Origin: a virus | Length of the DNA: 64,000 nt | Reading direction: 5' to 3' (one strand) | IMG/VR virus record: IMGVR_UViG_3300032893_000031 | Span: 1 to 64,000 of that record | Shown: piece by piece, positions 1 through 64,000 of the stretch | Layout of the letters: each line of letters begins with the position of its first letter | Position numbering within the stretch: position 1 is the first letter of the stretch | Made by a program: the position numbers and the translations under genes | Notes under the pieces: generated by a model | The model's database searches: none | The model's input: only the letters and a program-made list of their open reading frames with translations | Told to the model about the DNA's origin: nothing

Positions 1-2
1 AG

Positions 3-653
3 GCGGGGATAATCTCCCTCGAAACCTCAGCCAAGAAAGCCGTTCACCGGATGCTTTCCTCCATCGGCCAATACGACGGGAGTGAGCTGCTTCGCGGGCG
101 AGTGATGCAAGGCACCGAAGAAAAATGCGTGATGGCTACAACCACTCTGCGCAGTGTCGGCGCCAACATCCTGCTCAAAGACACCTGCGGCATGAGCGAG
201 CCAAAGATGCTTTCGATTGCCGGGGAGATGGCGCGCGCCGGCGCCAAGCTGATTGTTGTGGACTACCTCCAGCTTTTGGAGACGCCGGGGCGCACCGAGT
301 ACGAGCGAGTGACCCAGGCATCGAAGTCCATCAAGAAAGTCGCCAAGATGTTCAACGTGCCGGTGATCGTTGTGGCATCCCTGAACCGTGAGAGCGACCG
401 GGACAATCGGCCGCCGAAGCTGAGCGACCTGCGGGCGTCCGGGCAAATCGAGTACGACGCGGACAAGGTGTGGCTGCTTCATCCCGAGGATTACAGCCCA
501 GTGCGAACCGTGCGCCTGGAAGTCGCCAAGAACAAAGAGGGCGCAATCGGGCCGGTGACGCTTACGTTCTTTGCCAGCCAATTCCGATTTGAAAGCTGCG
601 CCCGAGTGGCGCATGAAGAACGAGAAACCAAAGGCCCGCACAACGACCCATGA
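3..653 (+). CDS. dnaB: Replicative DNA helicase, DnaB-like C-terminal RecA-type ATPase domain (5' end lies outside the window)
   Basis: The frame is open from the window edge. Motifs seen: IISLETS (like the DnaB SLEMS motif), LIVVDYLQLL (Walker B-like) and VIVVASLNRESDRDNRPPKLSDLRASGQIEYDADKV (typical DnaB C-terminal region). Confidence 0.8.
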   Translation, partial: AGIISLETSAKKAVHRMLSSIGQYDGSELLRGRVMQGTEEKCVMATTTLRSVGANILLKDTCGMSEPKMLSIAGEMARAGAKLIVVDYLQLLETPGRTEYERVTQASKSIKKVAKMFNVPVIVVASLNRESDRDNRPPKLSDLRASGQIEYDADKVWLLHPEDYSPVRTVRLEVAKNKEGAIGPVTLTFFASQFRFESCARVAHEERETKGPHNDP

Positions 654-856
654 CCGAAGCCACCATCGAATCCGCCTTCACCCGCGTTGCCCAACTCGTG
701 CCCGAGCCAGGCCAGACGCGCACGCTCCTGCTCAAGAGCCTGCTCGCCGGTTGCGTGCTGGTGGTGCGCGACGTGGAGCACGGCGGGAGCAAGGCCATGA
801 CGTTTTCGCCGGGGTGCGCGGTGAGGCGGGTCAATGAGAAGATGGGTTTGAAATGA
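650..856 (+). CDS. Small hypothetical protein
   Basis: 68-aa ORF with ATGA overlaps to both neighbours. No recognisable motif. Confidence 0.5.
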   Translation: MTEATIESAFTRVAQLVPEPGQTRTLLLKSLLAGCVLVVRDVEHGGSKAMTFSPGCAVRRVNEKMGLK

Positions 857-1890
857 ACGCCGAGACGCTGAAATCGCCTTTCCCTTACTTTGGGGGCAAG
901 TCCAAGATCGCCCCGTTGGTTTGGGAGCGATTTGGCCGGGTCGAGAACTACGTAGAGCCGTTCTTTGGTTCGGGCGCAGTCCTCTTGGCGCGGCCTGATG
1001 ATCCCACGACCGAAACCGTTAACGACAAGGACGGTCTGCTCTCGAATTTCTGGAGGGCAGTCAAATCCAACCCAGAGGCCGTCGCGCACCACGCCGATTG
1101 GCCGGTGAACGAGAACGACCTGCACGCCCGCCACGCATGGCTGGTTGGGGTGAAGGATTCACTACAGGCTCGGCTTGAGGGCGACCCGGAATACTCTGAC
1201 GCGAAAATCGCCGGCTGGTGGGTGTGGGGCATGTCTGCTTGGATCGGCTCTGGGTTCTGTTCGGGCAACGGCCCCTGGCGGATAGCGGACGTTGACGGCG
1301 TTCGGCAGCTTGTTCATCTCGGCACCGACGGTCAGGGAGTGAATCGGAAGCTTGTTCATCTCGGGGATGAGGGTCGGGGAGTGAATCGGAAGCGTGATGG
1401 CATCGAGCGCAAACGGCCTGTGATTGCTGGAGCGGCCGGCGGTTCGGTGCTGCCCGTCAACGGCGCTCTGTTTGATTTCTTCGGCCAACTTTCCGAGAGG
1501 CTTCGCAATGTCCGTGTCTGCTGCGGCGACTGGTCGAGGGTGTGTGGACCATCCGTAACTTGCAAGCACGGCATGACGGCGGTGTTCCTTGACCCGCCGT
1601 ATTCCTCGGAGTCCGGCCGCGACGGCAGACTCTACCGCGAGGACTGCATGAAGGTTGCTCACGCTGTCAGGCAATGGGCGATTGCGAACGGAGACAACCC
1701 GCTGATGCGAATTGCGCTGTGCGGTTACGAAGGCGAGCACACGCTGCCCGACACCTGGGATTGCATGGCCTGGAATGCCGGAGAGGGATTTGGCGGGCAA
1801 GCCGTCGAGCGCAGCGGCAACGGCAAGCGCGAGCGGATTTGGTTCAGCCCCGCGTGCGCCCAACCACAACCCGAACTCGCCCTCACATGA
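853..1890 (+). CDS. DNA N6-adenine methyltransferase, D12/Dam-like class
   Basis: Motifs PFPYFGGKSK, EPFFGSGAV (FxGxG SAM site) and FLDPPY (catalytic DPPY) occur in D12-class order. Contains an in-frame 2 x 42-bp tandem duplication at 1307-1390. Confidence 0.8.
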   Translation: MNAETLKSPFPYFGGKSKIAPLVWERFGRVENYVEPFFGSGAVLLARPDDPTTETVNDKDGLLSNFWRAVKSNPEAVAHHADWPVNENDLHARHAWLVGVKDSLQARLEGDPEYSDAKIAGWWVWGMSAWIGSGFCSGNGPWRIADVDGVRQLVHLGTDGQGVNRKLVHLGDEGRGVNRKRDGIERKRPVIAGAAGGSVLPVNGALFDFFGQLSERLRNVRVCCGDWSRVCGPSVTCKHGMTAVFLDPPYSSESGRDGRLYREDCMKVAHAVRQWAIANGDNPLMRIALCGYEGEHTLPDTWDCMAWNAGEGFGGQAVERSGNGKRERIWFSPACAQPQPELALT

Positions 1891-3014
1891 CCCACCCGAC
1901 CAGCGCGGTGGAGAGGACACACCTCGACCTGTTCACAGGGCTGGCCGGTTTCTCTCTGGCGGCCGCAGCCAACAGTGTCCGCACCATCGCCCAGGTTGAG
2001 AAAGAGGAATTTCTTTTGGACGGCCTAAAACGAGCGTGGCCTGACGCACAACACTATGACGACATCAAACAATTCGACGGCAGACCTTTTCTTGGGGTCT
2101 GGCTCTGCACATTCGGAACACCTTGCCAGCCGGCCAGTCGAGCCGGGGAGCAGCGAGGCGCGAGCGATGACCGCTGGCTCTGGGACCAAGCTTGCCGCAT
2201 TGTTGCGGAGTCGCAGCCCGCTTGGTTCATTGGTGAAAATCCTCCTGGGATTCTCGACGTGGGGCTCGACGGAATCCTTGCTGAGTTGGAGGGGCTCGGC
2301 TACGAGGTCCAACCGGTCTCTATACCGGCTTGTGCCGTTGATTCGCCACAAGACCGGGAGAGAATTTGGATTATCGGGCATCGCAATGGCGAACTGGGCA
2401 ACGTGCCGAAGTTGGGATTGGAAAGGCCAGACGCAGCGGGTTTGGTACGTAGACGACTCGTTGCCCAACCAACTCAAGGCGAGTTTGTGGGGCACGCCGC
2501 AACGTTCCAATGCGGAGACGGAAGGACGCCGAGACCCGAAGCGCAAGGGCGAGAGACAAATCCTCCTGCCAGGCCAACTGAAAGCCAGCCTGTGGCCGAC
2601 GGCGCAAGCTGCCCAAGCGTTGGGCGGACAGAGAAACCGGGGCGGCGACCGCAAAGGCGAACTGCTCCTGGGAGGGATGCTCAAATCGGCGTTGTGGCGG
2701 GCGCCGGGGAAAGAGGACACGGGCCGGGGACCGTCGCAAGTCGAGGACAGGATAGCGGGGGGCCACGCGATACACTTTGCAGACCAGCTTCACACGGTTG
2801 GTCTGACTACCAATGGCTGCTCTGCCCAGACGTCAAAGGAGGCTCCGTCGTTCGCCGCGCTCCAACTGGCCTTCACTCTTTGGCTGCAAGGGTACAGTCT
2901 GGAATACCTAAGCGATTTCGTTCAAAAATGATTGCAGCCTTGGGAAATTCCATCGTGTGGCCAGTGGCCTCGGAGATAATTCGAGCGATGATCCTTGCGG
3001 AAGATAGGCCATAG
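1887..3014 (+). CDS. DNA cytosine-5 methyltransferase; the central target-recognition part appears to be read in a different frame (frameshifted, recoded or split)
   Basis: ATG 1887 overlaps the upstream stop (ATGA). Frame 0 carries DLFTGLAGFS (motif I), GTPCQPAS (IV), GENPPG (VI), QDRERIWIIG (VIII) and the C-terminal ALGNSIVWPVA (X). The WPTP-type repeats (ANWATCRSWDWKG, LWGTPQ, LWPTAQ) lie in the +1 frame at 2386-2931. Confidence 0.7.
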   Translation: MTHPTSAVERTHLDLFTGLAGFSLAAAANSVRTIAQVEKEEFLLDGLKRAWPDAQHYDDIKQFDGRPFLGVWLCTFGTPCQPASRAGEQRGASDDRWLWDQACRIVAESQPAWFIGENPPGILDVGLDGILAELEGLGYEVQPVSIPACAVDSPQDRERIWIIGHRNGELGNVPKLGLERPDAAGLVRRRLVAQPTQGEFVGHAATFQCGDGRTPRPEAQGRETNPPARPTESQPVADGASCPSVGRTEKPGRRPQRRTAPGRDAQIGVVAGAGERGHGPGTVASRGQDSGGPRDTLCRPASHGWSDYQWLLCPDVKGGSVVRRAPTGLHSLAARVQSGIPKRFRSKMIAALGNSIVWPVASEIIRAMILAEDRP

Positions 3015-3029
3015 GCTTATGTTCTATTC

Positions 3030-3524
3030 ATGGGCAGAAAACTTATACCGGTTGACCTCAAGCCTTGCGCTTTTTGCGGCAAGATCATGGAAAGAAAACA
3101 GTTCGGAGACCGATGGGAAGATAGGGCCGTGTACGGCAGGAGAAAGTACTGCGGATTTCTCTGCATGGCTAAGGCGATGGTCAAAGAAAAGAAATCCCGC
3201 GGGCAATGGCAGAAGCTTGCCCGGCGGTTCAAAAAGACCGCTTGTGAAAACTGCGGCACGACCATTGACCTTGAGATTCACCACAAAAACCGTGTTTGGT
3301 CCGACAACTCACCAGCCAATCTCGTTACACTTTGCTCGACCTGCCACATGCGGATTCACCATCAGAACGGAGACATCCCTGTGCCCCCAACAAAAACCCA
3401 CTGCCTCCACGGACACCTTAAAACCGGAAGAACGAAGTCCGGTAGGCCCGTATGCCGAGTCTGCCAAAAGCGATGGGACTCCGAACGATCCCCCAAGTCG
3501 CCTCGGAAATCATCAAAGCCATGA
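3030..3524 (+). CDS. HNH endonuclease
   Basis: Motifs DLEIHHKNRVWSDNSPANLVTLCSTCHMRIH and an N-terminal CxxC zinc-finger-like pair. Confidence 0.8.
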   Translation: MGRKLIPVDLKPCAFCGKIMERKQFGDRWEDRAVYGRRKYCGFLCMAKAMVKEKKSRGQWQKLARRFKKTACENCGTTIDLEIHHKNRVWSDNSPANLVTLCSTCHMRIHHQNGDIPVPPTKTHCLHGHLKTGRTKSGRPVCRVCQKRWDSERSPKSPRKSSKP

Positions 3525-3550
3525 TTCAAGCGGAGGAACAATAATGATTT

Positions 3551-3634
3551 CCCCACCCCAACCCTCGCCCCAGGGACGCCGCGAGAACTGTGTCCTGCGG
3601 GGCCAGCCATCGGCGAGGCGAGGGGGTGGGGTGG
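3551..3634. repeat. Long imperfect palindrome (C-rich arm / G-rich arm) in a 227-bp intergenic gap
   Basis: CCCCACCCCAACCCTCGCC (3551-3569) pairs with GGCGAGGGGGTGGGGTGG (3617-3634), giving about 16 bp with one bulge. There are inner GGAC/GTCC and CCGC/GCGG stems. Confidence 0.6.
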
Positions 3635-3751
3635 ATAATGGTAGAACATGCGTGGGATTAGCCGTGCTACAAACTGAAAAAATAATGCTTTTGCTATTGC
3701 GTTATGCGAATGCGCGTGCGATGCTCCACTCGCTTGAATGAAAAACCAATT

Positions 3752-4032
3752 ATGAAACAACCGAAACCAAATATTCCTTTGCTTGTGACCACCGCCCATC
3801 GCGGCGTGTTCTTCGGCTACGGCCAACGCTCGGACGCACCTACCATTGATCTTGAGAAGGCCCGCATGTGTATTTATTGGTCATCCGACTTGCGTGGGGT
3901 GCTCGGGCTGGCGACTGCTGGTCCGTCCGGCAACTGCAAGATTGGACCCGCCGTCGAGCACATCACGCTGCGCGACGTGACTTCCGTTGTTGAATGCACG
4001 CCCGAAGCCGCTGCAAATTGGGAGAAAGGAAT

Positions 4033-4042
<10 letters not shown>
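3752..4042 (+). CDS. Hypothetical protein that looks like a conserved phage protein
   Basis: ORF starting MKQPKPN after the intergenic gap. Well-mixed composition (LLVTTAHRGVFFGYG, IYWSSDLRGVLGLATAGP). No function recognised. Confidence 0.55.
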
Positions 4043-4712
<670 letters not shown>

Positions 4713-4713
<1 letters not shown>

Positions 4714-4853
4714 TGAAATCCAAAGAATCAGTTTTAATCGCCGAGGAAATGCGCCGAGTTGCGCTCTGCCGTAGCAAGGACAGTTACAAGCGGGGAGCGA
4801 AGAAGGCATGGCAGACCCGGCTGGCCAATCTCGCGAAACGGAGGGCCAAATGA
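4713..4853 (+). CDS. Small basic hypothetical protein
   Basis: 46-aa ORF (MKSKESVLIAEEMRR...). TGATG overlap upstream and ATGA overlap downstream. Confidence 0.4.
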
Positions 4854-5056
4854 CCACCGTCCAGGAAATCGCCTGCTCGTTCGCGTTCTGGCAGCCCGCG
4901 TGGGGTTCGTTTCCAGCGATGGACTTTTACAACCTGAAAGAGCCGATTCCAAGCCATCCAATGAACAGCACGGTATCGCGGCAGACGATTGAGAAAGCGG
5001 GATACGCCGTGCCCGAGGCTGAGGCCGCGAAGGCGCTGGAAGCGAGGAAGGCGTGA
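4850..5056 (+). CDS. Small hypothetical protein
   Basis: 68-aa ORF starting MTTVQEIA, with an ATGA overlap to the upstream ORF. Confidence 0.45.
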   Translation: MTTVQEIACSFAFWQPAWGSFPAMDFYNLKEPIPSHPMNSTVSRQTIEKAGYAVPEAEAAKALEARKA

Positions 5057-5059
5057 GAA

Positions 5060-5806
5060 TGATTTTGACGAGTGGCATCCCGGAAGGACGGGAAGCTTTG
5101 GATGCGGAACGGTACTCCAATCCCCAGGCCAGTAGCGCGAACAGATACGGGGTCAAGGCCAGCGTTAGCGCCCCCGGGCTGACGGGTGAGTTCAAGAACC
5201 GTTCCAGCCGGTATCAAACCCAGCCCGCTCGTCATTCCAAATTCCCACAAACCGCGCAAGGAGCGGATTGCGAACGTTGGCCCATGAACCAACGGTGGAT
5301 GGCTGGTAGCAATCCTAAACCTGCACCCAAAGGACTGGGTTGGCCGGGTTATGAGCCACTGATGAAAAACCCGGGACGGGCGGATAATGAGTGCCCCCGC
5401 AGCCCGATAGGGATACAGCCATCCACGATTTTACGCCAGCATAGTGTAAATGCATGCCAGGGGCTTGCCCCTGGAGGAGAGGGGGGAGATCCCTCGGCTG
5501 GCTTCAATACCCACAAAAAGCCGGGGCTGCTCAGCAACGGCGAAGTGCGGCAGGGACTAAGAGGGTTATCCGTACGCGGGGTTGATCGGTCCCGAACCAA
5601 CGATCCGTTTGGCGGCGCACAGGAAGCGAGTCCGGCGATTCGAGGCATTAGCGTCGAGTCAAAGCACCGGAACGCCTGCACCGAAGCACCGTATAAAACC
5701 GCCTGCGTTCCTGCCGAAGATAGCCGCCAAGTGAGCAGCCCAAATGATTTCGCGGCACCCACCGCAGCCGTGGCCGAGTCCGCCCGCATCGGCCACGGCG
5801 ATTTTT
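5060..5806 (+). ncRNA. Candidate large structured RNA of about 750 nt (family unknown). The alternative reading is a 251-codon GTG-initiated ORF at 5053-5808.
   Basis: Nested long-range helices are present, for example 5295-5305/5416-5426 (11 bp) and 5066-5072/5228-5234, together with many local GC hairpins. The region ends in an intrinsic terminator. The ORF product is poor in hydrophobic residues and uses several rare-looking codons. Confidence 0.45.
5767..5806 (+). terminator. Rho-independent terminator
   Basis: GCCGTGGCCGA (5767-5777) pairs perfectly with TCGGCCACGGC (5789-5799) around an 11-nt loop, followed by GATTTTT. Confidence 0.7.
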
Positions 5807-5814
5807 AACCGAAT

Positions 5815-7218
5815 ATGAAAGCAACCTATCTCAAAATCAAAAACATCGGCCTGATAGCCGACGTTACCATCCAACTCGACAAGCCGCTGATTCTGTTCTA
5901 CGGCGAAATCCGCCAGGGCAAGACCACCATCCTCAAGGCCGTGCGCTGGGCGTTCGGCGGCAGCTTCCCGCAGGACATTATCCGTCACGGCGAGAAAGAG
6001 GCGTTCGTGGAGCTTGGATTCTCTGGCGGGCTCGTGCGCCGGGAGTGGTATCGCGCCAAGAATGGCGACACCAAGGCGCGAGACATTGACTTTGTGATCG
6101 GTGGCCGCCCGGCGAAAGAGCCGGTGACGGAATTGAAGAAATTCCTGAACCCGTTCTTGCTGGACCAGGACCACCTGCTTCGCATGGGCGAAACCGACCG
6201 CAAGAAATTCTTCACCGACCTTTTCGCGGTTGACACTACCGCGCTGGACACCGAGGCGTATAATCTCGACCGCGAGGCCAGCACGCTCCGGGTGGAGATC
6301 AAAGCCTACGGTGCGATTGATACCACGCCGGTTCAGAAGCCAGACGCGATGGCGCTCAAGGACAAGCTCAAAGCCATCAAGGACGGGCACGCCGAAAAGG
6401 TTAAAGGCTGGCGGCATGAGATCGAGAAGCTGAATACTGCCCACCGGGAAAAGGCGGGGCAGGCCAACAAGGATAATGAGGCTATCGCTGGCCACAATGC
6501 GACAGTCACCTCCAAACAGAACAAGCTTGGGGACACCGAATCATTCATCCTCAGCCTCAAGGCGCAACTGAAAGACGCCGAGGCTTCCCGTGATGCCTTG
6601 AAAAAGTGGCTTGCCGAAAACCCAAAGAAAGAATCAGCGGCAATCCCGCCCGCGCCAGACACTTCCGAATTGCAGGCGAAGATTGATGCCCAACCCGACA
6701 CGGCGGACCTTGAGCGCCAGATTTCCGACGCCGGGGCCGCGCAAGTGCGATACGAGCAATATGAAGCCAACCTGAACCGCGCGAAGGAAAAGCAAGCCAA
6801 GGAAACCGCGCTCTCCGAGAAGGAGACTCGCCTGCGGGCCATCAAGGTTGAGAAGGCATCAAAACTCAAGACCGTTACCGACACCTGCGGGATTCCTGGG
6901 CTGGCATTCGATGACACCGGGGCCATCGTTTACGAGGGCACAACGGCCGGCATGTTGTCCACGTCGCAAATCATGCGGCTTTCGAGTCAGCTTTCGGCGA
7001 TGTATCCCGAGGGTTTCGGGTTGGAATTGCTGGATCGCGGCGAATCCCTCGGCAAGTCCATCTTCCTCTTTGTCGAACAGGCCAAACGCGAGGAAAAGAC
7101 CATCCTGGCAACCATCGTTGGCGAGAAGCCCGCAGCGGTGCCGGAAAACATTGGGGTGTTTGTGGTCGAACAAGGAGCGGTCAAAGCCGCCCCCGCCACC
7201 GAAGGGGGTGCGAAGTGA
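5815..7218 (+). CDS. SMC/RecF/SbcC-like AAA ATPase with a central coiled coil (recombination module)
   Basis: N-terminal LKIKNIGLI...FYGEIRQGKTTIL (Walker A). Long K/E/A-rich coiled-coil middle. C-terminal LSTSQIMRLS (signature-like) and LELLDRGESL (Walker B/D-loop-like). Confidence 0.7.
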   Translation: MKATYLKIKNIGLIADVTIQLDKPLILFYGEIRQGKTTILKAVRWAFGGSFPQDIIRHGEKEAFVELGFSGGLVRREWYRAKNGDTKARDIDFVIGGRPAKEPVTELKKFLNPFLLDQDHLLRMGETDRKKFFTDLFAVDTTALDTEAYNLDREASTLRVEIKAYGAIDTTPVQKPDAMALKDKLKAIKDGHAEKVKGWRHEIEKLNTAHREKAGQANKDNEAIAGHNATVTSKQNKLGDTESFILSLKAQLKDAEASRDALKKWLAENPKKESAAIPPAPDTSELQAKIDAQPDTADLERQISDAGAAQVRYEQYEANLNRAKEKQAKETALSEKETRLRAIKVEKASKLKTVTDTCGIPGLAFDDTGAIVYEGTTAGMLSTSQIMRLSSQLSAMYPEGFGLELLDRGESLGKSIFLFVEQAKREEKTILATIVGEKPAAVPENIGVFVVEQGAVKAAPATEGGAK

Positions 7219-7997
7219 GCGAACAATCGTTGGAAGTGAGCCGTGCGCCCGAGTTGCCGGTTGCCAGGCCCGAACCGTCCCCCGGCGAGATGCTGCAAGC
7301 CGTGCTCTCAAAGGGCATCACTGGCGCCGATGTTGTGGCCGTCGAAAAGCTTGTCGGCCTTTACGAACGGATGGAGGAAAAGAAGGCAGAGAAAAGCTAC
7401 GCCGCTGCCTTGGCCGCGCTCCAAAACGAGTGCCAGAACGTTATTGCCACCAAAGAGGTTGACGGCAAATTCCGTTACGCGCCATTTCTGGACATTTGGA
7501 ACGCCGTCCGTCCCGCCGTCGCCCACAACCACTTCACCCTGCAATGGAGCCAGGAACACTTGGGGGACAAAATCCGGGTGACGCTCACATTGCAACACCT
7601 TAGCGGACACAAGCGGGATTTCTACTACGCCATGCGGTTGGGGTCCAATGCTCCCGGCACGCCCGCTGGCGCCCAGGCCCCGACGCTCGACTCCATTTCT
7701 GAGTCTAGGGCCAAGCGACGGCTGCTTATGGACGTGCTAAATATCGTCGTGGATGCGGTGACACCCGCCGAGGACGCGGGCGATGGCACGCTAGCCACCG
7801 AGGCGGAAACCGACGAGTTATTCAAGCGGCTGGTGGTGCTCGAACCCGAGGACCAGAAGCGGCACGAAAGCGAGCGGCGGTTTCTCGCGCTGGCCGGCGT
7901 CACAGCTTGGAAGGACATTCCCAAAATCGTCCTGCCGATTCTGCAACGGCTGATGGCTGAAAAGGAACGCGCGGCGGCAAGGAAGTCCAAAGCATGA
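7215..7997 (+). CDS. Single-strand annealing protein, ERF/RAD52-superfamily-like
   Basis: GTGA overlap upstream. AALAALQNECQNVIATKEVDGKFRYAPFLDIWNAVRPAV resembles the ERF N-terminal core. Lies between the ATPase and the exonuclease. Confidence 0.6.
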   Translation: MSEQSLEVSRAPELPVARPEPSPGEMLQAVLSKGITGADVVAVEKLVGLYERMEEKKAEKSYAAALAALQNECQNVIATKEVDGKFRYAPFLDIWNAVRPAVAHNHFTLQWSQEHLGDKIRVTLTLQHLSGHKRDFYYAMRLGSNAPGTPAGAQAPTLDSISESRAKRRLLMDVLNIVVDAVTPAEDAGDGTLATEAETDELFKRLVVLEPEDQKRHESERRFLALAGVTAWKDIPKIVLPILQRLMAEKERAAARKSKA

Positions 7998-8731
7998 AGA
8001 TTCACCGGGAATTTCAGCAAAAGAGCTGGGCGTGGCTACAGGCTCGCGCCGGCAAGGTGACTGGCAGCGAAATGGGCAATTTGATTACCGACAAGCTGGC
8101 CATTCGTTCTTGGAAAACCCAAATGCCCCAAACTTATCTTCACCGCAAGCTCGCGGAGAAGTGGCGTGGCGAGCCCCTGCAATCCTTTCGAGGCAACCAA
8201 CAGACCGACCAGGGGGTTATTTGGGAACAGAGCGCCCGCCGATTCTTTTCGTCCCTGCTCGAATCCGACATTGAGGAATTGGCCGGCATCGAAAGTGACG
8301 ACGGTCATTTGTGGTGCTCCCCGGACGGCCTTATCTCAGGGAACACCGGCCTGGAAATCAAAGCTGGGAACGCCGATACCCAAGTGGGTTGGCTTCTGGC
8401 TGGCGGCATACCCGAGGAACACGTACTGCAGGTGCAATTTGGATTGTGGGTTAGCGGCTTTTCGCAATGGTGGTTTCTGGCGTGGTGCCAGGACTTGCCG
8501 CATATCGCAATCCCCGTCGAGCGCGATGATGCCATTGTTACCGTTATGGAGGAAGCGGTTGCGGAGTTCAATACGCGGCTGGACGAAGCCTGGAATCGCC
8601 TTGTTGAATTGAACGGGGGTCCGCCCCCGCCCAGGCGCCAACCGATTGCTGACTCCGGCCTAACCCGCGACACCGACCCGCACTCGCGGATGGTGTTCAA
8701 GGATGAACCGTATCCCGAGATCGTGCCATGA
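7994..8731 (+). CDS. YqaJ-like viral recombinase exonuclease (PD-(D/E)XK)
   Basis: Motifs WLQARAGKVTGSEMGNL, CSPDGLISGNTGLEIK and EHVLQVQFGLWVSG match the YqaJ/lambda-Exo-type pattern. Confidence 0.75.
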   Translation: MKIHREFQQKSWAWLQARAGKVTGSEMGNLITDKLAIRSWKTQMPQTYLHRKLAEKWRGEPLQSFRGNQQTDQGVIWEQSARRFFSSLLESDIEELAGIESDDGHLWCSPDGLISGNTGLEIKAGNADTQVGWLLAGGIPEEHVLQVQFGLWVSGFSQWWFLAWCQDLPHIAIPVERDDAIVTVMEEAVAEFNTRLDEAWNRLVELNGGPPPPRRQPIADSGLTRDTDPHSRMVFKDEPYPEIVP

Positions 8732-8991
8732 CTGCTAAAGCCCTCGAAAAGATTCGCAAGTCTGGCGGTTGCGTCGTTTGGCTGAGCGGCCGTCACATGC
8801 CCGCCGCGTTCCTGTGCTCCATGCAATACTGGCGCGTAGCCGAGATGCTGCCGCATTTGAAGCCCTACAAACCGAAGCGCAACATTTTCCCCGCCGGAGG
8901 TCCGGTGAAATGCAGCAAAACGAAGTCAACCGGCGGCTGCACGCGCGGGGAGATAGATAACCAAACAACAAAACCGTATGCCGACATTTGA
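8728..8991 (+). CDS. Hypothetical protein
   Basis: 87-aa ORF with an ATGA overlap upstream. Confidence 0.45.
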   Translation: MTAKALEKIRKSGGCVVWLSGRHMPAAFLCSMQYWRVAEMLPHLKPYKPKRNIFPAGGPVKCSKTKSTGGCTRGEIDNQTTKPYADI

Positions 8992-9631
8992 ACGATGCCC
9001 CAAAGAGGTCGAGAAGATGGCCAAATCCATTCTCGAAGAATTCGACACCCACAAACCCGTGCTGGCCGCTGGCGTCACGATTGATTTCGTGTTCGCCCGC
9101 TGCGACCGGGATGAAAAGACGGACAAGCCGCTGAACGACGCGCTCACCAAGAACGGCGTCAAAGCCCTCGGCATCTGCCGCAAGATTCCCCTGAAAGACC
9201 GCGCCTTGGGTCGGGCTGATGCGGAGATCGCCCTGGATGGCGACTGGTGGGAGGGTGAAGCCAACGAGGACGAGCGCCGCGGGCTGCTCGATCACGAACT
9301 GCACCACATCGCCGTCAAGATCGACAAGCGTGGGCTAGTCCGAGACGACCTGGGTAGGCCCGTCCTGCAACTCCGCAAGCATGACGTGGAGGTTGGCTGG
9401 TTCAAGACCGTCGCCGCCCGTCACGGCAGAAGCAGCATGGAACGGATTCAGGCCGCGCGAATCATGTGCGACCACGGGCAGTATTTTTGGCCGGAAGTGG
9501 CTGGCGAGCTTCCGAGCGGCACCATCACCTTCGAGGGCGCCGGCAAAAAGGTGACGATGTCCGCGCAACGGTTCACAGAGATCGCCAAGGACATGAGCAA
9601 ACCCAAACCCGCCGAAGCGCCAGCCGCATGA
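8978..9631 (+). CDS. Putative phage metallopeptidase (HExxH)
   Basis: LLDHELHHIAVK zinc-binding motif in a phage-type context. An alternative start is ATG 9017 (MAKSILEEF). Confidence 0.55.
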   Translation: MPTFERCPKEVEKMAKSILEEFDTHKPVLAAGVTIDFVFARCDRDEKTDKPLNDALTKNGVKALGICRKIPLKDRALGRADAEIALDGDWWEGEANEDERRGLLDHELHHIAVKIDKRGLVRDDLGRPVLQLRKHDVEVGWFKTVAARHGRSSMERIQAARIMCDHGQYFWPEVAGELPSGTITFEGAGKKVTMSAQRFTEIAKDMSKPKPAEAPAA

Positions 9632-10107
9632 CCCCTTCCCTCTCCGCTTCCAATCCGATGAACCTGCGCCCGATCACCTTGGAAGAAGCCAATCAGTTCG
9701 TGCTGAATTTCCATCGGCACAACCGCCCGACAGTCGGCGGCAGGTTCGCAATCGGGTTGGAGGATTCAGGTGAATTGTGCGGGGTGGCGATTGTCGGCAG
9801 GCCAATTGCCCGGCAGATTGAGCACCATTACACGGCTGAGGTTTTGCGGACCTGCACCAACCCCAAAGCGCCAAAGGGCGCGGTGAGCAAACTTTATGCG
9901 GCTTGCTGGCGGGCCTGGCGTGCGATGGGCGGGACGCGGCTTCTCACCTATACGCTAACCACCGAGAGCGGGGCATCATTGCGCGGAGCTGGCTGGAAGC
10001 GCATCGGTGAAGTGCCAGCATCTAAACCCGGTCAGGGATGGCAGTCCAGGGACAGAGAATGGCAGCCAATCATGGGCCAGCAAAAACTGCGATGGGAGAT
10101 TGCATGA
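9628..10107 (+). CDS. GNAT-fold protein of the XF1762 / Mom-like type (possible DNA-modification enzyme)
   Basis: ATGA overlap upstream. LEEANQFVLNFHRHNRPTVGGRFAIGL...GVAIVGRPIAR...VLRTCT...SKLYAACWRAWRAMGGTRLLTYTLTTESGASLRGAGW matches my recollection of this family. Confidence 0.5.
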   Translation: MTPSLSASNPMNLRPITLEEANQFVLNFHRHNRPTVGGRFAIGLEDSGELCGVAIVGRPIARQIEHHYTAEVLRTCTNPKAPKGAVSKLYAACWRAWRAMGGTRLLTYTLTTESGASLRGAGWKRIGEVPASKPGQGWQSRDREWQPIMGQQKLRWEIA

Positions 10108-10508
10108 GAGCATACATGAAGGAACTGCTGAAACAGATCGAGGACGCCGAGGCCATGCACGGGCCGCCGTTCGACGCCGCCATGAAACGCATGTCCGGCG
10201 GCAAGCTCACCGCCGGGGCGAAGTGCGCATGGTGTTTCGAGGACGACATTGAGTTCTGGCGATCTGAGAAACAGGCGCCTCACCCCAAGGATTGGTTTTA
10301 CAGCGGGTTCATTGTCCCGCTTCCAGACCATGACGGGCGCGGAGTGCTGCAACCAGACAGGTGCATCGTCTGTGTGATGGATTATCCGATTGAGAAGGAA
10401 AACCCGAGCGTTGACTGGGTGGCGCTCCTCTCGTTGCTTACTTCACCCGGCCTGTATCGCCTTCACGTCATGGAAACGATCCAAATCGCCCCGCTGCGTC
10501 CTTTTTGA
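10104..10508 (+). CDS. Hypothetical protein
   Basis: 134-aa ORF starting MRAYMKELL, with an ATGA overlap upstream. Confidence 0.5.
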   Translation: MRAYMKELLKQIEDAEAMHGPPFDAAMKRMSGGKLTAGAKCAWCFEDDIEFWRSEKQAPHPKDWFYSGFIVPLPDHDGRGVLQPDRCIVCVMDYPIEKENPSVDWVALLSLLTSPGLYRLHVMETIQIAPLRPF

Positions 10509-10512
10509 AGTT

Positions 10513-10746
10513 ATGACCGCTAAACCCGTTCAACTCTGTTACCGCATGTTCGGCATGAAGATCGAGCAACTGAGAACCGTGCTTGGATGGACCCAAGCCG
10601 ATCTTGCCAAAAAGGTTTGTCTCACGCGCACGTCCATTGCCAACATCGAAGGCGGAAACCAGCGTATTCTCTTGCATGACGTTGAGAAATTCGCCGCCGC
10701 CTTCAACGTCAGCCCAAAGCAGTTGATGAAAGGCATTTGGACGTGA
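10513..10746 (+). CDS. XRE-family helix-turn-helix transcriptional regulator
   Basis: LRTVLGWTQADLAKKVCLTRTSIANIEGGNQRILLHDVEKFAAAFNVSPKQL is a classic HTH_3 pattern. Confidence 0.75.
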   Translation: MTAKPVQLCYRMFGMKIEQLRTVLGWTQADLAKKVCLTRTSIANIEGGNQRILLHDVEKFAAAFNVSPKQLMKGIWT

Positions 10747-10773
10747 CCCAACCCCGCAGCGACGATTGAGGGT

Positions 10774-10959
10774 ATGAGTGAACCGATCCAGACTTTCGAC
10801 GACTGCCGCTCGGAATGCTGCCAAGCGCCAATCCTCGGCCGCCCCCAACGCGTTTACGAACTGCGCCCGGGCGGGGTGTCGCATGATGAGACGCTGGCCG
10901 TGTGTTCGGCTTGCGGCCTGCGCGGGCCTGTTAAACACGAAACGAAGAGGGAGGAATGA
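10774..10959 (+). CDS. Small Cys-containing hypothetical protein
   Basis: 61-aa ORF with CRSECC...CSAC pairs. Confidence 0.4.
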   Translation: MSEPIQTFDDCRSECCQAPILGRPQRVYELRPGGVSHDETLAVCSACGLRGPVKHETKREE

Positions 10960-11183
10960 AATCGAAAGTAGGTTCTGAGCTTGTAAGCCGAGAGTGGCAC
11001 ATCGAGGCCCATGCGCACGATGATGACGAAGGGCACTGGTGGCACATCGGAGACAATTTCAAGAAGCGGGATGACGCTGTTTGGTTTATGATCCGCGTTC
11101 TTCGCGCAAAGACAGAAATGAAGCGCACAAAGTTCCGGCTCGTGCGAATGGACACCACCAAGACGGTTGAGGAATCGGAATGA
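10956..11183 (+). CDS. Small hypothetical protein
   Basis: 75-aa ORF with an ATGA overlap. Confidence 0.45.
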   Translation: MKSKVGSELVSREWHIEAHAHDDDEGHWWHIGDNFKKRDDAVWFMIRVLRAKTEMKRTKFRLVRMDTTKTVEESE

Positions 11184-11509
11184 GGACCAAAACCCCAAAC
11201 CTGTTCGACGTTCCAAAGGACCGCCCCACCGCAAAAGAGCGCATGGAAGCGTTCAAGGCCAAGCACGGCATTTGGACTTATCACAGCCCGCACATGAAGC
11301 GCAAGGAAATGCCCTGGGAAGCGTTGTGGCTGACCAAAGCGATTGAGGTTCTTGCCGGCTATGGAGTGAAGGCCACGGACCATCCGGTTGAAATCATCGC
11401 TGGCTATTCCCGACTGCTGGATGAAATGAATTTGCTGATCGAAGGCCAAACAGAGAGCACCGCCGTTGAGCGCCTTTGTGCGGTGAACAACATTCGATTT
11501 GATTTATGA
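11180..11509 (+). CDS. Hypothetical protein
   Basis: 109-aa ORF with an ATGA overlap. Confidence 0.5.
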   Translation: MRTKTPNLFDVPKDRPTAKERMEAFKAKHGIWTYHSPHMKRKEMPWEALWLTKAIEVLAGYGVKATDHPVEIIAGYSRLLDEMNLLIEGQTESTAVERLCAVNNIRFDL

Positions 11510-11742
11510 GCTGGGAAACCGAAAGCACACCACACGTTAAAGGAAAATTCATTCTGGAACTGACACCAAAGCAAAAGAGGTTGGTGGAGGAAAAGATTGG
11601 TGAGATTCTGGCTGGAGACGACCCGCGCCACTTCTGCGTTGCCTTCCAACCATTCCGATTCTCCGGGGAGTTGAAAGTCGCCGTGCTGGAAAACGAGTTC
11701 GGCAATCGCCTACAGGCCAGAATCAAAACGGGAGAGGTTTAA
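11506..11742 (+). CDS. Small hypothetical protein
   Basis: 78-aa ORF with an ATGA overlap. Confidence 0.45.
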   Translation: MSWETESTPHVKGKFILELTPKQKRLVEEKIGEILAGDDPRHFCVAFQPFRFSGELKVAVLENEFGNRLQARIKTGEV

Positions 11743-12140
11743 TGAGCGACGCCACGCTCCAAGAGCTTGAGAAGAAGCGCGACGACCTGACTGCCGCGAA
11801 ACAGCAGGTGCAACGCGAATTGGAGGCGCTGAACGCCACACTTGCTGTCCGCCAGCCCGAGATGAAATTCAAGCTGTTGGGCAGACAGCGACACACTTTG
11901 GTTGTTCGGCTGGGGAAGGTCGAACTGGAATTGGCCGAGGTTAAACGGGCCATCAAGGAACTACGCCCGCAATTTACTTTGGATGATCGCAGCTTTTTTG
12001 CCAAGGCCGTCCGCGATGTGCGCGACAAATATCAGGATGTGGCGGCGGGTGAATTTGACCACGGGCCGTCCGAGCGCACGCTGGCCGCGCAATTTGTCCG
12101 CGATCTGAATCCCATCGTGCAGAAGTTGGTTCATCCATGA
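11742..12140 (+). CDS. Coiled-coil hypothetical protein
   Basis: 132-aa ORF with a TAATG overlap and heptad-like E/K/L-rich sequence. Confidence 0.5.
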   Translation: MSDATLQELEKKRDDLTAAKQQVQRELEALNATLAVRQPEMKFKLLGRQRHTLVVRLGKVELELAEVKRAIKELRPQFTLDDRSFFAKAVRDVRDKYQDVAAGEFDHGPSERTLAAQFVRDLNPIVQKLVHP

Positions 12141-12613
12141 GCGGCCTACCCTCAACCGTTTCCGAGTCCACGCGACGGCGCAACCCGCATCTTTATCCAC
12201 CGCCAGTGAAGATGGCGCTGCCGGCCAATGCCACACCAAAGAAGCGCATCCAGCAATCGCCAAAGCCGCTAATGAACGATTTGGAAGCCGAGTTCTACGC
12301 CCGCATCAAGGACCAATATCCCAACTACCCGCCCGTCCGAGTTCAAGCCAAACGCTATCGGCTTGCCAATGGGTTGACCTACACGCCGGATTTTTCCGCC
12401 TCAATCTGGCCGTATGACCCGGCGATTGCGGCGCAGAAATATGGCGAGCAACCGTTCCCGCCAAGAGAAACCGTCTGGGAGGTCAAAGGCGACTGGGCGA
12501 CGGATGACGCGATTGCAAAAGTGAAGATGATGGCTGCGGCCTATCCCGAGATCGCTGTGTGGCTGGTCTGGAAAGTGAATGGGCTGTGGCAGGAACAGTT
12601 GGTGTTGCCATGA
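12137..12613 (+). CDS. DUF1064-like PD-(D/E)XK nuclease (putative Holliday-junction resolvase type)
   Basis: LEAEFYARIK...YRLANGLTYTPDFSA...VWEVKG shows the D...E-x-K arrangement typical of this phage family. Confidence 0.5.
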   Translation: MSGLPSTVSESTRRRNPHLYPPPVKMALPANATPKKRIQQSPKPLMNDLEAEFYARIKDQYPNYPPVRVQAKRYRLANGLTYTPDFSASIWPYDPAIAAQKYGEQPFPPRETVWEVKGDWATDDAIAKVKMMAAAYPEIAVWLVWKVNGLWQEQLVLP

Positions 12614-12972
12614 ACATCTCCTTTGCTCTCACAACGCCCCAATTCCGAAGCCGCACCAAAGACGTTACCCGCCGTCTCGGTTGGCGAAAGGTCAAGCTGG
12701 GGCAAATCCTTAACGGCATTGAGAAAGGCCAAGGCTTAAAGAAGGGCGAGCACCCCGTTCACCTCGGCCAGATACGGGTTAAATCGGCGCGGCGCGAGGC
12801 GTTGAATCTAATCAGTAAAAACCTGGATTATGGTTTCAGAGAAACTGAGCGAGAGGGGTTTTCAGACCCACATCCATGTCATTGCCCAAGCGCATTCGTG
12901 GAAATGTTCTGTAAGCACAACGGTTGCACACCCGAAACCGAAATCACACGAATTGAATTTGAATATCTATGA
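12610..12972 (+). CDS. ASCH-domain protein (YqfB-like)
   Basis: ISFALTTPQFRSRTKDVTRRLGW and the C-terminal ITRIEFEYL parallel the YqfB pattern (ITF...KTITIR...VIEFKCL). Confidence 0.55.
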   Translation: MNISFALTTPQFRSRTKDVTRRLGWRKVKLGQILNGIEKGQGLKKGEHPVHLGQIRVKSARREALNLISKNLDYGFRETEREGFSDPHPCHCPSAFVEMFCKHNGCTPETEITRIEFEYL

Positions 12973-14006
12973 CCATGAACGACAGACCAAAAATCAGCCC
13001 CAAGACCGAATCCGACCTCCAGTACGATGGGGCGCTCGAAGTGATTGACAAGCAGCGGCAGGAGTTGGAGCAAACCAAAGCCGCTCTCGAAGCGGCGAAT
13101 AGGGCGTGCGCGGAAAAGGATCATATTATAGACCACCTTGAATCCCTATTTGGGTATAGCGTTAATTTCCCAAAGTTCGACATAAACCACTCACGTTCTA
13201 AGGGCTGCGGCCTCGGCTACAAGTCGCCCGCCGAGTGGTCTGCGCTACAAGACAAAGTAGCGGCGTTGGAGCAGGCTAATGCGACGATGAGGGAAGCCCT
13301 GATACCCTTAGCTACCGTGTTCGACAAATCAGCATGCACCCCTCCACACAACGCAACCGTTAGCCTTTTAGTGCGGGTCAGTGAAATCCTTAAAGCGAAA
13401 GAAGCCCTCTCCACCCCCAACCCCGCCGCCTGGGTGCGGAAGGAGAAGCTAAACAGCAAGGCTCCGTCTGGGCAACACATGGTGAGTTGGGCCATTCTAT
13501 ACGAAGACCCCGATCACAAAGCTGAGCTTTTCACGGATGAAATTGCCGCCAGAAACGTTTTCGGTGAGCGCAAGCTATCATGGAGTTGTCACCTGTTTTG
13601 CTTGGCAGACCAACTCGCCGCCGCCAACGAAGATTACGAAGCCAGCCTCGCTTTAATCAGAAAACAGACGGAGCAGATCGCCGCTATCACAGCCGAGCGC
13701 GACCGAGCCGCCGATGAATGTGAACATTGGGTGCAAAAAGCGGCTAGGTTTACACAAGAGCGTGACGCGGCCAAGGCGAGGGCTGTGGAGGCAGAGGCGG
13801 CTCTTGCAACGTCTGGCGGACCTGGCTATCGGCCAAACAAGCAAGCCCTCGCCGAGTTGCTTTCAGAACCACTCGAATTTCTGGGCGAGTTAAAAGGCGC
13901 GTGGGACTGGAAGAAAGACGAGCCGCGAGCCGGGAACAAGGCTCAATACGATGCGCTGTGTAAGTGCATTGACCGCCTCCGGGCAGTCTTGGGGGTCAAG
14001 CCATGA
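12969..14006 (+). CDS. Coiled-coil hypothetical protein
   Basis: 345-aa ORF with an ATGA overlap and several long E/A/K/L-rich helical stretches. Confidence 0.55.
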   Translation: MTMNDRPKISPKTESDLQYDGALEVIDKQRQELEQTKAALEAANRACAEKDHIIDHLESLFGYSVNFPKFDINHSRSKGCGLGYKSPAEWSALQDKVAALEQANATMREALIPLATVFDKSACTPPHNATVSLLVRVSEILKAKEALSTPNPAAWVRKEKLNSKAPSGQHMVSWAILYEDPDHKAELFTDEIAARNVFGERKLSWSCHLFCLADQLAAANEDYEASLALIRKQTEQIAAITAERDRAADECEHWVQKAARFTQERDAAKARAVEAEAALATSGGPGYRPNKQALAELLSEPLEFLGELKGAWDWKKDEPRAGNKAQYDALCKCIDRLRAVLGVKP

Positions 14007-14236
14007 TTAAAACGTGCGAGCGATGCGGCGGGCTTTACGCCACCAAAAGTGGAGAGATGTTTGCTGGAACCCCATGCCAATGTGGGGTACCAAAAGGCGC
14101 TGAGTGTAAAGTATGCGGCGGAACTGGACGAGAGCCTCTTAAAGAGGACACCACGCCAAACCTGTGCATCCCGTATTATCCAGACTCCCCTTATTTGCAA
14201 ATGGTGGTTTCTGAGTCGAAAGGAGACAAGCCATGA
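14003..14236 (+). CDS. Small zinc-ribbon-like protein
   Basis: CERCGG...CQCG...CKVCGG pairs. Confidence 0.45.
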   Translation: MIKTCERCGGLYATKSGEMFAGTPCQCGVPKGAECKVCGGTGREPLKEDTTPNLCIPYYPDSPYLQMVVSESKGDKP

Positions 14237-14586
14237 CTCCGGAAGCACAACGAATAGCCATCGCGGAGTCGTGTGGGTGGAAATGTTGTGAGCCTAAGCC
14301 ACAAGCAAAGAATAGTCCATACGCCCGCTGGGTTAACAAAGCAGACGACATTCGTGAGTTTCGTAATGTGCCCAACTACGGCAATAGCTTGGACGCGTTG
14401 AGAGAAGCGGTCAGGAAATTGACCGGAGATCAGCGAAGTGAGTTCTGTGAACAGTTAGTGGATGTCTTGAAGCGCGACTCAATGACAGCGGCTTACATTG
14501 ACGACTTCGATATGTTAACCGCCACCGCCGAACAACAGGCCGAAGCCTTGCTTCGCACATTGGGACTTTGGGAGGACGGGCGATGA
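14233..14586 (+). CDS. Hypothetical protein
   Basis: 117-aa ORF with an ATGA overlap. Confidence 0.5.
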   Translation: MTPEAQRIAIAESCGWKCCEPKPQAKNSPYARWVNKADDIREFRNVPNYGNSLDALREAVRKLTGDQRSEFCEQLVDVLKRDSMTAAYIDDFDMLTATAEQQAEALLRTLGLWEDGR

Positions 14587-14777
14587 AATCGAATGTGCGT
14601 GCGCAATGGCACGGTAGTCAAAGGTGGTTTACTTGTGAGAGGCACGGTTGGGACTGCATGGGTTCTCCGTGCCCAAAGTGTAAGGGCGGAGACGCTCCGA
14701 GATACTGCATGAAACACGGCTGGTCTCACGCAACCAAGGGTTGCCCAATATGCGCTGGAAAAAAGGACTGGCGATGA
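14583..14777 (+). CDS. Small Cys/His-rich hypothetical protein
   Basis: Starts MKSNVRAQ with an ATGA overlap. Contains CPKCKGG...CPICAG. Confidence 0.4.
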   Translation: MKSNVRAQWHGSQRWFTCERHGWDCMGSPCPKCKGGDAPRYCMKHGWSHATKGCPICAGKKDWR

Positions 14778-14941
14778 AGGCCAAGGTGCATAAGCGCGAC
14801 ACCGCGCGCCTTCTCTTTCCTTTGACGAAGTGCGAGACTGCACGCGGGAAAGCATACCTTTTGGACCCATCCATGTCTGGCCGCTGGTCCCGTGTCACCT
14901 GCAAGGACTGCTTGAGGCACAGGCCGAGGGGGAAGAAATGA
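14774..14941 (+). CDS. Small basic hypothetical protein
   Basis: Starts MKAKVHKRD, with ATGA overlaps on both sides. Confidence 0.4.
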   Translation: MKAKVHKRDTARLLFPLTKCETARGKAYLLDPSMSGRWSRVTCKDCLRHRPRGKK

Positions 14942-15204
14942 CGGACAACACACCACAACTTTTGCAAGCGGTTGAATCCCTGTGCCGAGCCCTGCGACGA
15001 AACCACGATTGGAACCTCGTCAAAGATTCCTCCGGGGACTATCGAAAATCCGATCTGTGCAAAGTAACCGCCAACGCTCTAAAACACGCCCTGCAAGCCG
15101 TGCCGTCCTTGCGCGGCAATTACTCCTGGGATTCGCCCGCGTCGTCGGGGGCTAAACCTGATACGGAAATACCGTTGCGTTGTAAGCCAGCGAGTTCGGC
15201 GTGA
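14938..15204 (+). CDS. Small hypothetical protein (last gene of the + strand early block)
   Basis: Starts MTDNTPQLL. Converges on, and overlaps, the 3' end of the minus-strand gene 15152-15811. Confidence 0.4.
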   Translation: MTDNTPQLLQAVESLCRALRRNHDWNLVKDSSGDYRKSDLCKVTANALKHALQAVPSLRGNYSWDSPASSGAKPDTEIPLRCKPASSA

Positions 15205-15811
15205 CGATGCGGGCAGGGGTTAACCCATCCATCGGCCCAACCACGTCCACCAGCCCACGGTCGAGAATCTTCTTCCCCTGCGGGTGAAGCGAGAGCGCAC
15301 CCACCACCGAACACACCGGGGCGAGGTCATTCCAATCCGCGAGTTTCGACACCGCCCGGTTGGGCAGGTCCGCCAGCCACTTGCCTTTAGTCTCAGTCGC
15401 CAGCCAGTTGAAGAATCCATTGACGGCGCGGCCCGCGAGTGAGCCGGCCAGGGCATCGGTGAGGATCAAGCCCTCGCCATAAGGCAGGCCAATCAGTTTT
15501 CGGGCGTTGTCGGCCACCATCTGCCCCCGGCGCGGTGTCCAGTCCACGAACCGAAGCGCGAACACCTGCCGCGAATCGCACAGATAATCCGTCAGGCAGG
15601 ATTCCACGACACCCTTCATCACGGCCTCAACGAGGGTGTCTTTGCCCGTGCAGACGCCGATGTGCGTGAACTCCAACGGCTCTCCGTTGCGCGAAAGCCA
15701 GCCGATGGCCTCGGAGACGAAGCTCGCATCCTCAGCGAAAGCCAGGATGTAGCCCGGCCCGTAGTTCCCAAGCCACGTTGGCCCGAGGGATTGCAGGGAG
15801 TGGAATTTCAT
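15152..15811 (-). CDS. Putative cell-wall hydrolase / endolysin, permuted papain-like (NlpC/P60-related) fold
   Basis: A His-containing FTHIGVCTGKDTLVEAVMKGV segment precedes a later Cys (APVCSVVGAL), as in permuted YaeF/YiiX-type enzymes. Last gene of the late block, next to envelope proteins. Confidence 0.4.
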   Translation of the reverse strand: MKFHSLQSLGPTWLGNYGPGYILAFAEDASFVSEAIGWLSRNGEPLEFTHIGVCTGKDTLVEAVMKGVVESCLTDYLCDSRQVFALRFVDWTPRRGQMVADNARKLIGLPYGEGLILTDALAGSLAGRAVNGFFNWLATETKGKWLADLPNRAVSKLADWNDLAPVCSVVGALSLHPQGKKILDRGLVDVVGPMDGLTPARIVTPNSLAYNATVFPYQV

Positions 15812-15834
15812 CTACTAATCTGCTACTAATTGAC

Positions 15835-15876
15835 AATAGAAGGCGGCGCACCGGCAGGGGGGGAAGATGCGCCGCC
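15835..15876 (-). terminator. Hairpin terminator candidate downstream of the OMP gene
   Basis: GGCGGCGC (15842-15849) pairs with GCGCCGCC (15869-15876). On the minus strand it is followed by TTCTATTGT. A tandem CTACTAAT x2 lies at 15812-15830, immediately upstream of the 15811 start. Confidence 0.45.
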
Positions 15877-15896
15877 CCGAGCGTGTTGGTAGCCGC

Positions 15897-16493
15897 TCAG
15901 AACGTCACCCCACCCTCAGCCGAGAGCACCTGAGCCGAGGAGGGAAACCTTGCCGCCAACCCGACGCCGGCAAAGAAGTTGTGGCCGAGGGCCTTGAACA
16001 CACGCACGCCAGCCTCACCAAAGAATCGGTCGCTCTTGGACGCGCTGCCCGCAAAGGCATACCCGCCGTGCAGGAATGCCGTCGCCCGAACGTCATGGAG
16101 GATGATGGAGAACCCCGCGCCGCCCTGCTCGCTCACCAGCAGACCCGCCACGCCGGAATTGCGCGTGATGGATTCCAGGCTGATGGCCGTGCTGGTCGCG
16201 CTGCCCGCCGCGGGCGTTGGCCGCCAGAGGTCGTAGCTCAAACCAATGTCGTTCACCAGCGGGTTGACGCCACCTTGGATTGAGGACGCCCCGGTCCAGA
16301 CGGTGAAGTCTTTGGCCCCGAAGCAATCGTCGAGGTTGGTGTTGAAGCTGGTGAAGTAGCCAAGAACGTCACCGATGACGCCCCCGGACGAGACAGGAAC
16401 AGCGTTGGTGCCGAACAGTTGGGCCTTCGCTGGCAGAGCGCACAGTGCGGCTAAGGATACGATTACGAACAGTTTTTTCATTCTTCCTTTCAT
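15897..16493 (-). CDS. Outer-membrane beta-barrel protein (Lom/Ail-size) with a Sec signal peptide
   Basis: MKKLFVIVSLAALCALPAKAQ signal peptide. Alternating hydrophobic/G-rich strands. C-terminal aromatic residue (...GGVTF), typical of OMPs. Confidence 0.65.
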   Translation of the reverse strand: MKGRMKKLFVIVSLAALCALPAKAQLFGTNAVPVSSGGVIGDVLGYFTSFNTNLDDCFGAKDFTVWTGASSIQGGVNPLVNDIGLSYDLWRPTPAAGSATSTAISLESITRNSGVAGLLVSEQGGAGFSIILHDVRATAFLHGGYAFAGSASKSDRFFGEAGVRVFKALGHNFFAGVGLAARFPSSAQVLSAEGGVTF

Positions 16494-16678
16494 TGGTTGT
16501 TGTTTGTGATCGGTGACGAGTATTCGTGATAGGGCTGGAATTGTCCAGACGAATCGTATTCGTGGGTGTCAACGCCCGGCCAGTGAACACACCCGCTAAA
16601 AAGCAGCGCGAGCAGGACAGCGCCGAAGATGATGGCCAACCCGGCGATGATGCAGATGACTTCTTTGCGGGTGATCAT
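16490..16678 (-). CDS. Small lipoprotein (lipobox LFSGC)
   Basis: MITRKEVICIIAGLAIIFGAVLLALLFSGC, followed by about 30 residues. ATGA overlaps on both sides. Confidence 0.6.
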   Translation of the reverse strand: MITRKEVICIIAGLAIIFGAVLLALLFSGCVHWPGVDTHEYDSSGQFQPYHEYSSPITNNNQ

Positions 16679-17007
16679 GCTTGTTTCCATTCCCCTTTGG
16701 TCAGGTAGCCGTGCCACTTGCAGCCGCTCGTCCTGAGCACGCTCGGCGTCAGCGTCGGGGCCTCTTTGTTTCCGTCCCAATGCCATATACTGCTACTGAA
16801 CCCACGCCGAACCGGCAACGATCCCACGCTTCCACAGCCACACGGGCAGACGAACTGAATGCTGGCGATCTGGCCGTCGGTGCCCTCGGCGAAGTCGAAC
16901 GAACCGGGCGCGAGGTCCTTGCGAAAAACCTCCTCGCCGCCAGTCCAGTCTGAGCCGTCGGCGTTCTTGCCGCCTGCGAGGATGCCTTGGACAAGAGTCG
17001 CCTTCAT
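16675..17007 (-). CDS. Cys-rich conserved hypothetical protein (CPCGCG zinc-ribbon-like)
   Basis: Starts MKATLVQGIL. Contains FVCPCGCG...WHWDGNKEAPTLTPSV...CKWHGYLTKGEW. Confidence 0.5.
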   Translation of the reverse strand: MKATLVQGILAGGKNADGSDWTGGEEVFRKDLAPGSFDFAEGTDGQIASIQFVCPCGCGSVGSLPVRRGFSSSIWHWDGNKEAPTLTPSVLRTSGCKWHGYLTKGEWKQA

Positions 17008-17165
17008 CAATCCCTCCACTCCAATCGGCCATTGCGTTTTCGTATCAACCGCAGCGAATATTTAATTGAGGGGCTAGTCTTTTTCTTCGGAACGCGGAGA
17101 TCGGCGGTCTGCGGAGCGAGAACATCCTTAAGCGTCATATCGAGAAGTTCCTTTTGGCTGTGCAT
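17007..17165 (-). CDS. Possible 52-aa basic ORF (below the ORF-track cutoff)
   Basis: Own translation: MHSQKELLDMTLKDVLAPQTADLRVPKKKTSPSIKYSLRLIRKRNGRLEWRD. It fills the gap exactly, with a TGATG junction downstream. Confidence 0.3.
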   Translation of the reverse strand: MHSQKELLDMTLKDVLAPQTADLRVPKKKTSPSIKYSLRLIRKRNGRLEWRD

Positions 17166-17166
17166 A

Positions 17167-17460
17167 TCACAGCTTTGACGCTGGCTCCGGCGCGGGCGCA
17201 GGCTGTTTCGTGAGCAGGGCCGTGCCTTCGTCCTTGGTCATGCCCTCCTTGCGGCTGAGCGATTGCAGGGCGTCACCCGCTGAGATGCCCATGTAGAGCA
17301 AGGCTAAGCTTTCGAGCGCATCAGCAGTTAGGTCAATCTGCGGGCCGTAGTGCGCCGGCGCCCATGCCTTGGCGACGTGCTTGCCGCATTTGATGACGCC
17401 GAACACCAGCGCGGAGCCCGACGTGTGTTTATTTTGGAGGGCGAATTGAAGGAGGTTCAT
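17167..17460 (-). CDS. Hypothetical protein (lysis-cassette neighbourhood)
   Basis: Starts MNLLQFALQNK, with an ATGA overlap to the upstream gene. Confidence 0.45.
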   Translation of the reverse strand: MNLLQFALQNKHTSGSALVFGVIKCGKHVAKAWAPAHYGPQIDLTADALESLALLYMGISAGDALQSLSRKEGMTKDEGTALLTKQPAPAPEPASKL

Positions 17461-17759
17461 GGCTTGTGTGGGTGCAAAATGTATTCCGCCAGAGCAACTA
17501 ACACACCGCCGACACCGGCAGATAGCGTGCTGAGCAGCCATGCCCGCCAGCGAGCCATTTGGGCGACGGTGGCAACAAGCCCGCCAGAGTTCTCCTTGCC
17601 GAACAGCACGCGCTCAATGACAGCCACACGCTGGATCAGGCCGGGAACATCAGGACCACCACCGTTCAGCAATCGGATGATCTCGTTCAGCTTCTCCGAA
17701 TTATCACGCGATATTTCGACGGCGTTCTTGTTGTTCTGGTGTTCGTGTGGTTCGTTCAT
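17457..17759 (-). CDS. Membrane-anchored small protein, holin-like candidate
   Basis: Single C-terminal hydrophobic helix WLLSTLSAGVGGVLVALAEYIL after a polar N-terminus. The position suggests lysis timing, but there is no family match. Confidence 0.35.
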   Translation of the reverse strand: MNEPHEHQNNKNAVEISRDNSEKLNEIIRLLNGGGPDVPGLIQRVAVIERVLFGKENSGGLVATVAQMARWRAWLLSTLSAGVGGVLVALAEYILHPHKP

Positions 17760-17766
17760 AAAGTAT

Positions 17767-18045
17767 CTAAGCCATGCTCATGTATCGCCGCGACGGCTTG
17801 CCGTAGGACAGGTCAGACAGGTGTAGCAGCGTGTAGGTGCACGAACTATGCCTGATTCTCACAACCAGTCCGAGATTTTGAATCTTCTCGACAGCGTTCT
17901 CCATAATTAGCTGCGCCAAGGCCCGCCGCTTGCCGTCCTCCAAAATGGCTTCCGCTTCCTCTTTGGAGTGCTCAACTCTGAGACTCGACCCAGCCCATGC
18001 CAGTGACACGTCGCTGCGGTGGGGGGTGTGATCTATTGGATTCAT
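17767..18045 (-). CDS. Hypothetical protein
   Basis: Starts MNPIDHTP, with an ATGA overlap upstream. Confidence 0.4.
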   Translation of the reverse strand: MNPIDHTPHRSDVSLAWAGSSLRVEHSKEEAEAILEDGKRRALAQLIMENAVEKIQNLGLVVRIRHSSCTYTLLHLSDLSYGKPSRRYMSMA

Positions 18046-18635
18046 GGGCCGTTGTAGTCTATCCACCGCTTCGGCGGGTTCATCCCCCCGATGGCGCGGT
18101 AGAATTGACCGAGGCCCGCGAGCGGCGGGTTGCTGATGGTGACGGTGGAATTTGTGACGCCCCAGTGGAGTTTGTTGGCGAGCGCCGATATGAACTCGAT
18201 GTTTGTCCCCGTCTTGCTGCTGAATTGAAGAACGGGCGTGCCGGGATAGTGAATCGTATTCGACGGCAGGCTCTCGCGCTTGCTCACAGTGTCAACGGCG
18301 GTCACGGTCAGGCTCGTTCGGTTGGTGATGACGAGTGCGGCTTCGTTGGTGTGCGACGTAGCTGTGACGTTGGTCTTGCCGCCGCTCACCGCATAGATTC
18401 GATTGCTCGTGGCCAGCGGGTCCGTTGAGGGTGTCCACGCCAGCAAGACCGGAGGATTGGTCTTTGGCGGTGGCGGCACTAGCCCCATCGCCTGCATCGT
18501 CATGGCGTAGGCGTGCGGACCAGCCCGCTTTGCCGCGCCGATAGCCTGCACCTGACGCAAGCTTGTGATGTGGTTTGTCTGCGCCACGGCCGAGACGGTG
18601 AATAGGCAGAGCAAGATGGCGTGGAGCCGCGTCAT
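18042..18635 (-). CDS. Secreted protein with a Sec signal peptide (beta-rich, Ig/FN3-like)
   Basis: MTRLHAILLCLFTVSAVAQ signal, followed by T/S/N-rich beta-strand-like sequence. Confidence 0.5.
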   Translation of the reverse strand: MTRLHAILLCLFTVSAVAQTNHITSLRQVQAIGAAKRAGPHAYAMTMQAMGLVPPPPKTNPPVLLAWTPSTDPLATSNRIYAVSGGKTNVTATSHTNEAALVITNRTSLTVTAVDTVSKRESLPSNTIHYPGTPVLQFSSKTGTNIEFISALANKLHWGVTNSTVTISNPPLAGLGQFYRAIGGMNPPKRWIDYNGP

Positions 18636-20435
18636 TTAATGCCTCTCTTGAAGCGCAAGGAAGCGCCAAACCAAGTTGCCGTAAAATTGGTAGCCAGCCG
18701 CGCTGGCGTGTGGAGAGAAAGCGCCGCCCAATAACCCCCTGGAGGCAAACTGCGCGTTGTCTGGCATGGGCGTGTGCCCGTCAAAAAACACGAAGTTGGA
18801 ATTGGTATAGGCAACAGCTCGCATTATCCCGATGTCTGCGAGGTTGTTCACTTCATCGCAAATCAGGCCAGTGTCGTTGGGGGGTAATGGCATGGCGTAC
18901 GTCCCACACAGCACCACATCCGCGTTGGGTGTGTTCGTCCGGTAAAAGTCGCCCAGAATTTGTAGCCCGGGCACATAGTCCCCCACCGTCGTAATCTCAT
19001 TGAACAGTATCAGCGTCGGGTTCCAAGACGCGTAGATCGGCGCTTTCACCGCTGTCCCCGGCTGATTTAACGCCGTAATCCCCTGCCCTTGGGCAGACTG
19101 TAGCCCTACCACCACCCCGTTGGTTATCGTGTTGTTGATCCAGACCAGCCCCACCAGAAAAATCGTCCCACTTTGCTCGTTTGACACCATGATGCTCATG
19201 GGTGATGGCGTAGTGTTTGTCCACCTGAACAGCGCCCCCGCGTGGCTCGCGCCAAAGGCGTTGTTGGTAATCATCCACGACAACCCGGACCCGTTATTGG
19301 TTCCAATAGCGAACTTGCCGGAAGCCGCCGTCGTGAGGTAGTCCACCTCAAAGACGTTGGCCGCAAAGCCGTTGTTGAGAGAGAAGGTCGCGGTTGAACC
19401 CGAGTTCGTAAGTTTGACGTATTGGCCAAACCAGTTCGCATCAACCCCGCTAGGCGACGCCCCACCGTTGCCATAACTCCCAGTCCCGACATAGGAGATT
19501 GGACAAACCGATACGCTTGGATACGCCGCCGCAGCGGTTATATATCCGGCCACCGGCAGGAAGTTCGTTAAATTGAAATAGACCTGGTCGAGCAGTCCTT
19601 GGGAGCTATTCGGCGAAAGTAATCCTCCTCCATCCAGTAACATCGTCACCACTTTGTGATTCTTGAGGGCGTAAAACGTGTTCGATGTCCCAAACCGGTT
19701 TAGGCCCGCGTAAGCCGCAAAGTTCCCCGACTCATAGTTTAGCAACGTGTTATTGTCGAAATTCGTCTCCGTGATTCCAAACTTGACCAGCCGTGACACC
19801 GGCAGGCTGCCCACCAAAATGTTTGTCCCCGAAAAACTCGTGGTCGGCTCACCGTTGATCATCCCCGCCAGGTTGCCATTCAATTCCACTGGCACCGAGG
19901 CCCCGATATGCACCGTCGTTGCGTTTGAAACCGACACCAGGTTTACGCCCTTTGTAATCACTGCGGAGAGGGCCGTCGGGCTGTCGTCGGAATTGGCGTT
20001 CTGGACGACTCCTATAAACTGACCAAAAAAGGAGGTGTCGCCAGTGCTGTTGGCGGCCACATAGTCGCAGTTCCCTTGGTCATGGTAGGTCCCATTGGTC
20101 AGCAGCGCCACGCCGTAACAACTCACACTTGCCGGGACCCACCCCCAGCTACCGTTGGTGTAGGTGTGCTGCGTTTGGCTCCAATAATAGGTTCCATTTC
20201 CCGCCGTCGCGTCAAAGGGGGCCGCGCCCGATTCGCCGATTGCTGGAATCCAGGAAGCCGTTAGGCCCGATACGAACAAGAGGTTCGTGTCCGCCACTGA
20301 TGCCATCAGCGCCCCGGCATTGAGATTCGTCAGGCTCAATGCGTTGCCGGCGAAGGTGCCGGTGAAGGTGGGAAGGCCAGCGCCAAAGGCGCAGAGCGAA
20401 GCTGAGGCCAGAAGCGTGCAGAGTAGTTTTTTCAT
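18636..20435 (-). CDS. Large signal-peptide-bearing fibre-like protein; the C-terminus is weakly SGNH/GDSL-esterase-like
   Basis: MKKLLCTLLASASLCAFGAG signal. N/T/G/S-rich beta sequence. C-terminal LILFNEIT and FFDGHTP...SPHASAAGY resemble SGNH blocks III and V. No clear block I was found. Confidence 0.45.
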   Translation of the reverse strand: MKKLLCTLLASASLCAFGAGLPTFTGTFAGNALSLTNLNAGALMASVADTNLLFVSGLTASWIPAIGESGAAPFDATAGNGTYYWSQTQHTYTNGSWGWVPASVSCYGVALLTNGTYHDQGNCDYVAANSTGDTSFFGQFIGVVQNANSDDSPTALSAVITKGVNLVSVSNATTVHIGASVPVELNGNLAGMINGEPTTSFSGTNILVGSLPVSRLVKFGITETNFDNNTLLNYESGNFAAYAGLNRFGTSNTFYALKNHKVVTMLLDGGGLLSPNSSQGLLDQVYFNLTNFLPVAGYITAAAAYPSVSVCPISYVGTGSYGNGGASPSGVDANWFGQYVKLTNSGSTATFSLNNGFAANVFEVDYLTTAASGKFAIGTNNGSGLSWMITNNAFGASHAGALFRWTNTTPSPMSIMVSNEQSGTIFLVGLVWINNTITNGVVVGLQSAQGQGITALNQPGTAVKAPIYASWNPTLILFNEITTVGDYVPGLQILGDFYRTNTPNADVVLCGTYAMPLPPNDTGLICDEVNNLADIGIMRAVAYTNSNFVFFDGHTPMPDNAQFASRGLLGGAFSPHASAAGYQFYGNLVWRFLALQERH

Positions 20436-20686
20436 AGGCTGAGAGTCGTTCCAGAGAACACCCACTCGGAGTTGGTGTAGTACCAGACCTTGCCGGTGTC
20501 CAGGTCAACCGCGAAGGTCGCGCCGCCCGGAGTAGTGCCGGGCGCCGCCCCTCCATAGTTGCCCTGCATCCCGAACCCGCCCCCGGCGCTCGAAAGCTGG
20601 TTGAGCCGCATGAGGATCTTCGCCTCCAACACGCGCGGGGTGTCGTAAAGCGTCGGCGTCGTGCCTGAACCGAATTTAAATGCCAT
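20432..20686 (-). CDS. Small Gly-rich hypothetical (virion?) protein
   Basis: 84-aa ORF with an ATGA overlap downstream. Confidence 0.45.
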   Translation of the reverse strand: MAFKFGSGTTPTLYDTPRVLEAKILMRLNQLSSAGGGFGMQGNYGGAAPGTTPGGATFAVDLDTGKVWYYTNSEWVFSGTTLSL

Positions 20687-20698
20687 AATCGTCCTTTC

Positions 20699-21115
20699 TT
20701 AAATGTAAGCTCCGGTCGGGACCGGATTCGCACCGGATTGTTTTGTCCACGGGCCAACCGGGAAATTTGCGGGCGTGCAGGCGTAATACACGACTGCGAA
20801 GGCATCGTAGATTTCCCACAGGCCGTCTCCAGCGATGTAAATAATGGTGTAGCCAGTCCCCGTCCAAGTGTTGGCGTCCTGAAATGTGTAGTGCTGATTC
20901 ACACCGGTCGTCCCCGCGCCAGTCAGCGAGATGGTGGTGGAGTTGGAAAGCGCATTCAGCGCCGTCAAGAGCTTCACCATGATCCGCCGCGTGGTGTCGT
21001 TCTGCTTGGGGTTGTTGGCGGGGTTAGACCCCGGCCACGCCTGGACCTGCGTCAGCATCTTGAGCCAACGCATCCGGCGGGTGTCGCCCAAAGACGGCGC
21101 TACTTGGACTGGCAT
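20699..21115 (-). CDS. Hypothetical structural-module protein
   Basis: 138-aa ORF in the late block. Confidence 0.5.
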   Translation of the reverse strand: MPVQVAPSLGDTRRMRWLKMLTQVQAWPGSNPANNPKQNDTTRRIMVKLLTALNALSNSTTISLTGAGTTGVNQHYTFQDANTWTGTGYTIIYIAGDGLWEIYDAFAVVYYACTPANFPVGPWTKQSGANPVPTGAYI

Positions 21116-21190
21116 AAGTATTCAAAGCGGGCGGCCGGGAGTCAAACCCAACCCCGATCAAATACTCCCGGCCAACCCTGTAAAAACGGG

Positions 21191-21418
21191 TTATCGCGTG
21201 TTGGGCCGCGCCAGGGGCAGTGGAGTGCGCGTCACCGCAATCGTAATGTCCGAAACGGTGGTGCCGGTGATGGTGTTGCTGGCCAGGGCGCCCGCCGTGG
21301 TGGTCCGGCTGATCTTCATCACCGGAGCACCCGTCAGGTTGCTCGAAGGCCAATAGGATGCCCCGAAGGGCAACCGGCGGAACGTGCTGCGCGATCTTTT
21401 TGTGCGTCGGAATACCAT
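21191..21418 (-). CDS. Small T-rich hypothetical protein
   Basis: 75-aa ORF in the late block. Confidence 0.4.
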   Translation of the reverse strand: MVFRRTKRSRSTFRRLPFGASYWPSSNLTGAPVMKISRTTTAGALASNTITGTTVSDITIAVTRTPLPLARPNTR

Positions 21419-21423
21419 AGTGT

Positions 21424-21756
21424 TTATCCTTTCCCGCGGCTCGCCATGAGTTGGCCAATCAGCCCGTCATAGTTGCCGTGATCGTGTTCTTTCTTCTCGC
21501 TGGCCACTTCGCAATCATTCAGCGAAACAGCATCAAGGCTCACAGACGCCCCCTTTCTCTCGGGCGATTCATTCGCGCTGATGCCGACGAGCTTAAACTC
21601 AATATGGGCCGTAACGGTGTCCCCGATTTTGGCCCCGCACTCGTCGAGGAATTGCAAAGCCACATCGTCATAAAGGTTCAGGCTGGGATACATCGGGCCT
21701 TCCGGCATGGCCGGTTGCCCAACTGCCATGTCTTTCGATGGTTGTGCAAGATTCAT
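21424..21756 (-). CDS. Small acidic head-module protein, paralogue A
   Basis: 110 aa. The C-terminal YDGLIGQLMASR tail is shared with the adjacent gene. Confidence 0.55.
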   Translation of the reverse strand: MNLAQPSKDMAVGQPAMPEGPMYPSLNLYDDVALQFLDECGAKIGDTVTAHIEFKLVGISANESPERKGASVSLDAVSLNDCEVASEKKEHDHGNYDGLIGQLMASRGKG

Positions 21757-21758
21757 AA

Positions 21759-22127
21759 TCAGGCCCTCGCCCCCATCAGCCCGCCGATCATGCCGTCATA
21801 GGACGGCGGCGGGGACTTCTTGCCTTTGCCATCCTCGCCATCCTCGCCTTTCTCCTCGTAGCCCGGCATCTCGGCTTCCCCGAGCTTGGTCAGGCAAAGC
21901 TTGCCATCCTCGCCAATCCGAAACGAGCAAACCATGTCGAACTCGTCACCGGGCTTCTCCGCGCCTTCGGGGGGCTGAAACCCCTTGGGCGGAACGAAAT
22001 CTACTGGCTCTGGCCGCTTGGCTTCCTCATCGGCCTTCTGCGCTGCGGCAGCCTCGGCTTCATCGTGGCCGGGCGGCTGGACAGTCTCGGGATCGGGAGC
22101 GAGTTGGGTGTCGGTGTCGCCGTTCAT
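21759..22127 (-). CDS. Small acidic head-module protein, paralogue B
   Basis: 122 aa, E/D/P/K-rich. C-terminal YDGMIGGLMGAR tail. A TATAAT hexamer (22134-22139, minus strand) lies 6 nt upstream of the ATG. Confidence 0.55.
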   Translation of the reverse strand: MNGDTDTQLAPDPETVQPPGHDEAEAAAAQKADEEAKRPEPVDFVPPKGFQPPEGAEKPGDEFDMVCSFRIGEDGKLCLTKLGEAEMPGYEEKGEDGEDGKGKKSPPPSYDGMIGGLMGARA

Positions 22128-22227
22128 AATGGCATTATAGGTTGACTATTGTGATTCATCGCCGCCGGCACTCTGGAGCGGGGGTCGGACCCGAACCAGA
22201 GTATCAAATATAAGGCGGGCTAAACCG

Positions 22228-23691
22228 TCACGAGCAGGTTATCGTGTCCGCTGAACTACTGCATCTCACAAAAAGCCACATTCTGCCGAATTGCGGGAAA
22301 ATCGGACGGACCGCATGGCGGTAGAACGCGAAATGGCGGCCAAGCTTGTGCGTCGGATCAGCCACACCCGCGCAGGAGGCAAATCCCAAGAGGGCATCGT
22401 TGCCGGTGATGAAGTCCCACTCGCCGAAATAATTCTGCGGGTGCCACTTCATGCCGGGAGCGGCGTTGATGGGCTTGAGCACTTCCTCGGTGCAAACCCA
22501 CGGATGGAGCGAGATCGCGGCCTCGTAGGTGGCGATGGTCGGGTCAACCCAGGATGGATTGATGATGGCGGCCAGCCCCTTGGTCACGTCGTTGCTGTTG
22601 TTGCTATTGGCCCACACCGGGATGCGGACGTAGGTATTGCCGCCGTAGGCGACCTGGTAGGTGGTCCACGTCGCGCTGGAAACGTTGTTGGTCCAGGCGA
22701 GAGTGGCCAGAGCGCCGGCGATGGTGACGGCGACCGAGATCAGCACGTTGCCCGCGCTGTCCTTGGCAACGTTAACAGTATCGCCGTTCTTGGTCAGAGC
22801 CCAGCGGGGCGGGAAGGGCGTGATGATGTGCCGGAAGTTCTTGATCACCCGGCTAGCGCCCATGCGCTGAATGACGGGGTTGGTGTCGCCCCAGCCCTGG
22901 AAGGACTGGTTCAAGTCGCTGCGAAACTCGCTGTTATTGAGCAGGATGTCGCGGCTGGTTTCCAACCCGATGAGCAGCGGGAAGATCGGGCCGTCGGGTC
23001 CGAGAGTCAGCCACCCCTGGGTGTTTGGGTCGTAAGCGCCTTCCTGAATCAATGCCGAGGCGCCGGAATCGAGCATTTCCTGGGTGAGTTGCGAGGTTGG
23101 AGTGTTGGCCGCGCCCAAGGCCGACAGGTCGGGGCCGGTCGGGTTGGTGCTGTTCGGGCCATAGACGTTCAGGTTGGGCTGACCCCAGTTCATGGCAGAA
23201 TTGCAGGCCATCTTGGGGACGAAGCGCATGTACCAGTTAGCCACGCGATTGGAGACCGAGCGGATGGAGCGCATCTCCATCGCCTTGAAATACTTCATCC
23301 AGAAGTCCTTCGAGTGCCAGTACATCACGAGGTCGTCCTGGCCGACGAGGGGGCCGACGAGCGGGAACCGCTCCGGCTTGTAGGTGTTTTCCTTGTGGCC
23401 GACGTTGACGGATTGGAAGTCCGTCGAGGCGTCCAGGGCGCCGTTGGGGTTGCCGCCGGAGATCGGCGCGATGTAGTTCCAGGGCTCCTCGTCCACATCA
23501 GCCTCGGAACGTTCGATGGTGAACACCGACCGGCCGTAGCCGGCGCCCTCGGGATAGGTCTCCTTCGGGACGATGTTCAGCCACGGGTCCATCCAGGAGC
23601 CGATGGTGTAAAGGGTTTCGCCAAGGTCTTCCACCTTGGCCCGCAAATCGTCAAAAGGTGTGCTGCAAGCTTGCTTGACAATGAAGGACAT
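22228..23691 (-). CDS. Major capsid protein candidate
   Basis: About 487 aa, the largest ORF directly downstream of the scaffold-like gene. Well-mixed globular composition. The start is uncertain (ATG 23691 or 23727). Confidence 0.55.
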   Translation of the reverse strand: MSFIVKQACSTPFDDLRAKVEDLGETLYTIGSWMDPWLNIVPKETYPEGAGYGRSVFTIERSEADVDEEPWNYIAPISGGNPNGALDASTDFQSVNVGHKENTYKPERFPLVGPLVGQDDLVMYWHSKDFWMKYFKAMEMRSIRSVSNRVANWYMRFVPKMACNSAMNWGQPNLNVYGPNSTNPTGPDLSALGAANTPTSQLTQEMLDSGASALIQEGAYDPNTQGWLTLGPDGPIFPLLIGLETSRDILLNNSEFRSDLNQSFQGWGDTNPVIQRMGASRVIKNFRHIITPFPPRWALTKNGDTVNVAKDSAGNVLISVAVTIAGALATLAWTNNVSSATWTTYQVAYGGNTYVRIPVWANSNNSNDVTKGLAAIINPSWVDPTIATYEAAISLHPWVCTEEVLKPINAAPGMKWHPQNYFGEWDFITGNDALLGFASCAGVADPTHKLGRHFAFYRHAVRPIFPQFGRMWLFVRCSSSADTITCS

Positions 23692-23956
23692 TCCAAGCGC
23701 AGCTAGGAGAAGTATCAAAATGTGCATAACTAAATCAGCGTGCTGTGTTGTTGTTCGGATTCGCCTTGGCCCACATAGGCGCAAGGGCATACCGAGTGCG
23801 TTATTGGAACTCCCTGTTTGAAGTCGGCCGGGCTGCCGCTGCCGTGCGTCCGAACTATCGGCGTTTATTGACGCTTAGACCATTGATGTCTGTTCTGGTC
23901 CCGAACAGTGAAAAACCTAAAACCCGAGCAAGAGGCAAGTCAACAGAAAACTTAAT

Positions 23957-24376
23957 CTATTTTTTGCGGGGAGTAAGTGGCACCCAGAACAAGCCGAACG
24001 CCGCAACCGAAGCGCAGAGGAAAACCGCTGTTTCTGGTGTGGCGTTGATGTGTAGCGGCACCCAAATGACAGCGGAAAACACGATGGTCGCCACCACCAT
24101 TGAGGCTTTTGCGAGCGGCCTTCTGAGGGATATGGCGATGATGAGGTTGCCGATGCCAAACAGGCACTTGATGGGGGCGAACCCCACAGCCAAGTCCCAA
24201 GTGGAGGCCATAATCACCACCGCCACAGCGTTAATTGCGAGCATCCCGGGCCAGCCCCACATTTTCATCAGGCGGTTGGATTCCAAGCGCAAGTCTGGCG
24301 AAGCAACGAGGGTGCCCCAGAGGTCCACCAAAGAGGCAGCAACGACTAAGGCGATCTGAGTGAAAAGGTGATTCAC
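23957..24376 (-). CDS. Small multi-pass membrane protein (DUF5658-like) between the scaffold and capsid genes
   Basis: GTG 24376. IALVVAASLVDLWGTLVASPDLRLESNRLM, followed by 3 more hydrophobic helices. Confidence 0.5.
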   Translation of the reverse strand: MNHLFTQIALVVAASLVDLWGTLVASPDLRLESNRLMKMWGWPGMLAINAVAVVIMASTWDLAVGFAPIKCLFGIGNLIIAISLRRPLAKASMVVATIVFSAVIWVPLHINATPETAVFLCASVAAFGLFWVPLTPRKK

Positions 24377-24417
24377 AAACGAAAACGCCCGCTGGGGAAC
24401 CGAAACCCCAGCGGGCG
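24377..24417 (-). terminator. Rho-independent terminator after the scaffold gene
   Basis: CGCCCGCTGGGG (24386-24397) pairs perfectly with CCCCAGCGGGCG (24406-24417). On the minus strand it is followed by TTTTCGTTT. Confidence 0.75.
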
Positions 24418-24431
24418 CTGCGGGCAGGCGG

Positions 24432-25706
24432 TCAGGAGGCCGGAGAGGTAAGCCGGTGGATAAAGCCATCCCGAACCTGGCTGGGGGGTGTCCCGGGTTT
24501 GACGGGTGGTGGTTTGCCAGACCCGCCACCTTCCCGGCCGCCACCGGCGGGCAATCCCGGGTTGGCGGCGGTCAGGCGGGCCACCTGTTCCTTGAGCGTC
24601 TGATTCTCTTTGAGCAGTCGCAACCCCTGTTCGAGCGCCACCGGGTAGGCAGCCGCCTGGAAACAGGCGGACATCAAGTCTTGCGGCTTCATCCCCTCGC
24701 CGGTGAAATACCGCTTGGCCAGCGCGATCCGCTCCGGCACAGCCTTGTTCCACTCAGCGGCGCCTTCCTCGGTGTCGGGGCGAAGCTGGAACATCGGATC
24801 GCCCTTTTCGGCCGCCTGACGGGCCTTGATGGCGTCGGCAAAGGCGGTTTCGGCCTGCTGGCGGGCCTGCTCGCGTTTGCCCTCCGCGGTGGTTGTCTCA
24901 GCGGCTTGGCGTTCCTTGGCAGCCGCAACCTCTTTTTCGAGGGTTTCAGAGCGTTCCTGCGAGATGGCCTCCAGCGAATTCAGGACGGAGCCGAACCGGC
25001 TGGATTGGAGCGGGCTCAGGTCGGCAATCAGTTCCTCGATCTGCTGCGATTTGTAGGGCGAATCCGGCAGGGCCAGCACTTTGGCCGCCTGTTCAGCCTT
25101 GTCGGCGCCGACGATGTTCTTGGCTAGCGTCACCTGGGCATTGACCTTGTTGTCGAAGTACGCCTTGAACCTCGGGTGCTCGGCGACATTCAGCCGGCGG
25201 ATGGTCTCCGTCAGTTGCTCGATCTCCTGGTTGGCGGCTTCAAGCGCAGCTTTCTCGGCCTTGCTGGTGCCCTCGGCGGCAGTCTCGGCGGCTTTGCGGG
25301 CTTCGGCAAGCTGGGTTTCGAGGGTTTTGACCCTGCCATCATATTCGGCGAGCTTCGGCTCGTATTCGGCCTTGATGCCAGCCTTGGCTTCCGCCCACTC
25401 CTTGGCGCTGCGCGGTGGCTGTTTATCGAAGTCCCGGGCGGCAGGTGTGGGGGGTGTGGCTGGCTTCGGGGGTGTGACGGGTGCCGCGGTGGGCGGTGTC
25501 GCGGGCGGCTCTGCCGGCGGGGCTGGTGGAGGCGGCTCGGCGGGGGGCGTCTTTGGCTGTGCGGGTGGCGTGGTGGGTGCCGCTGGGGTGATATTACGGT
25601 CCATCCAACTGCTGATGATGTCGCGCGTGCTACCGGCGCCAGCGGGCGGGGCGGCGGCAGGAGCTTCGGCGGGGGCCAATACTTTGGTCAGGTGATTGTG
25701 TAACAT
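24432..25706 (-). CDS. Scaffolding-protein candidate (Pro-rich N-terminus, long coiled coil)
   Basis: PAxP-rich first 90 aa, then A/E/K/Q-rich helical sequence. Lies directly upstream of the capsid candidate. Confidence 0.5.
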   Translation of the reverse strand: MLHNHLTKVLAPAEAPAAAPPAGAGSTRDIISSWMDRNITPAAPTTPPAQPKTPPAEPPPPAPPAEPPATPPTAAPVTPPKPATPPTPAARDFDKQPPRSAKEWAEAKAGIKAEYEPKLAEYDGRVKTLETQLAEARKAAETAAEGTSKAEKAALEAANQEIEQLTETIRRLNVAEHPRFKAYFDNKVNAQVTLAKNIVGADKAEQAAKVLALPDSPYKSQQIEELIADLSPLQSSRFGSVLNSLEAISQERSETLEKEVAAAKERQAAETTTAEGKREQARQQAETAFADAIKARQAAEKGDPMFQLRPDTEEGAAEWNKAVPERIALAKRYFTGEGMKPQDLMSACFQAAAYPVALEQGLRLLKENQTLKEQVARLTAANPGLPAGGGREGGGSGKPPPVKPGTPPSQVRDGFIHRLTSPAS

Positions 25707-25710
25707 AAGA

Positions 25711-25977
25711 TTACTCAGCGGGTTCGTAGGTTGCGGCGAAAATGTCGGGCTTGCAGGGGTAGAATTCGCCCTTCACCCCCCTAATGATCCAATCGTTTGG
25801 AATGGCCAGCATTTCGCCCTCCATTGTTCTGATGGCGAGCGCACCGCCGGGGGCTTCTGTGACAATCGAGTTTCCCTCTGGCGGCATGTTTTGATGCGCC
25901 CAAGCGATAATGTCGATCTGGTTTCCGTTCAACTGAACGGCCTCAATAACGACTGGTTTCTTTCGGAATTTTGGCAT
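25711..25977 (-). CDS. Small conserved phage protein (PGDYG-like C-terminus)
   Basis: IPNDWIIRGVKGEFYPCKPDIFAATYE resembles the PGDYG-domain pattern. Confidence 0.45.
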   Translation of the reverse strand: MPKFRKKPVVIEAVQLNGNQIDIIAWAHQNMPPEGNSIVTEAPGGALAIRTMEGEMLAIPNDWIIRGVKGEFYPCKPDIFAATYEPAE

Positions 25978-25980
25978 AAC

Positions 25981-26454
25981 TCAGGGTAGTTTGTGGACTA
26001 ACGTGGCTGGTTGCGGCCGTGGTTTATTTTTGGGATCTGGCAGGAAATCGGTTTCCATCGGCTCGAACGTCTCGGCGGTCTCCGGCTTGTCGGCGACATA
26101 CACGCCAAGAAGCTGGAAATCGGCCAGTGCGTTGGAGTAGCCCTCGCATTGGGCTTGAAGGATAGCGCGGGTTTGCAAGTCGGGAAAGCTGTCGAGCGAG
26201 AAGTTGCCTTGGTGGGTGTTGCGCAAGGCATCGAGCATCATCTTGGTTTCGGGCGCAGCCAACACCTGCTGGGCCTTCTTCACCATGTCGGGGATTCTAC
26301 GCCATTCCTGCACGCGCATGGAGCAGGCATCCCGGTATTCCACCCGGATCTCAACCGGCTGTGGCGGGGACTTGCGGAACAACACTTTTAATTTTCTAAG
26401 CAACTCACGCACTTTAAGCCTCCTTATCGGGTTCTGGCAATACCTTAGCCTCAA
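25981..26454 (-). CDS. Hypothetical protein
   Basis: 157-aa ORF. An alternative GTG start at 26412 lies one nt after the upstream stop. Confidence 0.5.
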   Translation of the reverse strand: MRLRYCQNPIRRLKVRELLRKLKVLFRKSPPQPVEIRVEYRDACSMRVQEWRRIPDMVKKAQQVLAAPETKMMLDALRNTHQGNFSLDSFPDLQTRAILQAQCEGYSNALADFQLLGVYVADKPETAETFEPMETDFLPDPKNKPRPQPATLVHKLP

Positions 26455-26770
26455 CCGTCACCTTGCCTTCCTGGGTGATGACGCGGAACTCCCCAATGAT
26501 TTGCTCGTCCCGCATGAGGCGGCTGAAATTGGGATGTTCCTCAAGGCGGATTTTGTTGGTCCTGAGATAGTGCTGCAACCGGCGGCGGTCCTTTACCTTT
26601 TTGCTGTCGGCGAGGTTGAACACATGCGGGGGCAGGGCGTGGAACATCGCCTTGCGCAGCCAATGGCCTTTGGCGGACTGAATGGCTTGGGCCTTCTCTT
26701 GCAGGCGTTTCTCGAATTCGGACGGCAGACGGTTGAAGCCATCTCGGTTGAAAACAAAGCGTGCGCTCAT
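26414..26770 (-). CDS. Hypothetical protein
   Basis: Starts MSARFVFNRDG, with an ATGA overlap to the methyltransferase gene. Confidence 0.5.
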   Translation of the reverse strand: MSARFVFNRDGFNRLPSEFEKRLQEKAQAIQSAKGHWLRKAMFHALPPHVFNLADSKKVKDRRRLQHYLRTNKIRLEEHPNFSRLMRDEQIIGEFRVITQEGKVTVEAKVLPEPDKEA

Positions 26771-27366
26771 CCCTCTGTTCCCTCCATCCCGCCGATAATC
26801 GTTCGGGGCTTTGCTCGTTGCGGCGGCCATACCGGCTTCACCGGCGGCGGGACAATCTTCTCCGCGACCAGCGCAAACGAGTAGGCGTTGCCCGGGAACG
26901 GCCAAAGCTCGAAGATGACTTTGGCCTCGCGCGGGAGTTTGGCTTTCACGAATTCGAGCGAGAAGTCGGGATGCTTGTGCGCCCGGTTGGGTTCCCCGCC
27001 GTAAACCCGGCAATGTTCAAGGTAGGCTTTCTGGTCGGGCAGGAACATGACGAGCTTGCCGCCGATCTTGAGCACCCTCAGCCACTCGCGGAGAATCAAG
27101 GTGGTGTCGGTGAAATCCTCGAGTACGTGTGAACTGTAGCAGAAATCCAACGACTCATTCCTGAACCACACCAGATTGGCGGCGTCCCCGATCAGGTTGG
27201 TCGGCCATTCGTTGTCCTCGATTCGGCGGTGTGGGTGCCCGGGTGCTCGGTCGAGCGTCATCGCCCAGTCCACGATTGGCTGGCCACCGCCGAAGCCTAA
27301 ATCCACGCCTGTCCCCGTACAGAACGGGGCCAGCTTTTCCCTTGCCGATTCGGTTTCTGTGCTCAT
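26767..27366 (-). CDS. Class I SAM-dependent methyltransferase
   Basis: GVDLGFGGG (motif I), LDFCYSSHVLEDF and REWLRVLKIGGKLVMFLPD (Methyltransf_11/25-like). Confidence 0.75.
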   Translation of the reverse strand: MSTETESAREKLAPFCTGTGVDLGFGGGQPIVDWAMTLDRAPGHPHRRIEDNEWPTNLIGDAANLVWFRNESLDFCYSSHVLEDFTDTTLILREWLRVLKIGGKLVMFLPDQKAYLEHCRVYGGEPNRAHKHPDFSLEFVKAKLPREAKVIFELWPFPGNAYSFALVAEKIVPPPVKPVWPPQRAKPRTIIGGMEGTEG

Positions 27367-28034
27367 AAGACAGTTAGTTCCATCCCGGTTTCATCTATCA
27401 GGTAATCATACCCGATCTGGTTGAAGTGATTGGTGGGGTCAAGCTGTTTGTATTTGTCCACGCGGGCCTGACGCAGTTCGGGCGTGCTCATGCCGTAGTG
27501 AAGAAGCTGGCACTCGGTCTCCATCGTTTTGCCGTGGGGCAGGCATTGGGCGTGCAGTCTGGCCGTGGCGTTGCCCTGCCAGTGAACGAATCCGCCCAGG
27601 AGCGGGTTGCGATGGACAACCACCTTGCGCTTGCGCCCCCAGATGCCGTCCGAGCGGTATTGAAGCGGGTTGGCCGACCAAACCTCGCGCACGCGATAGC
27701 TGATAAGGTCGCAGCCCTTGTGAACGGCAACTTCAATTTGCTGATGCAGCCCATCGCGGGTGATTGATGGTTCGAGCAATTCGTCATCGTCCAAGAGCAA
27801 TACCCAATCGCAGCCGTGCGCGGCGGCGCGGGCCAGGAGCGTCAGGTGGTTGGTCCAGTCGTTCCATTCCTCGTTCTTGCGAGCCAGCCGAGCAATTTCA
27901 TCCGGCAACCCGCTGGACCATTCCACGTTGTCGGCCAGGACGATGACGGCATCGCACAGGGCGACAAGCTGGTTCAGGCTGCCGAAGTCCGGCTTGCTCT
28001 CGCGGCCAATGGGCATGAGTCCAGCAATCTTCAT
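27363..28034 (-). CDS. Glycosyltransferase, GT2-like (GT-A fold)
   Basis: MKIAGLMPIG...CDAVIVLADN...WVLLLDDDELLEP (DxD-type acidic motif). Confidence 0.5.
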   Translation of the reverse strand: MKIAGLMPIGRESKPDFGSLNQLVALCDAVIVLADNVEWSSGLPDEIARLARKNEEWNDWTNHLTLLARAAAHGCDWVLLLDDDELLEPSITRDGLHQQIEVAVHKGCDLISYRVREVWSANPLQYRSDGIWGRKRKVVVHRNPLLGGFVHWQGNATARLHAQCLPHGKTMETECQLLHYGMSTPELRQARVDKYKQLDPTNHFNQIGYDYLIDETGMELTVL

Positions 28035-28684
28035 GGCTTCACCTTTTGGTAGTCGTAGGGCGTATCCCGCCATGTCCCCTCGTAATAATGGGCCGCGCAA
28101 GTCTCAGGAAACCGCTGCGTCGGTGGTTCACCGCGGAAGGGGAAGAACGGGAAGAACACCCTCGGGTTCTCGACGAGCGGGAATTTCGGCTCAAACCGCT
28201 GGTATTCGCGGCTGAGAAAGCCCGTGCTCAGCCGGTGAGTCATTGTCTCTCGATGGTGCGTCTCATACGACTCGGGCGCGTGTTCGATGACGGCCTTGAT
28301 GAACGGGTGACGAGGCACCGCGGCGAGAATTGTATCGGCAATCCAGCCGGGGATGTGCTCGTCCTCACGGGCGAGCATGATGTCCCGGCCCTCAAGGTGC
28401 TGCTCGATGTTCCTGAAACACTCGAAATCGCAATGCAGATAAACCCCGCCGTAGATGTAAAGAAGTTCGTACTGCAGGAGCAAAAACTTGGCATCGGTTT
28501 CCGGCGCGGCGTCGAACAGTTTTTGGTTGATCAGCGGGTAGGGCAGATTGTCGGCGTTCCAGAAATACACCTGCCAGCCGTTGTGATGGCGAAGCCACGA
28601 CACCATGTACTCGGCGAACCTCGGCGGGAATAGCCTTGGCCCAAGGCCAAGCCAGCACCAGTGAAATATCTTCGGGATTCTCAC
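28031..28684 (-). CDS. Glycosyltransferase, GT32-like (OCH1 / capsular sugar transferase type)
   Basis: IPKIFHWCWLG and FLLLQYELLYIYGGVYLHCDFEC match the Gly_transf_sug pattern. GTGA overlap upstream. Confidence 0.7.
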   Translation of the reverse strand: MRIPKIFHWCWLGLGPRLFPPRFAEYMVSWLRHHNGWQVYFWNADNLPYPLINQKLFDAAPETDAKFLLLQYELLYIYGGVYLHCDFECFRNIEQHLEGRDIMLAREDEHIPGWIADTILAAVPRHPFIKAVIEHAPESYETHHRETMTHRLSTGFLSREYQRFEPKFPLVENPRVFFPFFPFRGEPPTQRFPETCAAHYYEGTWRDTPYDYQKVKP

Positions 28685-29589
28685 AGCAACTCCATCACCG
28701 CATTTCTCCACTCGCGGGCGTAGCGGGAGATTCCAAACCGCGCAACGGCATCCTGCCTGGCCCAATAGGCTATGCCCGCCCCAAAGTCATGGTCGGACAG
28801 CACGCGGCGAACGCCGGCAAACCAGTCCTGCTCCGAGGTTGCGACGTAGGCGTTCCATTCGTGGATGAACAGGTCGGCCATGTTCTCCGACTGGAAGGTG
28901 ACAATCGGCAGCCCCACCAGCATGGCCTCGATGGTGCTCATCGTCACCAGCCGCGAGGGGTTCAGGTAGGCCCGATGCGAGCGGTAGATGCTCAGCAGGT
29001 CAGTGAATGATTGCGGCTTAATGCGGTGGTAAGGCTGGGCGGGCACATTGTTGCCATCCCCGCAGAGGGTAATCTGATTCGACAGGTCGGACGGCATGTC
29101 CAGAATCAGCTTTGCCCCCTTCTCCAACCGCGCGGGCAGGTTGTAGCCGACCATCAAAGCGCGATCCCCGCAGTAGCGATTCCAACCGCTCCACAGGTCC
29201 ACATCAAAGCCGTGCTCGATGACGCGGGCCAGCGTGTCGGGCATCTGCCAGCGGCGGCGGGCCTCAACTGAGTGAAACACATAGCGGTCCACCAGCGGGC
29301 GCCAATCTCTGCCGGGGATGACGGCGGGCCGCATCACGCACTCCATGAAGATCAGGGGTAGGCGGTAGATTTTGAAGGCTTCCAAGGATTGCTCGTTGGT
29401 TGCAATGGCCACATCCCAATCGCGTTCCTCGACATCCTCGGGCGTCAAGACCGAGAGATTGGCCGGCTTGGGGCGGGTCGTTTCATCCCACCAACCGCCG
29501 AGGTTGTCCCCGACAATCGCCATGCGGTCGAACACCTGGCAGAGATTGAATATCTCCCCGCCGTGATGGGCTGCGATGAGGGCTTTCAT
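28681..29589 (-). CDS. Glycosyltransferase, GT-B fold (GT4/GT1-like)
   Basis: C-terminal STIEAMLVGLPIVTFQSENMADLFIHEWNAYV resembles the E-x7-E region. Confidence 0.6.
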   Translation of the reverse strand: MKALIAAHHGGEIFNLCQVFDRMAIVGDNLGGWWDETTRPKPANLSVLTPEDVEERDWDVAIATNEQSLEAFKIYRLPLIFMECVMRPAVIPGRDWRPLVDRYVFHSVEARRRWQMPDTLARVIEHGFDVDLWSGWNRYCGDRALMVGYNLPARLEKGAKLILDMPSDLSNQITLCGDGNNVPAQPYHRIKPQSFTDLLSIYRSHRAYLNPSRLVTMSTIEAMLVGLPIVTFQSENMADLFIHEWNAYVATSEQDWFAGVRRVLSDHDFGAGIAYWARQDAVARFGISRYAREWRNAVMELL

Positions 29590-30284
29590 GGGCGGACATG
29601 GGCCAGCCAAGCGCCCCAACCATTCAGGGCGGCGGTCTGCCGGCCGTGAAAGCCGAATTGACCCGTATAGACAACGTTCTCAGCCGAGAAGCGTCTGGCA
29701 ATACTCTCGGGCGCGAACCGCATCCCCTCACGTTCGAGCCAAGGTCGGATGCTCCGGCATATCCATCGGTCGCTGCTGGCCAATCCGGGGTCGTTCTTAT
29801 GTTCATACGCGGCATCGGATACCAACTCGCAGAACTTGCGGCTTCTGAGGGAGAAACCGCCGTTCCCGACATTGTTAGCCTCCGTGCATGGCGGCCATCC
29901 CGAATCGTGATGATCGCACCAGGGGGCACCGATGTAGGAGTATTTCAGCCAGCCGTCATCCCATGCGTCGGGATTCAGCACCGCCGAGTCCCACTCTTGT
30001 AGGAGAAGATGGCTCGTCCTCACATGCTTGTGCAGTTCGGTGAGGATGCTCCACTCGTAGCCAAGCGTAGTCGCGTGCGAGCCTGGGATGTTCTGGAAAT
30101 GCTTATCGTCGTGCGAGTGCCGAACAATCTGCAACCCCGGCGGCGGCTTGGGCACCGGCTGGTCGGTGAGCAGCTTGGCCTCGGCAAACTTCACCCACTT
30201 CATGCTTTGGGCCATCACGTCAGCCGTGCGTTGCGGCTTGAACGTGTCAATCGAGATCAGGGTGACTTGGGGGAGATGAAGCAT
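29586..30284 (-). CDS. DUF5672-like putative glycosyltransferase
   Basis: EWDSAVLNPDAWDDGWLKYSYIGAPW...VGNGGFSLRSRKF. Confidence 0.55.
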   Translation of the reverse strand: MLHLPQVTLISIDTFKPQRTADVMAQSMKWVKFAEAKLLTDQPVPKPPPGLQIVRHSHDDKHFQNIPGSHATTLGYEWSILTELHKHVRTSHLLLQEWDSAVLNPDAWDDGWLKYSYIGAPWCDHHDSGWPPCTEANNVGNGGFSLRSRKFCELVSDAAYEHKNDPGLASSDRWICRSIRPWLEREGMRFAPESIARRFSAENVVYTGQFGFHGRQTAALNGWGAWLAHVRP

Positions 30285-30286
30285 GG

Positions 30287-31057
30287 TTATGGCTGCGGTT
30301 CAAGGCACAGCCTCCGCATTTTGCCGCCGAGGCTTTCGCGGCTTTGTTTCCAAATCGTTTCCATCTTCTGCTTGGCCTTCCCCCAACAGTGGACGGTAGC
30401 CATCTTCACGGGCTGCTCGTAGCGAAACCAGTAGGGGATGCCGTCGGCAAACACGATGTCCCGGTGGCCCTCGAATTGGGAGGCTCCGGGGAGCATCAGG
30501 TAAAGCGAGTGGCAGATGTTCCATTCGTGAAACCAGCCCTCAAGCATCGGCTGGCCCAACCGCTCAAGCTGCGGGTTAATCACGTTGCCATCCGAAACCA
30601 TGCGCGGGTCTTGCGATGCCTGAACCTCGCGGCGGGCCTTGAAAACCTCCATGTAATAGTCGGCAATCACGCGGGCACCCTCGCGGGTGATGAACCGCGC
30701 CCCGGTCGGTCGGGCAGTCGCCAGCGTCAGTTTCGAGCGCACCTGCTCGAGTACCGGCGACAGATTGGCGAACAGCAGAACGTCGCTGTCCATGACGAAC
30801 ACCAACTCTTTGCCGTTCTTCTCCATCCAGTCAGCCAGCAGGAACCATTGCTCGAAACACCATCGCTCGAACGGCAACCCGTTGTTGCTGGTGTGCCGGT
30901 AATGCTTGCGGAACTCGTCAACGGCGGCGCAGGGAAACTCGTCAACGACAGCCACGCCATGCCCGGTCGCAGCCGCCGATTCAATGGCCCATTTCATGCC
31001 GGGGAATGATTTACCGAACGTGCGCGTGCTTTGCATGATGACGACTTCGACGCTCAT
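30287..31057 (-). CDS. Putative nucleotide-sugar transferase (DxD-containing)
   Basis: ELVFVMDSDVLLFANL, with an ATGA overlap upstream. Confidence 0.4.
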   Translation of the reverse strand: MSVEVVIMQSTRTFGKSFPGMKWAIESAAATGHGVAVVDEFPCAAVDEFRKHYRHTSNNGLPFERWCFEQWFLLADWMEKNGKELVFVMDSDVLLFANLSPVLEQVRSKLTLATARPTGARFITREGARVIADYYMEVFKARREVQASQDPRMVSDGNVINPQLERLGQPMLEGWFHEWNICHSLYLMLPGASQFEGHRDIVFADGIPYWFRYEQPVKMATVHCWGKAKQKMETIWKQSRESLGGKMRRLCLEPQP

Positions 31058-31725
31058 ACAGGAAGTGGGATGCCGAGGCAGCGGCACTCCTGCACAATGA
31101 AGTCCAGGGCGGCTTTATCCTTGATGCCGTGAATGGCGCGGGCGCCGTGTTGCAGGGCGTCCAGCAACAAGCCGGCGGTGGGTGAGAATAATGGCTGAAT
31201 TGTGCCCTCGCCATATCCTGGGGGCGAGAAGGGCAACACCGGCACACCCGCAACCTGACAGATAGCGGCCATGAAGCGGTCTCCCGCCCCTTCCTCCATT
31301 ATCGTGGGATAGCGGTCGGTGATTTCCAGCAGGCGCAACACGCTGGCGCGGTCCACCGTCCAGGGCACCAGCGGGTAGCGGGGCGCCATGAATCGTGAGG
31401 GTTCGGTGTTCGGCATGAGCACCCCCGTCAGCCCGTTGGGAAACTCAATGCGCTTTTGCAGCAGCAGCGAGTCATACTCGAAGATCGCCGCGTGCGAATG
31501 CCCGCTTTTGGCAAACCAATGCAGGACCGCCTTAATCTTGTTGATGGCATCAGCCCCGGAGTGGCAGCTTGGCCCGTAGGTGAATTGCTGGTGCCGGGTC
31601 TCAACTGGGGCATCCGAGGATTGGGCAACCACGACAGGCAGGCCGTGCCATTCCCAAAACGGCAGGTGCCGGTCAAAGGTTTCCTGCGCGGCCTTGTGCG
31701 GGAGGATGATGACGATGGGGTTCAT
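31054..31725 (-). CDS. Hypothetical protein of the glycosylation island
   Basis: Starts MNPIVIILPHK, with ATGA overlaps on both sides. Confidence 0.45.
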   Translation of the reverse strand: MNPIVIILPHKAAQETFDRHLPFWEWHGLPVVVAQSSDAPVETRHQQFTYGPSCHSGADAINKIKAVLHWFAKSGHSHAAIFEYDSLLLQKRIEFPNGLTGVLMPNTEPSRFMAPRYPLVPWTVDRASVLRLLEITDRYPTIMEEGAGDRFMAAICQVAGVPVLPFSPPGYGEGTIQPLFSPTAGLLLDALQHGARAIHGIKDKAALDFIVQECRCLGIPLPV

Positions 31726-33260
31726 GGTAGCCACTCCTCAAATTGCTCAATCGGGTCGTCCTGATTCATAAAGGTCTCGCGCTCGAACATGCAGTCCCGG
31801 CCGCCGTGCCAGCTTTCCTGATACACCCGCTGGCCCATTGCCAGGGCGAGCGAGCAGGGAAAGCTCTGGTTCGCGGCTACGGCCTTCCCGCCGGCAATCA
31901 CCCGCGCCATTTCAAGAAAGTCGTAAACCCGATAGTAGGACACCCTCCCGAATTGCCGAACAAACTCCCGGTATTCATCTTCCAACCCGACGAAAAGCAT
32001 TTCCCGCCCGTATCGCTTCACCAGCTCGCGCCACGGGAAGTCCTTGGCCTGATAGCGAAAGCTGCGGTGAACGATGATCTTGCCCGTCCAAATCGGCTCG
32101 CCAGCCTCCAGCCACGGTTCATCCTGTTTCATCAGGTGGCGCACGCCCGCGGCGTAACAGTGCATCTCGCAGAGGTTGTGAATGCGCTCGTTCTGGCGCA
32201 GCGTCCAGTTGTTCCAATGGTCGCGGAACTTATTCAGGTCATACTGGACGGCCTTGCCGGGATACTTCGGAGTAAATGACACCGAGCGCAGATACCGCTG
32301 AGCCTCCAACAGCGGGAGCGCCATGTCGAATTGCTCGCGGGTGATGGGCACCATGCAAGGCATCGTCCCGTTTTGCTGCGGGCCGAGGACGAGTTCACCC
32401 CCGCCGTGCAGCTTGATGGCGTACAGCCCGTAGATGATGTCCCCGAGGTTGCCGGAATGGTAGTAGGATGACCCCCGCCGGAGCAGGGCTCGCACGGGCT
32501 TAATCATCATCGCCCGAACCGCTTGCAGGAAGTTGGGGTCGAACGCATACGAAACGGTGTTGCGCTTCTCGCGCAGGCGGGTGATCAGGGTGTCATCTTT
32601 ACAGGCATGGAAGATCACAGCCCGCTTATCAATCCGGCGAACATCGGCCTGACTTGGAAAAGTCCATGTTTCATTCGTCACCCGGTTGCCGCGCTCATGG
32701 TGCATTAGGTGGGTTGGATGCGTGTGCCGCAACGTCATGTGCGGGCGCGTGCAATCCCACGGAAGCTGCTCGGCGACTAGAATGTAGTGGTTGTACTTGG
32801 CGATGTCTGGTGGGTAGATCGCGCAACCGGTCAGGTGGTTCTCCTTTTTGGTCGCGCTCATCCACGGATAGATGACGCCCATGAATGGCTTCTTCGCCCA
32901 ATAATACTCGGTCTCCAAAGCCGTCAGCCAGCCGGGAGAAAGTGGCACGCAATCGGGCTCGCACCAGTAAAACGCTTCGTCATAATTCTCTTTGACGTAA
33001 ATCGCCGCCACCCGAAACAGCTTGTTGCACGCCCTCGGCCAGCCGCCTTCCTCGACGCGGGTCTGCTTGATGGCCGTCACCCGCCCGAACGTCTGCTTGG
33101 CAATGCGCGTGGCCTCGTCAATTTCCTCCTGCGGGACTTGCGAGGAAGCGACGAGCAGCGCCTTGTGCTGCGGCATCTTTGGGTCAAGCTCGACGATCCA
33201 CCGTAGAAGCTCTTGGGCTTGGTGGAAATCTTTGTGACAAAAGGCGATGACTACGAGCAA
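31722..33260 (-). CDS. Two-domain putative glycosyltransferase (the C-terminal half is GT9/heptosyltransferase-like)
   Basis: 512 aa. YYHSGNLGDIIYGLYAIKLHGGGELVLG resembles the GT9 N-terminal GD motif. The N-terminal half resembles GT-A-type LPS transferases. Confidence 0.45.
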   Translation of the reverse strand: MLVVIAFCHKDFHQAQELLRWIVELDPKMPQHKALLVASSQVPQEEIDEATRIAKQTFGRVTAIKQTRVEEGGWPRACNKLFRVAAIYVKENYDEAFYWCEPDCVPLSPGWLTALETEYYWAKKPFMGVIYPWMSATKKENHLTGCAIYPPDIAKYNHYILVAEQLPWDCTRPHMTLRHTHPTHLMHHERGNRVTNETWTFPSQADVRRIDKRAVIFHACKDDTLITRLREKRNTVSYAFDPNFLQAVRAMMIKPVRALLRRGSSYYHSGNLGDIIYGLYAIKLHGGGELVLGPQQNGTMPCMVPITREQFDMALPLLEAQRYLRSVSFTPKYPGKAVQYDLNKFRDHWNNWTLRQNERIHNLCEMHCYAAGVRHLMKQDEPWLEAGEPIWTGKIIVHRSFRYQAKDFPWRELVKRYGREMLFVGLEDEYREFVRQFGRVSYYRVYDFLEMARVIAGGKAVAANQSFPCSLALAMGQRVYQESWHGGRDCMFERETFMNQDDPIEQFEEWLP

Positions 33261-33487
33261 GGACGCTCCCCTTTCTGCTCAGCAATCGAAACATCAAACA
33301 TCCACCCGCGATGTCGCATCAGCTCGTCCATCGTGAGGTCGCGGTCTATCGCGCCCGGAAAGTAATCGCGCACCGCGTCTGCGATCCGCTTCCTGTCCAA
33401 GTCGTATTGCTTCATCAGTTCCGGGGTGACCGGATTGCCCTTGAAAGACTTCACCCGATAGGTGCGTTGCTCAAAGGCGACGATCAT
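33251..33487 (-). CDS. Small hypothetical protein
   Basis: Starts MIVAFEQRTY, with an ATGA overlap upstream. Confidence 0.45.
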   Translation of the reverse strand: MIVAFEQRTYRVKSFKGNPVTPELMKQYDLDRKRIADAVRDYFPGAIDRDLTMDELMRHRGWMFDVSIAEQKGERPCS

Positions 33488-33708
33488 AATCCAATCGCCT
33501 TTCGGTACGCCGCAATTTCCTGCTCCGTCCACGGCCTCAACCCCGCTTCCTTGAGCGAGAGCGACGGATGCGAAATCCCCATGTCCTTGGCCACCGCCGT
33601 CAGCTTGAAGTTGGCCTTCTCACGAAGCTGTTTGAGTTCCGCCCCGGTGCTCACGCGGTCTATCGCGCGGCCAGTGCCTTTGCAGGCGGGACAGGGTTTA
33701 TCTGACAT
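33484..33708 (-). CDS. Small HTH DNA-binding protein with an N-terminal CxxC (first gene of the island operon)
   Basis: CPACKGTG, then GAELKQLREKANFKLTAVAKDMGISHPSLSLKE (HTH-like). Confidence 0.55.
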   Translation of the reverse strand: MSDKPCPACKGTGRAIDRVSTGAELKQLREKANFKLTAVAKDMGISHPSLSLKEAGLRPWTEQEIAAYRKAIGL

Positions 33709-33744
33709 AGACCAAGCGTTACGCTATTGTAACGCCTGAGTCAA
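33709..33744 (-). promoter_or_regulatory. Promoter/operator candidate for the island operon
   Basis: Perfect inverted repeat GCGTTAC-N6-GTAACGC (33716-33735) lies 8 nt upstream of the ATG. TTGACT on the minus strand (33739-33744) is preceded by an A-rich tract. Confidence 0.45.
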
Positions 33745-33762
33745 CGGCTTTTTGAAGATTTT

Positions 33763-34029
33763 TTACGGCCAGGTTTGGCCGAAGGGACGACGGCGGCTGG
33801 CCTGAGTGCGGGACTTCGCGCTGCGGGCGGGCTGGCGGGGTGCCTTGCCGTGAGAGTGGGACATGGGGGCTGGTCCGTGCTTGGCCCCGGCGTGCTGGCT
33901 GACGGGGCGGCGCGGCCACGGAAGATTCCAGGCCCCAAACGTTTTCCTGGCAAGTGTGTCCGCCTGTCGGTCAATGCTTGCTTGGTTTTGCGCGGTGACG
34001 GCTCGATCTTTCTCGTTTTGGTCATTCAT
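33763..34029 (-). CDS. Possible small basic protein
   Basis: 88-aa ORF whose ATG overlaps the HNH-AP2 stop (ATGA). The product is R/P/A-rich and low in complexity. Confidence 0.3.
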   Translation of the reverse strand: MNDQNEKDRAVTAQNQASIDRQADTLARKTFGAWNLPWPRRPVSQHAGAKHGPAPMSHSHGKAPRQPARSAKSRTQASRRRPFGQTWP

Positions 34030-34520
34030 ATCAATCCCATTTGCTGATTCGTTCTGGCAAATTCACCAAAGTAGGCTAATGCCGCTGCGTCATAAGCGCG
34101 AGCGGCATCTTTAGGAGATACGAATCTTCCAAGGTAGAACATTCGGTCCCCTCTGGAAATCTGAGCCTCCCATTTGCCAGACCGGAATCGCACCCCCTTA
34201 TATCCAGACGCGTTATTTTTGTGCAGGGCCATGTTCCCGTTGTTTTGAACATAATCGCAACGCCGGAGGTTGCTCCGCTGATTGTTCAATCCGTTGCCAT
34301 CCTTATGATCACACCGCTCTCCTCGTTGGAGGCCGAGAATTACACGGTGCATGTCTATGTTCCCTACCCTCCTGGGGTTTTCTGGCCCACGTTGTTTGCG
34401 GCGGCAGGCGTAGAACGTGTTCCAAGATGGCCTGGCGCACCAGCTCCATTGGATTAGCCATTCATAATCTTCGTCATCAACTAAGGCGACCAAGCCTCTC
34501 GTTAGTGGAATCTCTTTCAT
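34026..34520 (-). CDS. HNH homing endonuclease with an AP2 DNA-binding domain
   Basis: CDHKDGNGLNNQRSNLR (HNH_3) and SGYKGVRFRSGKWEAQI...YLGRFVSPKDAARAYDAAALAYFGEFA (AP2). Confidence 0.85.
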   Translation of the reverse strand: MKEIPLTRGLVALVDDEDYEWLIQWSWCARPSWNTFYACRRKQRGPENPRRVGNIDMHRVILGLQRGERCDHKDGNGLNNQRSNLRRCDYVQNNGNMALHKNNASGYKGVRFRSGKWEAQISRGDRMFYLGRFVSPKDAARAYDAAALAYFGEFARTNQQMGLI

Positions 34521-34671
34521 TGGGAATAAAGAGCACCCGCCGCCGAGCGTTCAAACACGCAAGAACTGAAGAAGTCCCCGCCGTTCGGCAACGGATGCTT
34601 AAAGGTTGCTGTGTGTCCATCGGGTTTGAATCCGACGCAAGAACACTACGGCACCAAATGCCAGGAGTCAA

Positions 34672-36012
34672 TCATTCTCCATTGCCAGCAAGGACTTCCT
34701 CTGGCTCCGGCACTTCGGTATCGGTGAAATTGATGCCCGTTTCCTCAGCCTCGTTGATTTCCGCCACTAAATCGCGCACGGCATCCAGCGAGATTTCCAC
34801 CGGCTGGCCCTTGAGCATGTCCGCGACTTCCATCAGGTGGTCGGCGGCCTCCTGCACGGTGTTGCCGACGCCGTTGATGGAGCCGATGCAGGCGGTGTGG
34901 AAGTGGTTGCGCGGGAAATGCAGGACATCGCCCGCCAGCATGGCCTCGCGAGGGTTCAGCCACGGCCAGAGCTTGTCCTCCACGCGGATGGAGCGCCAAT
35001 CGCGGAAGCCATCGGCATGGTCCATCAGGCATTCGATGACAACTTTGCAGGCGGGTTCGATTTCAATGCTTTCGCCCGCACCGGCGGCGTAAAGGAGTTG
35101 CGGAAGATTGCCGTAAGCCTGTAGCTGGCAGGAGCCGGATGGGAACCCCAACCGGGTGGTGATGTCGGTAAGGACGTTTTCGGTTTTGGTCTTGCGCTGC
35201 TCGGTGCTGAGGAAATTGCTGTAGCGGTATTTGGCGAGCGTCGGCAAGAGCGGTTCGAGGACCGAAGTGATTTGCGGGTCAAGGTCGGCATACGGACGGA
35301 TGAACGAGCAGTAGGCTTGGTTCTTTTTTTCGACTCCGATGAGCGCATGGGATGGCGCTTGGCCGTTGACGATGAGGAAGTCCCCGCCATCTTCGATGTC
35401 GGTCTTGATCTCGTCCTCGACCATGAAATCAATGAGTTCCTTGAACGGCCCGAATTTCACCGCCAGCTTGTCGAGCAGCCCGTTGTCTTGCTCCCATGAC
35501 CGCCATTTTCGAGTCTCAAAATCCGCTCTCCAGCGGTCAATCTTCAAGAACTTATTCTCCAACGGAGCAAGGTGCTGCGTCAGCCGGGAGATGCCTTTGA
35601 TCGTGATGTATTCCGGCACGTCCATCCCGAGCTTGGATTGCAGTTTGCGGAAGCGGCTGCGATAGAGTTCAAGTTCCTGGCCTTCCTTGGAGCCAACAAC
35701 CCGGTGCCCGAGGGATTCGAGGTAAACCTGTGCGCCGATGTGGCCGGTGTCGGGGAAGACGAAGAGCGAGATTTCCTCGAACTTGTCTCCCCGGGCCATC
35801 CTCAACCAAAAGTCGTTGCAGCGGTGGATTCCAAGATCAGCAAAACCGTCACCCCATTGTTCCTCAACGCTCTGATGGTCCTCATCGAAGGGCGTGTGGT
35901 AGAGCACGCGGCCAAAGCCGTCGGGATTGATGGCCTGGGACAAGTGGAGGGCGAGATTGAAGAACAATCCACTGTCCACGATCAAAACCTTCTTGTCGCT
36001 CAGTTCGCTCAT
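34672..36012 (-). CDS. ATP-grasp-like enzyme (tentative)
   Basis: KKVLIVDSGLFFNLALHL (Rossmann-like pre-domain), KFLKIDRWRADFETRK and ENVLTDITTRLGFPSG (E-x-N-x-R-like). Confidence 0.35.
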   Translation of the reverse strand: MSELSDKKVLIVDSGLFFNLALHLSQAINPDGFGRVLYHTPFDEDHQSVEEQWGDGFADLGIHRCNDFWLRMARGDKFEEISLFVFPDTGHIGAQVYLESLGHRVVGSKEGQELELYRSRFRKLQSKLGMDVPEYITIKGISRLTQHLAPLENKFLKIDRWRADFETRKWRSWEQDNGLLDKLAVKFGPFKELIDFMVEDEIKTDIEDGGDFLIVNGQAPSHALIGVEKKNQAYCSFIRPYADLDPQITSVLEPLLPTLAKYRYSNFLSTEQRKTKTENVLTDITTRLGFPSGSCQLQAYGNLPQLLYAAGAGESIEIEPACKVVIECLMDHADGFRDWRSIRVEDKLWPWLNPREAMLAGDVLHFPRNHFHTACIGSINGVGNTVQEAADHLMEVADMLKGQPVEISLDAVRDLVAEINEAEETGINFTDTEVPEPEEVLAGNGE

Positions 36013-36341
36013 GCTGGTCCGTCGGTAAATCTTGGGCTGTTCCAAAGAGCAGCCGCATCCGTCGCGTTAGCAGCCTCGACCATCCGGCAACCGTATTGCC
36101 CGCACGCGATTGTCACGTCGCCGGTCACGCTGCTTCTCACGGGGTTGGCCTTCGCCCCACAACAAGGGCAGGTGCGCAAACGAATCTCCGTCGGCCACCA
36201 ATGGCCTTGCGCCTCGGCAGGGCGAGGGTCGGAGTATTCATGGACAAAATAGCGGTCGTAATCATCGGCGTAATGGCGCTGGGCGAATTCTTCTTTCAGG
36301 TCGTTAGCCGGGTTTGGATTCTGTTGGGTGATCGGGTTCAC
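36009..36341 (-). CDS. Lar-family restriction-alleviation-like zinc-ribbon protein
   Basis: CPCCGAKANPV...IACGQYGCRMVEAANATDAAALWNSPR. The start is uncertain (GTG 36341 or TTG 36356). Confidence 0.55.
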   Translation of the reverse strand: MNPITQQNPNPANDLKEEFAQRHYADDYDRYFVHEYSDPRPAEAQGHWWPTEIRLRTCPCCGAKANPVRSSVTGDVTIACGQYGCRMVEAANATDAAALWNSPRFTDGPA

Positions 36342-36726
36342 ATGATTTTTCAACCACGCGGTCGTATTCGGGCCATGATATTCCCATCGCTGCGGCCAGC
36401 AGGCGCTCGATGTTCTCGGCAAAGACGTGCTCTTTGTTGTAAGGCGCGCGCGGATCATGGCCGGGCTCCTCATCGTCGGCGTGCTTGCCGGCCGTCCGCT
36501 CAGCTTCCCACATGTGATCAAAGGCCAGAATCTCAGGCTCGGACAGCCCGCGGCGGCGTGTCAGGTGTTCCTCGATGCGTTCGTGCATCTCGATCAGGAA
36601 TTCCATGTCCTCGTTACCAAGGCTGTTGACACGAACCTGCAATGTCCCGTCCGGTTCGAGCCAGTAATCGCCGCAAGTGGTGTACCTTTGCTCGACGTAT
36701 GGAATGGTCTTTTTGACGACGTTCAT
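36304..36726 (-). CDS. Hypothetical protein
   Basis: 140-aa ORF with well-mixed composition. Confidence 0.5.
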   Translation of the reverse strand: MNVVKKTIPYVEQRYTTCGDYWLEPDGTLQVRVNSLGNEDMEFLIEMHERIEEHLTRRRGLSEPEILAFDHMWEAERTAGKHADDEEPGHDPRAPYNKEHVFAENIERLLAAAMGISWPEYDRVVEKSCEPDHPTESKPG

Positions 36727-36859
36727 TCAGGAAGGCTTTCTACCGGAGCGCGGAGCACATCGGCAAGTTGTGGGCACTGGGGCGGGTCGGCCTCTTGTGA
36801 TTCTTCCACTTGCGGCTGAGAATCGGTGTCATCTTCGGCTGGGCCTTCGGGCATAGGGC

Positions 36860-39091
36860 TTAGTTTTGGAAAGCCTGCATTCTGTTTTGGCGGCGAATCG
36901 TGCTCGCGGTACTGGCGTCCGCAAGAGCCATATTTTGTCGCGTCCTCGCAAGTTGGGTTTGCAAGTGGACCCTGGCCTTGGCCTGCTTGATCGCAATGTC
37001 CGAACGCGCTTTCGCCGCCGCCAATGCCTGATCACTCATCGCCGCCTGCGTCTTTTGCTGTTGGGCCTGCTGCTGCTTCTGCATTTTGGCCACGGTCTGC
37101 CTAAGCTTGTCGGTGAAGCTCGAAACCTTTTTGAGTTGGGCCAACAGAACCTTGAAGATTTGCTTTCGCATCGGGTCTTGGGCGAACCGGCGCAGGTGCG
37201 CCAGCACAGCCGGGCCGGCCAGTTGCAGGAACGCCAACACCTGCATGGGGTTGCCGCCCTGCTGTAGCGATTGAAGCGCCTGAGTCGCGGCTTGCAGGAT
37301 GCCCGCCGCAAACTTCACCGGGTTCTGCTCGCTGGTAATCGGCGGGGCCATTCCCTGGCGCATCATGCTGATTGCCTGAGCGAGCATCCAATCCTGCTCG
37401 TCAGCCATCTTCTTGGCCTGCTTAGACGGGTTGTAGCGTTCGACTGACGCCGCGCCAGCCGTGGCGGCGATTCGGTCGTTCAGCCAGTTATTCCTGCCTT
37501 CTTCTGGCAGGCTGGCGACATCGGGGCGCATGGCCTCCAATGCCTCACGGCGCAGGAATGGATTGCCCTCGCCAACGACGCGCACGGCGTTGACGGCTTC
37601 AATGCGACCAAAGCACTCGCGGGGGACACCTTTCTTCACGCACGCCTCCTGAAAGGCTTTGGCGCGGGCATGGGTGGAGTTCGGGTTGCACAGCCGCCGG
37701 ACGATCTCGAAATACAGGACATCAAGCTGCTGGTAATAGCGGTTGATGCCCGTGCGGTTGAGGGCGCTTTCCTTCGAGGCTTCCAGCATGACCTCCTTGG
37801 CGGTCGCCGGATTGCCCGGCATATCCATCCGGGCGGTCTGGCGGTAATTCGACAGGTTGGAGCGCATGAGTTCGCTGCTGGTGCGGAACATCGCCAGCCC
37901 GTCCTGCATCAGCCCGGCAATCGGATTCTGCACGACATCAGTCCCCGCCGGAATCTTGCCCCAGTCCCCGAAGGTGGTGAGCGTGAACTTCTCCGAGGAT
38001 GACGCCGATCCGAACTTGAAGAAAATCTTGGGCGCAAACGCCTTGTCCATCAGGTTGCACAACAGGCGATTCTCATAGACCATCGCCCCGTACATCTTCA
38101 CCCCCAGGCCGGTGACGGTGTAGTGCCAGCCGCCGTTGCCGCGGTCAAAATACATCGGATGCACGCATTCGGTGAAGGAGTTGTAACGCTCGAAGTGGAA
38201 GAACAGGTACTTGGGCTCGGCATTGGCCATGCCGTCGCGCTGGACAATCGCGTGTGTGATCTTCCCGCTGAATTCCTTCCAGAACACATGGGCCAGCGGC
38301 ACGATCTTGCTCTCGTCCACGAAATTGAGGGAATTCTGCTTGTACTGGTCCTGAAAGAATTCCCGGTCCCACGCGCGGGTGGATGGCTGCTGAATGTCCA
38401 TCGCGTTGGCGATCACCCGCTGGGTGTAATCAATATCCCAGCCTCGGCTCACGGCGGCTTCTTCATCGCGGATGAAGGCATAGACCTCAGGCGGGTAGTA
38501 ATCCACGTCAATCGAACAAACCTCCCAGCGGCGGACGGTGGCGGGCGTGCGCTCGGGAACCTTGAGATCGCCGTCGTGAAGGGAGCGTGGGAACGGGTTG
38601 TCGTTGTCCTCGAACATGAACGGCCCACGCCCGTGCAGCACCATCTCGTTCTGGCTTTGCTGCTGCTCGAAGTCCCAATCTAGGGTTGGGTCTTTGAACT
38701 GCGCCTCGGCTTCGGCGGACATGATGCGCGACCACGCATCGCGTTCCTCGGGCTTGCCGTGGCCAGTGCGGATGGACACCACGCCGGGGGCCTCGTGGGC
38801 CAGGTCGTAGTAGGCGCCAACGCCGGATTCGACGGTGCTCCGGCCAGTCCCCCAGTTGACATTGCACGCTTCGGCGCGACCGGCGGCACGCAGGGCCGAA
38901 TGGCGATAGGGCGGGTTGCCGTCGATCAGGCCGCGGACGGCTGCTCTTTTCTTGCTGCGCTCAATGTCGTTGGTGGTAAGCCGAATCACGAATTCCTGCA
39001 CATCGTTCGCCGTGGCAAACCGCGTGGCGGGGACAGACCCAGTACTCGAGATTGTGTCTAACGCGCCGGTAGGCTGATTTGGGGCACTCAT
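36860..39091 (-). CDS. Portal protein candidate
   Basis: 743 aa. Upstream of the head genes and downstream of the virion-protein genes. Q/A-rich helical C-terminal barrel-like tail. No other ORF of portal size is present. Confidence 0.6.
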   Translation of the reverse strand: MSAPNQPTGALDTISSTGSVPATRFATANDVQEFVIRLTTNDIERSKKRAAVRGLIDGNPPYRHSALRAAGRAEACNVNWGTGRSTVESGVGAYYDLAHEAPGVVSIRTGHGKPEERDAWSRIMSAEAEAQFKDPTLDWDFEQQQSQNEMVLHGRGPFMFEDNDNPFPRSLHDGDLKVPERTPATVRRWEVCSIDVDYYPPEVYAFIRDEEAAVSRGWDIDYTQRVIANAMDIQQPSTRAWDREFFQDQYKQNSLNFVDESKIVPLAHVFWKEFSGKITHAIVQRDGMANAEPKYLFFHFERYNSFTECVHPMYFDRGNGGWHYTVTGLGVKMYGAMVYENRLLCNLMDKAFAPKIFFKFGSASSSEKFTLTTFGDWGKIPAGTDVVQNPIAGLMQDGLAMFRTSSELMRSNLSNYRQTARMDMPGNPATAKEVMLEASKESALNRTGINRYYQQLDVLYFEIVRRLCNPNSTHARAKAFQEACVKKGVPRECFGRIEAVNAVRVVGEGNPFLRREALEAMRPDVASLPEEGRNNWLNDRIAATAGAASVERYNPSKQAKKMADEQDWMLAQAISMMRQGMAPPITSEQNPVKFAAGILQAATQALQSLQQGGNPMQVLAFLQLAGPAVLAHLRRFAQDPMRKQIFKVLLAQLKKVSSFTDKLRQTVAKMQKQQQAQQQKTQAAMSDQALAAAKARSDIAIKQAKARVHLQTQLARTRQNMALADASTASTIRRQNRMQAFQN

Positions 39092-39175
39092 GCTTTCAGG
39101 ATGCCATATAACTATGGCTATACGCCTTCCTTGGCTCTCTGGTCAAGGATTTCTGCTGGCGGTCCCGAAAGAGGC

Positions 39176-39493
39176 TTACGCCGGGGGCGCTGGTGCCGGA
39201 GCCGGGGCTGGCGGCGCGACGGCAGCATTCAACGCTGCGGTCTGCGCGTCCACGCCCTGCTGGAATTGCAGGACTTGCGCATCCGGGGTGGAGTTAGCGG
39301 CGGCGTTGGTGATGGCGGCAGTCGCGGCGGTGACAGCGGCTGTCAGGTTGGTGAGCGAGGTATTCAGTTGGGCGACGGGGATCATATTGCTTGCGATGTT
39401 CGATAACAGGTCGTTCTGCTGCCTCAGTAGCCCGATGATTTCGGCCAGCTCTCGCCGGACGTGATCATGGTGCTGTGAGGCGTTCACGGGCAC
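39176..39493 (-). CDS. Small coiled-coil protein with a PA-repeat tail
   Basis: 105-aa ORF with a GTG start. Confidence 0.45.
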   Translation of the reverse strand: MPVNASQHHDHVRRELAEIIGLLRQQNDLLSNIASNMIPVAQLNTSLTNLTAAVTAATAAITNAAANSTPDAQVLQFQQGVDAQTAALNAAVAPPAPAPAPAPPA

Positions 39494-39515
39494 AGCCTAA
39501 CACGCGATTGGACGC

Positions 39516-39545
39516 TTGACAAATTGCGTTAGCTTCGATTATTCT
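39516..39545 (+). promoter_or_regulatory. Sigma70-like promoter on the + strand, opposite to the surrounding late genes
   Basis: TTGACA (39516-39521), then 16-18 nt, then an ATTATT/TATTCT -10-like hexamer. Confidence 0.4.
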
Positions 39546-39575
39546 GCGCCTCGCAATGAGTTGGGATATTGGTTC

Positions 39576-39617
39576 ACCGGCTGGTCGGGCTGAGGTCCGA
39601 GCCAGCCGGTTGTTTTT
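39576..39617 (+). terminator. Terminator/attenuator-like hairpin immediately 5' of ATG 39618
   Basis: ACCGGCTGG (39576-39584) pairs perfectly with CCAGCCGGT (39602-39610), followed by TGTTTTT. Confidence 0.55.
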
Positions 39618-39821
39618 ATGATTCAGAATCTCGTCTGTTCCGTCCCACGCAAGAAAGTCCTGCCGAAAGTTCCACACGCACACGTCCAGCAACACCCGTT
39701 GCATGACAGCGCGTTTTTGCTCTACCCGATTGAGAAGCACCAGTTCGTGGTGGACCCGATGGATGATTACAGATGCAAGCGTTGCCACCGGCCAAGGTGC
39801 CTTCACCTGACGCCTGATTAA
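39618..39821 (+). CDS. Small opposite-strand ORF (67 aa, Cys/His-containing)
   Basis: By eye, third-position GC content is higher than in the competing minus-strand frame. Contains CKRCHRPRC. The 3' end overlaps the stop of the 2209-aa gene. Confidence 0.35.
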   Translation: MIQNLVCSVPRKKVLPKVPHAHVQQHPLHDSAFLLYPIEKHQFVVDPMDDYRCKRCHRPRCLHLTPD

Positions 39822-42800
39822 CGGGCGGGTGCGGCGGGCACTTGCTGGCGTAACCACGGAATTCCGGTTTCGAGCGTTTGGCCAATGGTCTCTGGCTTGC
39901 GCTTTGTCCCTTGGTCCTGCCACTCGGCGGCCTTCTGGACGGCGGCGGGGATGAGGACGGACTTCGCCTGATCTTGCAACCAGCGGGCGCGGGTATAGGG
40001 GTTGCGCAGCTTCTCGATCTCCAATTCCTCTCGGATGAACGGCACTTGTTCGACCAGTCCCCATGCGGCGGCCATCACGCCCGCAGCGAGCCCCTGCGGT
40101 TCGGTGTCCTTCTTGCGGAGATAAGATTCTGACACCCGCCGAACAGTCGCCCCAATCTGCGCGGTTTCGAGCAAGGGATTGTGCAGGAGCCAACTCGGGA
40201 CATCGTGGCCATAAACGCGGATTGATCCGGCGGGCACGTCACCTTTCTCGCGCTTCTTCCCCGGCTGATAGTAGCCGCCAACCACATTCGGATTGAAATA
40301 GCCCAGCAGGAGGACGGCTGCGCCCAGCGATCCCTTCTTCAACTCGCGCATGATGAGGTCGGCCTGTTCGGGCTTGAGATTCTCGATGCCACGTGAGTAG
40401 GCGGCCATCAGCCGCACCGGGGCGCTCGCCAACCCGCCGACGTATTGCATGGTCTCGCCCACGATGTTCAAGGGCACCCGGACAATCGGCAGGGCCACAC
40501 GGCCAGCTGTTGACCACGCCTTGCTGCCTGGGGTGGCGTGCCCAGTGGTCTTGTCAATCTTCTGCGAGAGAAAGGCCGACACCTTGGAGGCGATGAAGTT
40601 GTCTTGCAGGAAGATCGCCGCATTGGCCGCCTTGTAGGCTTCGACGGCAATCCGGGTTTTGACAAACTCATCGTTGGGGTCCAACCCCTGCTTGGCGTAG
40701 AACTCGCCCAACCTTTGGACGGCCCGCTCGAACGCCGCGCGTTTCACCGGGGCCTTGAGCATCCCGTGAATCCTTCCAGGGAGCGCCAGCATCCGGCTGC
40801 CAAATTCGTATTCTCCGGTGTAGGACTCGGCGGCCTTGCCGTAGAGCACATCTAGGTCGGTATGGCCTTTGCGGATCACATCGTAGGCGTCCTTCATGCC
40901 TTTGGTGAACGCCGCGCCGTATCCGGTCATCTCGGCTTTGAGATTCAGGCCGGCACCTTCCAGGGGCGCCTTCTCGGCCACGCCAGTTACGCCGGGTAAG
41001 CGCCGATAGGCCGTGCCGGCCAGATCCTCCAAGGGCAAGGTCGCCAGCCGTTGCAGGCCCGCCGAAATCAGCTTGGGCAGCACGACAGGCGAGGAAAGGA
41101 CACCAAAGCGACGGTATTTGGTGGCCATATCTGCCGCCTTCTCCCAATTCGTGCGATTCTTGAGCCGGTCGGCCAGCAGGGCCTCGCGGAACCGCTTCTT
41201 CACCCGCTCGGCGGCGGCCTTGAGGCGCATGGCATCGGCGTCCAGTTCGAGGGTCCGGCGTGGGCGCGGGTCGAATTCCTTGTCGGCCAGCCGTTGCTCG
41301 TAATCCTTGATGCGGTTGGCCAGCGTGGTTTTCATCGTGTCCAACGCGGACTTGAGTTGAGTCTCCGGGTCTTGGACGGGCACCTGGAACCGGAACTTCG
41401 CATCGTTCACCCGCTTGATTAGCTGGCGCTCGGCCTCGGTGGGGGTTCGGCGCTCGACGCCCGATTTGGCGGGCGGCACGCCTTTGGCCATGTCCTCCAG
41501 CTTGGCCAGTTGTTGGAGTTCACCCTTCATCCCGCGCAGGGCGACCGTGATTTGGTCCTTGGTCAGCGTTTTGTAATCGCCGTAGCCTGAGAAGGCGTCC
41601 ATGACTTCCCGGCGGGTGATGTTTGGGTCGGCCCCTTGCATGACTTCATGCAGGGCATCCACCATCGCCTCACGCTCGGTGATGCCGTTGGCGTAGAGCA
41701 GGCGGGCAAGCTGTTGAAGCATGAACGGAATCTTCTCCTTCTGCTTCCTGTCCATCTTGTCTTTGATGGCCTTGCCAACGGCTTCCTTGGCCTCGGGCAC
41801 GCTCATACCCCGGATGGCGGTCTTAACCGGCTCAGGCTTGCCGGCGGTCGCGGTGTTCAGCAATTCCTCGGCTTTGGCCCGGACTTCATCCAGGTGGGGG
41901 CGGACCCATTCGCCGACATCGGCAATCATCTTCGCCCCCCACTCGGCGGCGTCCACGATCTTGTGGGCAAGGTGGCTGGCACCAATCTCGGCCAGGTCGA
42001 GCAACACCGTGGGGTCAACCCCGGCGGTGGTGCGGCCCATGCGGGCGCGAATTCGTTCACGCGCGGCATCAGCCTTCTTGTCCAGAGTGGAGACAATCTT
42101 GCGGGCGGCCTCGAGTACCTTGGGGTGAATGTCCAACCCTTTGGCGGACTCAGCCATCGCCCGCTTCATGGCCTCCTCGCGCAGCCGGTTCTCAGATTGA
42201 GTTCGGTAATCCTCGAAAGCCTTTTGCGCCCGCTCGATCTCGCCATGCAGGCGGGCGATCTCCGCGTTCTCGCCGTCGGTTAGAGGACGGCCGCCAACCG
42301 CCGCCCGCTTGTCCAGCATCATCTTGGCCAGCGTGAAATCCTCGTAGGCCATCATCTTGCGGGCATTCAGGCCGCGCCCGGTCTCGGTGCCGACTTGCTT
42401 GCCGATGTCGTAAAGCTCCTGGAGTTTGTCCGAGAGGTTGGCCACACGGATTTTCTCCGTTTCGGCGGCTTCGGTGCGGCCTTCGTCATGGGCGAGGGCT
42501 AGATCGCGGGTGGCCTTGCCGTATTCGTTTTGGAGGTCAACTTGGCGATGGAGCAACAGCGCATCCTCGGTGTCGTTCAAGGCTCGTGGCTTGGCCTTGA
42601 GGTCTGCAATCAGCCGGTCCTGGGTGTCGGGGTCGTGATCAATCATCGCCATCGCCCGGTCCCAGACTTCGCCAAAACTGCGCTTGAGCGGTTGGATGGC
42701 TGGCGGCAAGCCGCGCGTGGCCCGCTCCTGATCAACCGTCGCGTTCTTGATGCTGGTCGGTGTGCGGGGCGATTGCTCAAATTCCTGCGGGATGGCGCCG

Positions 42801-45800
42801 CCCATGCCGGGGCCGACAGCGGCGGGTTCTGGTGGCGGGGCTTCCGTCGTTATGGATTCCTCGGGAGGATGTTGCAAGTCAACCCCAGTATCAGGTTGCG
42901 CCATGCGAACATTCCTCGCCGCCAGATCAGCCGTCTTTTCGATCTTTCGCTTGGCAATTTCCAAGACTGGCGCGTACTTCTTTTTGTCCGCATCGCTCAG
43001 TTTGGAAACCACCGCATCTAAATCGGCTTGAGTTGGGTCAGGGTTTTCGTGCAGTTCACGAACCAAAGATTCAGAATCCATCGCTTCGGATTCTGGTTCG
43101 AGTGCAGCCTTTTCCTTCGCCGCCTGTTGCTCGAAAGATTCGGCGTTCCTCTCGAATTCGGCCAGCCGTTTTTGATTCTCTTCCAGCCGCGATTGCAGGT
43201 CCGCAAGTTCCTGTTTGTGCCGCGCCGTCTTGCGCTTCACCTTCTCAATCTTGGCAATGGCATCCCGAAAGCTCTGTGCGCCCTCTCGGTAGGTGGCAGC
43301 AGAGTCCCTTGCTTTCTCGGCCTTCGTTTCCAAAACACCGGCTTTTGTCCTCGGATACAACTCGCCGATGAGAGCGTCTGCCGCCTGTATCTGCGAATTC
43401 CATTCCTCCCGGCCAGCGGAATCTCGCGGTGGTTCCTGGGATTGCAGAGCGTTTTTCTGGCGCACTGCCGTTTGATACGCGGCCTCGGGACTGCCGTAGG
43501 CTTTGACGATTTTATCCGCCTGCTCGGACAACTTGCCTTCGCCTCCTGACGGAACCGGCTTGGTGGATTGCGAAGTCGTTTTTATCCTCGCCGCCCGGTC
43601 GCGTAATTCAAGCAACTCAGGACCGCTCCGAACAACCGTAAACTCTCCGTCGTTGGGGATGCTGATGGTAGCTTTGCCTTTCCCAACAGCACCAGCGGCG
43701 GCAATCACGCGGCGGGCATCCTCAAGGCTGTCCTCCTTGCTCGAGTACCAAGCCTTGCCTCTGCCTGGACCGCCAGAAACCGTCACCTTGAATTTGCCAT
43801 CTTCTTCGACAATATCGCCGTAAGCCGTGCCCGCGACATAACGACCATCACCCCGGTCCACCAACGGAGTTTCCTTTTCAGATTCCTTGATGACAGAATC
43901 AATCTCATCTTCGAGGGCGTCAACAATCCCCTCTTTGGCTTGGCGGGCTTTCTTTGCGCCTTGTTTGGCGGCGATCTTGGAAACCGTTTCGGCGGCCTTC
44001 GCGGCGGCAGCGGGACTGGAGCTTTCAACGGCGGGCTTGGCCGTCGGAGCCTCCGACGGCTGCGCGATGGTCTTGGTTGGGGGGGCGGGTTGTGGCTTTG
44101 AACTTAGTTCGCCTTCTGGCAAATCAATGCCTTGTCGCGCAAGGAAGGCGTTGACCTTTGAGCCGATGTTTTTGAAAAACTCAACCTTGTCGCCCTGCGA
44201 ACTGGACTCCCTCGTCGTGTATCGGTCCAGATATTTCGCAATGTCCGACTTGGTTTTGCCAAGCTCTTTGAGGCGTCGAGCCGCGATGACCGCGCTAATG
44301 AACCTGTCGCTATTCGGTTTTTCTTCAACTCCACGTTCAACCGCTGACACAAGCGCAGAGGCAAGCAGGTCGGGATCGGTTTCCTCGGCAATTTCCGCTG
44401 GATTGAGCCGCCGGTCGGTCTCCCATGATTTCCAGGGTCCGGCGCGTTGGTTGAATGGCCCATCGAAGAACGCTTCTAGCCTCTTGCGCTGATTGGGGCT
44501 GAGGGTTTTTTCAAAGCGAGTTGTCTCGCCTTCCCGCATCAAAAGCTCTTGAAGCCTCTTGGCCTGCTCTGCGGTGATGCCGATTTGCTCTTGGTAAAGC
44601 TGGCGCTCTTCCTCAAGGCGCTTCTTTCGGAACTTGAGAATATCAGCAATCGAATTGAACGACTCGGGTTCAGGTGCTTGGACGATATTGGTTTTTGGAG
44701 CAGCCTCCGCACCCTTTGCCCCCTTCGCCTTCTCGGGTTCGGTGGGTGGTGCCGGTTCGGCGCTGGCGGGTGCCGTGGGTGCAGGCTTCTCAGCAGGCTT
44801 CTCCACCTTCTCCAACTCGTAATCCACCGGCAAGAGCTTGCTCGAAATCAAATCCTCGCTGTGCAGGCGGCGGTCCTTGTCGAAGGGCTTACCAGTCTCC
44901 TTCTCGTAGATCGCCTTGGCTTGTTCGCTGTCGGCGGGGATGAAGGTGTTATCCGGCAGCAGGTAGCCGCGCAGATGCTCGTTGTCATCAGGGATGGACT
45001 CGCCCTTGCCGCGAGCCTCACCGATGGCCTCGGAGTGCGTGCGTCCGGTGTAATAGCCGCCCGGCGCATTGATGGCGGGGCGCAGCGGCGGGACAGCCGC
45101 TACATCCGGTTTCGCGGGTGCTTCGGGTTCGGGTGCTTTCGCGCCCCCTTCACGCCCTCTTTCATCATCTTTCGTGACTGCGCCTTCGACGGGCACTTCC
45201 CGTGCGCCTTCTCCGGGTGCGTTGCGCACAGGGCGAAGAAGTTGTGGGCTTTCTGGCTGTACGGCATTTGGACCTTTCTCTGGTTGCGGCTTGGGTGCAA
45301 TCGCTTGTTCCGCCAACGCGGCGGCGGTCGCGGGCGCCCCGGCCTGTTTGGTTTGTTGAACGGCGGCGGCCACGCCCGAGGGCATCATCTGGCCGATAAC
45401 TTGGCGGTCAATGTGCTTCTCGATCTCGTCGAGATACACGGGGTTGCGGACCATCTGGTGCATGGCCTCGGCAGCCCGCTGCAAATCGGTTTGGCTGGCC
45501 TGAGTGTGGCTTTGGACTTTGGAGAGCAAGCCCGGAGCTTCCATCAGCAGCCACGCGCTGTTGGCCGTCACGTTCTCCACCAGCATCTTCTTGCGCTCGT
45601 CGGGTGCGGCGGCGATGTACTTGGGCAGGTCCACGCCCGCCATGAAAAGCTGCATCCCGCCCTGAGAAGCCAATGCCTCGACGGACTTCTGCACGATTGG
45701 TCGGCTGGCCGATGTGATGCCACGGTCAATGGCCTCGACCAAGAGCTTGCTCGCGCCCGCCTTGGCTATCGCGCCGGATTCTGGGATGGCTGCGCCAATG

Positions 45801-46447
45801 GCCCCGGCGGTGATGGCCTGCCCAACATCGGCGCCTTCATCCAACGCCTGTGCGGTGCTCAGCGTGCCAAACGCCAGCGGCATCGGGACGCCCGCCGATT
45901 GCATGGCCATTGCCCCGGCAATCATCGGCGTGGACTTGGCCATGCCCTCGATGCCCTTGACGAAAGCATTCTGAGCGCCCGGCGTCGAGGTTTCCTCGCC
46001 CGCATGGGCAATGGCTTCCAGCGGGTTCTGGCCGAATTCGGCTTTCTTCACCGCTTCCTCGGCGGTTGTGCCAGCCCCGCGCAAGAGCTTGCCGACGGCG
46101 CCAATGAAATCGAACGCCCGCGCGATATTCTCGCCGTAACTGAGGGCCTTGAGTTCCGCCTTGGTTTCCAAGCCGGCCAACCCGGAGGATGCGCGTTCAG
46201 CCTCCTCCTTGCCCTTCAACCGCGCAACCGCCCGCTGTGATGCTGGGTCGTACTGGAGACGCGAGATCGAGCGAAAAGGTTCGGTGGATTCGTAAACCTG
46301 CTCGGCCCCGCCCATCAACTTGGCCTGCGCCTCTCTGACCTTGGGCGAAGCAAAGATTTCAGCGGCGTCCTCCTCGGTTGGCGGCTGGTCCCCGCTGACA
46401 ACCAGCGTCGTGCCGGTGTCGTTGTCGGTGATCTTGTAGCGGGGCAT
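39818..46447 (-). CDS. Giant virion-associated protein (internal/ejection or tape-measure-like), 2209 aa
   Basis: Single uninterrupted ORF. Long A/E/K-rich helical regions and hydrophobic segments near the C-terminus (GAAVLLLGYF, AAGVMAAAWGLV). No catalytic motif recognised. Confidence 0.6.
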   Translation of the reverse strand: MPRYKITDNDTGTTLVVSGDQPPTEEDAAEIFASPKVREAQAKLMGGAEQVYESTEPFRSISRLQYDPASQRAVARLKGKEEAERASSGLAGLETKAELKALSYGENIARAFDFIGAVGKLLRGAGTTAEEAVKKAEFGQNPLEAIAHAGEETSTPGAQNAFVKGIEGMAKSTPMIAGAMAMQSAGVPMPLAFGTLSTAQALDEGADVGQAITAGAIGAAIPESGAIAKAGASKLLVEAIDRGITSASRPIVQKSVEALASQGGMQLFMAGVDLPKYIAAAPDERKKMLVENVTANSAWLLMEAPGLLSKVQSHTQASQTDLQRAAEAMHQMVRNPVYLDEIEKHIDRQVIGQMMPSGVAAAVQQTKQAGAPATAAALAEQAIAPKPQPEKGPNAVQPESPQLLRPVRNAPGEGAREVPVEGAVTKDDERGREGGAKAPEPEAPAKPDVAAVPPLRPAINAPGGYYTGRTHSEAIGEARGKGESIPDDNEHLRGYLLPDNTFIPADSEQAKAIYEKETGKPFDKDRRLHSEDLISSKLLPVDYELEKVEKPAEKPAPTAPASAEPAPPTEPEKAKGAKGAEAAPKTNIVQAPEPESFNSIADILKFRKKRLEEERQLYQEQIGITAEQAKRLQELLMREGETTRFEKTLSPNQRKRLEAFFDGPFNQRAGPWKSWETDRRLNPAEIAEETDPDLLASALVSAVERGVEEKPNSDRFISAVIAARRLKELGKTKSDIAKYLDRYTTRESSSQGDKVEFFKNIGSKVNAFLARQGIDLPEGELSSKPQPAPPTKTIAQPSEAPTAKPAVESSSPAAAAKAAETVSKIAAKQGAKKARQAKEGIVDALEDEIDSVIKESEKETPLVDRGDGRYVAGTAYGDIVEEDGKFKVTVSGGPGRGKAWYSSKEDSLEDARRVIAAAGAVGKGKATISIPNDGEFTVVRSGPELLELRDRAARIKTTSQSTKPVPSGGEGKLSEQADKIVKAYGSPEAAYQTAVRQKNALQSQEPPRDSAGREEWNSQIQAADALIGELYPRTKAGVLETKAEKARDSAATYREGAQSFRDAIAKIEKVKRKTARHKQELADLQSRLEENQKRLAEFERNAESFEQQAAKEKAALEPESEAMDSESLVRELHENPDPTQADLDAVVSKLSDADKKKYAPVLEIAKRKIEKTADLAARNVRMAQPDTGVDLQHPPEESITTEAPPPEPAAVGPGMGGAIPQEFEQSPRTPTSIKNATVDQERATRGLPPAIQPLKRSFGEVWDRAMAMIDHDPDTQDRLIADLKAKPRALNDTEDALLLHRQVDLQNEYGKATRDLALAHDEGRTEAAETEKIRVANLSDKLQELYDIGKQVGTETGRGLNARKMMAYEDFTLAKMMLDKRAAVGGRPLTDGENAEIARLHGEIERAQKAFEDYRTQSENRLREEAMKRAMAESAKGLDIHPKVLEAARKIVSTLDKKADAARERIRARMGRTTAGVDPTVLLDLAEIGASHLAHKIVDAAEWGAKMIADVGEWVRPHLDEVRAKAEELLNTATAGKPEPVKTAIRGMSVPEAKEAVGKAIKDKMDRKQKEKIPFMLQQLARLLYANGITEREAMVDALHEVMQGADPNITRREVMDAFSGYGDYKTLTKDQITVALRGMKGELQQLAKLEDMAKGVPPAKSGVERRTPTEAERQLIKRVNDAKFRFQVPVQDPETQLKSALDTMKTTLANRIKDYEQRLADKEFDPRPRRTLELDADAMRLKAAAERVKKRFREALLADRLKNRTNWEKAADMATKYRRFGVLSSPVVLPKLISAGLQRLATLPLEDLAGTAYRRLPGVTGVAEKAPLEGAGLNLKAEMTGYGAAFTKGMKDAYDVIRKGHTDLDVLYGKAAESYTGEYEFGSRMLALPGRIHGMLKAPVKRAAFERAVQRLGEFYAKQGLDPNDEFVKTRIAVEAYKAANAAIFLQDNFIASKVSAFLSQKIDKTTGHATPGSKAWSTAGRVALPIVRVPLNIVGETMQYVGGLASAPVRLMAAYSRGIENLKPEQADLIMRELKKGSLGAAVLLLGYFNPNVVGGYYQPGKKREKGDVPAGSIRVYGHDVPSWLLHNPLLETAQIGATVRRVSESYLRKKDTEPQGLAAGVMAAAWGLVEQVPFIREELEIEKLRNPYTRARWLQDQAKSVLIPAAVQKAAEWQDQGTKRKPETIGQTLETGIPWLRQQVPAAPAR

Positions 46448-47598
46448 TACAGACCCTCAATCGTGAATTTCTTGCCGCTGGTGGTTGGCACCGTGGCGGT
46501 CCCAGGCGGTGCGCTCGGCTGCTCGGCATCCGATTTCAACCACGCAGGCTTGGCTGTGCCCGCATACTTCTGATAGGTGAATTTGAGCAGTTTCACGGCG
46601 GCATCGGCTATCAGCTTGGGGTCAACCCGCCCGTCGCTGCCTTTCAGTTCCGCGTCGTTGGATTTCTCAAGGTCGCGCTTCACTGCGTCCAGATGGCGGC
46701 TGATAAACGCTTCCTCGGAACCGGCGGACTTCAACTCGCTTTTCAGCTTCTCAAGGTCCACGCGGTCAGTGAACCGCTTGGCCTCGCGCTCAAACCATTG
46801 GTCCTGGCGCGTTTCCTGATTCTCGCGCTGGCGGGCGGCGACGTTCTGGACTTCCTTGAATGTCGGGCCATAGCGCCCTTGAGACTCCTGCCACACCATG
46901 TCAGGATTGTTCGGCCGCTTGCGGGCGGTCTCAATCGCCTTCTGCGTGGCGTCCGTTAGCTTGTCCAGCACATCCTGGCTCGGGGTCTTGCCGATGAAGC
47001 CTTGGAACTGCCCGGCGGCGGCGGGGTCCAGGCTGGAAAGGTATTCCACGCGGGACTTGAAGTCCGAAGCGGCGGCCTTGGCGACACCCATGCGGCTAAC
47101 CGCCGTCTCCATTGTCTGAACCATCTGGCGGCCTCGGTTGCTCTCAACAATCGGAGGCGGTGTTGCGGGGTCATCCTTGAGTTTGTCCCGCCAGTCTTTG
47201 AGGGTGTTCATGTCTCGCAGCCACGCCGCGCTTTCGTTCTTGGAGTCGTTCAACTGCATCCAGGTGGATTCGAGATTGGCCACGCCGTTGAGGGTCGCAA
47301 CCTGTGCTTGAGTGGCTTTGATCTTCCACATCGGGTCGGCCATGTTCGCCCGGCCTTCGTTGAAGGCTTTGGAGAATCGGCTAAAGAACCCGCCGCCAGC
47401 GGGGGCATCTTCCGGTTGCTGGCCGGCTTCGTCTTGGACGGCGTTGGGCGCAGAGCCGCCGCCTGAGCCGGTCGCTGCCTTTATGAGCGATGCTCCAGCT
47501 AATCCCAGGATTGACGGGATTGTCGAGGTATCCACGCGGCGGGATGTCAGAGAGGACAGCCACGCCGGGGGTTGAACTTCAAAGGGATCGGATGCCAT
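46447..47598 (-). CDS. Virion structural protein candidate
   Basis: Starts MASDPFEV, preceded by AGGA. TAATG junction with the giant gene. Confidence 0.5.
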   Translation of the reverse strand: MASDPFEVQPPAWLSSLTSRRVDTSTIPSILGLAGASLIKAATGSGGGSAPNAVQDEAGQQPEDAPAGGGFFSRFSKAFNEGRANMADPMWKIKATQAQVATLNGVANLESTWMQLNDSKNESAAWLRDMNTLKDWRDKLKDDPATPPPIVESNRGRQMVQTMETAVSRMGVAKAAASDFKSRVEYLSSLDPAAAGQFQGFIGKTPSQDVLDKLTDATQKAIETARKRPNNPDMVWQESQGRYGPTFKEVQNVAARQRENQETRQDQWFEREAKRFTDRVDLEKLKSELKSAGSEEAFISRHLDAVKRDLEKSNDAELKGSDGRVDPKLIADAAVKLLKFTYQKYAGTAKPAWLKSDAEQPSAPPGTATVPTTSGKKFTIEGL

Positions 47599-47605
47599 AA
47601 TTATC

Positions 47606-48313
47606 CTATAGCAACATGCCAAGCAGACCGCCAATTCCTCCACCACCCCCACCTCCGCCATCGGAGCCGCTGGTGTTGAGTAGTCCGCCGCTCAAACCGC
47701 CAAGGAAGCTTGAAGCCATGTCCCACGTCCCCTGCACGCGCGGGTCGGGCATCGCGTGAACCTGGGCTTGCAGCCACTTATCTTCCCACGACATGTTGCG
47801 CTCCTGGGTGTCAAACGTCGCCTCTTGCGCGGGGCTGATGAACATGCTCGCTGCGTTGATCATCCCCGGTGCGTAGATTTTATCCACCGCCCCCATCCAG
47901 CCTTCCAACGAGGAAAGCCCTTGCTGGGTCAGTTCCAAGCTGGTCAGCCCGAGGTCGCGGGCAACCAAGTCGCCAGCCGCCCCGCTCCCGGCATAGCCGC
48001 CGCCCAAGGCTTTAGCGGCTGCGCTGCGCGTCACCGCCCCGCTCACGTCCGCCGGGATTTCACCTTTGAGCATGGACTCAATGTTCGCCCCCGCCTCGGC
48101 GCCCATTCCCGGCACGTTGATGCCCACCGCCGACAGCATTTGATTCATCTGCTGCTCACTGAAAAGGTTGGCGCTGCTGGTGAGTGCCTCTGCCGCCGGG
48201 AGATTCGCCTGATTGTTGGCGATGGATTTGCCCTGCTCTTTGCCGAGGTCGAGCGATGTCCATTTTGGGACGGATGGTTTTTCGCCGAATAGCCGTGAGA
48301 AAAAGTCTGCCAT
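47606..48313 (-). CDS. Internal virion protein-like (Gly-run, hydrophobic C-terminus)
   Basis: Starts MADFFSRLFG. C-terminal GGGGGGGGIGGLLGMLL. Confidence 0.45.
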   Translation of the reverse strand: MADFFSRLFGEKPSVPKWTSLDLGKEQGKSIANNQANLPAAEALTSSANLFSEQQMNQMLSAVGINVPGMGAEAGANIESMLKGEIPADVSGAVTRSAAAKALGGGYAGSGAAGDLVARDLGLTSLELTQQGLSSLEGWMGAVDKIYAPGMINAASMFISPAQEATFDTQERNMSWEDKWLQAQVHAMPDPRVQGTWDMASSFLGGLSGGLLNTSGSDGGGGGGGGIGGLLGMLL

Positions 48314-48320
48314 AAAGTTC

Positions 48321-49343
48321 CTAAATGAGAGTTGGGACGATTTCGGTCTGTCCGATGTTGCTCCCCTTGACTTCAAACGACGGGACTTCGCCGTCGCCGG
48401 TGTGGTGTTGAAGCTGTTCTTCCAAAAGCTGAACAGCGCCCAGGACCATTGACCCGTCCTTGTTCTTGCCGCCATTCCACAACAGGTTTGCTTCAACCCA
48501 CTGATGTTGCTCCTCGGCAATCAAGGCCAGTCCGCCCAACCGCAGGGCTCCGATGTTGTCAACGACAAGGTAATCGGTCGGGTTGGCCACCGGATGAAAC
48601 GCCTTCTTGCCGATGAGTTCCACCGACGGCGTTTGGCCGGGCAGGAACGGCAGAAGATACCGCTTCCATGAAGGGCTGGCGTCCCAATACTGGTACTGGC
48701 CTAATAACGTGCCGGTCACACCCCCGATGTAGAGCCACCATTGGCCGCTCATTCCGGCGGGCGGTTGGACGCCTGTCACTTGGCTGAATTGGTTCACAGT
48801 GTTGGTGCCCGCCCCTTGCGCGAGGGCTACGAGTTCACCGTCCTGCCAGACGCCGCCAACCTGTGTGCGAATCCAATTCTTGTTGGTGTCCAGCCCGAGA
48901 ATCAGCACCTTGGCCCCAACATCGGCGGCCACGTCGCATTTGACGGTCAGGATACCCGGCGTTGTGATGTCGGCAATCACGGGGTAGTTGCCGCGGTAAA
49001 TGCACTCGCCGCCCGAGTAGTATTGCAGCGGTTGGCCGGCGGGCGGTGTGAGCGTGCCTGCCCCATTGCCGTTGAATTCATACCACAACCCGCGCACGCG
49101 CAGCGGGACATTGGATTGCGCTACCTTCTCAATGGTGTCAATCTCCGGCGGGAGTGTCAGGAAATTCGAGGAAAGCGCCACCGTGTAACACCCGTAGGTG
49201 CCCCAATACTTGCCCTTATGCAGCAACCGCTCAGAGACAAGGTTTACGATGTCAACAGCGCGACTATCGGTGGGCGGAATGTTCCAAGCCTCGCATAACC
49301 TTGCGGGGGCCGACAGGGCGTAACCTAAAGTGCGTCGTTGCAT
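48321..49343 (-). CDS. Tail/adaptor structural protein candidate
   Basis: 340-aa ORF between the fibre and internal-protein genes. Confidence 0.45.
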   Translation of the reverse strand: MQRRTLGYALSAPARLCEAWNIPPTDSRAVDIVNLVSERLLHKGKYWGTYGCYTVALSSNFLTLPPEIDTIEKVAQSNVPLRVRGLWYEFNGNGAGTLTPPAGQPLQYYSGGECIYRGNYPVIADITTPGILTVKCDVAADVGAKVLILGLDTNKNWIRTQVGGVWQDGELVALAQGAGTNTVNQFSQVTGVQPPAGMSGQWWLYIGGVTGTLLGQYQYWDASPSWKRYLLPFLPGQTPSVELIGKKAFHPVANPTDYLVVDNIGALRLGGLALIAEEQHQWVEANLLWNGGKNKDGSMVLGAVQLLEEQLQHHTGDGEVPSFEVKGSNIGQTEIVPTLI

Positions 49344-49346
49344 AAA

Positions 49347-50216
49347 TCAGCCAACAAGAAAAACTCTCGCCGTGCGCTTGGCAAAAATTACACCCTTATA
49401 GTTCGGGAGGTTGTTGTGAGAAACAACCGCCGCCGGGGTTGCCCCATTCCCGCCGGCAATCGTGATTGGGTATCCCGCCGATTGGTTGGCCGCGCTCATT
49501 GCCCCAGTGTCACCCGCAGCAACTTGAACCTGCGTAGCCAGCGTGTCGGCCCCGAATCCGCCTACGGAAGCGTTGTCCCAGCCGTGGCATTCGTCAGTTG
49601 TGCTCGGATGGAACCCCATCCTGGCCCCGTGCGTATGGGGCGGCATTTGGGATTGAGTTAGCGCCACCCGCTCCTCGCCGCCAACATCCCCGACGGCAAT
49701 GCTTTTTGCTGAGGTTTGGTCGTAGGCCGTTGGATTCAGCCCAGCCCCAATCGGGACTTTGAAAACGTTCACGCCGTTGGCCCCGGCGTTCGGATCGCTG
49801 GGCTCACCGGAACCAAACGCTGTGTCGCGCACCCACATGGCGCCGGTGGTTGAAGTCGGTGGTGTGGTAATCGGGTTGCTGCCATCTCCGCCGTCGAAAC
49901 TCCACAGATCGGAATCACTCCCTGCCCAGATTATCCTCTGCTGGCTGCTGGGAGGAACCGGATGCGGGCGAACCCACGCCCCGCTGCCGAACGTGAACAG
50001 CCCAACCAGATTGCCAGAGCTATCGGTTTTGATCCACGGCTTGTCCTGATCGTCCACGCTGGGCGTGGTAGGCCCGAGGTTGAACGTGCTGTAGTTGCCG
50101 GGCAGGTAGGCGATTAACAGCGCAACGATGTCGTTCAGGAACGTCTGCGGGGATGAGGGATAACAGTAACCGGGAGCTAGGTTGCCGTTGGTGATTTGGA
50201 TCAAAGCGTTCTGCAT
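49347..50216 (-). CDS. Tail fibre protein with a phage tail-collar domain
   Basis: GGEERVALTQSQMPPHTH and SHNNLPNY match the tail-collar (MdpB-like) pattern. Confidence 0.7.
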   Translation of the reverse strand: MQNALIQITNGNLAPGYCYPSSPQTFLNDIVALLIAYLPGNYSTFNLGPTTPSVDDQDKPWIKTDSSGNLVGLFTFGSGAWVRPHPVPPSSQQRIIWAGSDSDLWSFDGGDGSNPITTPPTSTTGAMWVRDTAFGSGEPSDPNAGANGVNVFKVPIGAGLNPTAYDQTSAKSIAVGDVGGEERVALTQSQMPPHTHGARMGFHPSTTDECHGWDNASVGGFGADTLATQVQVAAGDTGAMSAANQSAGYPITIAGGNGATPAAVVSHNNLPNYKGVIFAKRTARVFLVG

Positions 50217-50230
50217 AATCTAAGGATACA

Positions 50231-51040
50231 TCAATGTTGGGTTACTGACACGACATCCATTTGCAAGAACTGCCCGCCATCGGTGGTGGCTCCCTGCGAG
50301 TTGTAGTACGGGTCTTGCACGATAGCCGGGTTCAGCGGCGGGTCGGTGTCGGCGGGCGTGAGCACCCAATGATAGTAGGGAACGGGTCCGGGGTTTAGCA
50401 CCGAATTCTGGAACAGAGAGAAGCCGACCGGGAACGGGCCTGCCATCGAGGTCACTATCGGAACCCCGGCGGGCGGCGTGCCGACAAAACCGTTATCCAC
50501 CTGCACGCCATCTCCCGGCAGCGGATAGCCCGAGATGGCTTGCAACGTCAGCGAAGCCCCCACCGGAACCGCCGGAATGGTGATCTGATAATCCACCCCG
50601 CCGATGGTTTTGAGCTGCGAGCCGCTGGGGCTGTCCCAGTTGTTCAGGTAGTAACTGGCGTTGTAGGCGGGATTGGCGCAAGTGATTTTCAGCAAGTAAA
50701 CGTTGTAGGTGGAGGCTCCGGGCGTGGCGTTGAGCAGGCACAGGTTTTGGGTTGCGCCCGCAACGCAGACGCCCGAAGTGTTGGGTTGGAGAGTGCCCCC
50801 GGTGTAATCGGAGTTGAGTTCGACGATGCCCCTGATCCTGAGAGTCAGATCGTAGGTCTGACCGGCGGTGCCGACCAGCGTGGTGGTGCTCGAAACATTC
50901 TCCGCGCAGAAGCAGCCCCCGATGTAGAGATACTGCTTGCACGGCAATAGCCACACCAACCCGCTGAGCTGGCCGGGAATCGGCGGTGGCGCAACGCCCA
51001 TGAAGGGGTCGGGGTCGCAGCAAATGTTGTCGGTGTTCAT
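50231..51040 (-). CDS. Fibre/receptor-binding-like protein, paralogous to the C-terminus of the next gene
   Basis: Shares LVWLLPC, DLTLRIRGIVEL, YYLNNWDS and the terminal QFLQMDVVSVTQH with 51044-51619. Confidence 0.55.
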   Translation of the reverse strand: MNTDNICCDPDPFMGVAPPPIPGQLSGLVWLLPCKQYLYIGGCFCAENVSSTTTLVGTAGQTYDLTLRIRGIVELNSDYTGGTLQPNTSGVCVAGATQNLCLLNATPGASTYNVYLLKITCANPAYNASYYLNNWDSPSGSQLKTIGGVDYQITIPAVPVGASLTLQAISGYPLPGDGVQVDNGFVGTPPAGVPIVTSMAGPFPVGFSLFQNSVLNPGPVPYYHWVLTPADTDPPLNPAIVQDPYYNSQGATTDGGQFLQMDVVSVTQH

Positions 51041-51043
51041 CGG

Positions 51044-53758
51044 CTAATGCTGAACGACGGAAACCACGTCCACCTGGAGCCATTGACCCCCAAACGGTTG
51101 ATTCACCACTGGGTTGATCGGTGGGTCGCCCGGCCCGGGGGTGATCGTGATGGGGTTGCCCAAGTGGTCAATGTTCTTGATCTCGTTCTGGTCGCCCCCG
51201 GAATTGGCGTTGAGCAGGAATTTCGATCCCGCCGGTACATTAAGAACGGTGAACGTGTAATCCACGGCCTTGCAATAGCTATGGTTGGACACCTGCCCGG
51301 AATCCCAGTTGTTCAGATAGTAGGTGAGGGCGAACGAGGGGCTCGCCGAACTGATAGCCAGGCTGTAGATATTGTATGGGTCGGCTGGCTGCGGCGTGCC
51401 CCCTAGGTTCAAGTTGTTGTTGGTCCCGCCAATGACGGTCCCGCCGACGTAATCCTTCAACTCCACCACACCGCGGATTCTCAGCGTGATGTCGTAATAC
51501 ACACCGGCGGCACCTTCGAGCTTGGCGCTGGTGCTGTAATTGTCGGCGCAAACACAGCTTGTGCTGGAAGCGTCAGAGAGGCACGGCAAGAGCCACAACA
51601 GGCCGTCAAGTTGGGCTTGCGGCGTGCAGGATAACCCCGCCTTAGCCTTGGCCACCGCCGCGGCATACGCCTGGGCGTCGGCGTCATCCTGCGAGCAATA
51701 AGAGGTGTATGTCCCGGCGGCAATCGTCGCGGTGTTTGACCCGGTGGCTGGCGGCGTGCAGGAGACTGTAACGGTTTGCTCGGCGTTCTTGAACAGCGCG
51801 GCGGGGCGCAGCGCGTTGTTGTCCTCCGGCTGGTCCACGCAGTAGATGCGGAACTGCTTGAGTTCGCCGTAGCCGTTGAATTCCAGGCGAGGTTGAAACT
51901 GGTAGCCCGTCCGCCACTTCCGGTTGTTGCTCGATGAATCGAAGTCATCCGCCGGGCGCGGGAACTTGATGGGGCTGCGCTGTTCATCCCGCAGATTGAG
52001 CGGCCCCGTGCAGTCGGCGGGATTGCACGTCTGGTTGGGAGAGCACACCCCAGAGTTTGCCCAGGGCCGCCAACAGGGGTTCTGGTCGGATCGGTACTTG
52101 AGGTTGTAGGTGAGCGTGCCCGAGATGTCCTGCAATACCATGCGTGCGGATTCCAGGGCCTTGAACCTGTCGGAGTCCCCGCAGTTGTAACTCGGAAAAT
52201 CCAGCGTCCAGGGAATGGCATCCGTCTCGTTGTCGAATTTCAGATCGGGAATGATTTCCCAAAGCTCAATCTGATTACTGTCGTTGAGCGTGTAGGCAAA
52301 GCAGCGGTCATTGTTGTTAACCGTCCCCACCACCGTCTGAAATATGCGTTCCTTCGCCCAAATCCCTTCCCAGCACGGCGGGTTCTTGCCGCGCAGGCTC
52401 GAAAGTTCGTTGAAGTCAATCACCGCCAGCCCGCGAAACCAGACGCCCCGGATGCTCTGCACGGGTGAGACCGTCATCAGCAGGCGGTTGTCGAACAGCA
52501 CCGCCGAACCGTGCTCAAGAAGCTGGGTGGTGTCGTAGGCGAGGATGCTATTGACCTCGTTGGACATCGGGGAATTGCCCCATCGCTCGCGGAATTCCCG
52601 GCGGGCCATCATGTAGCTGCGAATGCCGTCCAGCGCGCGATACCAGATGTCGGTGTTGATCAGGATGGTCGAATCCTGGCCCAGCGGCCCCTTGATCGGG
52701 TTGGCCGTTTGCAGGGCGTTGGACAGGTTCTTCCAGGTTGTGCGGTCGAACGGCAGGTTGACGGTGAACACCATGTTGGGCTGGCCGATGATCACCGGCC
52801 CCTGACCAAGCTGGGTGTCCTCCATCGCCACCCCGCGCATTGCCAGAATCGGGCCGACGTTGCTCGGCGCTCCAAACACCCGCGCCACAAAATCCCCGCC
52901 TTCGTTCAGGTAATTGTTGTCGCTGAATTGCAGCAGGTCGTAGGTGGTGCCGCTGTTTTCAAACACCAGGTTGCCCGCCCGGTAGCTCTGGCGGTCGGGG
53001 AGGGCCACCAACAGACGCCCCATCGCGTAGCACATGACGTTGCCCACCGGAACCTCCGAGGCGGCGGGGTTGGCCCGGCGCGAGGTTGAGCCATCGAAGA
53101 TTATGGCCGCCGATTGGTTGTCCTGATAAATCGCGTATTGCTCGGCCTGGCACCACCAGCCCATTTGCAGCCGCCCGGAGTTGCGGCCTGTCGCGGGCGT
53201 GATCTCCGACACCGACCACTTGTCGATCTGGATGGCGAATTGGCGGCCGCCCTGGGAGGAAAGCAGCGAGGAGGAAAACGCGCCGTTGTAGAAGGACGCC
53301 CGCTGGAACAGCCCGGTCTGGAAATTGCGGGCGACCGCCACCGAGTTGAACACCAGGATGGCCGGCGTGTGGATGATGTTCCCCGCCTGCGCGGCGGTCA
53401 GGTTTTGGAGCGTGACTTGCGTGGGGGAATCTATCGAAAGCAGGTTCAGGGCGTAAGGTCCAACCGACACCGAGGGCGAGTTGATGTCAATGTCCGCCGT
53501 GCTGGCGACCGACACCGACACCCCGGCGTTGACCGGCGGGATGGCAAACGGTGCGGTAATCGCTGTCGTGGAGAGGAAGGTAAGCGGGCGTTTGATCCAG
53601 CCGGAGCGCGGACGTGCCCGCCCGCCGCGAACGGTAGCATTCGAGGCGGCGGCCAGCATGTCGCGCGGCAACAAGTCTGGAGGCGTGTTTTGGTCGATCC
53701 CGCCTGCAAAATCCAAATTGCCATCCGTCAGGAAGGGTCTATTGTCGGCTTGTTTCAC
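51044..53758 (-). CDS. Large tail protein (nozzle/tailspike-like) with a C-terminal receptor-binding-like module
   Basis: 904 aa, first gene of the minus-strand late block. The C-terminal 191 aa are paralogous to 50231-51040. Confidence 0.55.
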   Translation of the reverse strand: MKQADNRPFLTDGNLDFAGGIDQNTPPDLLPRDMLAAASNATVRGGRARPRSGWIKRPLTFLSTTAITAPFAIPPVNAGVSVSVASTADIDINSPSVSVGPYALNLLSIDSPTQVTLQNLTAAQAGNIIHTPAILVFNSVAVARNFQTGLFQRASFYNGAFSSSLLSSQGGRQFAIQIDKWSVSEITPATGRNSGRLQMGWWCQAEQYAIYQDNQSAAIIFDGSTSRRANPAASEVPVGNVMCYAMGRLLVALPDRQSYRAGNLVFENSGTTYDLLQFSDNNYLNEGGDFVARVFGAPSNVGPILAMRGVAMEDTQLGQGPVIIGQPNMVFTVNLPFDRTTWKNLSNALQTANPIKGPLGQDSTILINTDIWYRALDGIRSYMMARREFRERWGNSPMSNEVNSILAYDTTQLLEHGSAVLFDNRLLMTVSPVQSIRGVWFRGLAVIDFNELSSLRGKNPPCWEGIWAKERIFQTVVGTVNNNDRCFAYTLNDSNQIELWEIIPDLKFDNETDAIPWTLDFPSYNCGDSDRFKALESARMVLQDISGTLTYNLKYRSDQNPCWRPWANSGVCSPNQTCNPADCTGPLNLRDEQRSPIKFPRPADDFDSSSNNRKWRTGYQFQPRLEFNGYGELKQFRIYCVDQPEDNNALRPAALFKNAEQTVTVSCTPPATGSNTATIAAGTYTSYCSQDDADAQAYAAAVAKAKAGLSCTPQAQLDGLLWLLPCLSDASSTSCVCADNYSTSAKLEGAAGVYYDITLRIRGVVELKDYVGGTVIGGTNNNLNLGGTPQPADPYNIYSLAISSASPSFALTYYLNNWDSGQVSNHSYCKAVDYTFTVLNVPAGSKFLLNANSGGDQNEIKNIDHLGNPITITPGPGDPPINPVVNQPFGGQWLQVDVVSVVQH

Positions 53759-53778
53759 AGCGCATTGGCCATTCAGCG

Positions 53779-53807
53779 TTGCTATAAGCCAATGTTGGCC
53801 TTATTGT
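53779..53807 (+). promoter_or_regulatory. Sigma70-like promoter in the 75-bp divergent intergenic region
   Basis: TTGCTA (53779-53784), 17 nt, then TATTGT (53802-53807). About 26 nt upstream of ATG 53834. Confidence 0.4.
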
Positions 53808-53833
53808 CCAATAAAATCGCGTTACTGAAACGT

Positions 53834-54250
53834 ATGCCGCAAGTCCCGCCAATCGTAGGAACGCCCGACCAGATTGATGTTTTCAAAATCGGCACCAGCA
53901 CCCACCGTGTCCAGATCAACCCCGCCTTGATGGCGATGATCCAATCTCTCACCGAAAGGGTGAATCAAGTAGCCGCTTCGCAGTCCTCGACTTCCAAAGG
54001 GGCGGCGAGTCCGTCCATCGTCACCGGTCAGGTGCCGCTGTCTCAGGGTGTCGCCAACGGCTCGGTGTCCAATCTCGGGCTTCCTTCCGCTCCGCGCGCA
54101 ATTACAGCCTGGGTGTCCGGTCCCGACCCAGGACTGGCCATTACCGCGCACATCACCGCCGGCAGCGCGACCACCAACGGGTTCCTCTACAATTTGAGCG
54201 CCCAGCCGGATTCGGACGGCTATTACCTGAGCTACATCGCCGTACTATGA
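53834..54250 (+). CDS. Hypothetical fibre-module protein
   Basis: Starts MPQVPPIVG. Only the 3' third of track ORF 53114-54250 lies outside the antisense gene. An alternative ATG at 53792 falls inside the promoter candidate. Confidence 0.5.
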   Translation: MPQVPPIVGTPDQIDVFKIGTSTHRVQINPALMAMIQSLTERVNQVAASQSSTSKGAASPSIVTGQVPLSQGVANGSVSNLGLPSAPRAITAWVSGPDPGLAITAHITAGSATTNGFLYNLSAQPDSDGYYLSYIAVL

Positions 54251-55251
54251 AGAAGAAGGTTCTCATCGGGTTTTTGGTCATGCTTGGCTTGGCGATTCCC
54301 GCGCTGGTCAGAACGCCGCTGTTCCAGTCGTTTCTCCAATCGAACATGGATGGCGCCGGGTATTCCATCACCAACCTTTCGTCGGTATGGGCCACCAACT
54401 TCTTTGACGCCGCGACGGGCATTGAGTTGACCAACGAGTTCGTCTCGCCCTCGACGGCCACCAATATCGCGGCTCAACAGGCCCGGTTCGCCACCAACGG
54501 GATGCTTTCTGCCGTGCAGGTGACTAATGCGGCCATCCAACAAGCGAGCTACACCACCAATGGTATCTTCGCCACGATCACCAATGCCGCAATCCAGCAG
54601 GCCGCTTACGTCACGAATGCTTTGTTGAGCGCCACCCAGACTACCAATGCTGCGGCGCAACAAGCGAATTGGGCCACGAATGGAATTCTCTCAGCGCAGC
54701 AGGTGACGAATGCGGCCTCACAACAAGCCCAATATGCGACTAACGGACTGGCCATAATCGCGGGCAGCAATATTACCGTGACAACCAACGGTGCTGGCAG
54801 TTTCACCATTGCCTCGACGGCATCAGGAGGAGCGACAGGGGCGATCACCAATAATTCAACGCAGGGCACGGTAAACCTGCAAGGGCCGGTGAACAGCACC
54901 AACGGCGTGTATCAAGGCACTACCACGCTCGCTTTTACCAGAGGCACAAACGTCATCGTTGACTTTTCAACCGGAACGAGATTTAAGTTGTTGCTCACCA
55001 CCAATGCATGGCTGATCCCGTCGAATATCAACTCGGTTTTGGACTCCGACTTCGTCCTCAAGACCTTCATGGCCAGCCCCGGACTGTTTACGGTTGGTCT
55101 TGGGACCAATACGCTTGGGCAGAGGTTCACCATTCCCGGTGGGGTTTCTTTCACGGCAACCACGAACGTTGGCGCGGCAGACCTTTACACCATGATGGCC
55201 GACTACACGGGCACCAACACCTGCATTGTGTTGGCCCCCAACTTCAAATGA
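54247..55251 (+). CDS. Fibre-like protein with an N-terminal signal/anchor and five tandem repeats of about 20 aa each
   Basis: MKKKVLIGFLVMLGLAIPALV. Repeats of the form TNAAxQQAxYxTNGxLSAxQV span about 54463-54760. Confidence 0.55.
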   Translation: MKKKVLIGFLVMLGLAIPALVRTPLFQSFLQSNMDGAGYSITNLSSVWATNFFDAATGIELTNEFVSPSTATNIAAQQARFATNGMLSAVQVTNAAIQQASYTTNGIFATITNAAIQQAAYVTNALLSATQTTNAAAQQANWATNGILSAQQVTNAASQQAQYATNGLAIIAGSNITVTTNGAGSFTIASTASGGATGAITNNSTQGTVNLQGPVNSTNGVYQGTTTLAFTRGTNVIVDFSTGTRFKLLLTTNAWLIPSNINSVLDSDFVLKTFMASPGLFTVGLGTNTLGQRFTIPGGVSFTATTNVGAADLYTMMADYTGTNTCIVLAPNFK

Positions 55252-56036
55252 GGGCCTTGCTATTTTGCACCCTGCTGATTTGCGCATCGGCTTCGGCTCA
55301 GATTGCGCTTTGGAATAAGACGCAACGGGCGATTGTGCCGCAAGGGTTGGTTGGCTACTGGACGCTGGATGTGGCGGATTGCCAGAATGGCAAGGTATGG
55401 GATTCAAGCGGGACGGCAACGGGCGCGTTCACAGTCGCAGTTCCAACCCAAACAAATGGCGTGGTTGGTCAAGGCATGTTTTTCAACGGAACACAGTATG
55501 TGGATACCACGACTTCATCGAACGCTTGGTATAACTTCAAGACCGGGACTGTGTGTTTGTGGTGCAAGGAACGGGATACAGGCGGCGAAACCATTCCGTG
55601 GTCGGCCTCGTCCACCAGCGGCACCAGCACTGAAATTTTTATCGAGGAAGATTGGCGGTCGGGAAATAAGTTTTGGAACATCTGTTGCCGGTATAACGGG
55701 ACAACTGAGTGGCAATATACGATCTACATTCCGGGGGGCTACGCCAGCAACAACTGGGTTCACATCGCCATCGCCCAAAATGGGGTTGCGCCGACGTTTT
55801 TTACGAATGGGGTTCTGTCAACGATGACAGGAACAACTACCACGGCCCCGTCATATTGGCTGAGCAACATTTTGTACTCAGCAAACTCCAAGCCCGCGAA
55901 TACGATTTCTATTGGAGTGCTGCGTCGAAGCACGGGGTTGGTCAGTCAATACGCGGGGGCGGTGGATGATGTGCGGGTTTACAACTACGCGCTTTCGGCA
56001 GCGCAGATCGCCAGCATTTACAAGGCGGGACACTGA
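55248..56036 (+). CDS. Secreted LamG / concanavalin-A-like lectin domain protein
   Basis: MRALLFCTLLICASASAQ signal. LVGYWTLD...WDSSG...GQGMFFNG...WVHIAIAQNG...YAGAVDDVRVYNYALSAAQIASIY (Laminin_G_3 pattern). Confidence 0.8.
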   Translation: MRALLFCTLLICASASAQIALWNKTQRAIVPQGLVGYWTLDVADCQNGKVWDSSGTATGAFTVAVPTQTNGVVGQGMFFNGTQYVDTTTSSNAWYNFKTGTVCLWCKERDTGGETIPWSASSTSGTSTEIFIEEDWRSGNKFWNICCRYNGTTEWQYTIYIPGGYASNNWVHIAIAQNGVAPTFFTNGVLSTMTGTTTTAPSYWLSNILYSANSKPANTISIGVLRRSTGLVSQYAGAVDDVRVYNYALSAAQIASIYKAGH

Positions 56037-56038
56037 GC

Positions 56039-57844
56039 ATGGCCTCCAAAGCCCCGCCATTGCCTGAGCCGCTGACCGAAGCCGATTTCTTCGCCTACCG
56101 CCACGCCTACGCCAATCGCTTCAAAGGCCCGGTCCCGCGCCTGGAAATGTTCCGGCGCATCGCCGACACGCTGATGCCCAACTGGTTTGAGTGGCACCCG
56201 TGGACCAACCGGATGGTGGAAGCCCTGGGCCGCTACAGGTGGGAGGCATGGTCAGGGTGTTCGGGAAGCTCTAAAACGTGGAACAGCGCCAATTACGCCT
56301 GCTTGTGGTGGCTGATGGCGCCAGAGGAATCCTCCGTTATCTTCTGCTCCACGACGATGAAGATGCTGCGGCGCCGCGCCTGGGCGTACATCCAGAAATT
56401 CGAGCAGCGGTTCTCCGAGCGCATGGGCATGAAGGTTGGCAACTTTGTGGACTCCCGCACCGTCTGGCAATGCCAGCAGGGGGACGACCTGCACGCGATG
56501 TTTTGCGTGGCCGTCGGTGAGGGGGATGCCAACAAGATTGCGGCCAACATCCAGGGCATTCACACCCGCCGGCAGTTGGTGATCATTGACGAGGCCGAGG
56601 CGGTGCCCAGCGCGATCTGGAAAGCCTGCGCCAACCTCTACTCCTACCCGATCAACGCCGGTGGCGAATTCATCCTTCTGGCCATCGCCAACGCCCGCTC
56701 GCGCCTGAGCCAGTTTGGGCGCTTCTGCGAGCCCGCTAACGGCTGGAATTCCGTCAGCATTGACACCGACGAGTGGGAGACCAAGCCGCAGTTGGACGGC
56801 ACGCCCGGGCACGTCCTGCGCTTTGACTTCCGCAAGACCCCCAACATCACGGAGGGCCGCACGGTCTCGCATCACCTGCCGACCAAGCAGCACGTCGAGA
56901 TGACGCTCAAGGCACTGGCCGCGCGCGGCGCCGAGAATGACCCAGAGCATTGGGCGTACAACCTGAGCTTCCCCGTCCCGGAGGGCTTTGCCAAAACAGT
57001 GTTCACCGAGACGCTGTTCGACAAATACGACGCCTACGGCAAGCTCACCTTCACCGGCAACCGCTTCATGATCATCGGCACGCTCGATCCCGCCTACACC
57101 GGCGACCGCCCGGCCCTGCGATTCGGGGCCTTCGGGGAAATCGAAACTGGCAAGATGGGCATTGAATCCATGCCGCCCATCGTCCTCTACACCGACACCA
57201 CCAGCAAAGACCCGATTCGCTACCAACTTGTTCGGCAGGTGCGCCAGCATTGCGCCAACGTCATGTGGCGCGGCCAGAAATACGAGTGCAAGCCGGAGAA
57301 TTTCGGGTTTGATGCCTCGGGCGACGGCGGGATCTGCGATATTGCCATCCAGGAATGGAGCCCGGAGATCATCAAAATCCAGTACGGGGGTTCTGCCAGC
57401 GACGAGCCGTGCTCGCATGAGGACCGGCGCCCCGCCAGCGAGGTCTATAAAAACAAGCGGGCGGAAATGTATTACCGCACCCGCAGCGCCATCGAGTCCA
57501 GCCAGATGAAGGGCTTGGATAAGGACACGGCCGCCGAGCTTTCCACCCTCGAGTACTCGGACACCCGGCCTGATGGCAGCATCAAGCCGATCACGCTGAT
57601 GGACAAGAAGGAGTATCGGGTGAAGTTCAACAAGTCGCCGGACTTGGCTGACTGCTTCGTCCAACTCATCGAGGTCGCGCGCCTGCGCGGGTTCTCCCTC
57701 ACCGCCCGCGGCAACACCATCCAAACGCTGGTCGAGGCGGACAAGGAGGCGCAAGTCGCCCAGGCCGTTTACGAAACCGCCGACACCGCCGCACCATCGG
57801 AAATCATCGAGGGCGTCGAGGACATGGTGGAGGAGGTCTGGTGA
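56039..57844 (+). CDS. terL: Terminase large subunit
   Basis: Walker A GCSGSSKT and Walker B QLVIIDEAEAV. About 600 aa with a C-terminal nuclease-sized domain. Confidence 0.8.
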   Translation: MASKAPPLPEPLTEADFFAYRHAYANRFKGPVPRLEMFRRIADTLMPNWFEWHPWTNRMVEALGRYRWEAWSGCSGSSKTWNSANYACLWWLMAPEESSVIFCSTTMKMLRRRAWAYIQKFEQRFSERMGMKVGNFVDSRTVWQCQQGDDLHAMFCVAVGEGDANKIAANIQGIHTRRQLVIIDEAEAVPSAIWKACANLYSYPINAGGEFILLAIANARSRLSQFGRFCEPANGWNSVSIDTDEWETKPQLDGTPGHVLRFDFRKTPNITEGRTVSHHLPTKQHVEMTLKALAARGAENDPEHWAYNLSFPVPEGFAKTVFTETLFDKYDAYGKLTFTGNRFMIIGTLDPAYTGDRPALRFGAFGEIETGKMGIESMPPIVLYTDTTSKDPIRYQLVRQVRQHCANVMWRGQKYECKPENFGFDASGDGGICDIAIQEWSPEIIKIQYGGSASDEPCSHEDRRPASEVYKNKRAEMYYRTRSAIESSQMKGLDKDTAAELSTLEYSDTRPDGSIKPITLMDKKEYRVKFNKSPDLADCFVQLIEVARLRGFSLTARGNTIQTLVEADKEAQVAQAVYETADTAAPSEIIEGVEDMVEEVW

Positions 57845-58467
57845 AACTCATCGTTCGCTCGCCGGGCCAACTTCCATACGGCGGAAAATATTCACTGAAC
57901 CTCCCCGAGCTTGGCATCGTCGGCTGGGGCCAGAATTACTTCGATCTCAAGGAACGCGTGGAAGCCTGGCGCCACGCCAACGGCTGGCCTGTCGGGCTGG
58001 GCTTTGACGAGGAATTGCAGGCGGCGGTCTGCCGCGATTACCCCGCCGAATGCACCATCGAACTGCCGCCCGCCCTTCCCGCCCCGCAGAAAATCGGCTG
58101 GGGGGACGTGATGCGCGGGACGGTGATGATGGCCAAGAACAAGCTCGCGGGCTCGCCCACGGTCTCCGACGAGGAAGCCAACCGCCGGGCCGAAATCTGC
58201 GCGCGGTGCATCCTGCGATCCGATTACACCAGCCCGTGCCCACTGTGCAAAGACCTGGAGAATTTGGCGGTCTCAATGGTGGGGGCACGCACCACCAAGT
58301 TTGACGGCCGCCTGCAACGCAAGGCGTGCGCGATATGTCATTGCTTCCTCGGTGCCAGCGTGTGGGTTGATCTCGATCTCCAATGGTCCGTCCTGTCCGA
58401 CGAGCAGAAGGAACAGTTCTGGGTGGCCCATCGGGAGATCGGCTGCTGGAAGTGCCCCACCACCTAA
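57841..58467 (+). CDS. Cys-rich hypothetical protein
   Basis: GTGA overlap with terL. Contains CARC...CPLC...CAICHC...CWKC. Confidence 0.5.
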   Translation: MKLIVRSPGQLPYGGKYSLNLPELGIVGWGQNYFDLKERVEAWRHANGWPVGLGFDEELQAAVCRDYPAECTIELPPALPAPQKIGWGDVMRGTVMMAKNKLAGSPTVSDEEANRRAEICARCILRSDYTSPCPLCKDLENLAVSMVGARTTKFDGRLQRKACAICHCFLGASVWVDLDLQWSVLSDEQKEQFWVAHREIGCWKCPTT

Positions 58468-58489
58468 AACACTTATTGCATAATAGGTG

Positions 58490-58517
58490 TTGACAGGGGA
58501 TTGGCTTGGTGTAGGCT
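58490..58517 (+). promoter_or_regulatory. Sigma70-like promoter, possibly giving a leaderless or very short-leader mRNA
   Basis: TTGACA (58490-58495), 16 nt, then TAGGCT (58512-58517). The ATG at 58524 lies only 6 nt after the -10 hexamer. Confidence 0.5.
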
Positions 58518-58523
58518 TTTTTC

Positions 58524-59345
58524 ATGAACGAACCAATCCACATCATCAGCCTCGGCGCTGGCGTGCAGAGCAGCACAATGGCCCTGATGGCTGCCGCTGG
58601 CGAGATAACGCCGATGCCGGTTGCGGCGATATTCGCGGATACCCAGGCTGAACCAAAGTCCGTTTACACGTGGCTGGACTGGCTGGAAAAGCAGTTGCCG
58701 TTTCCGGTGCGCCGAGTGACGGCGGGCAGCTTGGTTGATGACGCCTTGAGGATTCGTGAGCGCAAAGACAAAACCGGATTCTGGTCTCCGTCTGCGATTC
58801 CCCACTACTCAATCAACGCCGATGGCAGTGACGGTCACGGGCCGCGCCAATGCACTCACGATTTCAAACTGCTTCCACTGGGCCGCGAGACGCGCAAGGT
58901 CCTGTTGGAACACGGCGCAAAAGAATGCGTCACATGGATTGGAATTTCTATTGATGAAGCTGCCCGAATGAAAGAAAGCCGTGTGCGGCATATCGTTCAC
59001 CGGTGGCCGCTGGTTGATCTCTGCATCAAACGTTCGGATTGTCTTGCGTGGATGGCTGAGCGCGGGTTCCCCAAGCCTCCGAGAAGCGCGTGTGTGTTCT
59101 GCCCCTACCACTCAGACCGTGAGTGGCGGCGACTAAAAACCGAGGAGCCGGCCGAGTTTGACTATGCTGTGAAGTTTGAGCGGGATTATCAAGCGGTGAA
59201 AAAGACAACACTGTGCGACAAGAACGTTCAATTTTTCCTTCACTCGAAACGCGTTCCTCTAGACCAAGTGGACTTTTCCACCGAAGAAGAGCGCGGCCAA
59301 CTCAACATGTTCAATAACGAGTGCGAGGGGATGTGTGGGGTATGA
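58524..59345 (+). CDS. PAPS reductase / DndC-like PP-loop ATP-pyrophosphatase family protein
   Basis: IISLGAGVQSSTMALM (PP-loop variant of SGGxDS). Later CVFCPY and a C-terminal Cys cluster, typical of phage PAPS-reductase-like proteins. Confidence 0.65.
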   Translation: MNEPIHIISLGAGVQSSTMALMAAAGEITPMPVAAIFADTQAEPKSVYTWLDWLEKQLPFPVRRVTAGSLVDDALRIRERKDKTGFWSPSAIPHYSINADGSDGHGPRQCTHDFKLLPLGRETRKVLLEHGAKECVTWIGISIDEAARMKESRVRHIVHRWPLVDLCIKRSDCLAWMAERGFPKPPRSACVFCPYHSDREWRRLKTEEPAEFDYAVKFERDYQAVKKTTLCDKNVQFFLHSKRVPLDQVDFSTEEERGQLNMFNNECEGMCGV

Positions 59346-60004
59346 CAAAAGCACATTCCTACCTCCGGGTCTCCGGCAAGGGCCAGGTTGACGGTGACGG
59401 CTTTCCCCGCCAGCGCGCGGTTATCGAAGCCTACTGCCAGGCCCACAACATCATTATCGAGCGCGAGTTCGTGGAGCAGGGCGTATCGGGCACCCTCGAT
59501 GCCTTCGACCGGCCGGCCCTCACCGACCTGATGGTGGCGATCAAGGCCAACGGGGTGCGCCTGGTGCTGGTCGAACGCGCCGACCGGCTGGCCCGCGACC
59601 TGATGATCTCCGAGATCCTGCTCTCGGAGTTCCGCAAGCTGGGCGTGAAGGTGATTGCCGCCGACAGCGACACCGACTTGAGCGTGGAGGACAAAGACCC
59701 CACCCGCACGCTCGTCCGCCAGATGTTGGGCGCCATCGCGCAGTTCGAGAAATCCTGCATCGTGCAGAAGCTCCGCGCCGCCCGCGCGCGCGCGCGCCGG
59801 GACAACGGGCGGTGCGAGGGGAGAAAGCCTTACGGGAGCAAGCCCGGGGAGCATGGGGTGTTTGATTACATGAAAGAACTGCGCGCGGAAGGCAAGTCGT
59901 TCAAAGCCATCGCCCAAATCCTGAACGAGAAGAACATCCCCACCCGCGTTCGAGACGCGGCGTGGCACCCGACTACGCTGGCCAGGATTTTGGGGAGGGG
60001 TTAG
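59342..60004 (+). CDS. Small serine recombinase (resolvase/invertase catalytic domain plus C-terminal HTH)
   Basis: SYLRVSGKGQ (catalytic Ser), LVLVERADRLARD and GKSFKAIAQILNEKNIPT...WHPTTLARIL. Confidence 0.85.
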   Translation: MTKAHSYLRVSGKGQVDGDGFPRQRAVIEAYCQAHNIIIEREFVEQGVSGTLDAFDRPALTDLMVAIKANGVRLVLVERADRLARDLMISEILLSEFRKLGVKVIAADSDTDLSVEDKDPTRTLVRQMLGAIAQFEKSCIVQKLRAARARARRDNGRCEGRKPYGSKPGEHGVFDYMKELRAEGKSFKAIAQILNEKNIPTRVRDAAWHPTTLARILGRG

Positions 60005-60741
60005 CCGTCCCGCTGGCAAACTTCGATCACAGCCGATCCTTCTTTCAGTATCACGCGGATAAGGTCCGGCGGATTGGCGTTGGTGCGCTCGAAACCCACG
60101 TTCTTGCCGATGGTCTTGCGGATCACCCACCGGCCAATGATCGATACGTTGGCTGGCGGCGGCGCTGGCATGTGCATTTTTTCTTCCCCATTTGAGGAGG
60201 CAAAAGTGCGTACGGTCTTGGATTTCTGCCCCAGCGCCTGCCACTCTGCATTCCCCTCACCATGCTTGGGAATCCACAGGCGCGCCTGTTCCTCCACCGA
60301 CCGCACCGACCGCTCGCCCAACGCGCGTTTCAGTTCCAGCCGGCTCATCTCGCGCACCGTCTTTTTCGAGACGACAGGCTTGCCGTTGGCTACCCGAACC
60401 ACGACATCAATCGGCTGGCTGCACAGCCGCGCCTGTTCGTCGTAGGGGTATCCCATAAGCCGGCGGACCGGCATCGCCGGGGAGATCAAAAGCTGCGGAT
60501 GAAGCTGTTTTCTGCCGATTCGCTCGATGGTTTCGAGCATGTCCACCGTCAGCAGCGGCTCGCGCTGGATAATCTTGCGGTACACCCCAGGATCGTCCTT
60601 GCGCATTTCCACCAACAACCCGCCCGCGGCCTGCCAGCATTTAATGCCCTCGCGGAGCATTATCAGGAAGGTCTCGACGGCTTCGGCTCCGAGTTTGACC
60701 AGGGCGTTAACGGTTTTGGCTGGCAAGTTGGCTGGTTGCAT
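60001..60741 (-). CDS. Hypothetical protein
   Basis: Starts MQPANLPAK (alternative start 60801). Its stop codon overlaps the recombinase stop on the opposite strand. Confidence 0.45.
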   Translation of the reverse strand: MQPANLPAKTVNALVKLGAEAVETFLIMLREGIKCWQAAGGLLVEMRKDDPGVYRKIIQREPLLTVDMLETIERIGRKQLHPQLLISPAMPVRRLMGYPYDEQARLCSQPIDVVVRVANGKPVVSKKTVREMSRLELKRALGERSVRSVEEQARLWIPKHGEGNAEWQALGQKSKTVRTFASSNGEEKMHMPAPPPANVSIIGRWVIRKTIGKNVGFERTNANPPDLIRVILKEGSAVIEVCQRDG

Positions 60742-61123
60742 AAAACATTCTGAATGCTCTGCGGGATCGGAAGGCTTGAATCTCGGCCCGCTTTCGTTCA
60801 ATGGTTTCGGGCGTGATCGGGCGCCCTTGTTGTCTGAGTTGCTGCACGGCGTAATGATTGGGAATCCTCGACACCCGGCGCTTCTGATAGCGGATAACCC
60901 TCTCCAGGTTTCGCGCCTTCCATCTGTAGGTGTACTCAGCCCAGTATCGGCCCCTGTGCGGGTCTCTGGGATGCTTGCGCCGCCAGCGCCGGCTGCTGTA
61001 ACGGCGGATCACCCGAATTCTCGCCTTGAGTTCCAGCGGGCTGAACACGCTCTCAAGCCTGCCGTTGTCAGGATTGCGTTGAGTAGTGGCGGGGTTCACG
61101 AACAATCCGGCTGTTTCTGCCAT
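60707..61123 (-). CDS. Basic Arg-rich hypothetical protein
   Basis: Starts MAETAGLFV. Confidence 0.4.
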   Translation of the reverse strand: MAETAGLFVNPATTQRNPDNGRLESVFSPLELKARIRVIRRYSSRRWRRKHPRDPHRGRYWAEYTYRWKARNLERVIRYQKRRVSRIPNHYAVQQLRQQGRPITPETIERKRAEIQAFRSRRAFRMFYATSQLASQNR

Positions 61124-61350
61124 TTGACGATGGCAAACCTTCGGGATTGCGCAATCGGCCCCTCGGCGTTGCAGTGCATACAGTGAACCCAAAAGCAAAA
61201 CTCCACGTCGTCATCGCCGCGTACCGTCAGGTCCGCACTGCCGCAGAATGGGCAGGGAAGCATGGATTGCCCTTCGGTTTCAAACTCAGTCGGGGCGTTT
61301 GCTTTATCCCGGTTGCGCTCAGCGATTAACTCAAGGGTGAGCTGACTCAT
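61096..61350 (-). CDS. Lar-family restriction-alleviation-like zinc-ribbon protein
   Basis: LPCPFCGSADLTV...WVHCMHCNAEGP...AIVKWQ. Confidence 0.6.
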   Translation of the reverse strand: MSQLTLELIAERNRDKANAPTEFETEGQSMLPCPFCGSADLTVRGDDDVEFCFWVHCMHCNAEGPIAQSRRFAIVKWQKQPDCS

Positions 61351-61364
61351 ACTCTGGAATCCGA

Positions 61365-62090
61365 TTAGACTCCGATCTGATTCTCTCTACCAAGCAAATC
61401 CGGCGCGCCCAACTCCTTGCGCTCCATCACCGATACCAGCGTCCAGCCGCGCCATTGGTGTCCGGCCTTGCCGTCTGTGCGCTGGAGGTTGTTGAAGCCC
61501 CCGACCGCCCGCTGCCAGAGCGCCAGCTTGGACATCGGGCGCTCATCCGGCAGGAATCGGTGTTCGTTGGCCCGGCACCACGATTGCAGGTTGTCGAATT
61601 CGTGAATGACACCCCGCGGATCCCGGATGATCCAGTGAAGCGCCTTGTGATGGTCGGGCCGGTCTCTGGCGTCTCGCCCAAACCCATGCGTGCCCGTCAG
61701 GGCCTTTGCGATGGACTGCCGGCGTCTGGCTTCGGCTTCCGGCGGCAGGTCTGTCGGCCGCAGTAGTCCTTTTAAGGATGCCAGACGATGTTCTTCAGAG
61801 AGTTTTCGCCCGGTGAGCGCCTTCGAGATGGCCGCGCGCGTTTCTTCCGGCACGGGCCGCCCACGCCGTGGCGCGCACCGTTTCTCCACCAACTCGCGGG
61901 TCTGGTGGCGCATGGTTGAAAACTTGGATTCATCCTTCCAGGCAGACTTCAAGCCGCGCGACTGGTTCTGCGACCATTCGGGCGAGTGCTTCTTGCCGCG
62001 GAACTGGTGCCCGCGCACGTATCGCCGAGGACGCCCATGGTTGTCGGGTCCAAGTTCCGTCTGACAGCCGCAGAGGCATAGGGTTTTCAC
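61365..62090 (-). CDS. NUMOD3-repeat DNA-binding protein (homing-endonuclease-associated type)
   Basis: GRPVPEETRAAISKALTGRKLSEEHR and RRRQSIAKALTG repeats, with an N-terminal CLCGC cluster. Confidence 0.55.
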   Translation of the reverse strand: MKTLCLCGCQTELGPDNHGRPRRYVRGHQFRGKKHSPEWSQNQSRGLKSAWKDESKFSTMRHQTRELVEKRCAPRRGRPVPEETRAAISKALTGRKLSEEHRLASLKGLLRPTDLPPEAEARRRQSIAKALTGTHGFGRDARDRPDHHKALHWIIRDPRGVIHEFDNLQSWCRANEHRFLPDERPMSKLALWQRAVGGFNNLQRTDGKAGHQWRGWTLVSVMERKELGAPDLLGRENQIGV

Positions 62091-62262
62091 ACCCCAACTG
62101 TGCCACGCCGTTACAGCATTGCAACCCGAAAGTTGTTGCCAACCCCCGCCCGGTGGGCTTATGGGTTGGGCAATGATGGATTGCGAGTCCAGTTGTCATA
62201 CAGGATTTCGGACCCGGCAGGCAACCCGGAGCCCGGAAGTTGACGGCACCAAAACGTCTTCT

Positions 62263-62300
62263 GCCCCCATTGCTCGCAACGGTGGGGGCTTTTCTTTTCT
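62263..62300 (+). terminator. Intrinsic-terminator-like hairpin on the + strand in a gene-free region
   Basis: GCCCCCA (62263-62269) pairs with TGGGGGC (62283-62289), followed by TTTTCTTTTCT. Confidence 0.5.
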
Positions 62301-62890
62301 ATGAGCCGCGGCGGCGCCATCGGAACACCCTGCACGCTCCACCGAGTTCCGGCAAAGTGGTTCCGACCCCGCCCCCGTGACAAATACCGCGCCAAGCTTA
62401 TGCGCCGGCAGATCGCCAGAGATGCCCTCCCCGGCAACTCCCAATACATCATTTTCTCGAAGTCCACGCCCGATAACCGCATTCTCGCGCAGCCGCCGAT
62501 GGTAATCGACGGACACCAGATACCTCCCTCTGGTCCGGGCCTGACCGCCCGGGCTCCACTCGTAGCGTCAAACGAGAGTAGGCCCCAACGTGGTGTTGGC
62601 CAGCCGAACAGTCCAGCGCGAGACGCGACTGCGGTGTTTCCGACCGGGACAGCCCAGCCCTGTTTGGCCAACGGCAGCACGTAAAGGCCAGTCGCCCGGC
62701 AGGCATTACCGCCCCCGGCAGGCTCTGAGGCAACCGCCAGCAGTTGGACGATCTCCAACCGGCGCCGCAGACCCATTTGGACTTCCTGTGCCTAGACAAA
62801 ACCAGCCCAATCCATACTCAACTTCAACTCGGTTCCAGTCTCAGGTTTGGTGAATCGCCAACCCGGAAACTTCCCAAAAACCCAGGATTT

Positions 62891-62923
62891 CAAAAGGCAC
62901 CCCTTGCGCTCGACGCGGGTGCC
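62891..62923 (-). terminator. Intrinsic terminator candidate downstream of gene 63081-63641
   Basis: GGCACCC (62896-62902) pairs with GGGTGCC (62917-62923). On the minus strand it is followed by TTTTG. Confidence 0.45.
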
Positions 62924-63080
62924 GAAAGGGGGCCGCCGGGGTCCTCGTCCGGGTCCTGGGCCGCGAAAAGAATTCTTACCGCCGGCCAGGCGCCGGGAGC
63001 CACCGTCGCGGCCGGCTCGTGACAGGATGGCTCAGCCCGGAAGTGTGACACGCACGATTTCTGTAGAAATGGTGTGCGGT

Positions 63081-63641
63081 TTAGTCCTGCCCCTCGCGGA
63101 TGGGCGGAACCTGGATCGGCTCGGGCGCGGGGGCTGGCGGTGGAAGCTGCGCTGGTGCTGGGGCCGGCGTGACCACGGCTTGGATCGGGCGGGCGAACAT
63201 CCCGGCAGACCATGCGCCCGCGGGTGCGAGTTGCTGCGGAGGCTTCGTCGGGCCGGGATCGGAGATGCCGAGCAGCTTGCGCTGACGGTCGAGGAGCACG
63301 TCCAGGGACTTCAGGAGCTGCGCGCGGTGATGGGGCTCAAGCGCCGTCCGGCCGCAGTGGGGGCAGGTGCCGGCGTCATCCGATAAAACGGCGCGGGTGC
63401 GTGCTATCTGCTCCTTCACGAGCCTCATTTGCACTCGGATTGCGGTTTCTGCCGTTGTTGGGGAATCTGGCGTCTGCGCTTCCCGTGCGGCTTTGCGCAG
63501 TTCGGCTTTAAGCCGGCGGCTTTTGACGGAGGCGAGGCCGCCAAGCTTCGAGAACTGGTGTCCGGGTTGGAAGGGGCGGCCGCGCGGTTTGGGCTTTGGG
63601 GCGGCTGGTGGGGCTGGCGCCGGGGTTGCGGCAGTGACCAT
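63081..63641 (-). CDS. Hypothetical DNA-binding-like protein (DUF5681-like N-terminus; a small-terminase role is possible)
   Basis: GRPFQPGHQFSKLGG near the N-terminus, a central helical region with CPHCG, and Pro/Ala-rich ends. Confidence 0.4.
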   Translation of the reverse strand: MVTAATPAPAPPAAPKPKPRGRPFQPGHQFSKLGGLASVKSRRLKAELRKAAREAQTPDSPTTAETAIRVQMRLVKEQIARTRAVLSDDAGTCPHCGRTALEPHHRAQLLKSLDVLLDRQRKLLGISDPGPTKPPQQLAPAGAWSAGMFARPIQAVVTPAPAPAQLPPPAPAPEPIQVPPIREGQD

Positions 63642-63824
63642 GCCTCACGTTGACTCTCGCCGCGGTTGCCGTCAAGCCCTGATTTTGTGTCAACCTGGTT
63701 GCCGGTGGAGGTTGACGGTTACAAAGCAGCAACGATGCCAATCGGGCCGGAGAGCGTGAAATAAATCCTGATGAAAAGAGCGAAAGTTGTTGCAATGCTG
63801 TAACGGCTGGCCGATGCTCTACTT

Positions 63825-63918
63825 GTGATTCGGCATATTGAAACAGTTTTCCCCGCGGCTGGCGCCTCTCTGGCGCGTGTTGCGCCGGCCGAATCACACG
63901 CTGGCCGCGGGGATTTTT
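63825..63918 (+). promoter_or_regulatory. Pseudoknot-capable leader/terminator element upstream of a + strand ORF
   Basis: GTGATTCGGC (63825-63834) pairs with GCCGAATCAC (63888-63897). TCCCCGCGGC (63850-63859) pairs with GCCGCGGGGA (63904-63913), followed by TTTTT. There is an inner GGCGC/GCGCC hairpin at 63872-63886. Confidence 0.5.
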
Positions 63919-63932
63919 CTACAGGATCGACG

Positions 63933-64000
63933 ATGAAAAACGACAAGCATATAGGCGGTTCAGTGGTTCGGAAGAATGCGACCCACAAAGGCATGTGGGA
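63933..64000 (+). CDS. 5' end of an ORF running off the window (MKNDKHIGGSVVRKNATHKGMW...)
   Basis: ATG at 63933 lies 15 nt after the T-run, and the frame is open to the window end. Identity unknown. Confidence 0.3.
   Translation, partial: MKNDKHIGGSVVRKNATHKGMW

Follow-up and report, generated by a model that had tools for sequence, protein, structure and literature searches.

A candidate structured RNA family spanned by a stop-free reading frame in early operons of uncultivated temperate phages

The large RNAs GOLLD and ROOL are often encoded beside tRNA genes in phage or prophage DNA. They are phage-borne, several hundred nucleotides long and built of many helices, with pseudoknots and support from covariation (described in part in PMC12286853), and they assemble into homo-oligomeric cages (PMC12286853). 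The element studied here lies on the + strand of the window, by which we mean the whole 64,000-nt stretch of viral DNA that was analysed, and seven further distinct copies were found in phage and metagenome contigs (n = 8 with that of the window). A resemblance to GOLLD and ROOL had been pointed out in the initial annotation of the locus; it holds for size, phage setting and multi-helix architecture, but no covariance-model match was obtained even at E ≤ 10. The present family also differs from these RNAs in that no tRNA genes adjoin it (window and five homologue loci), and in that an open frame without stops always runs across it and is coupled to the gene that follows, a feature of which we know no description in GOLLD or ROOL.

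Several other systems combine a folded RNA with translation or with control of an early operon. In attenuators and coupled operons, the movement of ribosomes through structured RNA decides on terminator formation or on downstream translation. Our elements are like attenuation of the trp type and the coat/replicase coupling of the MS2 type in their overlapping stop and start codons and, in the window and one homologue (L115), in a terminator placed within the translated stretch. Leader-peptide attenuators consist of 14–30 codons and simple alternative hairpins and have a diagnostic amino-acid content, whereas the present frames extend over 88–280 codons and contain a tertiary core that is conserved and includes invariant loops as well as a pseudoknot; their amino-acid content is irrelevant, and no antiterminator pairing was identified in the family. 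The put sequence of HK022, an untranslated RNA of about 70 nt with two stem-loops, acts in cis in processive antitermination. Like put, the element is a phage early-operon RNA, with a putative promoter before it and a terminator to be read through after it, and is independent of the downstream genes, but the two share no sequence or structure similarity. A fold and a reading frame coexist in one molecule also in tmRNA, SgrS and RNAIII, in which a short ORF coding for a conserved peptide lies outside the main fold; in the present family, on the other hand, the frame crosses the fold and the peptide is not conserved. The DRT2 defence RNA ‘neo’ is a structured non-coding RNA with one frame free of stops; it adjoins a reverse transcriptase, and its open frame matters only after rolling-circle cDNA synthesis. 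By contrast, the annotation shows no reverse transcriptase around the window copy or L114 (no RVT-type Pfam families among the genes within ±10 kb), and the frame is linear and joined to its neighbours.

In the window, the frame begins 2 nt 3' of the TGA of the upstream gene, with AGGAAGG located 8 nt before ATG 5059, and ends 6 nt before the ATG of an AAA ATPase gene devoid of an SD-like motif. This gene is followed by those of ERF, a single-strand-annealing protein, and the exonuclease YqaJ, and the operon is coupled mostly through 4-nt overlaps. Given these short distances on both sides, the break in the ATGA-coupled gene chain that had been proposed at this point is not real. The ORF itself, running from GTG 5053 or ATG 5059 to TAA 5808, exists as annotated, and so does its peculiar composition: R, G, P, S and N make up 44% of the product (25% in neighbouring genes), V, L, I, M, F and W 17% (27% in neighbours), and the codons AGA, ATA, CTA, TTA and GTA occur at 36 per 1000 against 16 per 1000. 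The GC content at the three codon positions is flat (0.62/0.57/0.60, as compared with about 0.62/0.43/0.73 in neighbouring genes). Although called as a gene by gene callers, the ORF encodes a product with no Pfam or PHROG family match, which in a word-indexed search of 5.8 billion proteins matched itself alone and which is predicted to be disordered (AlphaFold2 on the single sequence; pLDDT 43, no secondary structure).

The nine complementarities proposed initially are all present in the DNA, as judged from the sequence and an inverted-repeat scan (Table 1). The minimum free energy of the region, −311.8 kcal/mol, is lower than that of dinucleotide-shuffled controls (z = −4.0 with 20 shuffles, −3.2 with 24), and its z is the most negative among 14 segments tested. 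Perfect stems of at least 10 bp number three in the region, compared with a mean of 0.23 per 750-nt segment, and one of 254 segments reaches three; in a plain GC regression, the + strand of the region ranks merely 27th of 254. The folding signal is confined to 5240–5806 (z = −3.2 to −4.8 by part; −3.75 for 5240–5745), while 5057–5239 is indistinguishable from shuffles (z = −1.3). Thus, the proposal of a large structured RNA is upheld for 5240–5806, by folding energy and by covariation among the eight homologues, but not for 5057–5239, where the suggested first domain (5066–5234) gains neither thermodynamic nor homologue support.

Table 1. Positions of features of the element in the window (numbering of the whole stretch)
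Feature	Position	Strand	Sequence, basis or remark
Pass-through reading frame, 249 codons	5059..5808	+	alternative GTG start 5053; TAA end 5808
Initially listed pairings 1–3	5066-5072/5228-5234; 5075-5080/5100-5105; 5175-5181/5221-5227	+	
Initially listed pairings 4–6	5295-5305/5416-5426 (11 bp, perfect); 5344-5350/5368-5374; 5275-5280/5289-5294	+	
Initially listed pairings 7–9	5457-5464/5467-5474; 5669-5675/5705-5711; 5767-5777/5789-5799	+	the last followed by TTTTT 5802-5806
5' stretch with the initially proposed first domain	5057..5239	+	uncertain status; in open frame, unalignable to any homologue
5' peripheral domain, common to window and long-form homologue L118	5240..5430	+	collinear k-mers, alignment, z = −3.2
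Long-range 11-bp helix closing the 5' domain	5295-5305/5416-5426	+	GTGGATGGCTG/CAGCCATCCAC; L118 covariation
Hairpin with conserved loop	5344..5374	+	CCGGGTT/AACCCGG; loop ATGAGCCACTGATGAAA
Hairpin	5378..5396	+	GGGC/GCCC; L118 GCCC/GGGC at equivalent place
Hairpin	5457..5474	+	CCAGGGGC/GCCCCTGG
A/C-rich conserved single strand leading into the core	5505..5522	+	UACCCAMAMAAAGCC; alignments A6, A9
Pa, closing the whole core	5523-5533/5732-5742 (span 5523..5742)	+	GGGGCTGCTCA/TGAGCAGCCCA
5' loop side and Pb	5534..5547	+	GCAA (invariant), CGGC (Pb 5538-5541), GAA (invariant) and 3 variable nt; alignment A9
3' loop side and Pb	5717..5731	+	AAGATA, GCCG (Pb 5723-5726), CCAAG (invariant)
Pc	5548-5554/5710-5716 (span 5548..5716)	+	CGGCAGG/CCTGCCG
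Small hairpin, conserved pentaloop	5555-5558/5564-5567 (5555..5567)	+	RNAalifold, pair counts; alternative is a 3-bp Pc extension
H-type pseudoknot, stem a	5577-5581/5590-5594 (pseudoknot 5577..5605)	+	CGGGG/TCCCG
Pseudoknot stem b	5584-5588/5601-5605	+	GATCG/CGATC; loop 3 AACCAA, A-rich
Pd	5611-5615/5699-5703 and 5606-5608/5705-5707 (span 5606..5707)	+	GGCGG/CCGCC and CGT/GCG
Intrinsic-terminator-like hairpin	5767..5806	+	GCCGTGGCCGA/TCGGCCACGGC, then GATTTTT; in last 14 codons of open frame

Homologues were gathered in several ways. A full HMMER scan gave three weak matches that had only two nucleotide islands in common. L108–L110, three of the eight copies, were found by means of ORF translations and are therefore biased towards an open frame in the phase of the window copy, and L114, L115 and L118 were added by exact-pattern scans of IMG/VR. 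A covariance model built from seven cores then recovered the eighth copy, L066/L089, with 77 bits and E = 5e-22. A gene for an AAA ATPase, 49% identical to that of the window, is located 1.2 kb downstream of this copy; a search by nhmmer, blastn and tblastn for the element upstream of AAA-ATPase homologues at about 100 loci had returned nothing, this copy being caught later by the covariance model only. The pattern CGAAGATARCCGCCAAGT had three matches in IMG/VR, all by chance and in coding genes, and L117 and L120 were likewise chance matches within genes. A six-frame pseudo-protein profile of the two islands retrieved known members only in a word-indexed search, no protein homologues were found beyond the two nucleotide-island matches, and two core sequences, compared by blastn with 50,697 records of cultured phages, had only chance matches of 22–31 nt. 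Literature searches, in which sequence strings were included, returned no description of this RNA. The homologue collection that had been proposed as a check has thus provided seven more copies with covarying base pairs and a peptide that is not conserved.

Family members reside in early operons (recombination or DNA-methylase) of uncultivated temperate phages. Their genomic neighbourhoods vary, and recombination genes are not the neighbours in the other copies. In all eight cases the element is upstream of, and co-oriented with, a gene, and it is never the last in its transcription unit. The downstream gene codes for an AAA ATPase in the window and is a lipoprotein-like ORF in L115, and the remaining copies are followed by unrelated small ORFs without a Pfam match; a test of the element as a riboswitch or gene-specific leader revealed no consistent downstream gene family or pathway among the copies.

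The conserved core, which was absent from the initial list of pairings, comprises about 170 nt and occupies positions 5505–5751 in the window, where it includes Pa, Pb, Pc, the pseudoknot and Pd. Three stacked helices, Pa, Pb and Pc, are split by two invariant internal loops, and this coaxial stack opens into a junction that bears a small hairpin, a pseudoknot of the H type and Pd, whose insert is variable. In a MAFFT alignment of eight sequences, 93.7% of cells at the 34 pairs are paired, compared with 34–40% in slid controls; 17 of these pairs have changed on both sides (35 cells), and none of 500 shuffles was as good. Pa, which has one base pair fewer in the window (10 bp) than in the homologues (11 bp), is paired in 98.9% of cells (6/11 pairs changed on both sides, n = 8), Pc in 96.4% (6/7 pairs) and Pd in 88.9% (two pairs). 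The corresponding values for the pseudoknot are 94.3% and 9/10 pairs, based on strands extracted by hand from seven sequences; it was found in L066 too. RNAalifold independently yields Pa, Pc and Pd. The copy recovered last, L066, keeps all helices through new compensatory changes, and these include Pb, invariant elsewhere, which reads TGAT/ATCG there. This covariation disfavours the shifted register of Pb put forward by RNAalifold. Pd encloses a variable domain (5616–5694 in the window, 20–116 nt in other copies). Within helices, 10 G.U against 4 C.A appositions favour the + strand as the one that folds. One of the initially listed helices, 5669–5675/5705–5711, is incompatible with Pc, which covariation supports. 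A kink-turn in the Pb/Pc loop was rejected because its G.A positions are not conserved, and a loop-E-like motif (GAA opposite ..UA) is possible there.

The 5' domains added to the core are lineage-specific. That of the window shares the strings AATTCCCA, CACCCAAAGGACTGGGTTG, AGCCACTGATG and CCGATAGGGATAC with L118, and the long-range helix that closes it, among those proposed initially, is well preserved there: the L118 strands, GTTCCCGGCTG and CTGCCGGGAAC, keep 10 of 11 pairs with four positions changed on both sides. No counterpart was found in L109, just an 8-bp stem with two G.U pairs. Compensatory changes also support the hairpin 5344/5368 (GAGGTTT/AAGCCT(A)G in L118, with A-U for C-G and U.G for G-C) and, according to the alignment, the hairpin 5457/5467, which in L109 has the form TCCCGGGC/GCCTGGGA and differs at three pairs by changes in both strands. 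Support for the 5378–5396 hairpin is weaker because the local alignment is uncertain. At the 3' end, a perfect 11-bp GC stem followed by GATTTTT makes a putative terminator of the structure noticed previously (z = −4.8 for 5746–5806); the terminator scan missed it because of its loop limit of 8 nt, whereas the equivalent one in L115 was called. Among the eight copies, just these two carry a clear terminal terminator, at the 3' end and within the frame, and more terminator-like hairpins lie inside L109, L110 and L118. The window copy has in addition an 8-nt repeat, AATGATTT, at 5058 and 5743, not seen in other copies.

No known family accommodates these sequences, in keeping with the failure to assign one by eye. 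Rfam 15, with models of GOLLD, ROOL, HEARO, introns, RNase P and tmRNA and also of OLE, raiA, group I/II introns, 6S and riboswitches, gave no match at the gathering score in the 64-kb window, a best score of 17 bits against a 45-bit threshold in 4900–5950 at E ≤ 10, and no match at E ≤ 1 in L108, L109, L110, L114, L115 or L118. A tRNA-like or tmRNA reading, to which GGGGC...GCCCC-A of Pa and the occurrence of GTGGTTCGAATCCAC in L109 might lead, is ruled out by the negative results of Rfam and ARAGORN (no tRNA or tmRNA in the window and five homologue loci) and by Pa being an uninterrupted 11-bp helix. A group I intron, suggested by the resemblance of AAGAUA to J8/7, was rejected on account of a helix order that does not fit, complete flanking genes and the lack of any covariance-model match. 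A −1 frameshift stimulator was also rejected; GGGUUAU, 7–9 nt upstream of the pseudoknot, is not tandem-slippery, and its phase varies among copies. The eight copies most probably constitute a previously undescribed structured RNA family, which in the window would cover about 5240–5806, possibly from 5057 on.

A further property of this family is that a single forward frame is free of stops in all eight copies, with 4–14 stops in each of the other two (10 and 14 in the window). The probabilities of such an open frame are 0.001 (window, 1000 dinucleotide shuffles), 0.002, <0.001, 0.020, 0.022, 0.005, <0.001 and 0.045, and Fisher's combination for the four copies found without the use of ORFs is about 1e-5 by our arithmetic. 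The frame starts at the front of the unit, either just 3' of the upstream stop or at an ATG 7–10 nt after a promoter-like −10 hexamer; the putative promoters, seen by eye and not called by a consensus scan, have TTGACA, TTGACG or TTGCCA, a 17–18-nt spacing and a weak −10. In five copies its stop and the following ATG overlap to form ATGA, and the L118 frame continues into the next gene and is in phase with it; in L066 and L115, it is the upstream gene whose phase the frame shares. On the other hand, the first nucleotide island lies in phase 2, 0 or 1 of the open frame, depending on the copy, so the conserved nucleotides are read in three frames, and a codon-level check revealed pairwise differences of 0.28/0.36/0.36 by codon position, with no third-position excess. 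The peptide is unconstrained, and the choice of frame varies relative to the conserved nucleotides. In most copies the products are basic (pI 9–11). The earlier view that this is a structured RNA rather than a protein gene oversimplifies, since the open frame is kept in 8/8 copies and coupled to the next start. Because of this preservation, passage of ribosomes across the element has probably been selected, though the peptide has not. Covariation of the fold together with the stop-free frame points to a new structured RNA family built into a frame for ribosome pass-through.

One plausible mechanism would employ the frame as a lane on which ribosomes traverse the fold to re-initiate at the gene that follows, so that folding and translation would be mutually exclusive. 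Our best guess is a cis-acting gate, linked to translation, through which the element may control the early genes downstream. In the window, a ribosome on the last codons would melt the 5767–5799 hairpin and RNA polymerase would enter AAA-ERF-YqaJ; if the fold wins, with no ribosome present or with the invariant loops binding a ligand or a protein, the transcript would end at about 5806 and leave a free folded RNA. We propose this gating tentatively and with slightly more doubt than belief. The downstream genes are unrelated among copies, which is unusual for a cis-regulator, and conserved tertiary cores are commoner in trans-acting RNAs and ribozymes than in attenuators. As a whole, an explanation by a new RNA family, a pass-through frame and a cis gate appears to us, from what the sequences offer, finely balanced between right and wrong.

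That a trans-acting structured RNA is the sole functional product, be it an RNP scaffold, a decoy or a multimeric ‘ornate’ RNA like GOLLD and ROOL, seems unlikely, but much of the evidence suits it: the unpaired GCAA, GAA, UA and CCAAG are invariant while the periphery varies, as in the cores of RNase P and ribozymes, the element stands moron-like beside unrelated genes, and a discrete terminator is present in the window and L115. The frame would then merely keep up ribosome flow, or avoid polarity, after insertion of 0.3–0.85 kb into a coupled operon, and the 4-nt overlaps and the AAA gene without an SD agree with such a need. However, 90–280 stop-free codons inside a covarying fold are a costly constraint, and we know of no large trans-acting RNA that is kept open for translation. 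Moreover, the L110 frame is open despite the GGGAGGA motif of the downstream gene's own, and the invariable position upstream of a co-oriented gene, never at the end of a transcription unit, also counts against this reading.

A ribozyme or a mobile RNA/DNA element, be it a new class with self-cleavage or self-splicing or a selfish insertion that remains translatable in order to be neutral for its host operon, could likewise account for the conservation of a core, its pseudoknot and its invariant joining regions, for neighbourhoods that differ among copies, for frames in phase with an upstream or downstream gene and for the 8-nt repeat of the window. We regard this as quite improbable, as no Rfam ribozyme or intron model matches, the repeat is missing from other copies, neither a recombinase nor a reverse transcriptase or homing endonuclease accompanies the element (neighbourhoods of the window copy and L114), and the genes on either side are separate and complete; every AAA homologue begins MK..L.IKNIG, and therefore there are no exons to join. 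The possibility of an ordinary fast-evolving ORFan gene for a disordered, basic early protein, whose mRNA is incidentally GC-rich and foldable, is largely refuted and highly improbable. Its long ORF with a plausible SD and ATG, coupling to neighbours, calls by gene annotation programs and mostly high pI are outweighed by the reading of conserved nucleotides in three frames, differences without third-position excess, 17 base pairs kept through double changes, and the lack of GC3 periodicity, a predicted fold or a Pfam or PHROGs match. Least credible of all is a DNA-level element, such as a single-strand origin or a recombination or packaging site, with inverted repeats kept as DNA hairpins. The window copy does adjoin ERF and YqaJ, and its inverted repeats covary, but the a-b-a'-b' topology of the pseudoknot and the excess of G.U over C.A indicate a transcript, the orientation of the element always follows that of transcription, the neighbours of other copies are not recombination genes, and the stop-free frame would be left without a reason.

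Returning to the cis gate, a fuller formulation, which we consider rather doubtful, is that of a new class of phage regulatory RNA, a ‘ribosome-traversed riboswitch’, in which a conserved tertiary core, made up of a pseudoknot and two invariant internal loops, within an obligatorily translated, sequence-free frame would serve as a sensor or brake and couple the translation state of the host, or a bound ligand or protein, to transcription read-through and translational hand-over into early genes for recombination and anti-restriction; in the untranslated state, it may also function as a folded RNA on its own. Large structured RNAs supported by covariation are rare finds, and GOLLD, ROOL, OLE and raiA are, to our knowledge, still without an assigned function. 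The family described here would add a new fold of about 0.3–0.85 kb, with a 170-nt core and a pseudoknot, from uncultivated phages, and we know of no description of a stop-free frame that is kept while both the peptide and the choice of frame drift. All eight copies are, or would be, annotated by gene callers as hypothetical proteins; therefore, other structured RNAs may hide among ORFan ‘proteins’ with flat codon statistics. If ribosome passage is part of the working of this RNA, it would represent a new wiring of translation to RNA folding and operon expression in phages.

The stretch at 5057-5806 represents a new family of structured RNAs, located in the early operons of phages and known here from eight sequences: the copy in the window and those in seven other phage or metagenome contigs or loci (L066, L108, L109, L110, L114, L115 and L118). 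The initial annotation could not assign it to a known RNA family, and Rfam 15 indeed gave no match in the whole window at gathering thresholds; at E<=10 the best match in the element region reached 17 bits against a 45-bit cutoff. No Rfam match at E<=1 was obtained in L108, L109, L110, L114, L115 or L118, and ARAGORN found no tRNA or tmRNA. The product of the open reading frame matched only itself among 5.8 billion proteins and had no Pfam or PHROG family. No upstream similarity was detected (nhmmer, blastn, tblastn) at about 100 loci encoding relatives of the adjacent AAA ATPase, none of the cultured-phage genomes contains the element, and no description of it was found in the literature.

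The relatives were reached through a full HMMER scan of the ORF product against 1.84 billion representative proteins, which gave three weak matches (E=5e-6 to 3e-4). These are 'junk-like' ORFs that have in common with the query only the islands KPGxxSNGExR and AEDSRQVxxP, separated by a spacer of differing length. Their correlated amino-acid changes (LL/SS, LA/AS, RG/PR) are translated compensatory changes of one helix, which reads GGGCTGCTCA/TGAGCAGCCC, GGGGCTGGCGA/TCGCCAGCCCC and GGGGCGTGGCA/TGCCACGCCCC in the DNA of contigs L108-L110. Exact-pattern scans of IMG/VR with invariant nucleotides added L114, L115 and L118, the last of which recurs unchanged in three samples (L116, L119, L121). 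Seven cores served to build a covariance model; run over 624 kb of loci, it returned each of those seven copies (57-161 bits) and an eighth, divergent one, L066 (= L089; 77 bits, E=5e-22). Downstream of L066, at a distance of 1.2 kb, is the gene for an AAA ATPase that shares 49% identity with the window's ATPase. Collection-wide searches were of the exact-pattern type, and three of the eight copies were ascertained through ORFs.

Features of the element and its surroundings (window coordinates)
Feature	Position	Strand	Remark
Dam-like D12 class DNA methylase ORF (PF02086)	853-1890	+	same operon, upstream of element
C5 cytosine methylase ORF (PF00145)	1674-3014	+	same operon, upstream of element
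Small upstream gene	4808/4850-5056		flanks 5057-5806 on 5' side
Core	5505-5751		
A/C-rich leader	5505-5522		leads to Pa
Helix Pa	5523-5533 with 5732-5742		
Internal loop 1	between Pa and Pb		invariant GCAA and CCAAG
Helix Pb	5538-5541 with 5723-5726		
Internal loop 2	between Pb and Pc		invariant GAA opposite ..UA
Helix Pc	5548-5554 with 5710-5716		opens into junction
Candidate small hairpin	5555-5567		in junction
H-type pseudoknot	stem a 5577-5581/5590-5594; stem b 5584-5588/5601-5605		in junction; loop 3 A-rich
Helix Pd	5611-5615/5699-5703; extension 5606-5608/5705-5707		in junction
Variable domain	5616-5694		inside Pd; 79 nt in window
Predicted intrinsic-terminator hairpin	5767-5799 + U5		within last codons of the stop-free frame
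AAA_23-type ATPase gene	5815-7218		flanks 5057-5806 on 3' side

The fold of the conserved core is under selection. In a MAFFT alignment of the eight cores, with the variable domain taken out (20 to 116 nt in the six other model-building copies), 34 pairs are 93.7% paired, and 17 of them are changed on both sides (35 cells). On none of four measures did any of 500 column shuffles do as well, and pairing fell to 34-40% once the partners were shifted by 1-3 columns. RNAalifold independently recovered Pa, Pc and Pd. For the pseudoknot, nine of ten pairs are changed on both sides at 94% pairing, a count that leans towards the model, its strands having been picked out manually with the invariant CGUUU as reference. 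The L066 copy, which took no part in model building, preserves Pa (GGGGTTTGGCA/TGCCAAACCCC), both pseudoknot stems and Pd; its Pc is AU-rich (CACAAACAAC/GTTGTTTATG), and Pb, otherwise invariant, has become TGAT/ATCG. This covarying change from CGGC to TGAT creates, within the core of this most divergent copy, an ATGATG (L066 3599-3604) that supplies the first ATG codons of its open frame. That some nucleotides are invariant although unpaired points to a specific tertiary site, at which a ligand, a protein, RNA polymerase or the ribosome may bind.

All complementary segments listed in the initial annotation are present at the coordinates it gave, and its proposal that the whole stretch is densely folded stood for 5240-5806 (z by part -3.2, -2.8, -3.75 and -4.8 against dinucleotide shuffles) and failed for 5057-5239 (z=-1.3, indistinguishable from shuffles). 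Nothing supports its first domain, 5066-5234, as structured RNA, and its helix 5669-5675/5705-5711 competes with Pc and is missing in L110. The 750-nt fold gave z=-4.0 and z=-3.2 in two runs, the lowest among 14 windows tested, and perfect stems of 10 bp or more number three here, against a window average of 0.23; by a cruder GC regression the + strand is unremarkable (rank 27 of 254). The proposed 11-bp helix covaries between the window (GTGGATGGCTG/CAGCCATCCAC) and L118 (GTTCCCGGCTG/CTGCCGGGAAC); 10 of the 11 pairs persist, and four positions differ on both sides. The hairpin 5344/5368 and a GGGC/GCCC hairpin are likewise preserved in L118, with changes, and the hairpin 5457/5467 covaries with L109.

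From about 5240 onwards (AATTCCCA) the window runs collinear with L118, a long form, and the two have the strings CACCCAAAGGACTGGGTTG, AGCCACTGATG and CCGATAGGGATAC in common. Since the short forms (L066, L108, L110, L114, L115) are devoid of the 5' domain, this domain is a peripheral, lineage-specific addition. Long forms also carry a 5' hairpin, GGCAGGG...CCCTGCC-GAAWTAC-CCGC (L109 ~440-500; L118, element strand, ~915-975), resembling core Pc plus the 3' island (CGGCAGGG...CCTGCC-GAAGATAG-CCGCC), which may reflect internal module duplication. Terminator-like hairpins with the common loop GCTGCTCGTAAC and a following U-rich tract occur directly 5' of the core in L110 (390-414) and ~440 nt upstream of it in L118 (4382-4410, locus - strand). 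A perfect tRNA T-arm look-alike, GTGGTTCGAATCCAC, lies in the peripheral domain of L109 (925-939), where ARAGORN calls no tRNA. Directly upstream of the L115 element, at positions 1-420, a 12-nt unit (GCTGCCAGGGCC, with variants) is repeated ~30 times in tandem, and several frames are open across the array (AARAAAWD... or LPGPLPG...). The ends of L108, a Logan contig, are reverse-complementary (1-30 and 1164-1193), probably an assembly artefact.

The window copy resides in an early, temperate-phage-like operon, where 4-nt overlaps join most of the genes. Genes for an ERF single-strand-annealing protein and then a YqaJ exonuclease follow the ATPase gene, which has no SD-like motif, and two DNA methylases are encoded 2-4 kb upstream of the element. 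As listed, their ORFs overlap by ~217 nt, so the second probably has a later true start. The 20-kb context of L114 includes ERF, YqaJ, SNF2 helicase, C5 methylase and integrase, and the L109 and L118 elements are preceded by an N6/N4 methylase; a DNA methylase upstream of the element is also present in L109, L118 and L114. Some further observations concern the window itself. An ORF at 3994-4713 (+; GC 0.73, GC3 0.80-0.92, GGCGAC-type repeats) is very unlike the remaining operon in composition. A terminator-like hairpin with a T-run at 5842-5865 (-), within the first ATPase codons (conserved KIKNIG motif), is probably fortuitous. An 8-nt direct repeat, AATGATTT, at 5058-5065 (open-frame start) and 5743-5750 (immediately 3' of Pa) could be a trace of insertion; it is probably due to chance, because it was not seen flanking other copies. 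The ORF at 39818-46447 (-; 2209 aa) is possibly a structural or tail protein. Pfam matches are almost absent from the large ORFs scanned, and the phage is therefore very poorly characterised.

The second selected property is a stop-free lane through the fold, joined to the neighbouring genes. In all eight elements one forward frame runs without a stop over the full element, and the other two have 4-14 stops each. With 1000-2000 dinucleotide shuffles per copy, P was 0.001 for the window and 0.002, <0.001, 0.020, 0.022, 0.005, <0.001 and 0.045 for the others; Fisher's combination for L114, L115, L118 and L066, found purely via nucleotides or the covariance model, is about 1e-5. The minus strand is unremarkable. 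The lane's stop overlaps the next ATG as ATGA in L108, L109, L110, L114 and L115, the L118 lane continues in phase into the next gene, and the distance to the next ATG is 6 nt in the window and 11 nt in L066. The frame starts at or just past the upstream gene's stop codon in three copies (window, L115 and L066), in L115 resuming that gene's frame directly after its TAA. In L108, L109, L110 and L118 it starts at an ATG 7-10 nt past a promoter recognised by eye (TTGACA/TTGACG/TTGCCA, 17-18 nt, weak -10), preceded in L109 by a tool-detected terminator. A consensus scan misses these promoters, so we regard this step as putative.

Could the lane simply be an ordinary ORFan protein gene? The annotated ORF, from ATG 5059 or GTG 5053 to TAA 5808, does exist, with the biased composition ascribed to it (R/G/P/S/N 44% vs 25% in neighbouring genes; the five 'rare' codons 36 vs 16 per 1000), and its GC1/2/3 is flat (0.62/0.57/0.60 vs about 0.62/0.43/0.73). 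The peptide is not the conserved thing. In the window copy, L108, L109 and L110, the two conserved nucleotide islands lie in phase 2 of the frame, and in L115, L118 and L066 in phase 1; in L114, island 1 is in phase 0 and island 2 in phase 2. Substitutions among the four same-phase copies have no codon-position bias (0.28/0.36/0.36), the eight peptides are unrelated outside the islands, and AlphaFold2 gave pLDDT 43 and no secondary structure. We consider a protein gene unlikely. The same holds for a DNA-level element, the wobble pairs favouring the + strand (10 G.U vs 4 C.A), and for a ribozyme or mobile element; the element matches no known family by model, defining features or searched literature.

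As the main alternative, the RNA would act in trans and the lane would serve only to keep the operon continuous, which we regard as a tentative possibility. Ranked above it, with roughly even chances on the sequence evidence, is action in cis as a translation-linked gate. The closest analogies (the large phage RNAs GOLLD and ROOL, leader-peptide attenuation, MS2-type coupling, HK022 put and dual-function RNAs) all differ from this RNA family in defining respects. In a translation-linked gate, ribosomes would cross the element and then hand over to the next gene, so that folding and translation would exclude each other. The last lane codons of L115, like those of the window, hold a predicted intrinsic-terminator hairpin, and terminator-like hairpins lie inside L109, L110 and L118. 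A ribosome at the last lane codons of the window and L115 would suppress termination; without one, the window transcript would end at ~5806, leaving a free folded RNA.

Follow-up and report, generated by a model that had tools for sequence, protein, structure and literature searches.

A block of glycosyltransferase (GT) and methyltransferase genes lies between the presumed portal gene and the scaffold and capsid genes in the genome (about 74 kb) of an uncultured phage. The question raised by this locus is what the encoded enzymes modify. The first-pass annotation offered two readings, modification of the virion itself and remodelling of the host envelope, and described the block as a self-contained, inserted island with its own regulator. 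We analyzed these claims in a stretch of 64,000 nucleotides of the genome (hereafter the window).

The gene chain and its upstream region

The features discussed below are as follows.

36860..39091, minus strand: portal candidate, 743 aa (size, position, conservation)
34672..36012, minus strand: ATP-grasp enzyme, 446 aa, conserved upstream anchor of the slot (profile against PurD structures)
34026..34520, minus strand: HNH/AP2 homing endonuclease, 164 aa, upstream edge of the cassette (Pfam AP2; PHROG HNH endonuclease, 4e-34)
33738..33743, minus strand: TTGACT hexamer preceded by an A-rich stretch, candidate -35 element (sequence reading)
33716..33735, no strand: perfect palindrome GCGTTAC-N6-GTAACGC, with 7 nt between it and the HTH start codon
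33484..33708, minus strand: XRE-type HTH protein, 74 aa, N-terminal CPACKGTG motif (Pfam HTH_31; PHROG transcriptional regulator/repressor families)
33251..33487, minus strand: 78-aa ORF, ATGA-coupled to the HTH gene (gene calls)
31722..33260, minus strand: two-domain glycosyltransferase, 512 aa (AlphaFold; Foldseek against PDB and BFVD)
31054..31725, minus strand: candidate transferase, 223 aa (hereafter 223a; one homologue)
30287..31057, minus strand: candidate transferase with a DSD motif, 256 aa (two homologues)
29586..30284, minus strand: DUF5672 protein, 232 aa (Pfam PF18922)
28681..29589, minus strand: GT-B glycosyltransferase of GT1/GT4 type, 302 aa (Pfam)
28031..28684, minus strand: GT32-type glycosyltransferase, 217 aa, corrected GTG start overlapping the GT4 stop (Pfam)
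27363..28034, minus strand: weak GT2-like candidate with a WVLLLDDDE motif, 223 aa (hereafter 223b; sub-threshold PF13704)
26767..27366, minus strand: class I SAM-dependent methyltransferase, 199 aa (Pfam; PHROG methyltransferase)
26414..26770, minus strand: 118-aa ORF, ATGA-coupled to the methyltransferase gene (gene calls)
25981..26412, minus strand: 143-aa protein, conserved anchor on the downstream side of the slot, shortly before the scaffold gene (same-position homologues)
25711-25977, minus strand: 88-aa gene coupling the cassette to the scaffold gene (gene order)
24432..25706, minus strand: scaffold candidate, 424 aa (position, composition, conservation in relatives)
22228..23691, minus strand: major capsid protein, 487 aa, HK97 fold (AlphaFold and Foldseek)

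The public gene calls for the same sequence and our own check agreed on 11 minus-strand genes at 26414-33708, where about ten tightly coupled genes had been described. Eight of the junctions are 4-nt overlaps of the ATGA/GTGA type, one is a 10-nt overlap and one is a 2-nt gap. The public start of the GT32 gene (ATG at 28606) removes the conserved N-terminus IPKIFHWCW, a region inside the Pfam match; with the corrected start, the GT4 and GT32 genes are joined by a GTGA overlap at 28681-28684. Translational coupling carries the chain on into the scaffold gene by way of the 118-aa, 143-aa and 88-aa genes, and from the HTH gene through the scaffold gene every joint is either an overlap of 4 or 10 nt or a gap no longer than 4 nt. 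The terminator scan showed no terminator-like site on the coding strand from 33708 to 24432. The single strong terminator-like hairpin on this strand is located at 24384-24419, 3' of the scaffold gene. The block is therefore not self-contained. The G+C content and GC3 of the cassette are equal to those of the flanking portal and capsid genes, which marks it as a resident block rather than a recent import, and a search for flanking repeats around it found none.

The cassette might nevertheless be an independently regulated module, in which the HTH protein binds the palindrome and controls a promoter of the cassette's own, so that the cassette is switched apart from the head genes. The chain is indeed headed by an XRE-type HTH gene (HTH_31, 31.5 bits), whose CxxC motif is CPAC at residues 6-9, as first described. 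The perfect palindrome, the TTGACT hexamer and the A-rich stretch lie just upstream of it, within a 317-nt gap free of gene calls. The palindrome, however, belongs to a class at chance frequency: the window has three perfect 7-N6-7 inverted repeats, and shuffles of it have 5.1 on average. Its own sequence occurs once in the window, and it is possibly an operator or an RNA hairpin. The TTGACT hexamer, although present near the HTH start as reported, is followed by no acceptable -10 hexamer at 16-18 nt spacing on the minus strand, and the promoter scan reported no sigma-70-type promoter on that strand near the HTH start. The HTH and 78-aa genes were missing from all other cassettes examined, and the sole HTH homologue found (in L051) is located downstream of the scaffold gene. 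In the relative L021, a copy of the HNH gene with 49% identity directly abuts a 514-aa gene, so the HTH/78-aa pair looks like a separate small insertion. Since, in addition, there is no terminator between cassette and scaffold gene, separate regulation appears improbable, and the regulator could not be upheld as the cassette's own.

Enzymes of the cassette

Pfam matches were counted when they were above the curated cut-offs. Besides the HTH_31 match of the HTH protein, such matches bore out four first-pass assignments: the DUF5672 protein (63.4 bits), the 302-aa GT4-type enzyme (Glyco_trans_1_4, 33.6 bits; Glyco_trans_1_2, 32.7 bits), the 217-aa GT32-type enzyme (Gly_transf_sug, 30.5 bits, from residue 20) and the 199-aa methyltransferase (Methyltransf_11, 38.5 bits). 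Homologues of the methyltransferase occur in two other cassettes (L002 and L016).

The 512-aa protein showed no sequence match in Pfam, PHROG, NCBIfam or the PDB. Its AlphaFold model is confident (mean pLDDT 92.8), and Foldseek matched it to PDB structures with a probability of 1.0 and E-values of 3e-6 to 4e-5. The N-domain (residues 1-233) has a GT-A fold, with matches to the GT8 structure 3tzt, Skp1 galactosyltransferase (6mw5), glycogenin and LH3. The C-domain (residues 266-511, hereafter domain X) has a GT9-like GT-B fold, with matches to 3tov, WaaC (2h1h) and TibC (4rap). The description of this protein as two-domain and GT9-like therefore holds at the fold level. Domain X shares its GT-B fold with WaaC/WaaF and with TibC, a protein heptosyltransferase, and its opening HSGNLGD resembles the N-terminal GD motif of GT9. 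Unlike GT9 enzymes, however, the protein has no PF01075 sequence match; those homologues that do match PF01075 do so in an additional third domain distinct from domain X, which measures only about 245 residues. Among the 51 homologues, both domains are shuffled with GH130, GT1/4, GT2, PF01075 and DUF5672 domains, and L002 and P0032 encode fusions of DUF5672 with domain X.

The remaining ORFs are less well characterized by homology. Neither 223a (one homologue) nor the 256-aa ORF (two homologues) matched any entry in Pfam, PHROG, NCBIfam or the PDB. The match of 223b to PF13704, over the DDDE stretch, is below threshold (E 0.096; 13.6 bits against a cut-off of 27.5); a homologue is present in the L023 cassette. 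No family match was found for the 78-aa ORF in Pfam or for the 118-aa ORF. The GT2-like and DxD transferase calls of the first-pass annotation came from motifs only. Its count of at least five GT families is reduced to four well-supported GT-type domains, the DUF5672 protein and one weak GT2-like candidate; 223a and the 256-aa ORF fall outside this set. LPS-core and cell-wall enzymes show GT9, GT4, GT32 and GT2 folds just as typically, an observation that counts against a virion reading.

It could be argued that the enzymes act on another acceptor, namely a non-virion protein of host or phage or a small molecule, or that some of the genes are decayed passengers. The GT32 enzyme may be impaired, because HCD stands in place of the DXD motif expected in this family, and three ORFs have almost no homologues. 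On the other hand, the frames are intact and tightly coupled, GC3 is host-like throughout, and the 512-aa family shows good conservation, including many invariant residues. That the whole lineage keeps such genes in the head operon points to a virion-linked function. We consider this explanation very unlikely.

The presence of a methyltransferase might also suggest DNA hypermodification, in which sugars are put on modified phage bases against restriction, as in T-even or 5hmC-glycosylating phages. Phage GTs building mono- to oligosaccharides on 5hmC are known, according to a preprint (bioRxiv 10.1101/2023.12.21.572611). However, the Pfam-annotated genes of the window (64 kb of about 74 kb) include no dCMP/dUMP hydroxymethylase, TET/JBP dioxygenase or C5 DNA methyltransferase. 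Methyltransf_11 is of the small-molecule type, relatives carry sugar O-methyltransferases of the TylF/CmcI type, and the block is located in the head module, not in the replication module. Hypermodification of DNA therefore seems remote.

Flanking head genes and a variable slot

The AlphaFold model of the 487-aa gene product (pTM 0.80) matched the capsids of N4, B2, Moo19, DEV, P22 and Sf6 in Foldseek (E 1e-9 to 1e-7). The predicted fold confirms an HK97-fold capsid protein, nearest to N4-type capsids. It contains an insertion of about 50 residues (about 300-350), missing in most homologues and modelled with low confidence, which could possibly be an exposed glycan acceptor. The 424-aa gene product, Pro/Ala-rich with a charged helical composition and conserved in relatives, is probably the scaffold protein, judging from position and composition. 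Searches of Pfam, PHROGs and GenBank phages gave no match for the 743-aa protein, nor did a search of the PDB, even with a profile. It is presumably the portal protein, in view of its size and position and because no gene of the lineage is better conserved (45-55% identity over most full-length matches). Of the flanks originally named, the capsid gene is thus settled by fold, and the portal and scaffold genes stay presumptive. The location of a multi-enzyme GT/methyltransferase block inside the head-morphogenesis module is supported.

Two genes bound the slot in which the cassette lies. The ATP-grasp gene, found in most relatives, gave a profile (8 homologues) matching the PurD structures 2yw2 (E 2.5e-4) and 3lp8 (E 3.9e-4), and homologues of the 143-aa gene occupy the same position in all relatives whose contigs extend there. 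The slot between these anchors was filled in all 18 non-redundant relatives that keep both, or 19 of 19 with the window. The distance from the portal gene to the 143-aa gene was 3.1-13.4 kb among the 19 lineage members and never smaller. The slot is therefore a lineage-wide variable site and not an insertion peculiar to this phage, contrary to the first description.

The slot holds interchangeable cassettes. In relatives, the commonest content is a trio of GT2-like, Methyltransf_24 and GH130-like genes; the L006 and L021 slots contain N-domain and domain-X types, GT_PLOD and two or three methyltransferases. Glycans would accordingly differ between relatives. The HNH gene has a GC3 of 0.54, against about 0.75 for its neighbours, and homing endonucleases of this type adjoining domain-X genes may drive cassette exchange. 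In two unrelated phage contigs (L023 and L034), cassettes with domain X lie about 6 kb or less from tail-fibre or baseplate genes.

Proposed function and comparison with known systems

A constant position in the head operon combined with varied content is as expected for a virion surface trait. We estimate a probability of about one half that the enzymes of the cassette glycosylate and methylate a virion protein, late and in the cytoplasm. The cassette would be transcribed and translated within the head operon, with gene-by-gene coupling into the scaffold gene; it is this operon structure that suggests late timing. The products would be at least four soluble GT domains (GT-A, GT9-like GT-B, GT4-type and GT32-type), the DUF5672 protein, up to three candidate transferases and the SAM methyltransferase. 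Using host nucleotide sugars and SAM, they would build a short methylated hetero-oligosaccharide stepwise on a virion protein, and the particle would bear a glycan coat. From gene position and by analogy, the likeliest acceptor would be the capsid protein or some other protein of the head surface, modified while the head assembles or shortly afterwards.

The cellular site of the reaction bears on the choice between virion and envelope. The island proteins have no convincing transmembrane segment (top 19-residue hydropathy, 1.74), and the island encodes no flippase, polymerase, ligase or polyprenyl-phosphate transferase. These facts suggest an acceptor reachable from the cytoplasm. If instead LPS core or O-antigen, capsule, teichoic acid or S-layer glycans were altered in the infected cell, superinfection could be blocked or progeny particles kept from sticking to debris. 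GT9-like, GT4, GT32 and GT2-like folds are classic types among LPS and cell-wall enzymes, LPS-core enzymes at the cytoplasmic face need no membrane span, and envelope remodelling is the usual interpretation of large transferase sets in cyanophages (PMC12801897). The block, however, also lacks a bactoprenol transferase, a membrane-spanning Gtr-type enzyme and an O-acetyltransferase. It occupies the same structural position in every lineage member, unlike accessory conversion genes, and if it is expressed late, little time would be left for rebuilding the envelope. Envelope remodelling is thus doubtful, though a serious competitor, and of the two readings first offered, a glycosylated virion fits the evidence better.

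Cassettes of the gtrABC type, which glucosylate O-antigen, encode membrane proteins (a flippase, a bactoprenol glucosyltransferase and a type-specific transferase), lie beside the integrase and attachment site, and lysogens express them. They share with the window block phage-encoded GTs, which in the window phage, too, would change a surface glycan. The window block differs from them in having no flippase or bactoprenol enzyme and no adjacent integrase or attachment site, lying instead within the head operon and coupled to the scaffold gene.

Chlorovirus A064R is a soluble enzyme with two GT domains and one methyltransferase domain; the capsid glycans are methylated, and changes in the enzymes lead to antigenic variants (PMC9614988). 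PBCV-1 (A064R, A061L, A111/114R, A075L) resembles the window phage in its virus-encoded soluble multi-domain GTs and SAM methyltransferases, a likeness drawn from the descriptions of the enzymes. The 512-aa model also has giant-virus GTs among its best structural matches (Foldseek, BFVD). In PBCV-1, a methylated oligosaccharide is built on the major capsid protein in the cytoplasm, which for the window phage is a proposal from genes. PBCV-1 differs as a eukaryotic giant virus with a double-jelly-roll capsid, scattered genes, early expression and N-linked glycans.

Among phages, PMC11600133 and PMC11256854, drawing on Freeman et al. 2023, report virion glycosylation for cluster F1 phages such as Che8; in a known F1 example the transferase genes lie near the genome end (PMC11256854). 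For cluster O phages (Corndog), the cassette enzymes are stated to modify capsid and tail tube, according to PMC11600133 citing Freeman et al. 2023. The Corndog enzymes have a reported role, whereas that of the window cassette is proposed. The two cassettes have no detectable sequence homology, and together with the F1 gene location this means that position is not diagnostic. The window phage also differs in its N4-like HK97 capsid, its genome of about 74 kb and a host that need not be an actinobacterium. Its cassette measures about 7 kb, or 10.4 kb if the HNH and ATP-grasp genes are counted, and is thereby two to four times larger than the 2.8 kb of Corndog; it uses a GT9-like domain, GT32, GT4, DUF5672 and Methyltransf_11 instead of TylF, and varies widely in content within its lineage. 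Both phages nevertheless encode a methyltransferase and several soluble GTs in the same slot, from portal to prohead protease/capsid, and Corndog is in this respect an independent precedent for the proposed function. The Corndog order is portal (gp34), TylF/Methyltransf_24 O-methyltransferase (gp35), gp36, GT2-like (gp37), GT25-like (gp38), prohead protease (gp39) and capsid (gp41). With an O-methyltransferase gene and three genes described as glycosyltransferases between portal and prohead protease in Corndog, the position of the window cassette is not unusual, contrary to what had been thought, and the family of gp35 is also found in the relatives of the window phage.

Gene chain and flanking head genes

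The cassette is an unbroken chain of minus-strand genes running from 33708 down to 26414; our own ORF listing and the gene calls deposited for this sequence (ENA record k141_1486713, 74,441 bp) agree on it. Neighbouring genes overlap by 4 nt (ATGA/GTGA) at eight junctions and by 10 nt at one; at the remaining junction they are 2 nt apart.

Genes of the cassette
33484-33708, minus: HTH protein, 74 aa
33251-33487, minus: 78-aa ORF
31722-33260, minus: 512-aa two-domain protein
31054-31725, minus: 223a, the first of two 223-aa ORFs
30287-31057, minus: 256-aa ORF
29586-30284, minus: DUF5672 protein, 232 aa
28681-29589, minus: GT4-type enzyme, 302 aa
28031-28684, minus: GT32-type enzyme
27363-28034, minus: 223b, the second 223-aa ORF
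26767-27366, minus: methyltransferase, 199 aa
26414-26770, minus: 118-aa ORF

The first-pass annotation had described this block as self-contained. This description could not be kept, since the coupling runs past the end of the cassette, with gaps of 1, 3 and 4 nt, via a 143-aa and an 88-aa gene into the 424-aa scaffold candidate, which we infer to be such from its position and composition. The sole strong terminator-like hairpin on the minus strand (24384-24419) was found directly past the scaffold gene. This GC-rich hairpin of 14 bp with a T-rich tail lies immediately 3' of the scaffold stop codon. Between scaffold stop and hairpin on one side and the capsid gene on the other is a 740-nt gap (23692-24431), in which the public record places a hydrophobic 170-aa ORF that has no homologue in the relatives. 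The hairpin may be an attenuator setting the scaffold-to-capsid ratio.

The same annotation had credited the block with its own regulator. The palindrome (33716-33735) and the TTGACT hexamer are indeed present as described. Perfect 7-N6-7 inverted repeats are not enriched, there being 3 against 5.1 in shuffled sequence, and no acceptable -10 hexamer was found for TTGACT. Folding of the 317-nt gap that precedes the HTH gene gave an unremarkable z-score (-1.55). The pair of HTH and 78-aa genes is missing from all other cassettes, and the one HTH homologue (in the related locus L051) follows the scaffold gene. The palindrome is thus within chance expectation, there is no convincing promoter, and the HTH gene is not a conserved part of the cassettes. 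The HTH protein may be a genuine regulator of something; its gene is not what defines the cassette. We do not count the 88-aa ORF at 33763-34029 as a gene: the public record does not call it, it matches no family, and the related loci searched contain no homologue. Searches of the whole window with Rfam and a tRNA scan returned no RNA family and no tRNA.

The capsid candidate (22228-23691) has 151 relatives in a full HMMER scan, and a 62-sequence alignment gave a model with a pTM of 0.80. In Foldseek, each of the top 50 matches of this model was an entry for a phage capsid or virion (E 1e-9 to 3e-6); in the PDB, N4, B2, Moo19 and DEV (E about 1e-9) ranked first and SPO1, P22 and Sf6 next. A PDB sequence search with the capsid profile gave nothing significant. 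The product is accordingly modelled, and so predicted, as an HK97-fold major capsid protein. A Ser/Thr/Asn-rich insertion of about 50 residues (residues about 300-350; 22644-22794, minus), absent from most of the 151 homologues, is of low confidence in the AlphaFold model. The segment possibly forms an exposed loop or domain and may be where a glycan is attached.

The portal candidate (36860-39091, 743 aa) had no match in Pfam, PHROGs, the PDB (single sequence or profile) or tblastn against GenBank phages; we infer that it is the portal from its size, position and conservation. GenBank phages also gave no match to the island by blastn or to the capsid candidate by tblastn, and among the structural genes searched against PHROGs the HNH gene alone was matched; nothing annotated comes close to this phage. 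The portal candidate is separated from the cassette by a 140-aa gene, a 446-aa ATP-grasp gene and an HNH/AP2 homing endonuclease gene. The ATP-grasp enzyme (34672-36012, minus) matches PurD structures by profile (E 2.5e-4) and is conserved at this place in most relatives. An ATP-dependent ligase is unusual in a head operon; conceivably the enzyme attaches an amino acid or an amide to the glycan or to a head protein.

Three further features of the surroundings were observed. At about 36009-36190 (minus) there is an uncalled ORF whose C-terminal 57 residues are 58% identical to L021 5404-5568 and match the Lar zinc-ribbon family weakly; lying next to the ATP-grasp gene on its upstream side, it is probably a small gene missed in annotation. 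A 2209-aa ORF (39818-46447, minus), directly upstream of the portal candidate, has no Pfam, PHROG or PDB sequence match. Given the N4-like capsid fold and the genome of about 74 kb, one could speculate that it is a giant virion-packaged protein such as a polymerase. A plus-strand block (53114-60004) of tail-fibre-like genes, one with Laminin_G_3, lies between minus-strand late-gene blocks and ends beside a small serine recombinase of about 220 aa with a Resolvase domain. The arrangement is reminiscent of tail-fibre segments that invert; a search for inverted repeats at the flanks of the block gave none that was convincing.

Enzymes encoded by the cassette

The 512-aa protein matched no sequence family in any search, and a PDB profile search gave nothing significant. 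With 51 metagenome homologues in hand, an AlphaFold model from a 36-sequence alignment had a mean pLDDT of 92.8 and showed two domains joined by a disordered linker (237-259). The N-domain (residues 1-233) matched GT-A enzymes in the PDB by Foldseek with a probability of 1.0, namely the GT8 enzyme 3tzt (target TM-score 0.63), Skp1 alpha-galactosyltransferase 6mw5, glycogenin, and the glycosyltransferase domains of LH3 and COLGALT1. A consensus of 13 homologues shows E101 and D103 of its EPD motif as invariant and P102 as conserved. The modelled N-domain is therefore of GT-A type, with a Rossmann-like fold and an acidic metal-/nucleotide-binding motif after a beta-strand.

The C-terminal domain (residues 266-511, hereafter domain X) matched GT9 enzymes of the GT-B fold, 3tov, WaaC 2h1h and the protein heptosyltransferase TibC 4rap, again with a probability of 1.0 (E 3e-6 to 4e-5, target-normalised TM-score 0.35-0.47). 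The protein has no Pfam match to PF01075, and the PF01075 matches in the homologues P0016, P0038 and P0046 map outside domain X, as a separate third domain. The earlier label of a two-domain GT9-like protein is thus correct at the level of the fold, on the strength of the GT-A and GT9 matches of a confident model, and does not extend to membership of the GT9 family. Both domains are found alone or fused to GH130, GT1/4, GT2, PF01075 or DUF5672 domains, and are thus mobile modules. In BFVD, a stretch of about 240 residues within a protein annotated as an FkbM methyltransferase was 28% identical; it is probably domain X.

Among the cassette proteins, Pfam matches above the curated cut-offs were HTH_31, DUF5672, Glyco_trans_1_4 with Glyco_trans_1_2, Gly_transf_sug (GT32) and Methyltransf_11. 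The GT4-type enzyme was matched in its C-terminal half only (PF13692, 33.6 bits, cut-off 27; PF13524, 32.7 bits, cut-off 25). The GT32 gene starts at a GTG at 28684, overlapping the GT4 stop codon, and the public call starts too late, because both the Pfam match and the conserved N-terminus IPKIFHWCW need this start. With the corrected start, Gly_transf_sug scored 30.5 bits against a cut-off of 23. Where the GT32 family would be expected to show GGxYxDxD, the protein reads GGVYLHCDFE, with His in place of the first Asp of the DXD site (HCD). The methyltransferase (PF08241, 38.5 bits, cut-off 21.2) has the SAM motif I VDLGFGGG of class I enzymes.

The best Pfam match of 223b was PF13704, over the stretch WVLLLDDDE, with 13.6 bits (E 0.096) where the cut-off is 27.5; this falls short of a GT2 assignment. 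A PDB sequence search with 223b gave nothing significant, and hhalign found no match to the GT2-like group of the lineage, the alignments being shallow. For 223a and the 256-aa ORF there was no family or PDB sequence match; their homologues (one and two, respectively) are not annotated. When the three proteins were compared by hhalign with the N-domain, domain X, GT2-like, GT_PLOD, DUF5672 and Corndog proteins, no probability reached 6%, a figure that with such shallow alignments says little either way. NCBIfam, searched with ten island and flanking proteins, gave weak methyltransferase matches and nothing else. Of the transferase roles first proposed, four GT-type domains are borne out by Pfam or fold; those of 223a, the 256-aa ORF and 223b have no match above cut-off.

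We consider it very probable (about 0.9) that the locus is a glycan-building cassette. The cassettes of this lineage are built in part from two transferase domains not described before, namely the N-domain and domain X, which recombine with GH130, GT2, GT4, GT9 and DUF5672 modules.

The same interval in related phages

The portal candidate and the 512-aa protein were used as probes of IMG/VR, JGI metagenomes and a protein-to-contig index. The lineage recovered has longest contigs of about 72-77 kb, many of them apparently from soil. In 18 of 18 non-redundant loci that keep the portal candidate and the 143-aa/scaffold anchor, as in the window, the slot between them is occupied; the distance from the portal to the 143-aa gene is 3.1-13.4 kb, and none is shorter. 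At the family level, content was compared in the loci other than L055 and L061. The commonest content is a trio of a GT2-like enzyme (weak Glyco_tranf_2_3 or Glyco_transf_7C matches), a Methyltransf_24 protein (TylF/CmcI-type sugar O-methyltransferase) and a GH130-like protein; the window cassette has no member of it. L002 carries in addition a DUF5672-domain-X fusion and Methyltransf_11. L006 and L021 carry a protein with both N-domain and domain X, methyltransferases of the Methyltransf_23/Methyltransf_11 and Methyltransf_24 types, a GT_PLOD enzyme and paralogous ORFs with no assigned family.

The first-pass annotation had regarded the block as inserted in this phage. Against this, the slot is occupied in all comparable loci, the G+C and GC3 of the cassette are the same as those of the portal and capsid genes, and a search for marks of a mobile island found no convincing direct or inverted repeats at its flanks. 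Recent horizontal insertion was rejected because the GC3 equals that of the flanks. The locus is a slot in the head operon that is conserved across the lineage and hypervariable in content, and it does not represent an insertion specific to this phage.

The GH130-like proteins have a mannoside phosphorylase fold and occur in L002 (17239-18372), L003 (14188-15276), L028, L029, L030, L040, L045 and others. Their gene is always beside the Methyltransf_24 gene in the commonest cassette, and in the homologues P0027 and P0028 GH130 is fused to domain X. The presence of a phosphorylase fold inside a biosynthetic cassette suggests that the GH130-like protein works as a transferase.

Similar domain-X cassettes were seen in unrelated phage contigs, L034 (95 kb; 10001-14949), L035 (10001-15576) and L023 (10001-14446). 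They combine domain X with methyltransferases (up to three in L034), further transferases or both, with DUF5672 in L023 and L034, where the cassette lies within about 6 kb of baseplate/tail-fibre genes. Their occurrence there indicates that the module family is widespread in environmental phages. MAGs of Isosphaeraceae, of Chitinophagaceae and other Bacteroidota, of Ramlibacter and of Azospirillum also encode relatives of domain X; the portal and capsid of the phage are absent from all of them, so that they do not point to a host.

The HNH/AP2 endonuclease gene (34026-34520, minus) has a GC3 of 0.54, versus about 0.75 for its neighbours, a sign of foreign origin. HNH genes (AP2 or HNH_3) stand directly beside the domain-X gene in L021 (9522-10004), L006 (11594-12205) and L023 (9460-10011) and close by in the window; further ones are scattered through the portal-to-scaffold interval in L036, L037 and L049. 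These facts suggest that homing may help to move cassettes.

Possible acceptor and known systems

No convincing membrane spans were found in the island proteins, and the cassette has no flippase, polymerase, ligase or lipid-carrier transferase, so that the acceptor must lie in the cytoplasm or face it. We give the virion an even chance of being this acceptor. A methylated oligosaccharide would then be added step by step to a virion protein while the head is being assembled. Four observations argue for this: the cassette is necessarily expressed together with the scaffold gene, it is always present at a single place in the head operon, its content differs between relatives, and the cassettes of relatives encode sugar O-methyltransferases.

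It is possible that the enzymes instead remodel the host envelope. The folds found in the cassette also build LPS cores, and large transferase sets of phages have often been so interpreted (PMC12801897); the lack of membrane components and of a lysogeny context and the position in a structural operon speak against it. A serotype-conversion cassette like gtrABC has a flippase, a bactoprenol transferase and a membrane-spanning transferase beside an integrase/att site, whereas the neighbours of the present cassette are head genes and the only recombinase within the window is about 26 kb away. A gtr-type conversion cassette was rejected, as there are no membrane proteins. Glycosylation of phage DNA bases is unlikely, since the methyltransferases are of small-molecule or sugar type and neither a dNMP hydroxymethylase nor a DNA methyltransferase with TET/JBP is among the Pfam-annotated genes, which cover most of the window, about 10 kb of the genome lying beyond it.

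Returning to virion glycosylation, we advance a broader proposal, which we hold to be somewhat less likely than not. The head operon of this lineage of uncultured phages of about 75 kb with N4-like capsids might include a locus dedicated to a glycan coat, a viral counterpart of the bacterial O-antigen locus. Phages would exchange entire cassettes of soluble transferases, perhaps along with HNH homing endonucleases, and the methylated glycans on the capsid would then differ between related phages. If this were true, virion glycosylation would be widespread and diversifying well beyond actinobacteriophages. To our knowledge, phage-encoded virion glycosylation has been shown experimentally in just a few mycobacteriophages, where it shields the particles from antibodies. 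What is new here is an unrelated environmental lineage with a cassette that is larger, modular and variable across the lineage, which suggests that glycan coats of phage particles are commoner and more diverse than recognised. Soluble glycosyltransferases and methyltransferases in the portal-to-scaffold/capsid interval, without membrane partners, could serve as a genomic signature of such systems, and the N-domain and domain X, transferase domains that are widely shuffled but not yet characterised, deserve biochemical study. Of what was first noted, the gene chain, the two-domain fold and the place within the head module stand, the transferase calls hold in part, and the self-contained, inserted and self-regulated character does not; as the function is deduced from genes and their order, the finding is a lead, not a result.

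The closest known arrangement is that of mycobacteriophage Corndog, whose gene order is Phage_portal gp34, TylF/Methyltransf_24 gp35, gp36, GT2-like gp37, GT25 gp38, prohead protease gp39 and capsid gp41. As in the window, glycosyltransferases and a methyltransferase lie within the virion structural operon, at the same position. A passage of PMC11600133 that cites Freeman et al. 2023 describes, for cluster O phages, an O-methyltransferase gene followed by three glycosyltransferase genes, which modify capsid and tail tube. When gp34-gp41 (gp40 omitted) were compared by tblastn with the window and 32 loci, the only match was a weak one of gp35 to L015, with none in the window; for want of sequence homology between the two, the resemblance is convergent. 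The window cassette differs further in being much larger and highly variable in its lineage. The glycosylation of chlorovirus capsids by soluble multi-domain transferases and methyltransferases (PMC9614988) provides a second working analogue.
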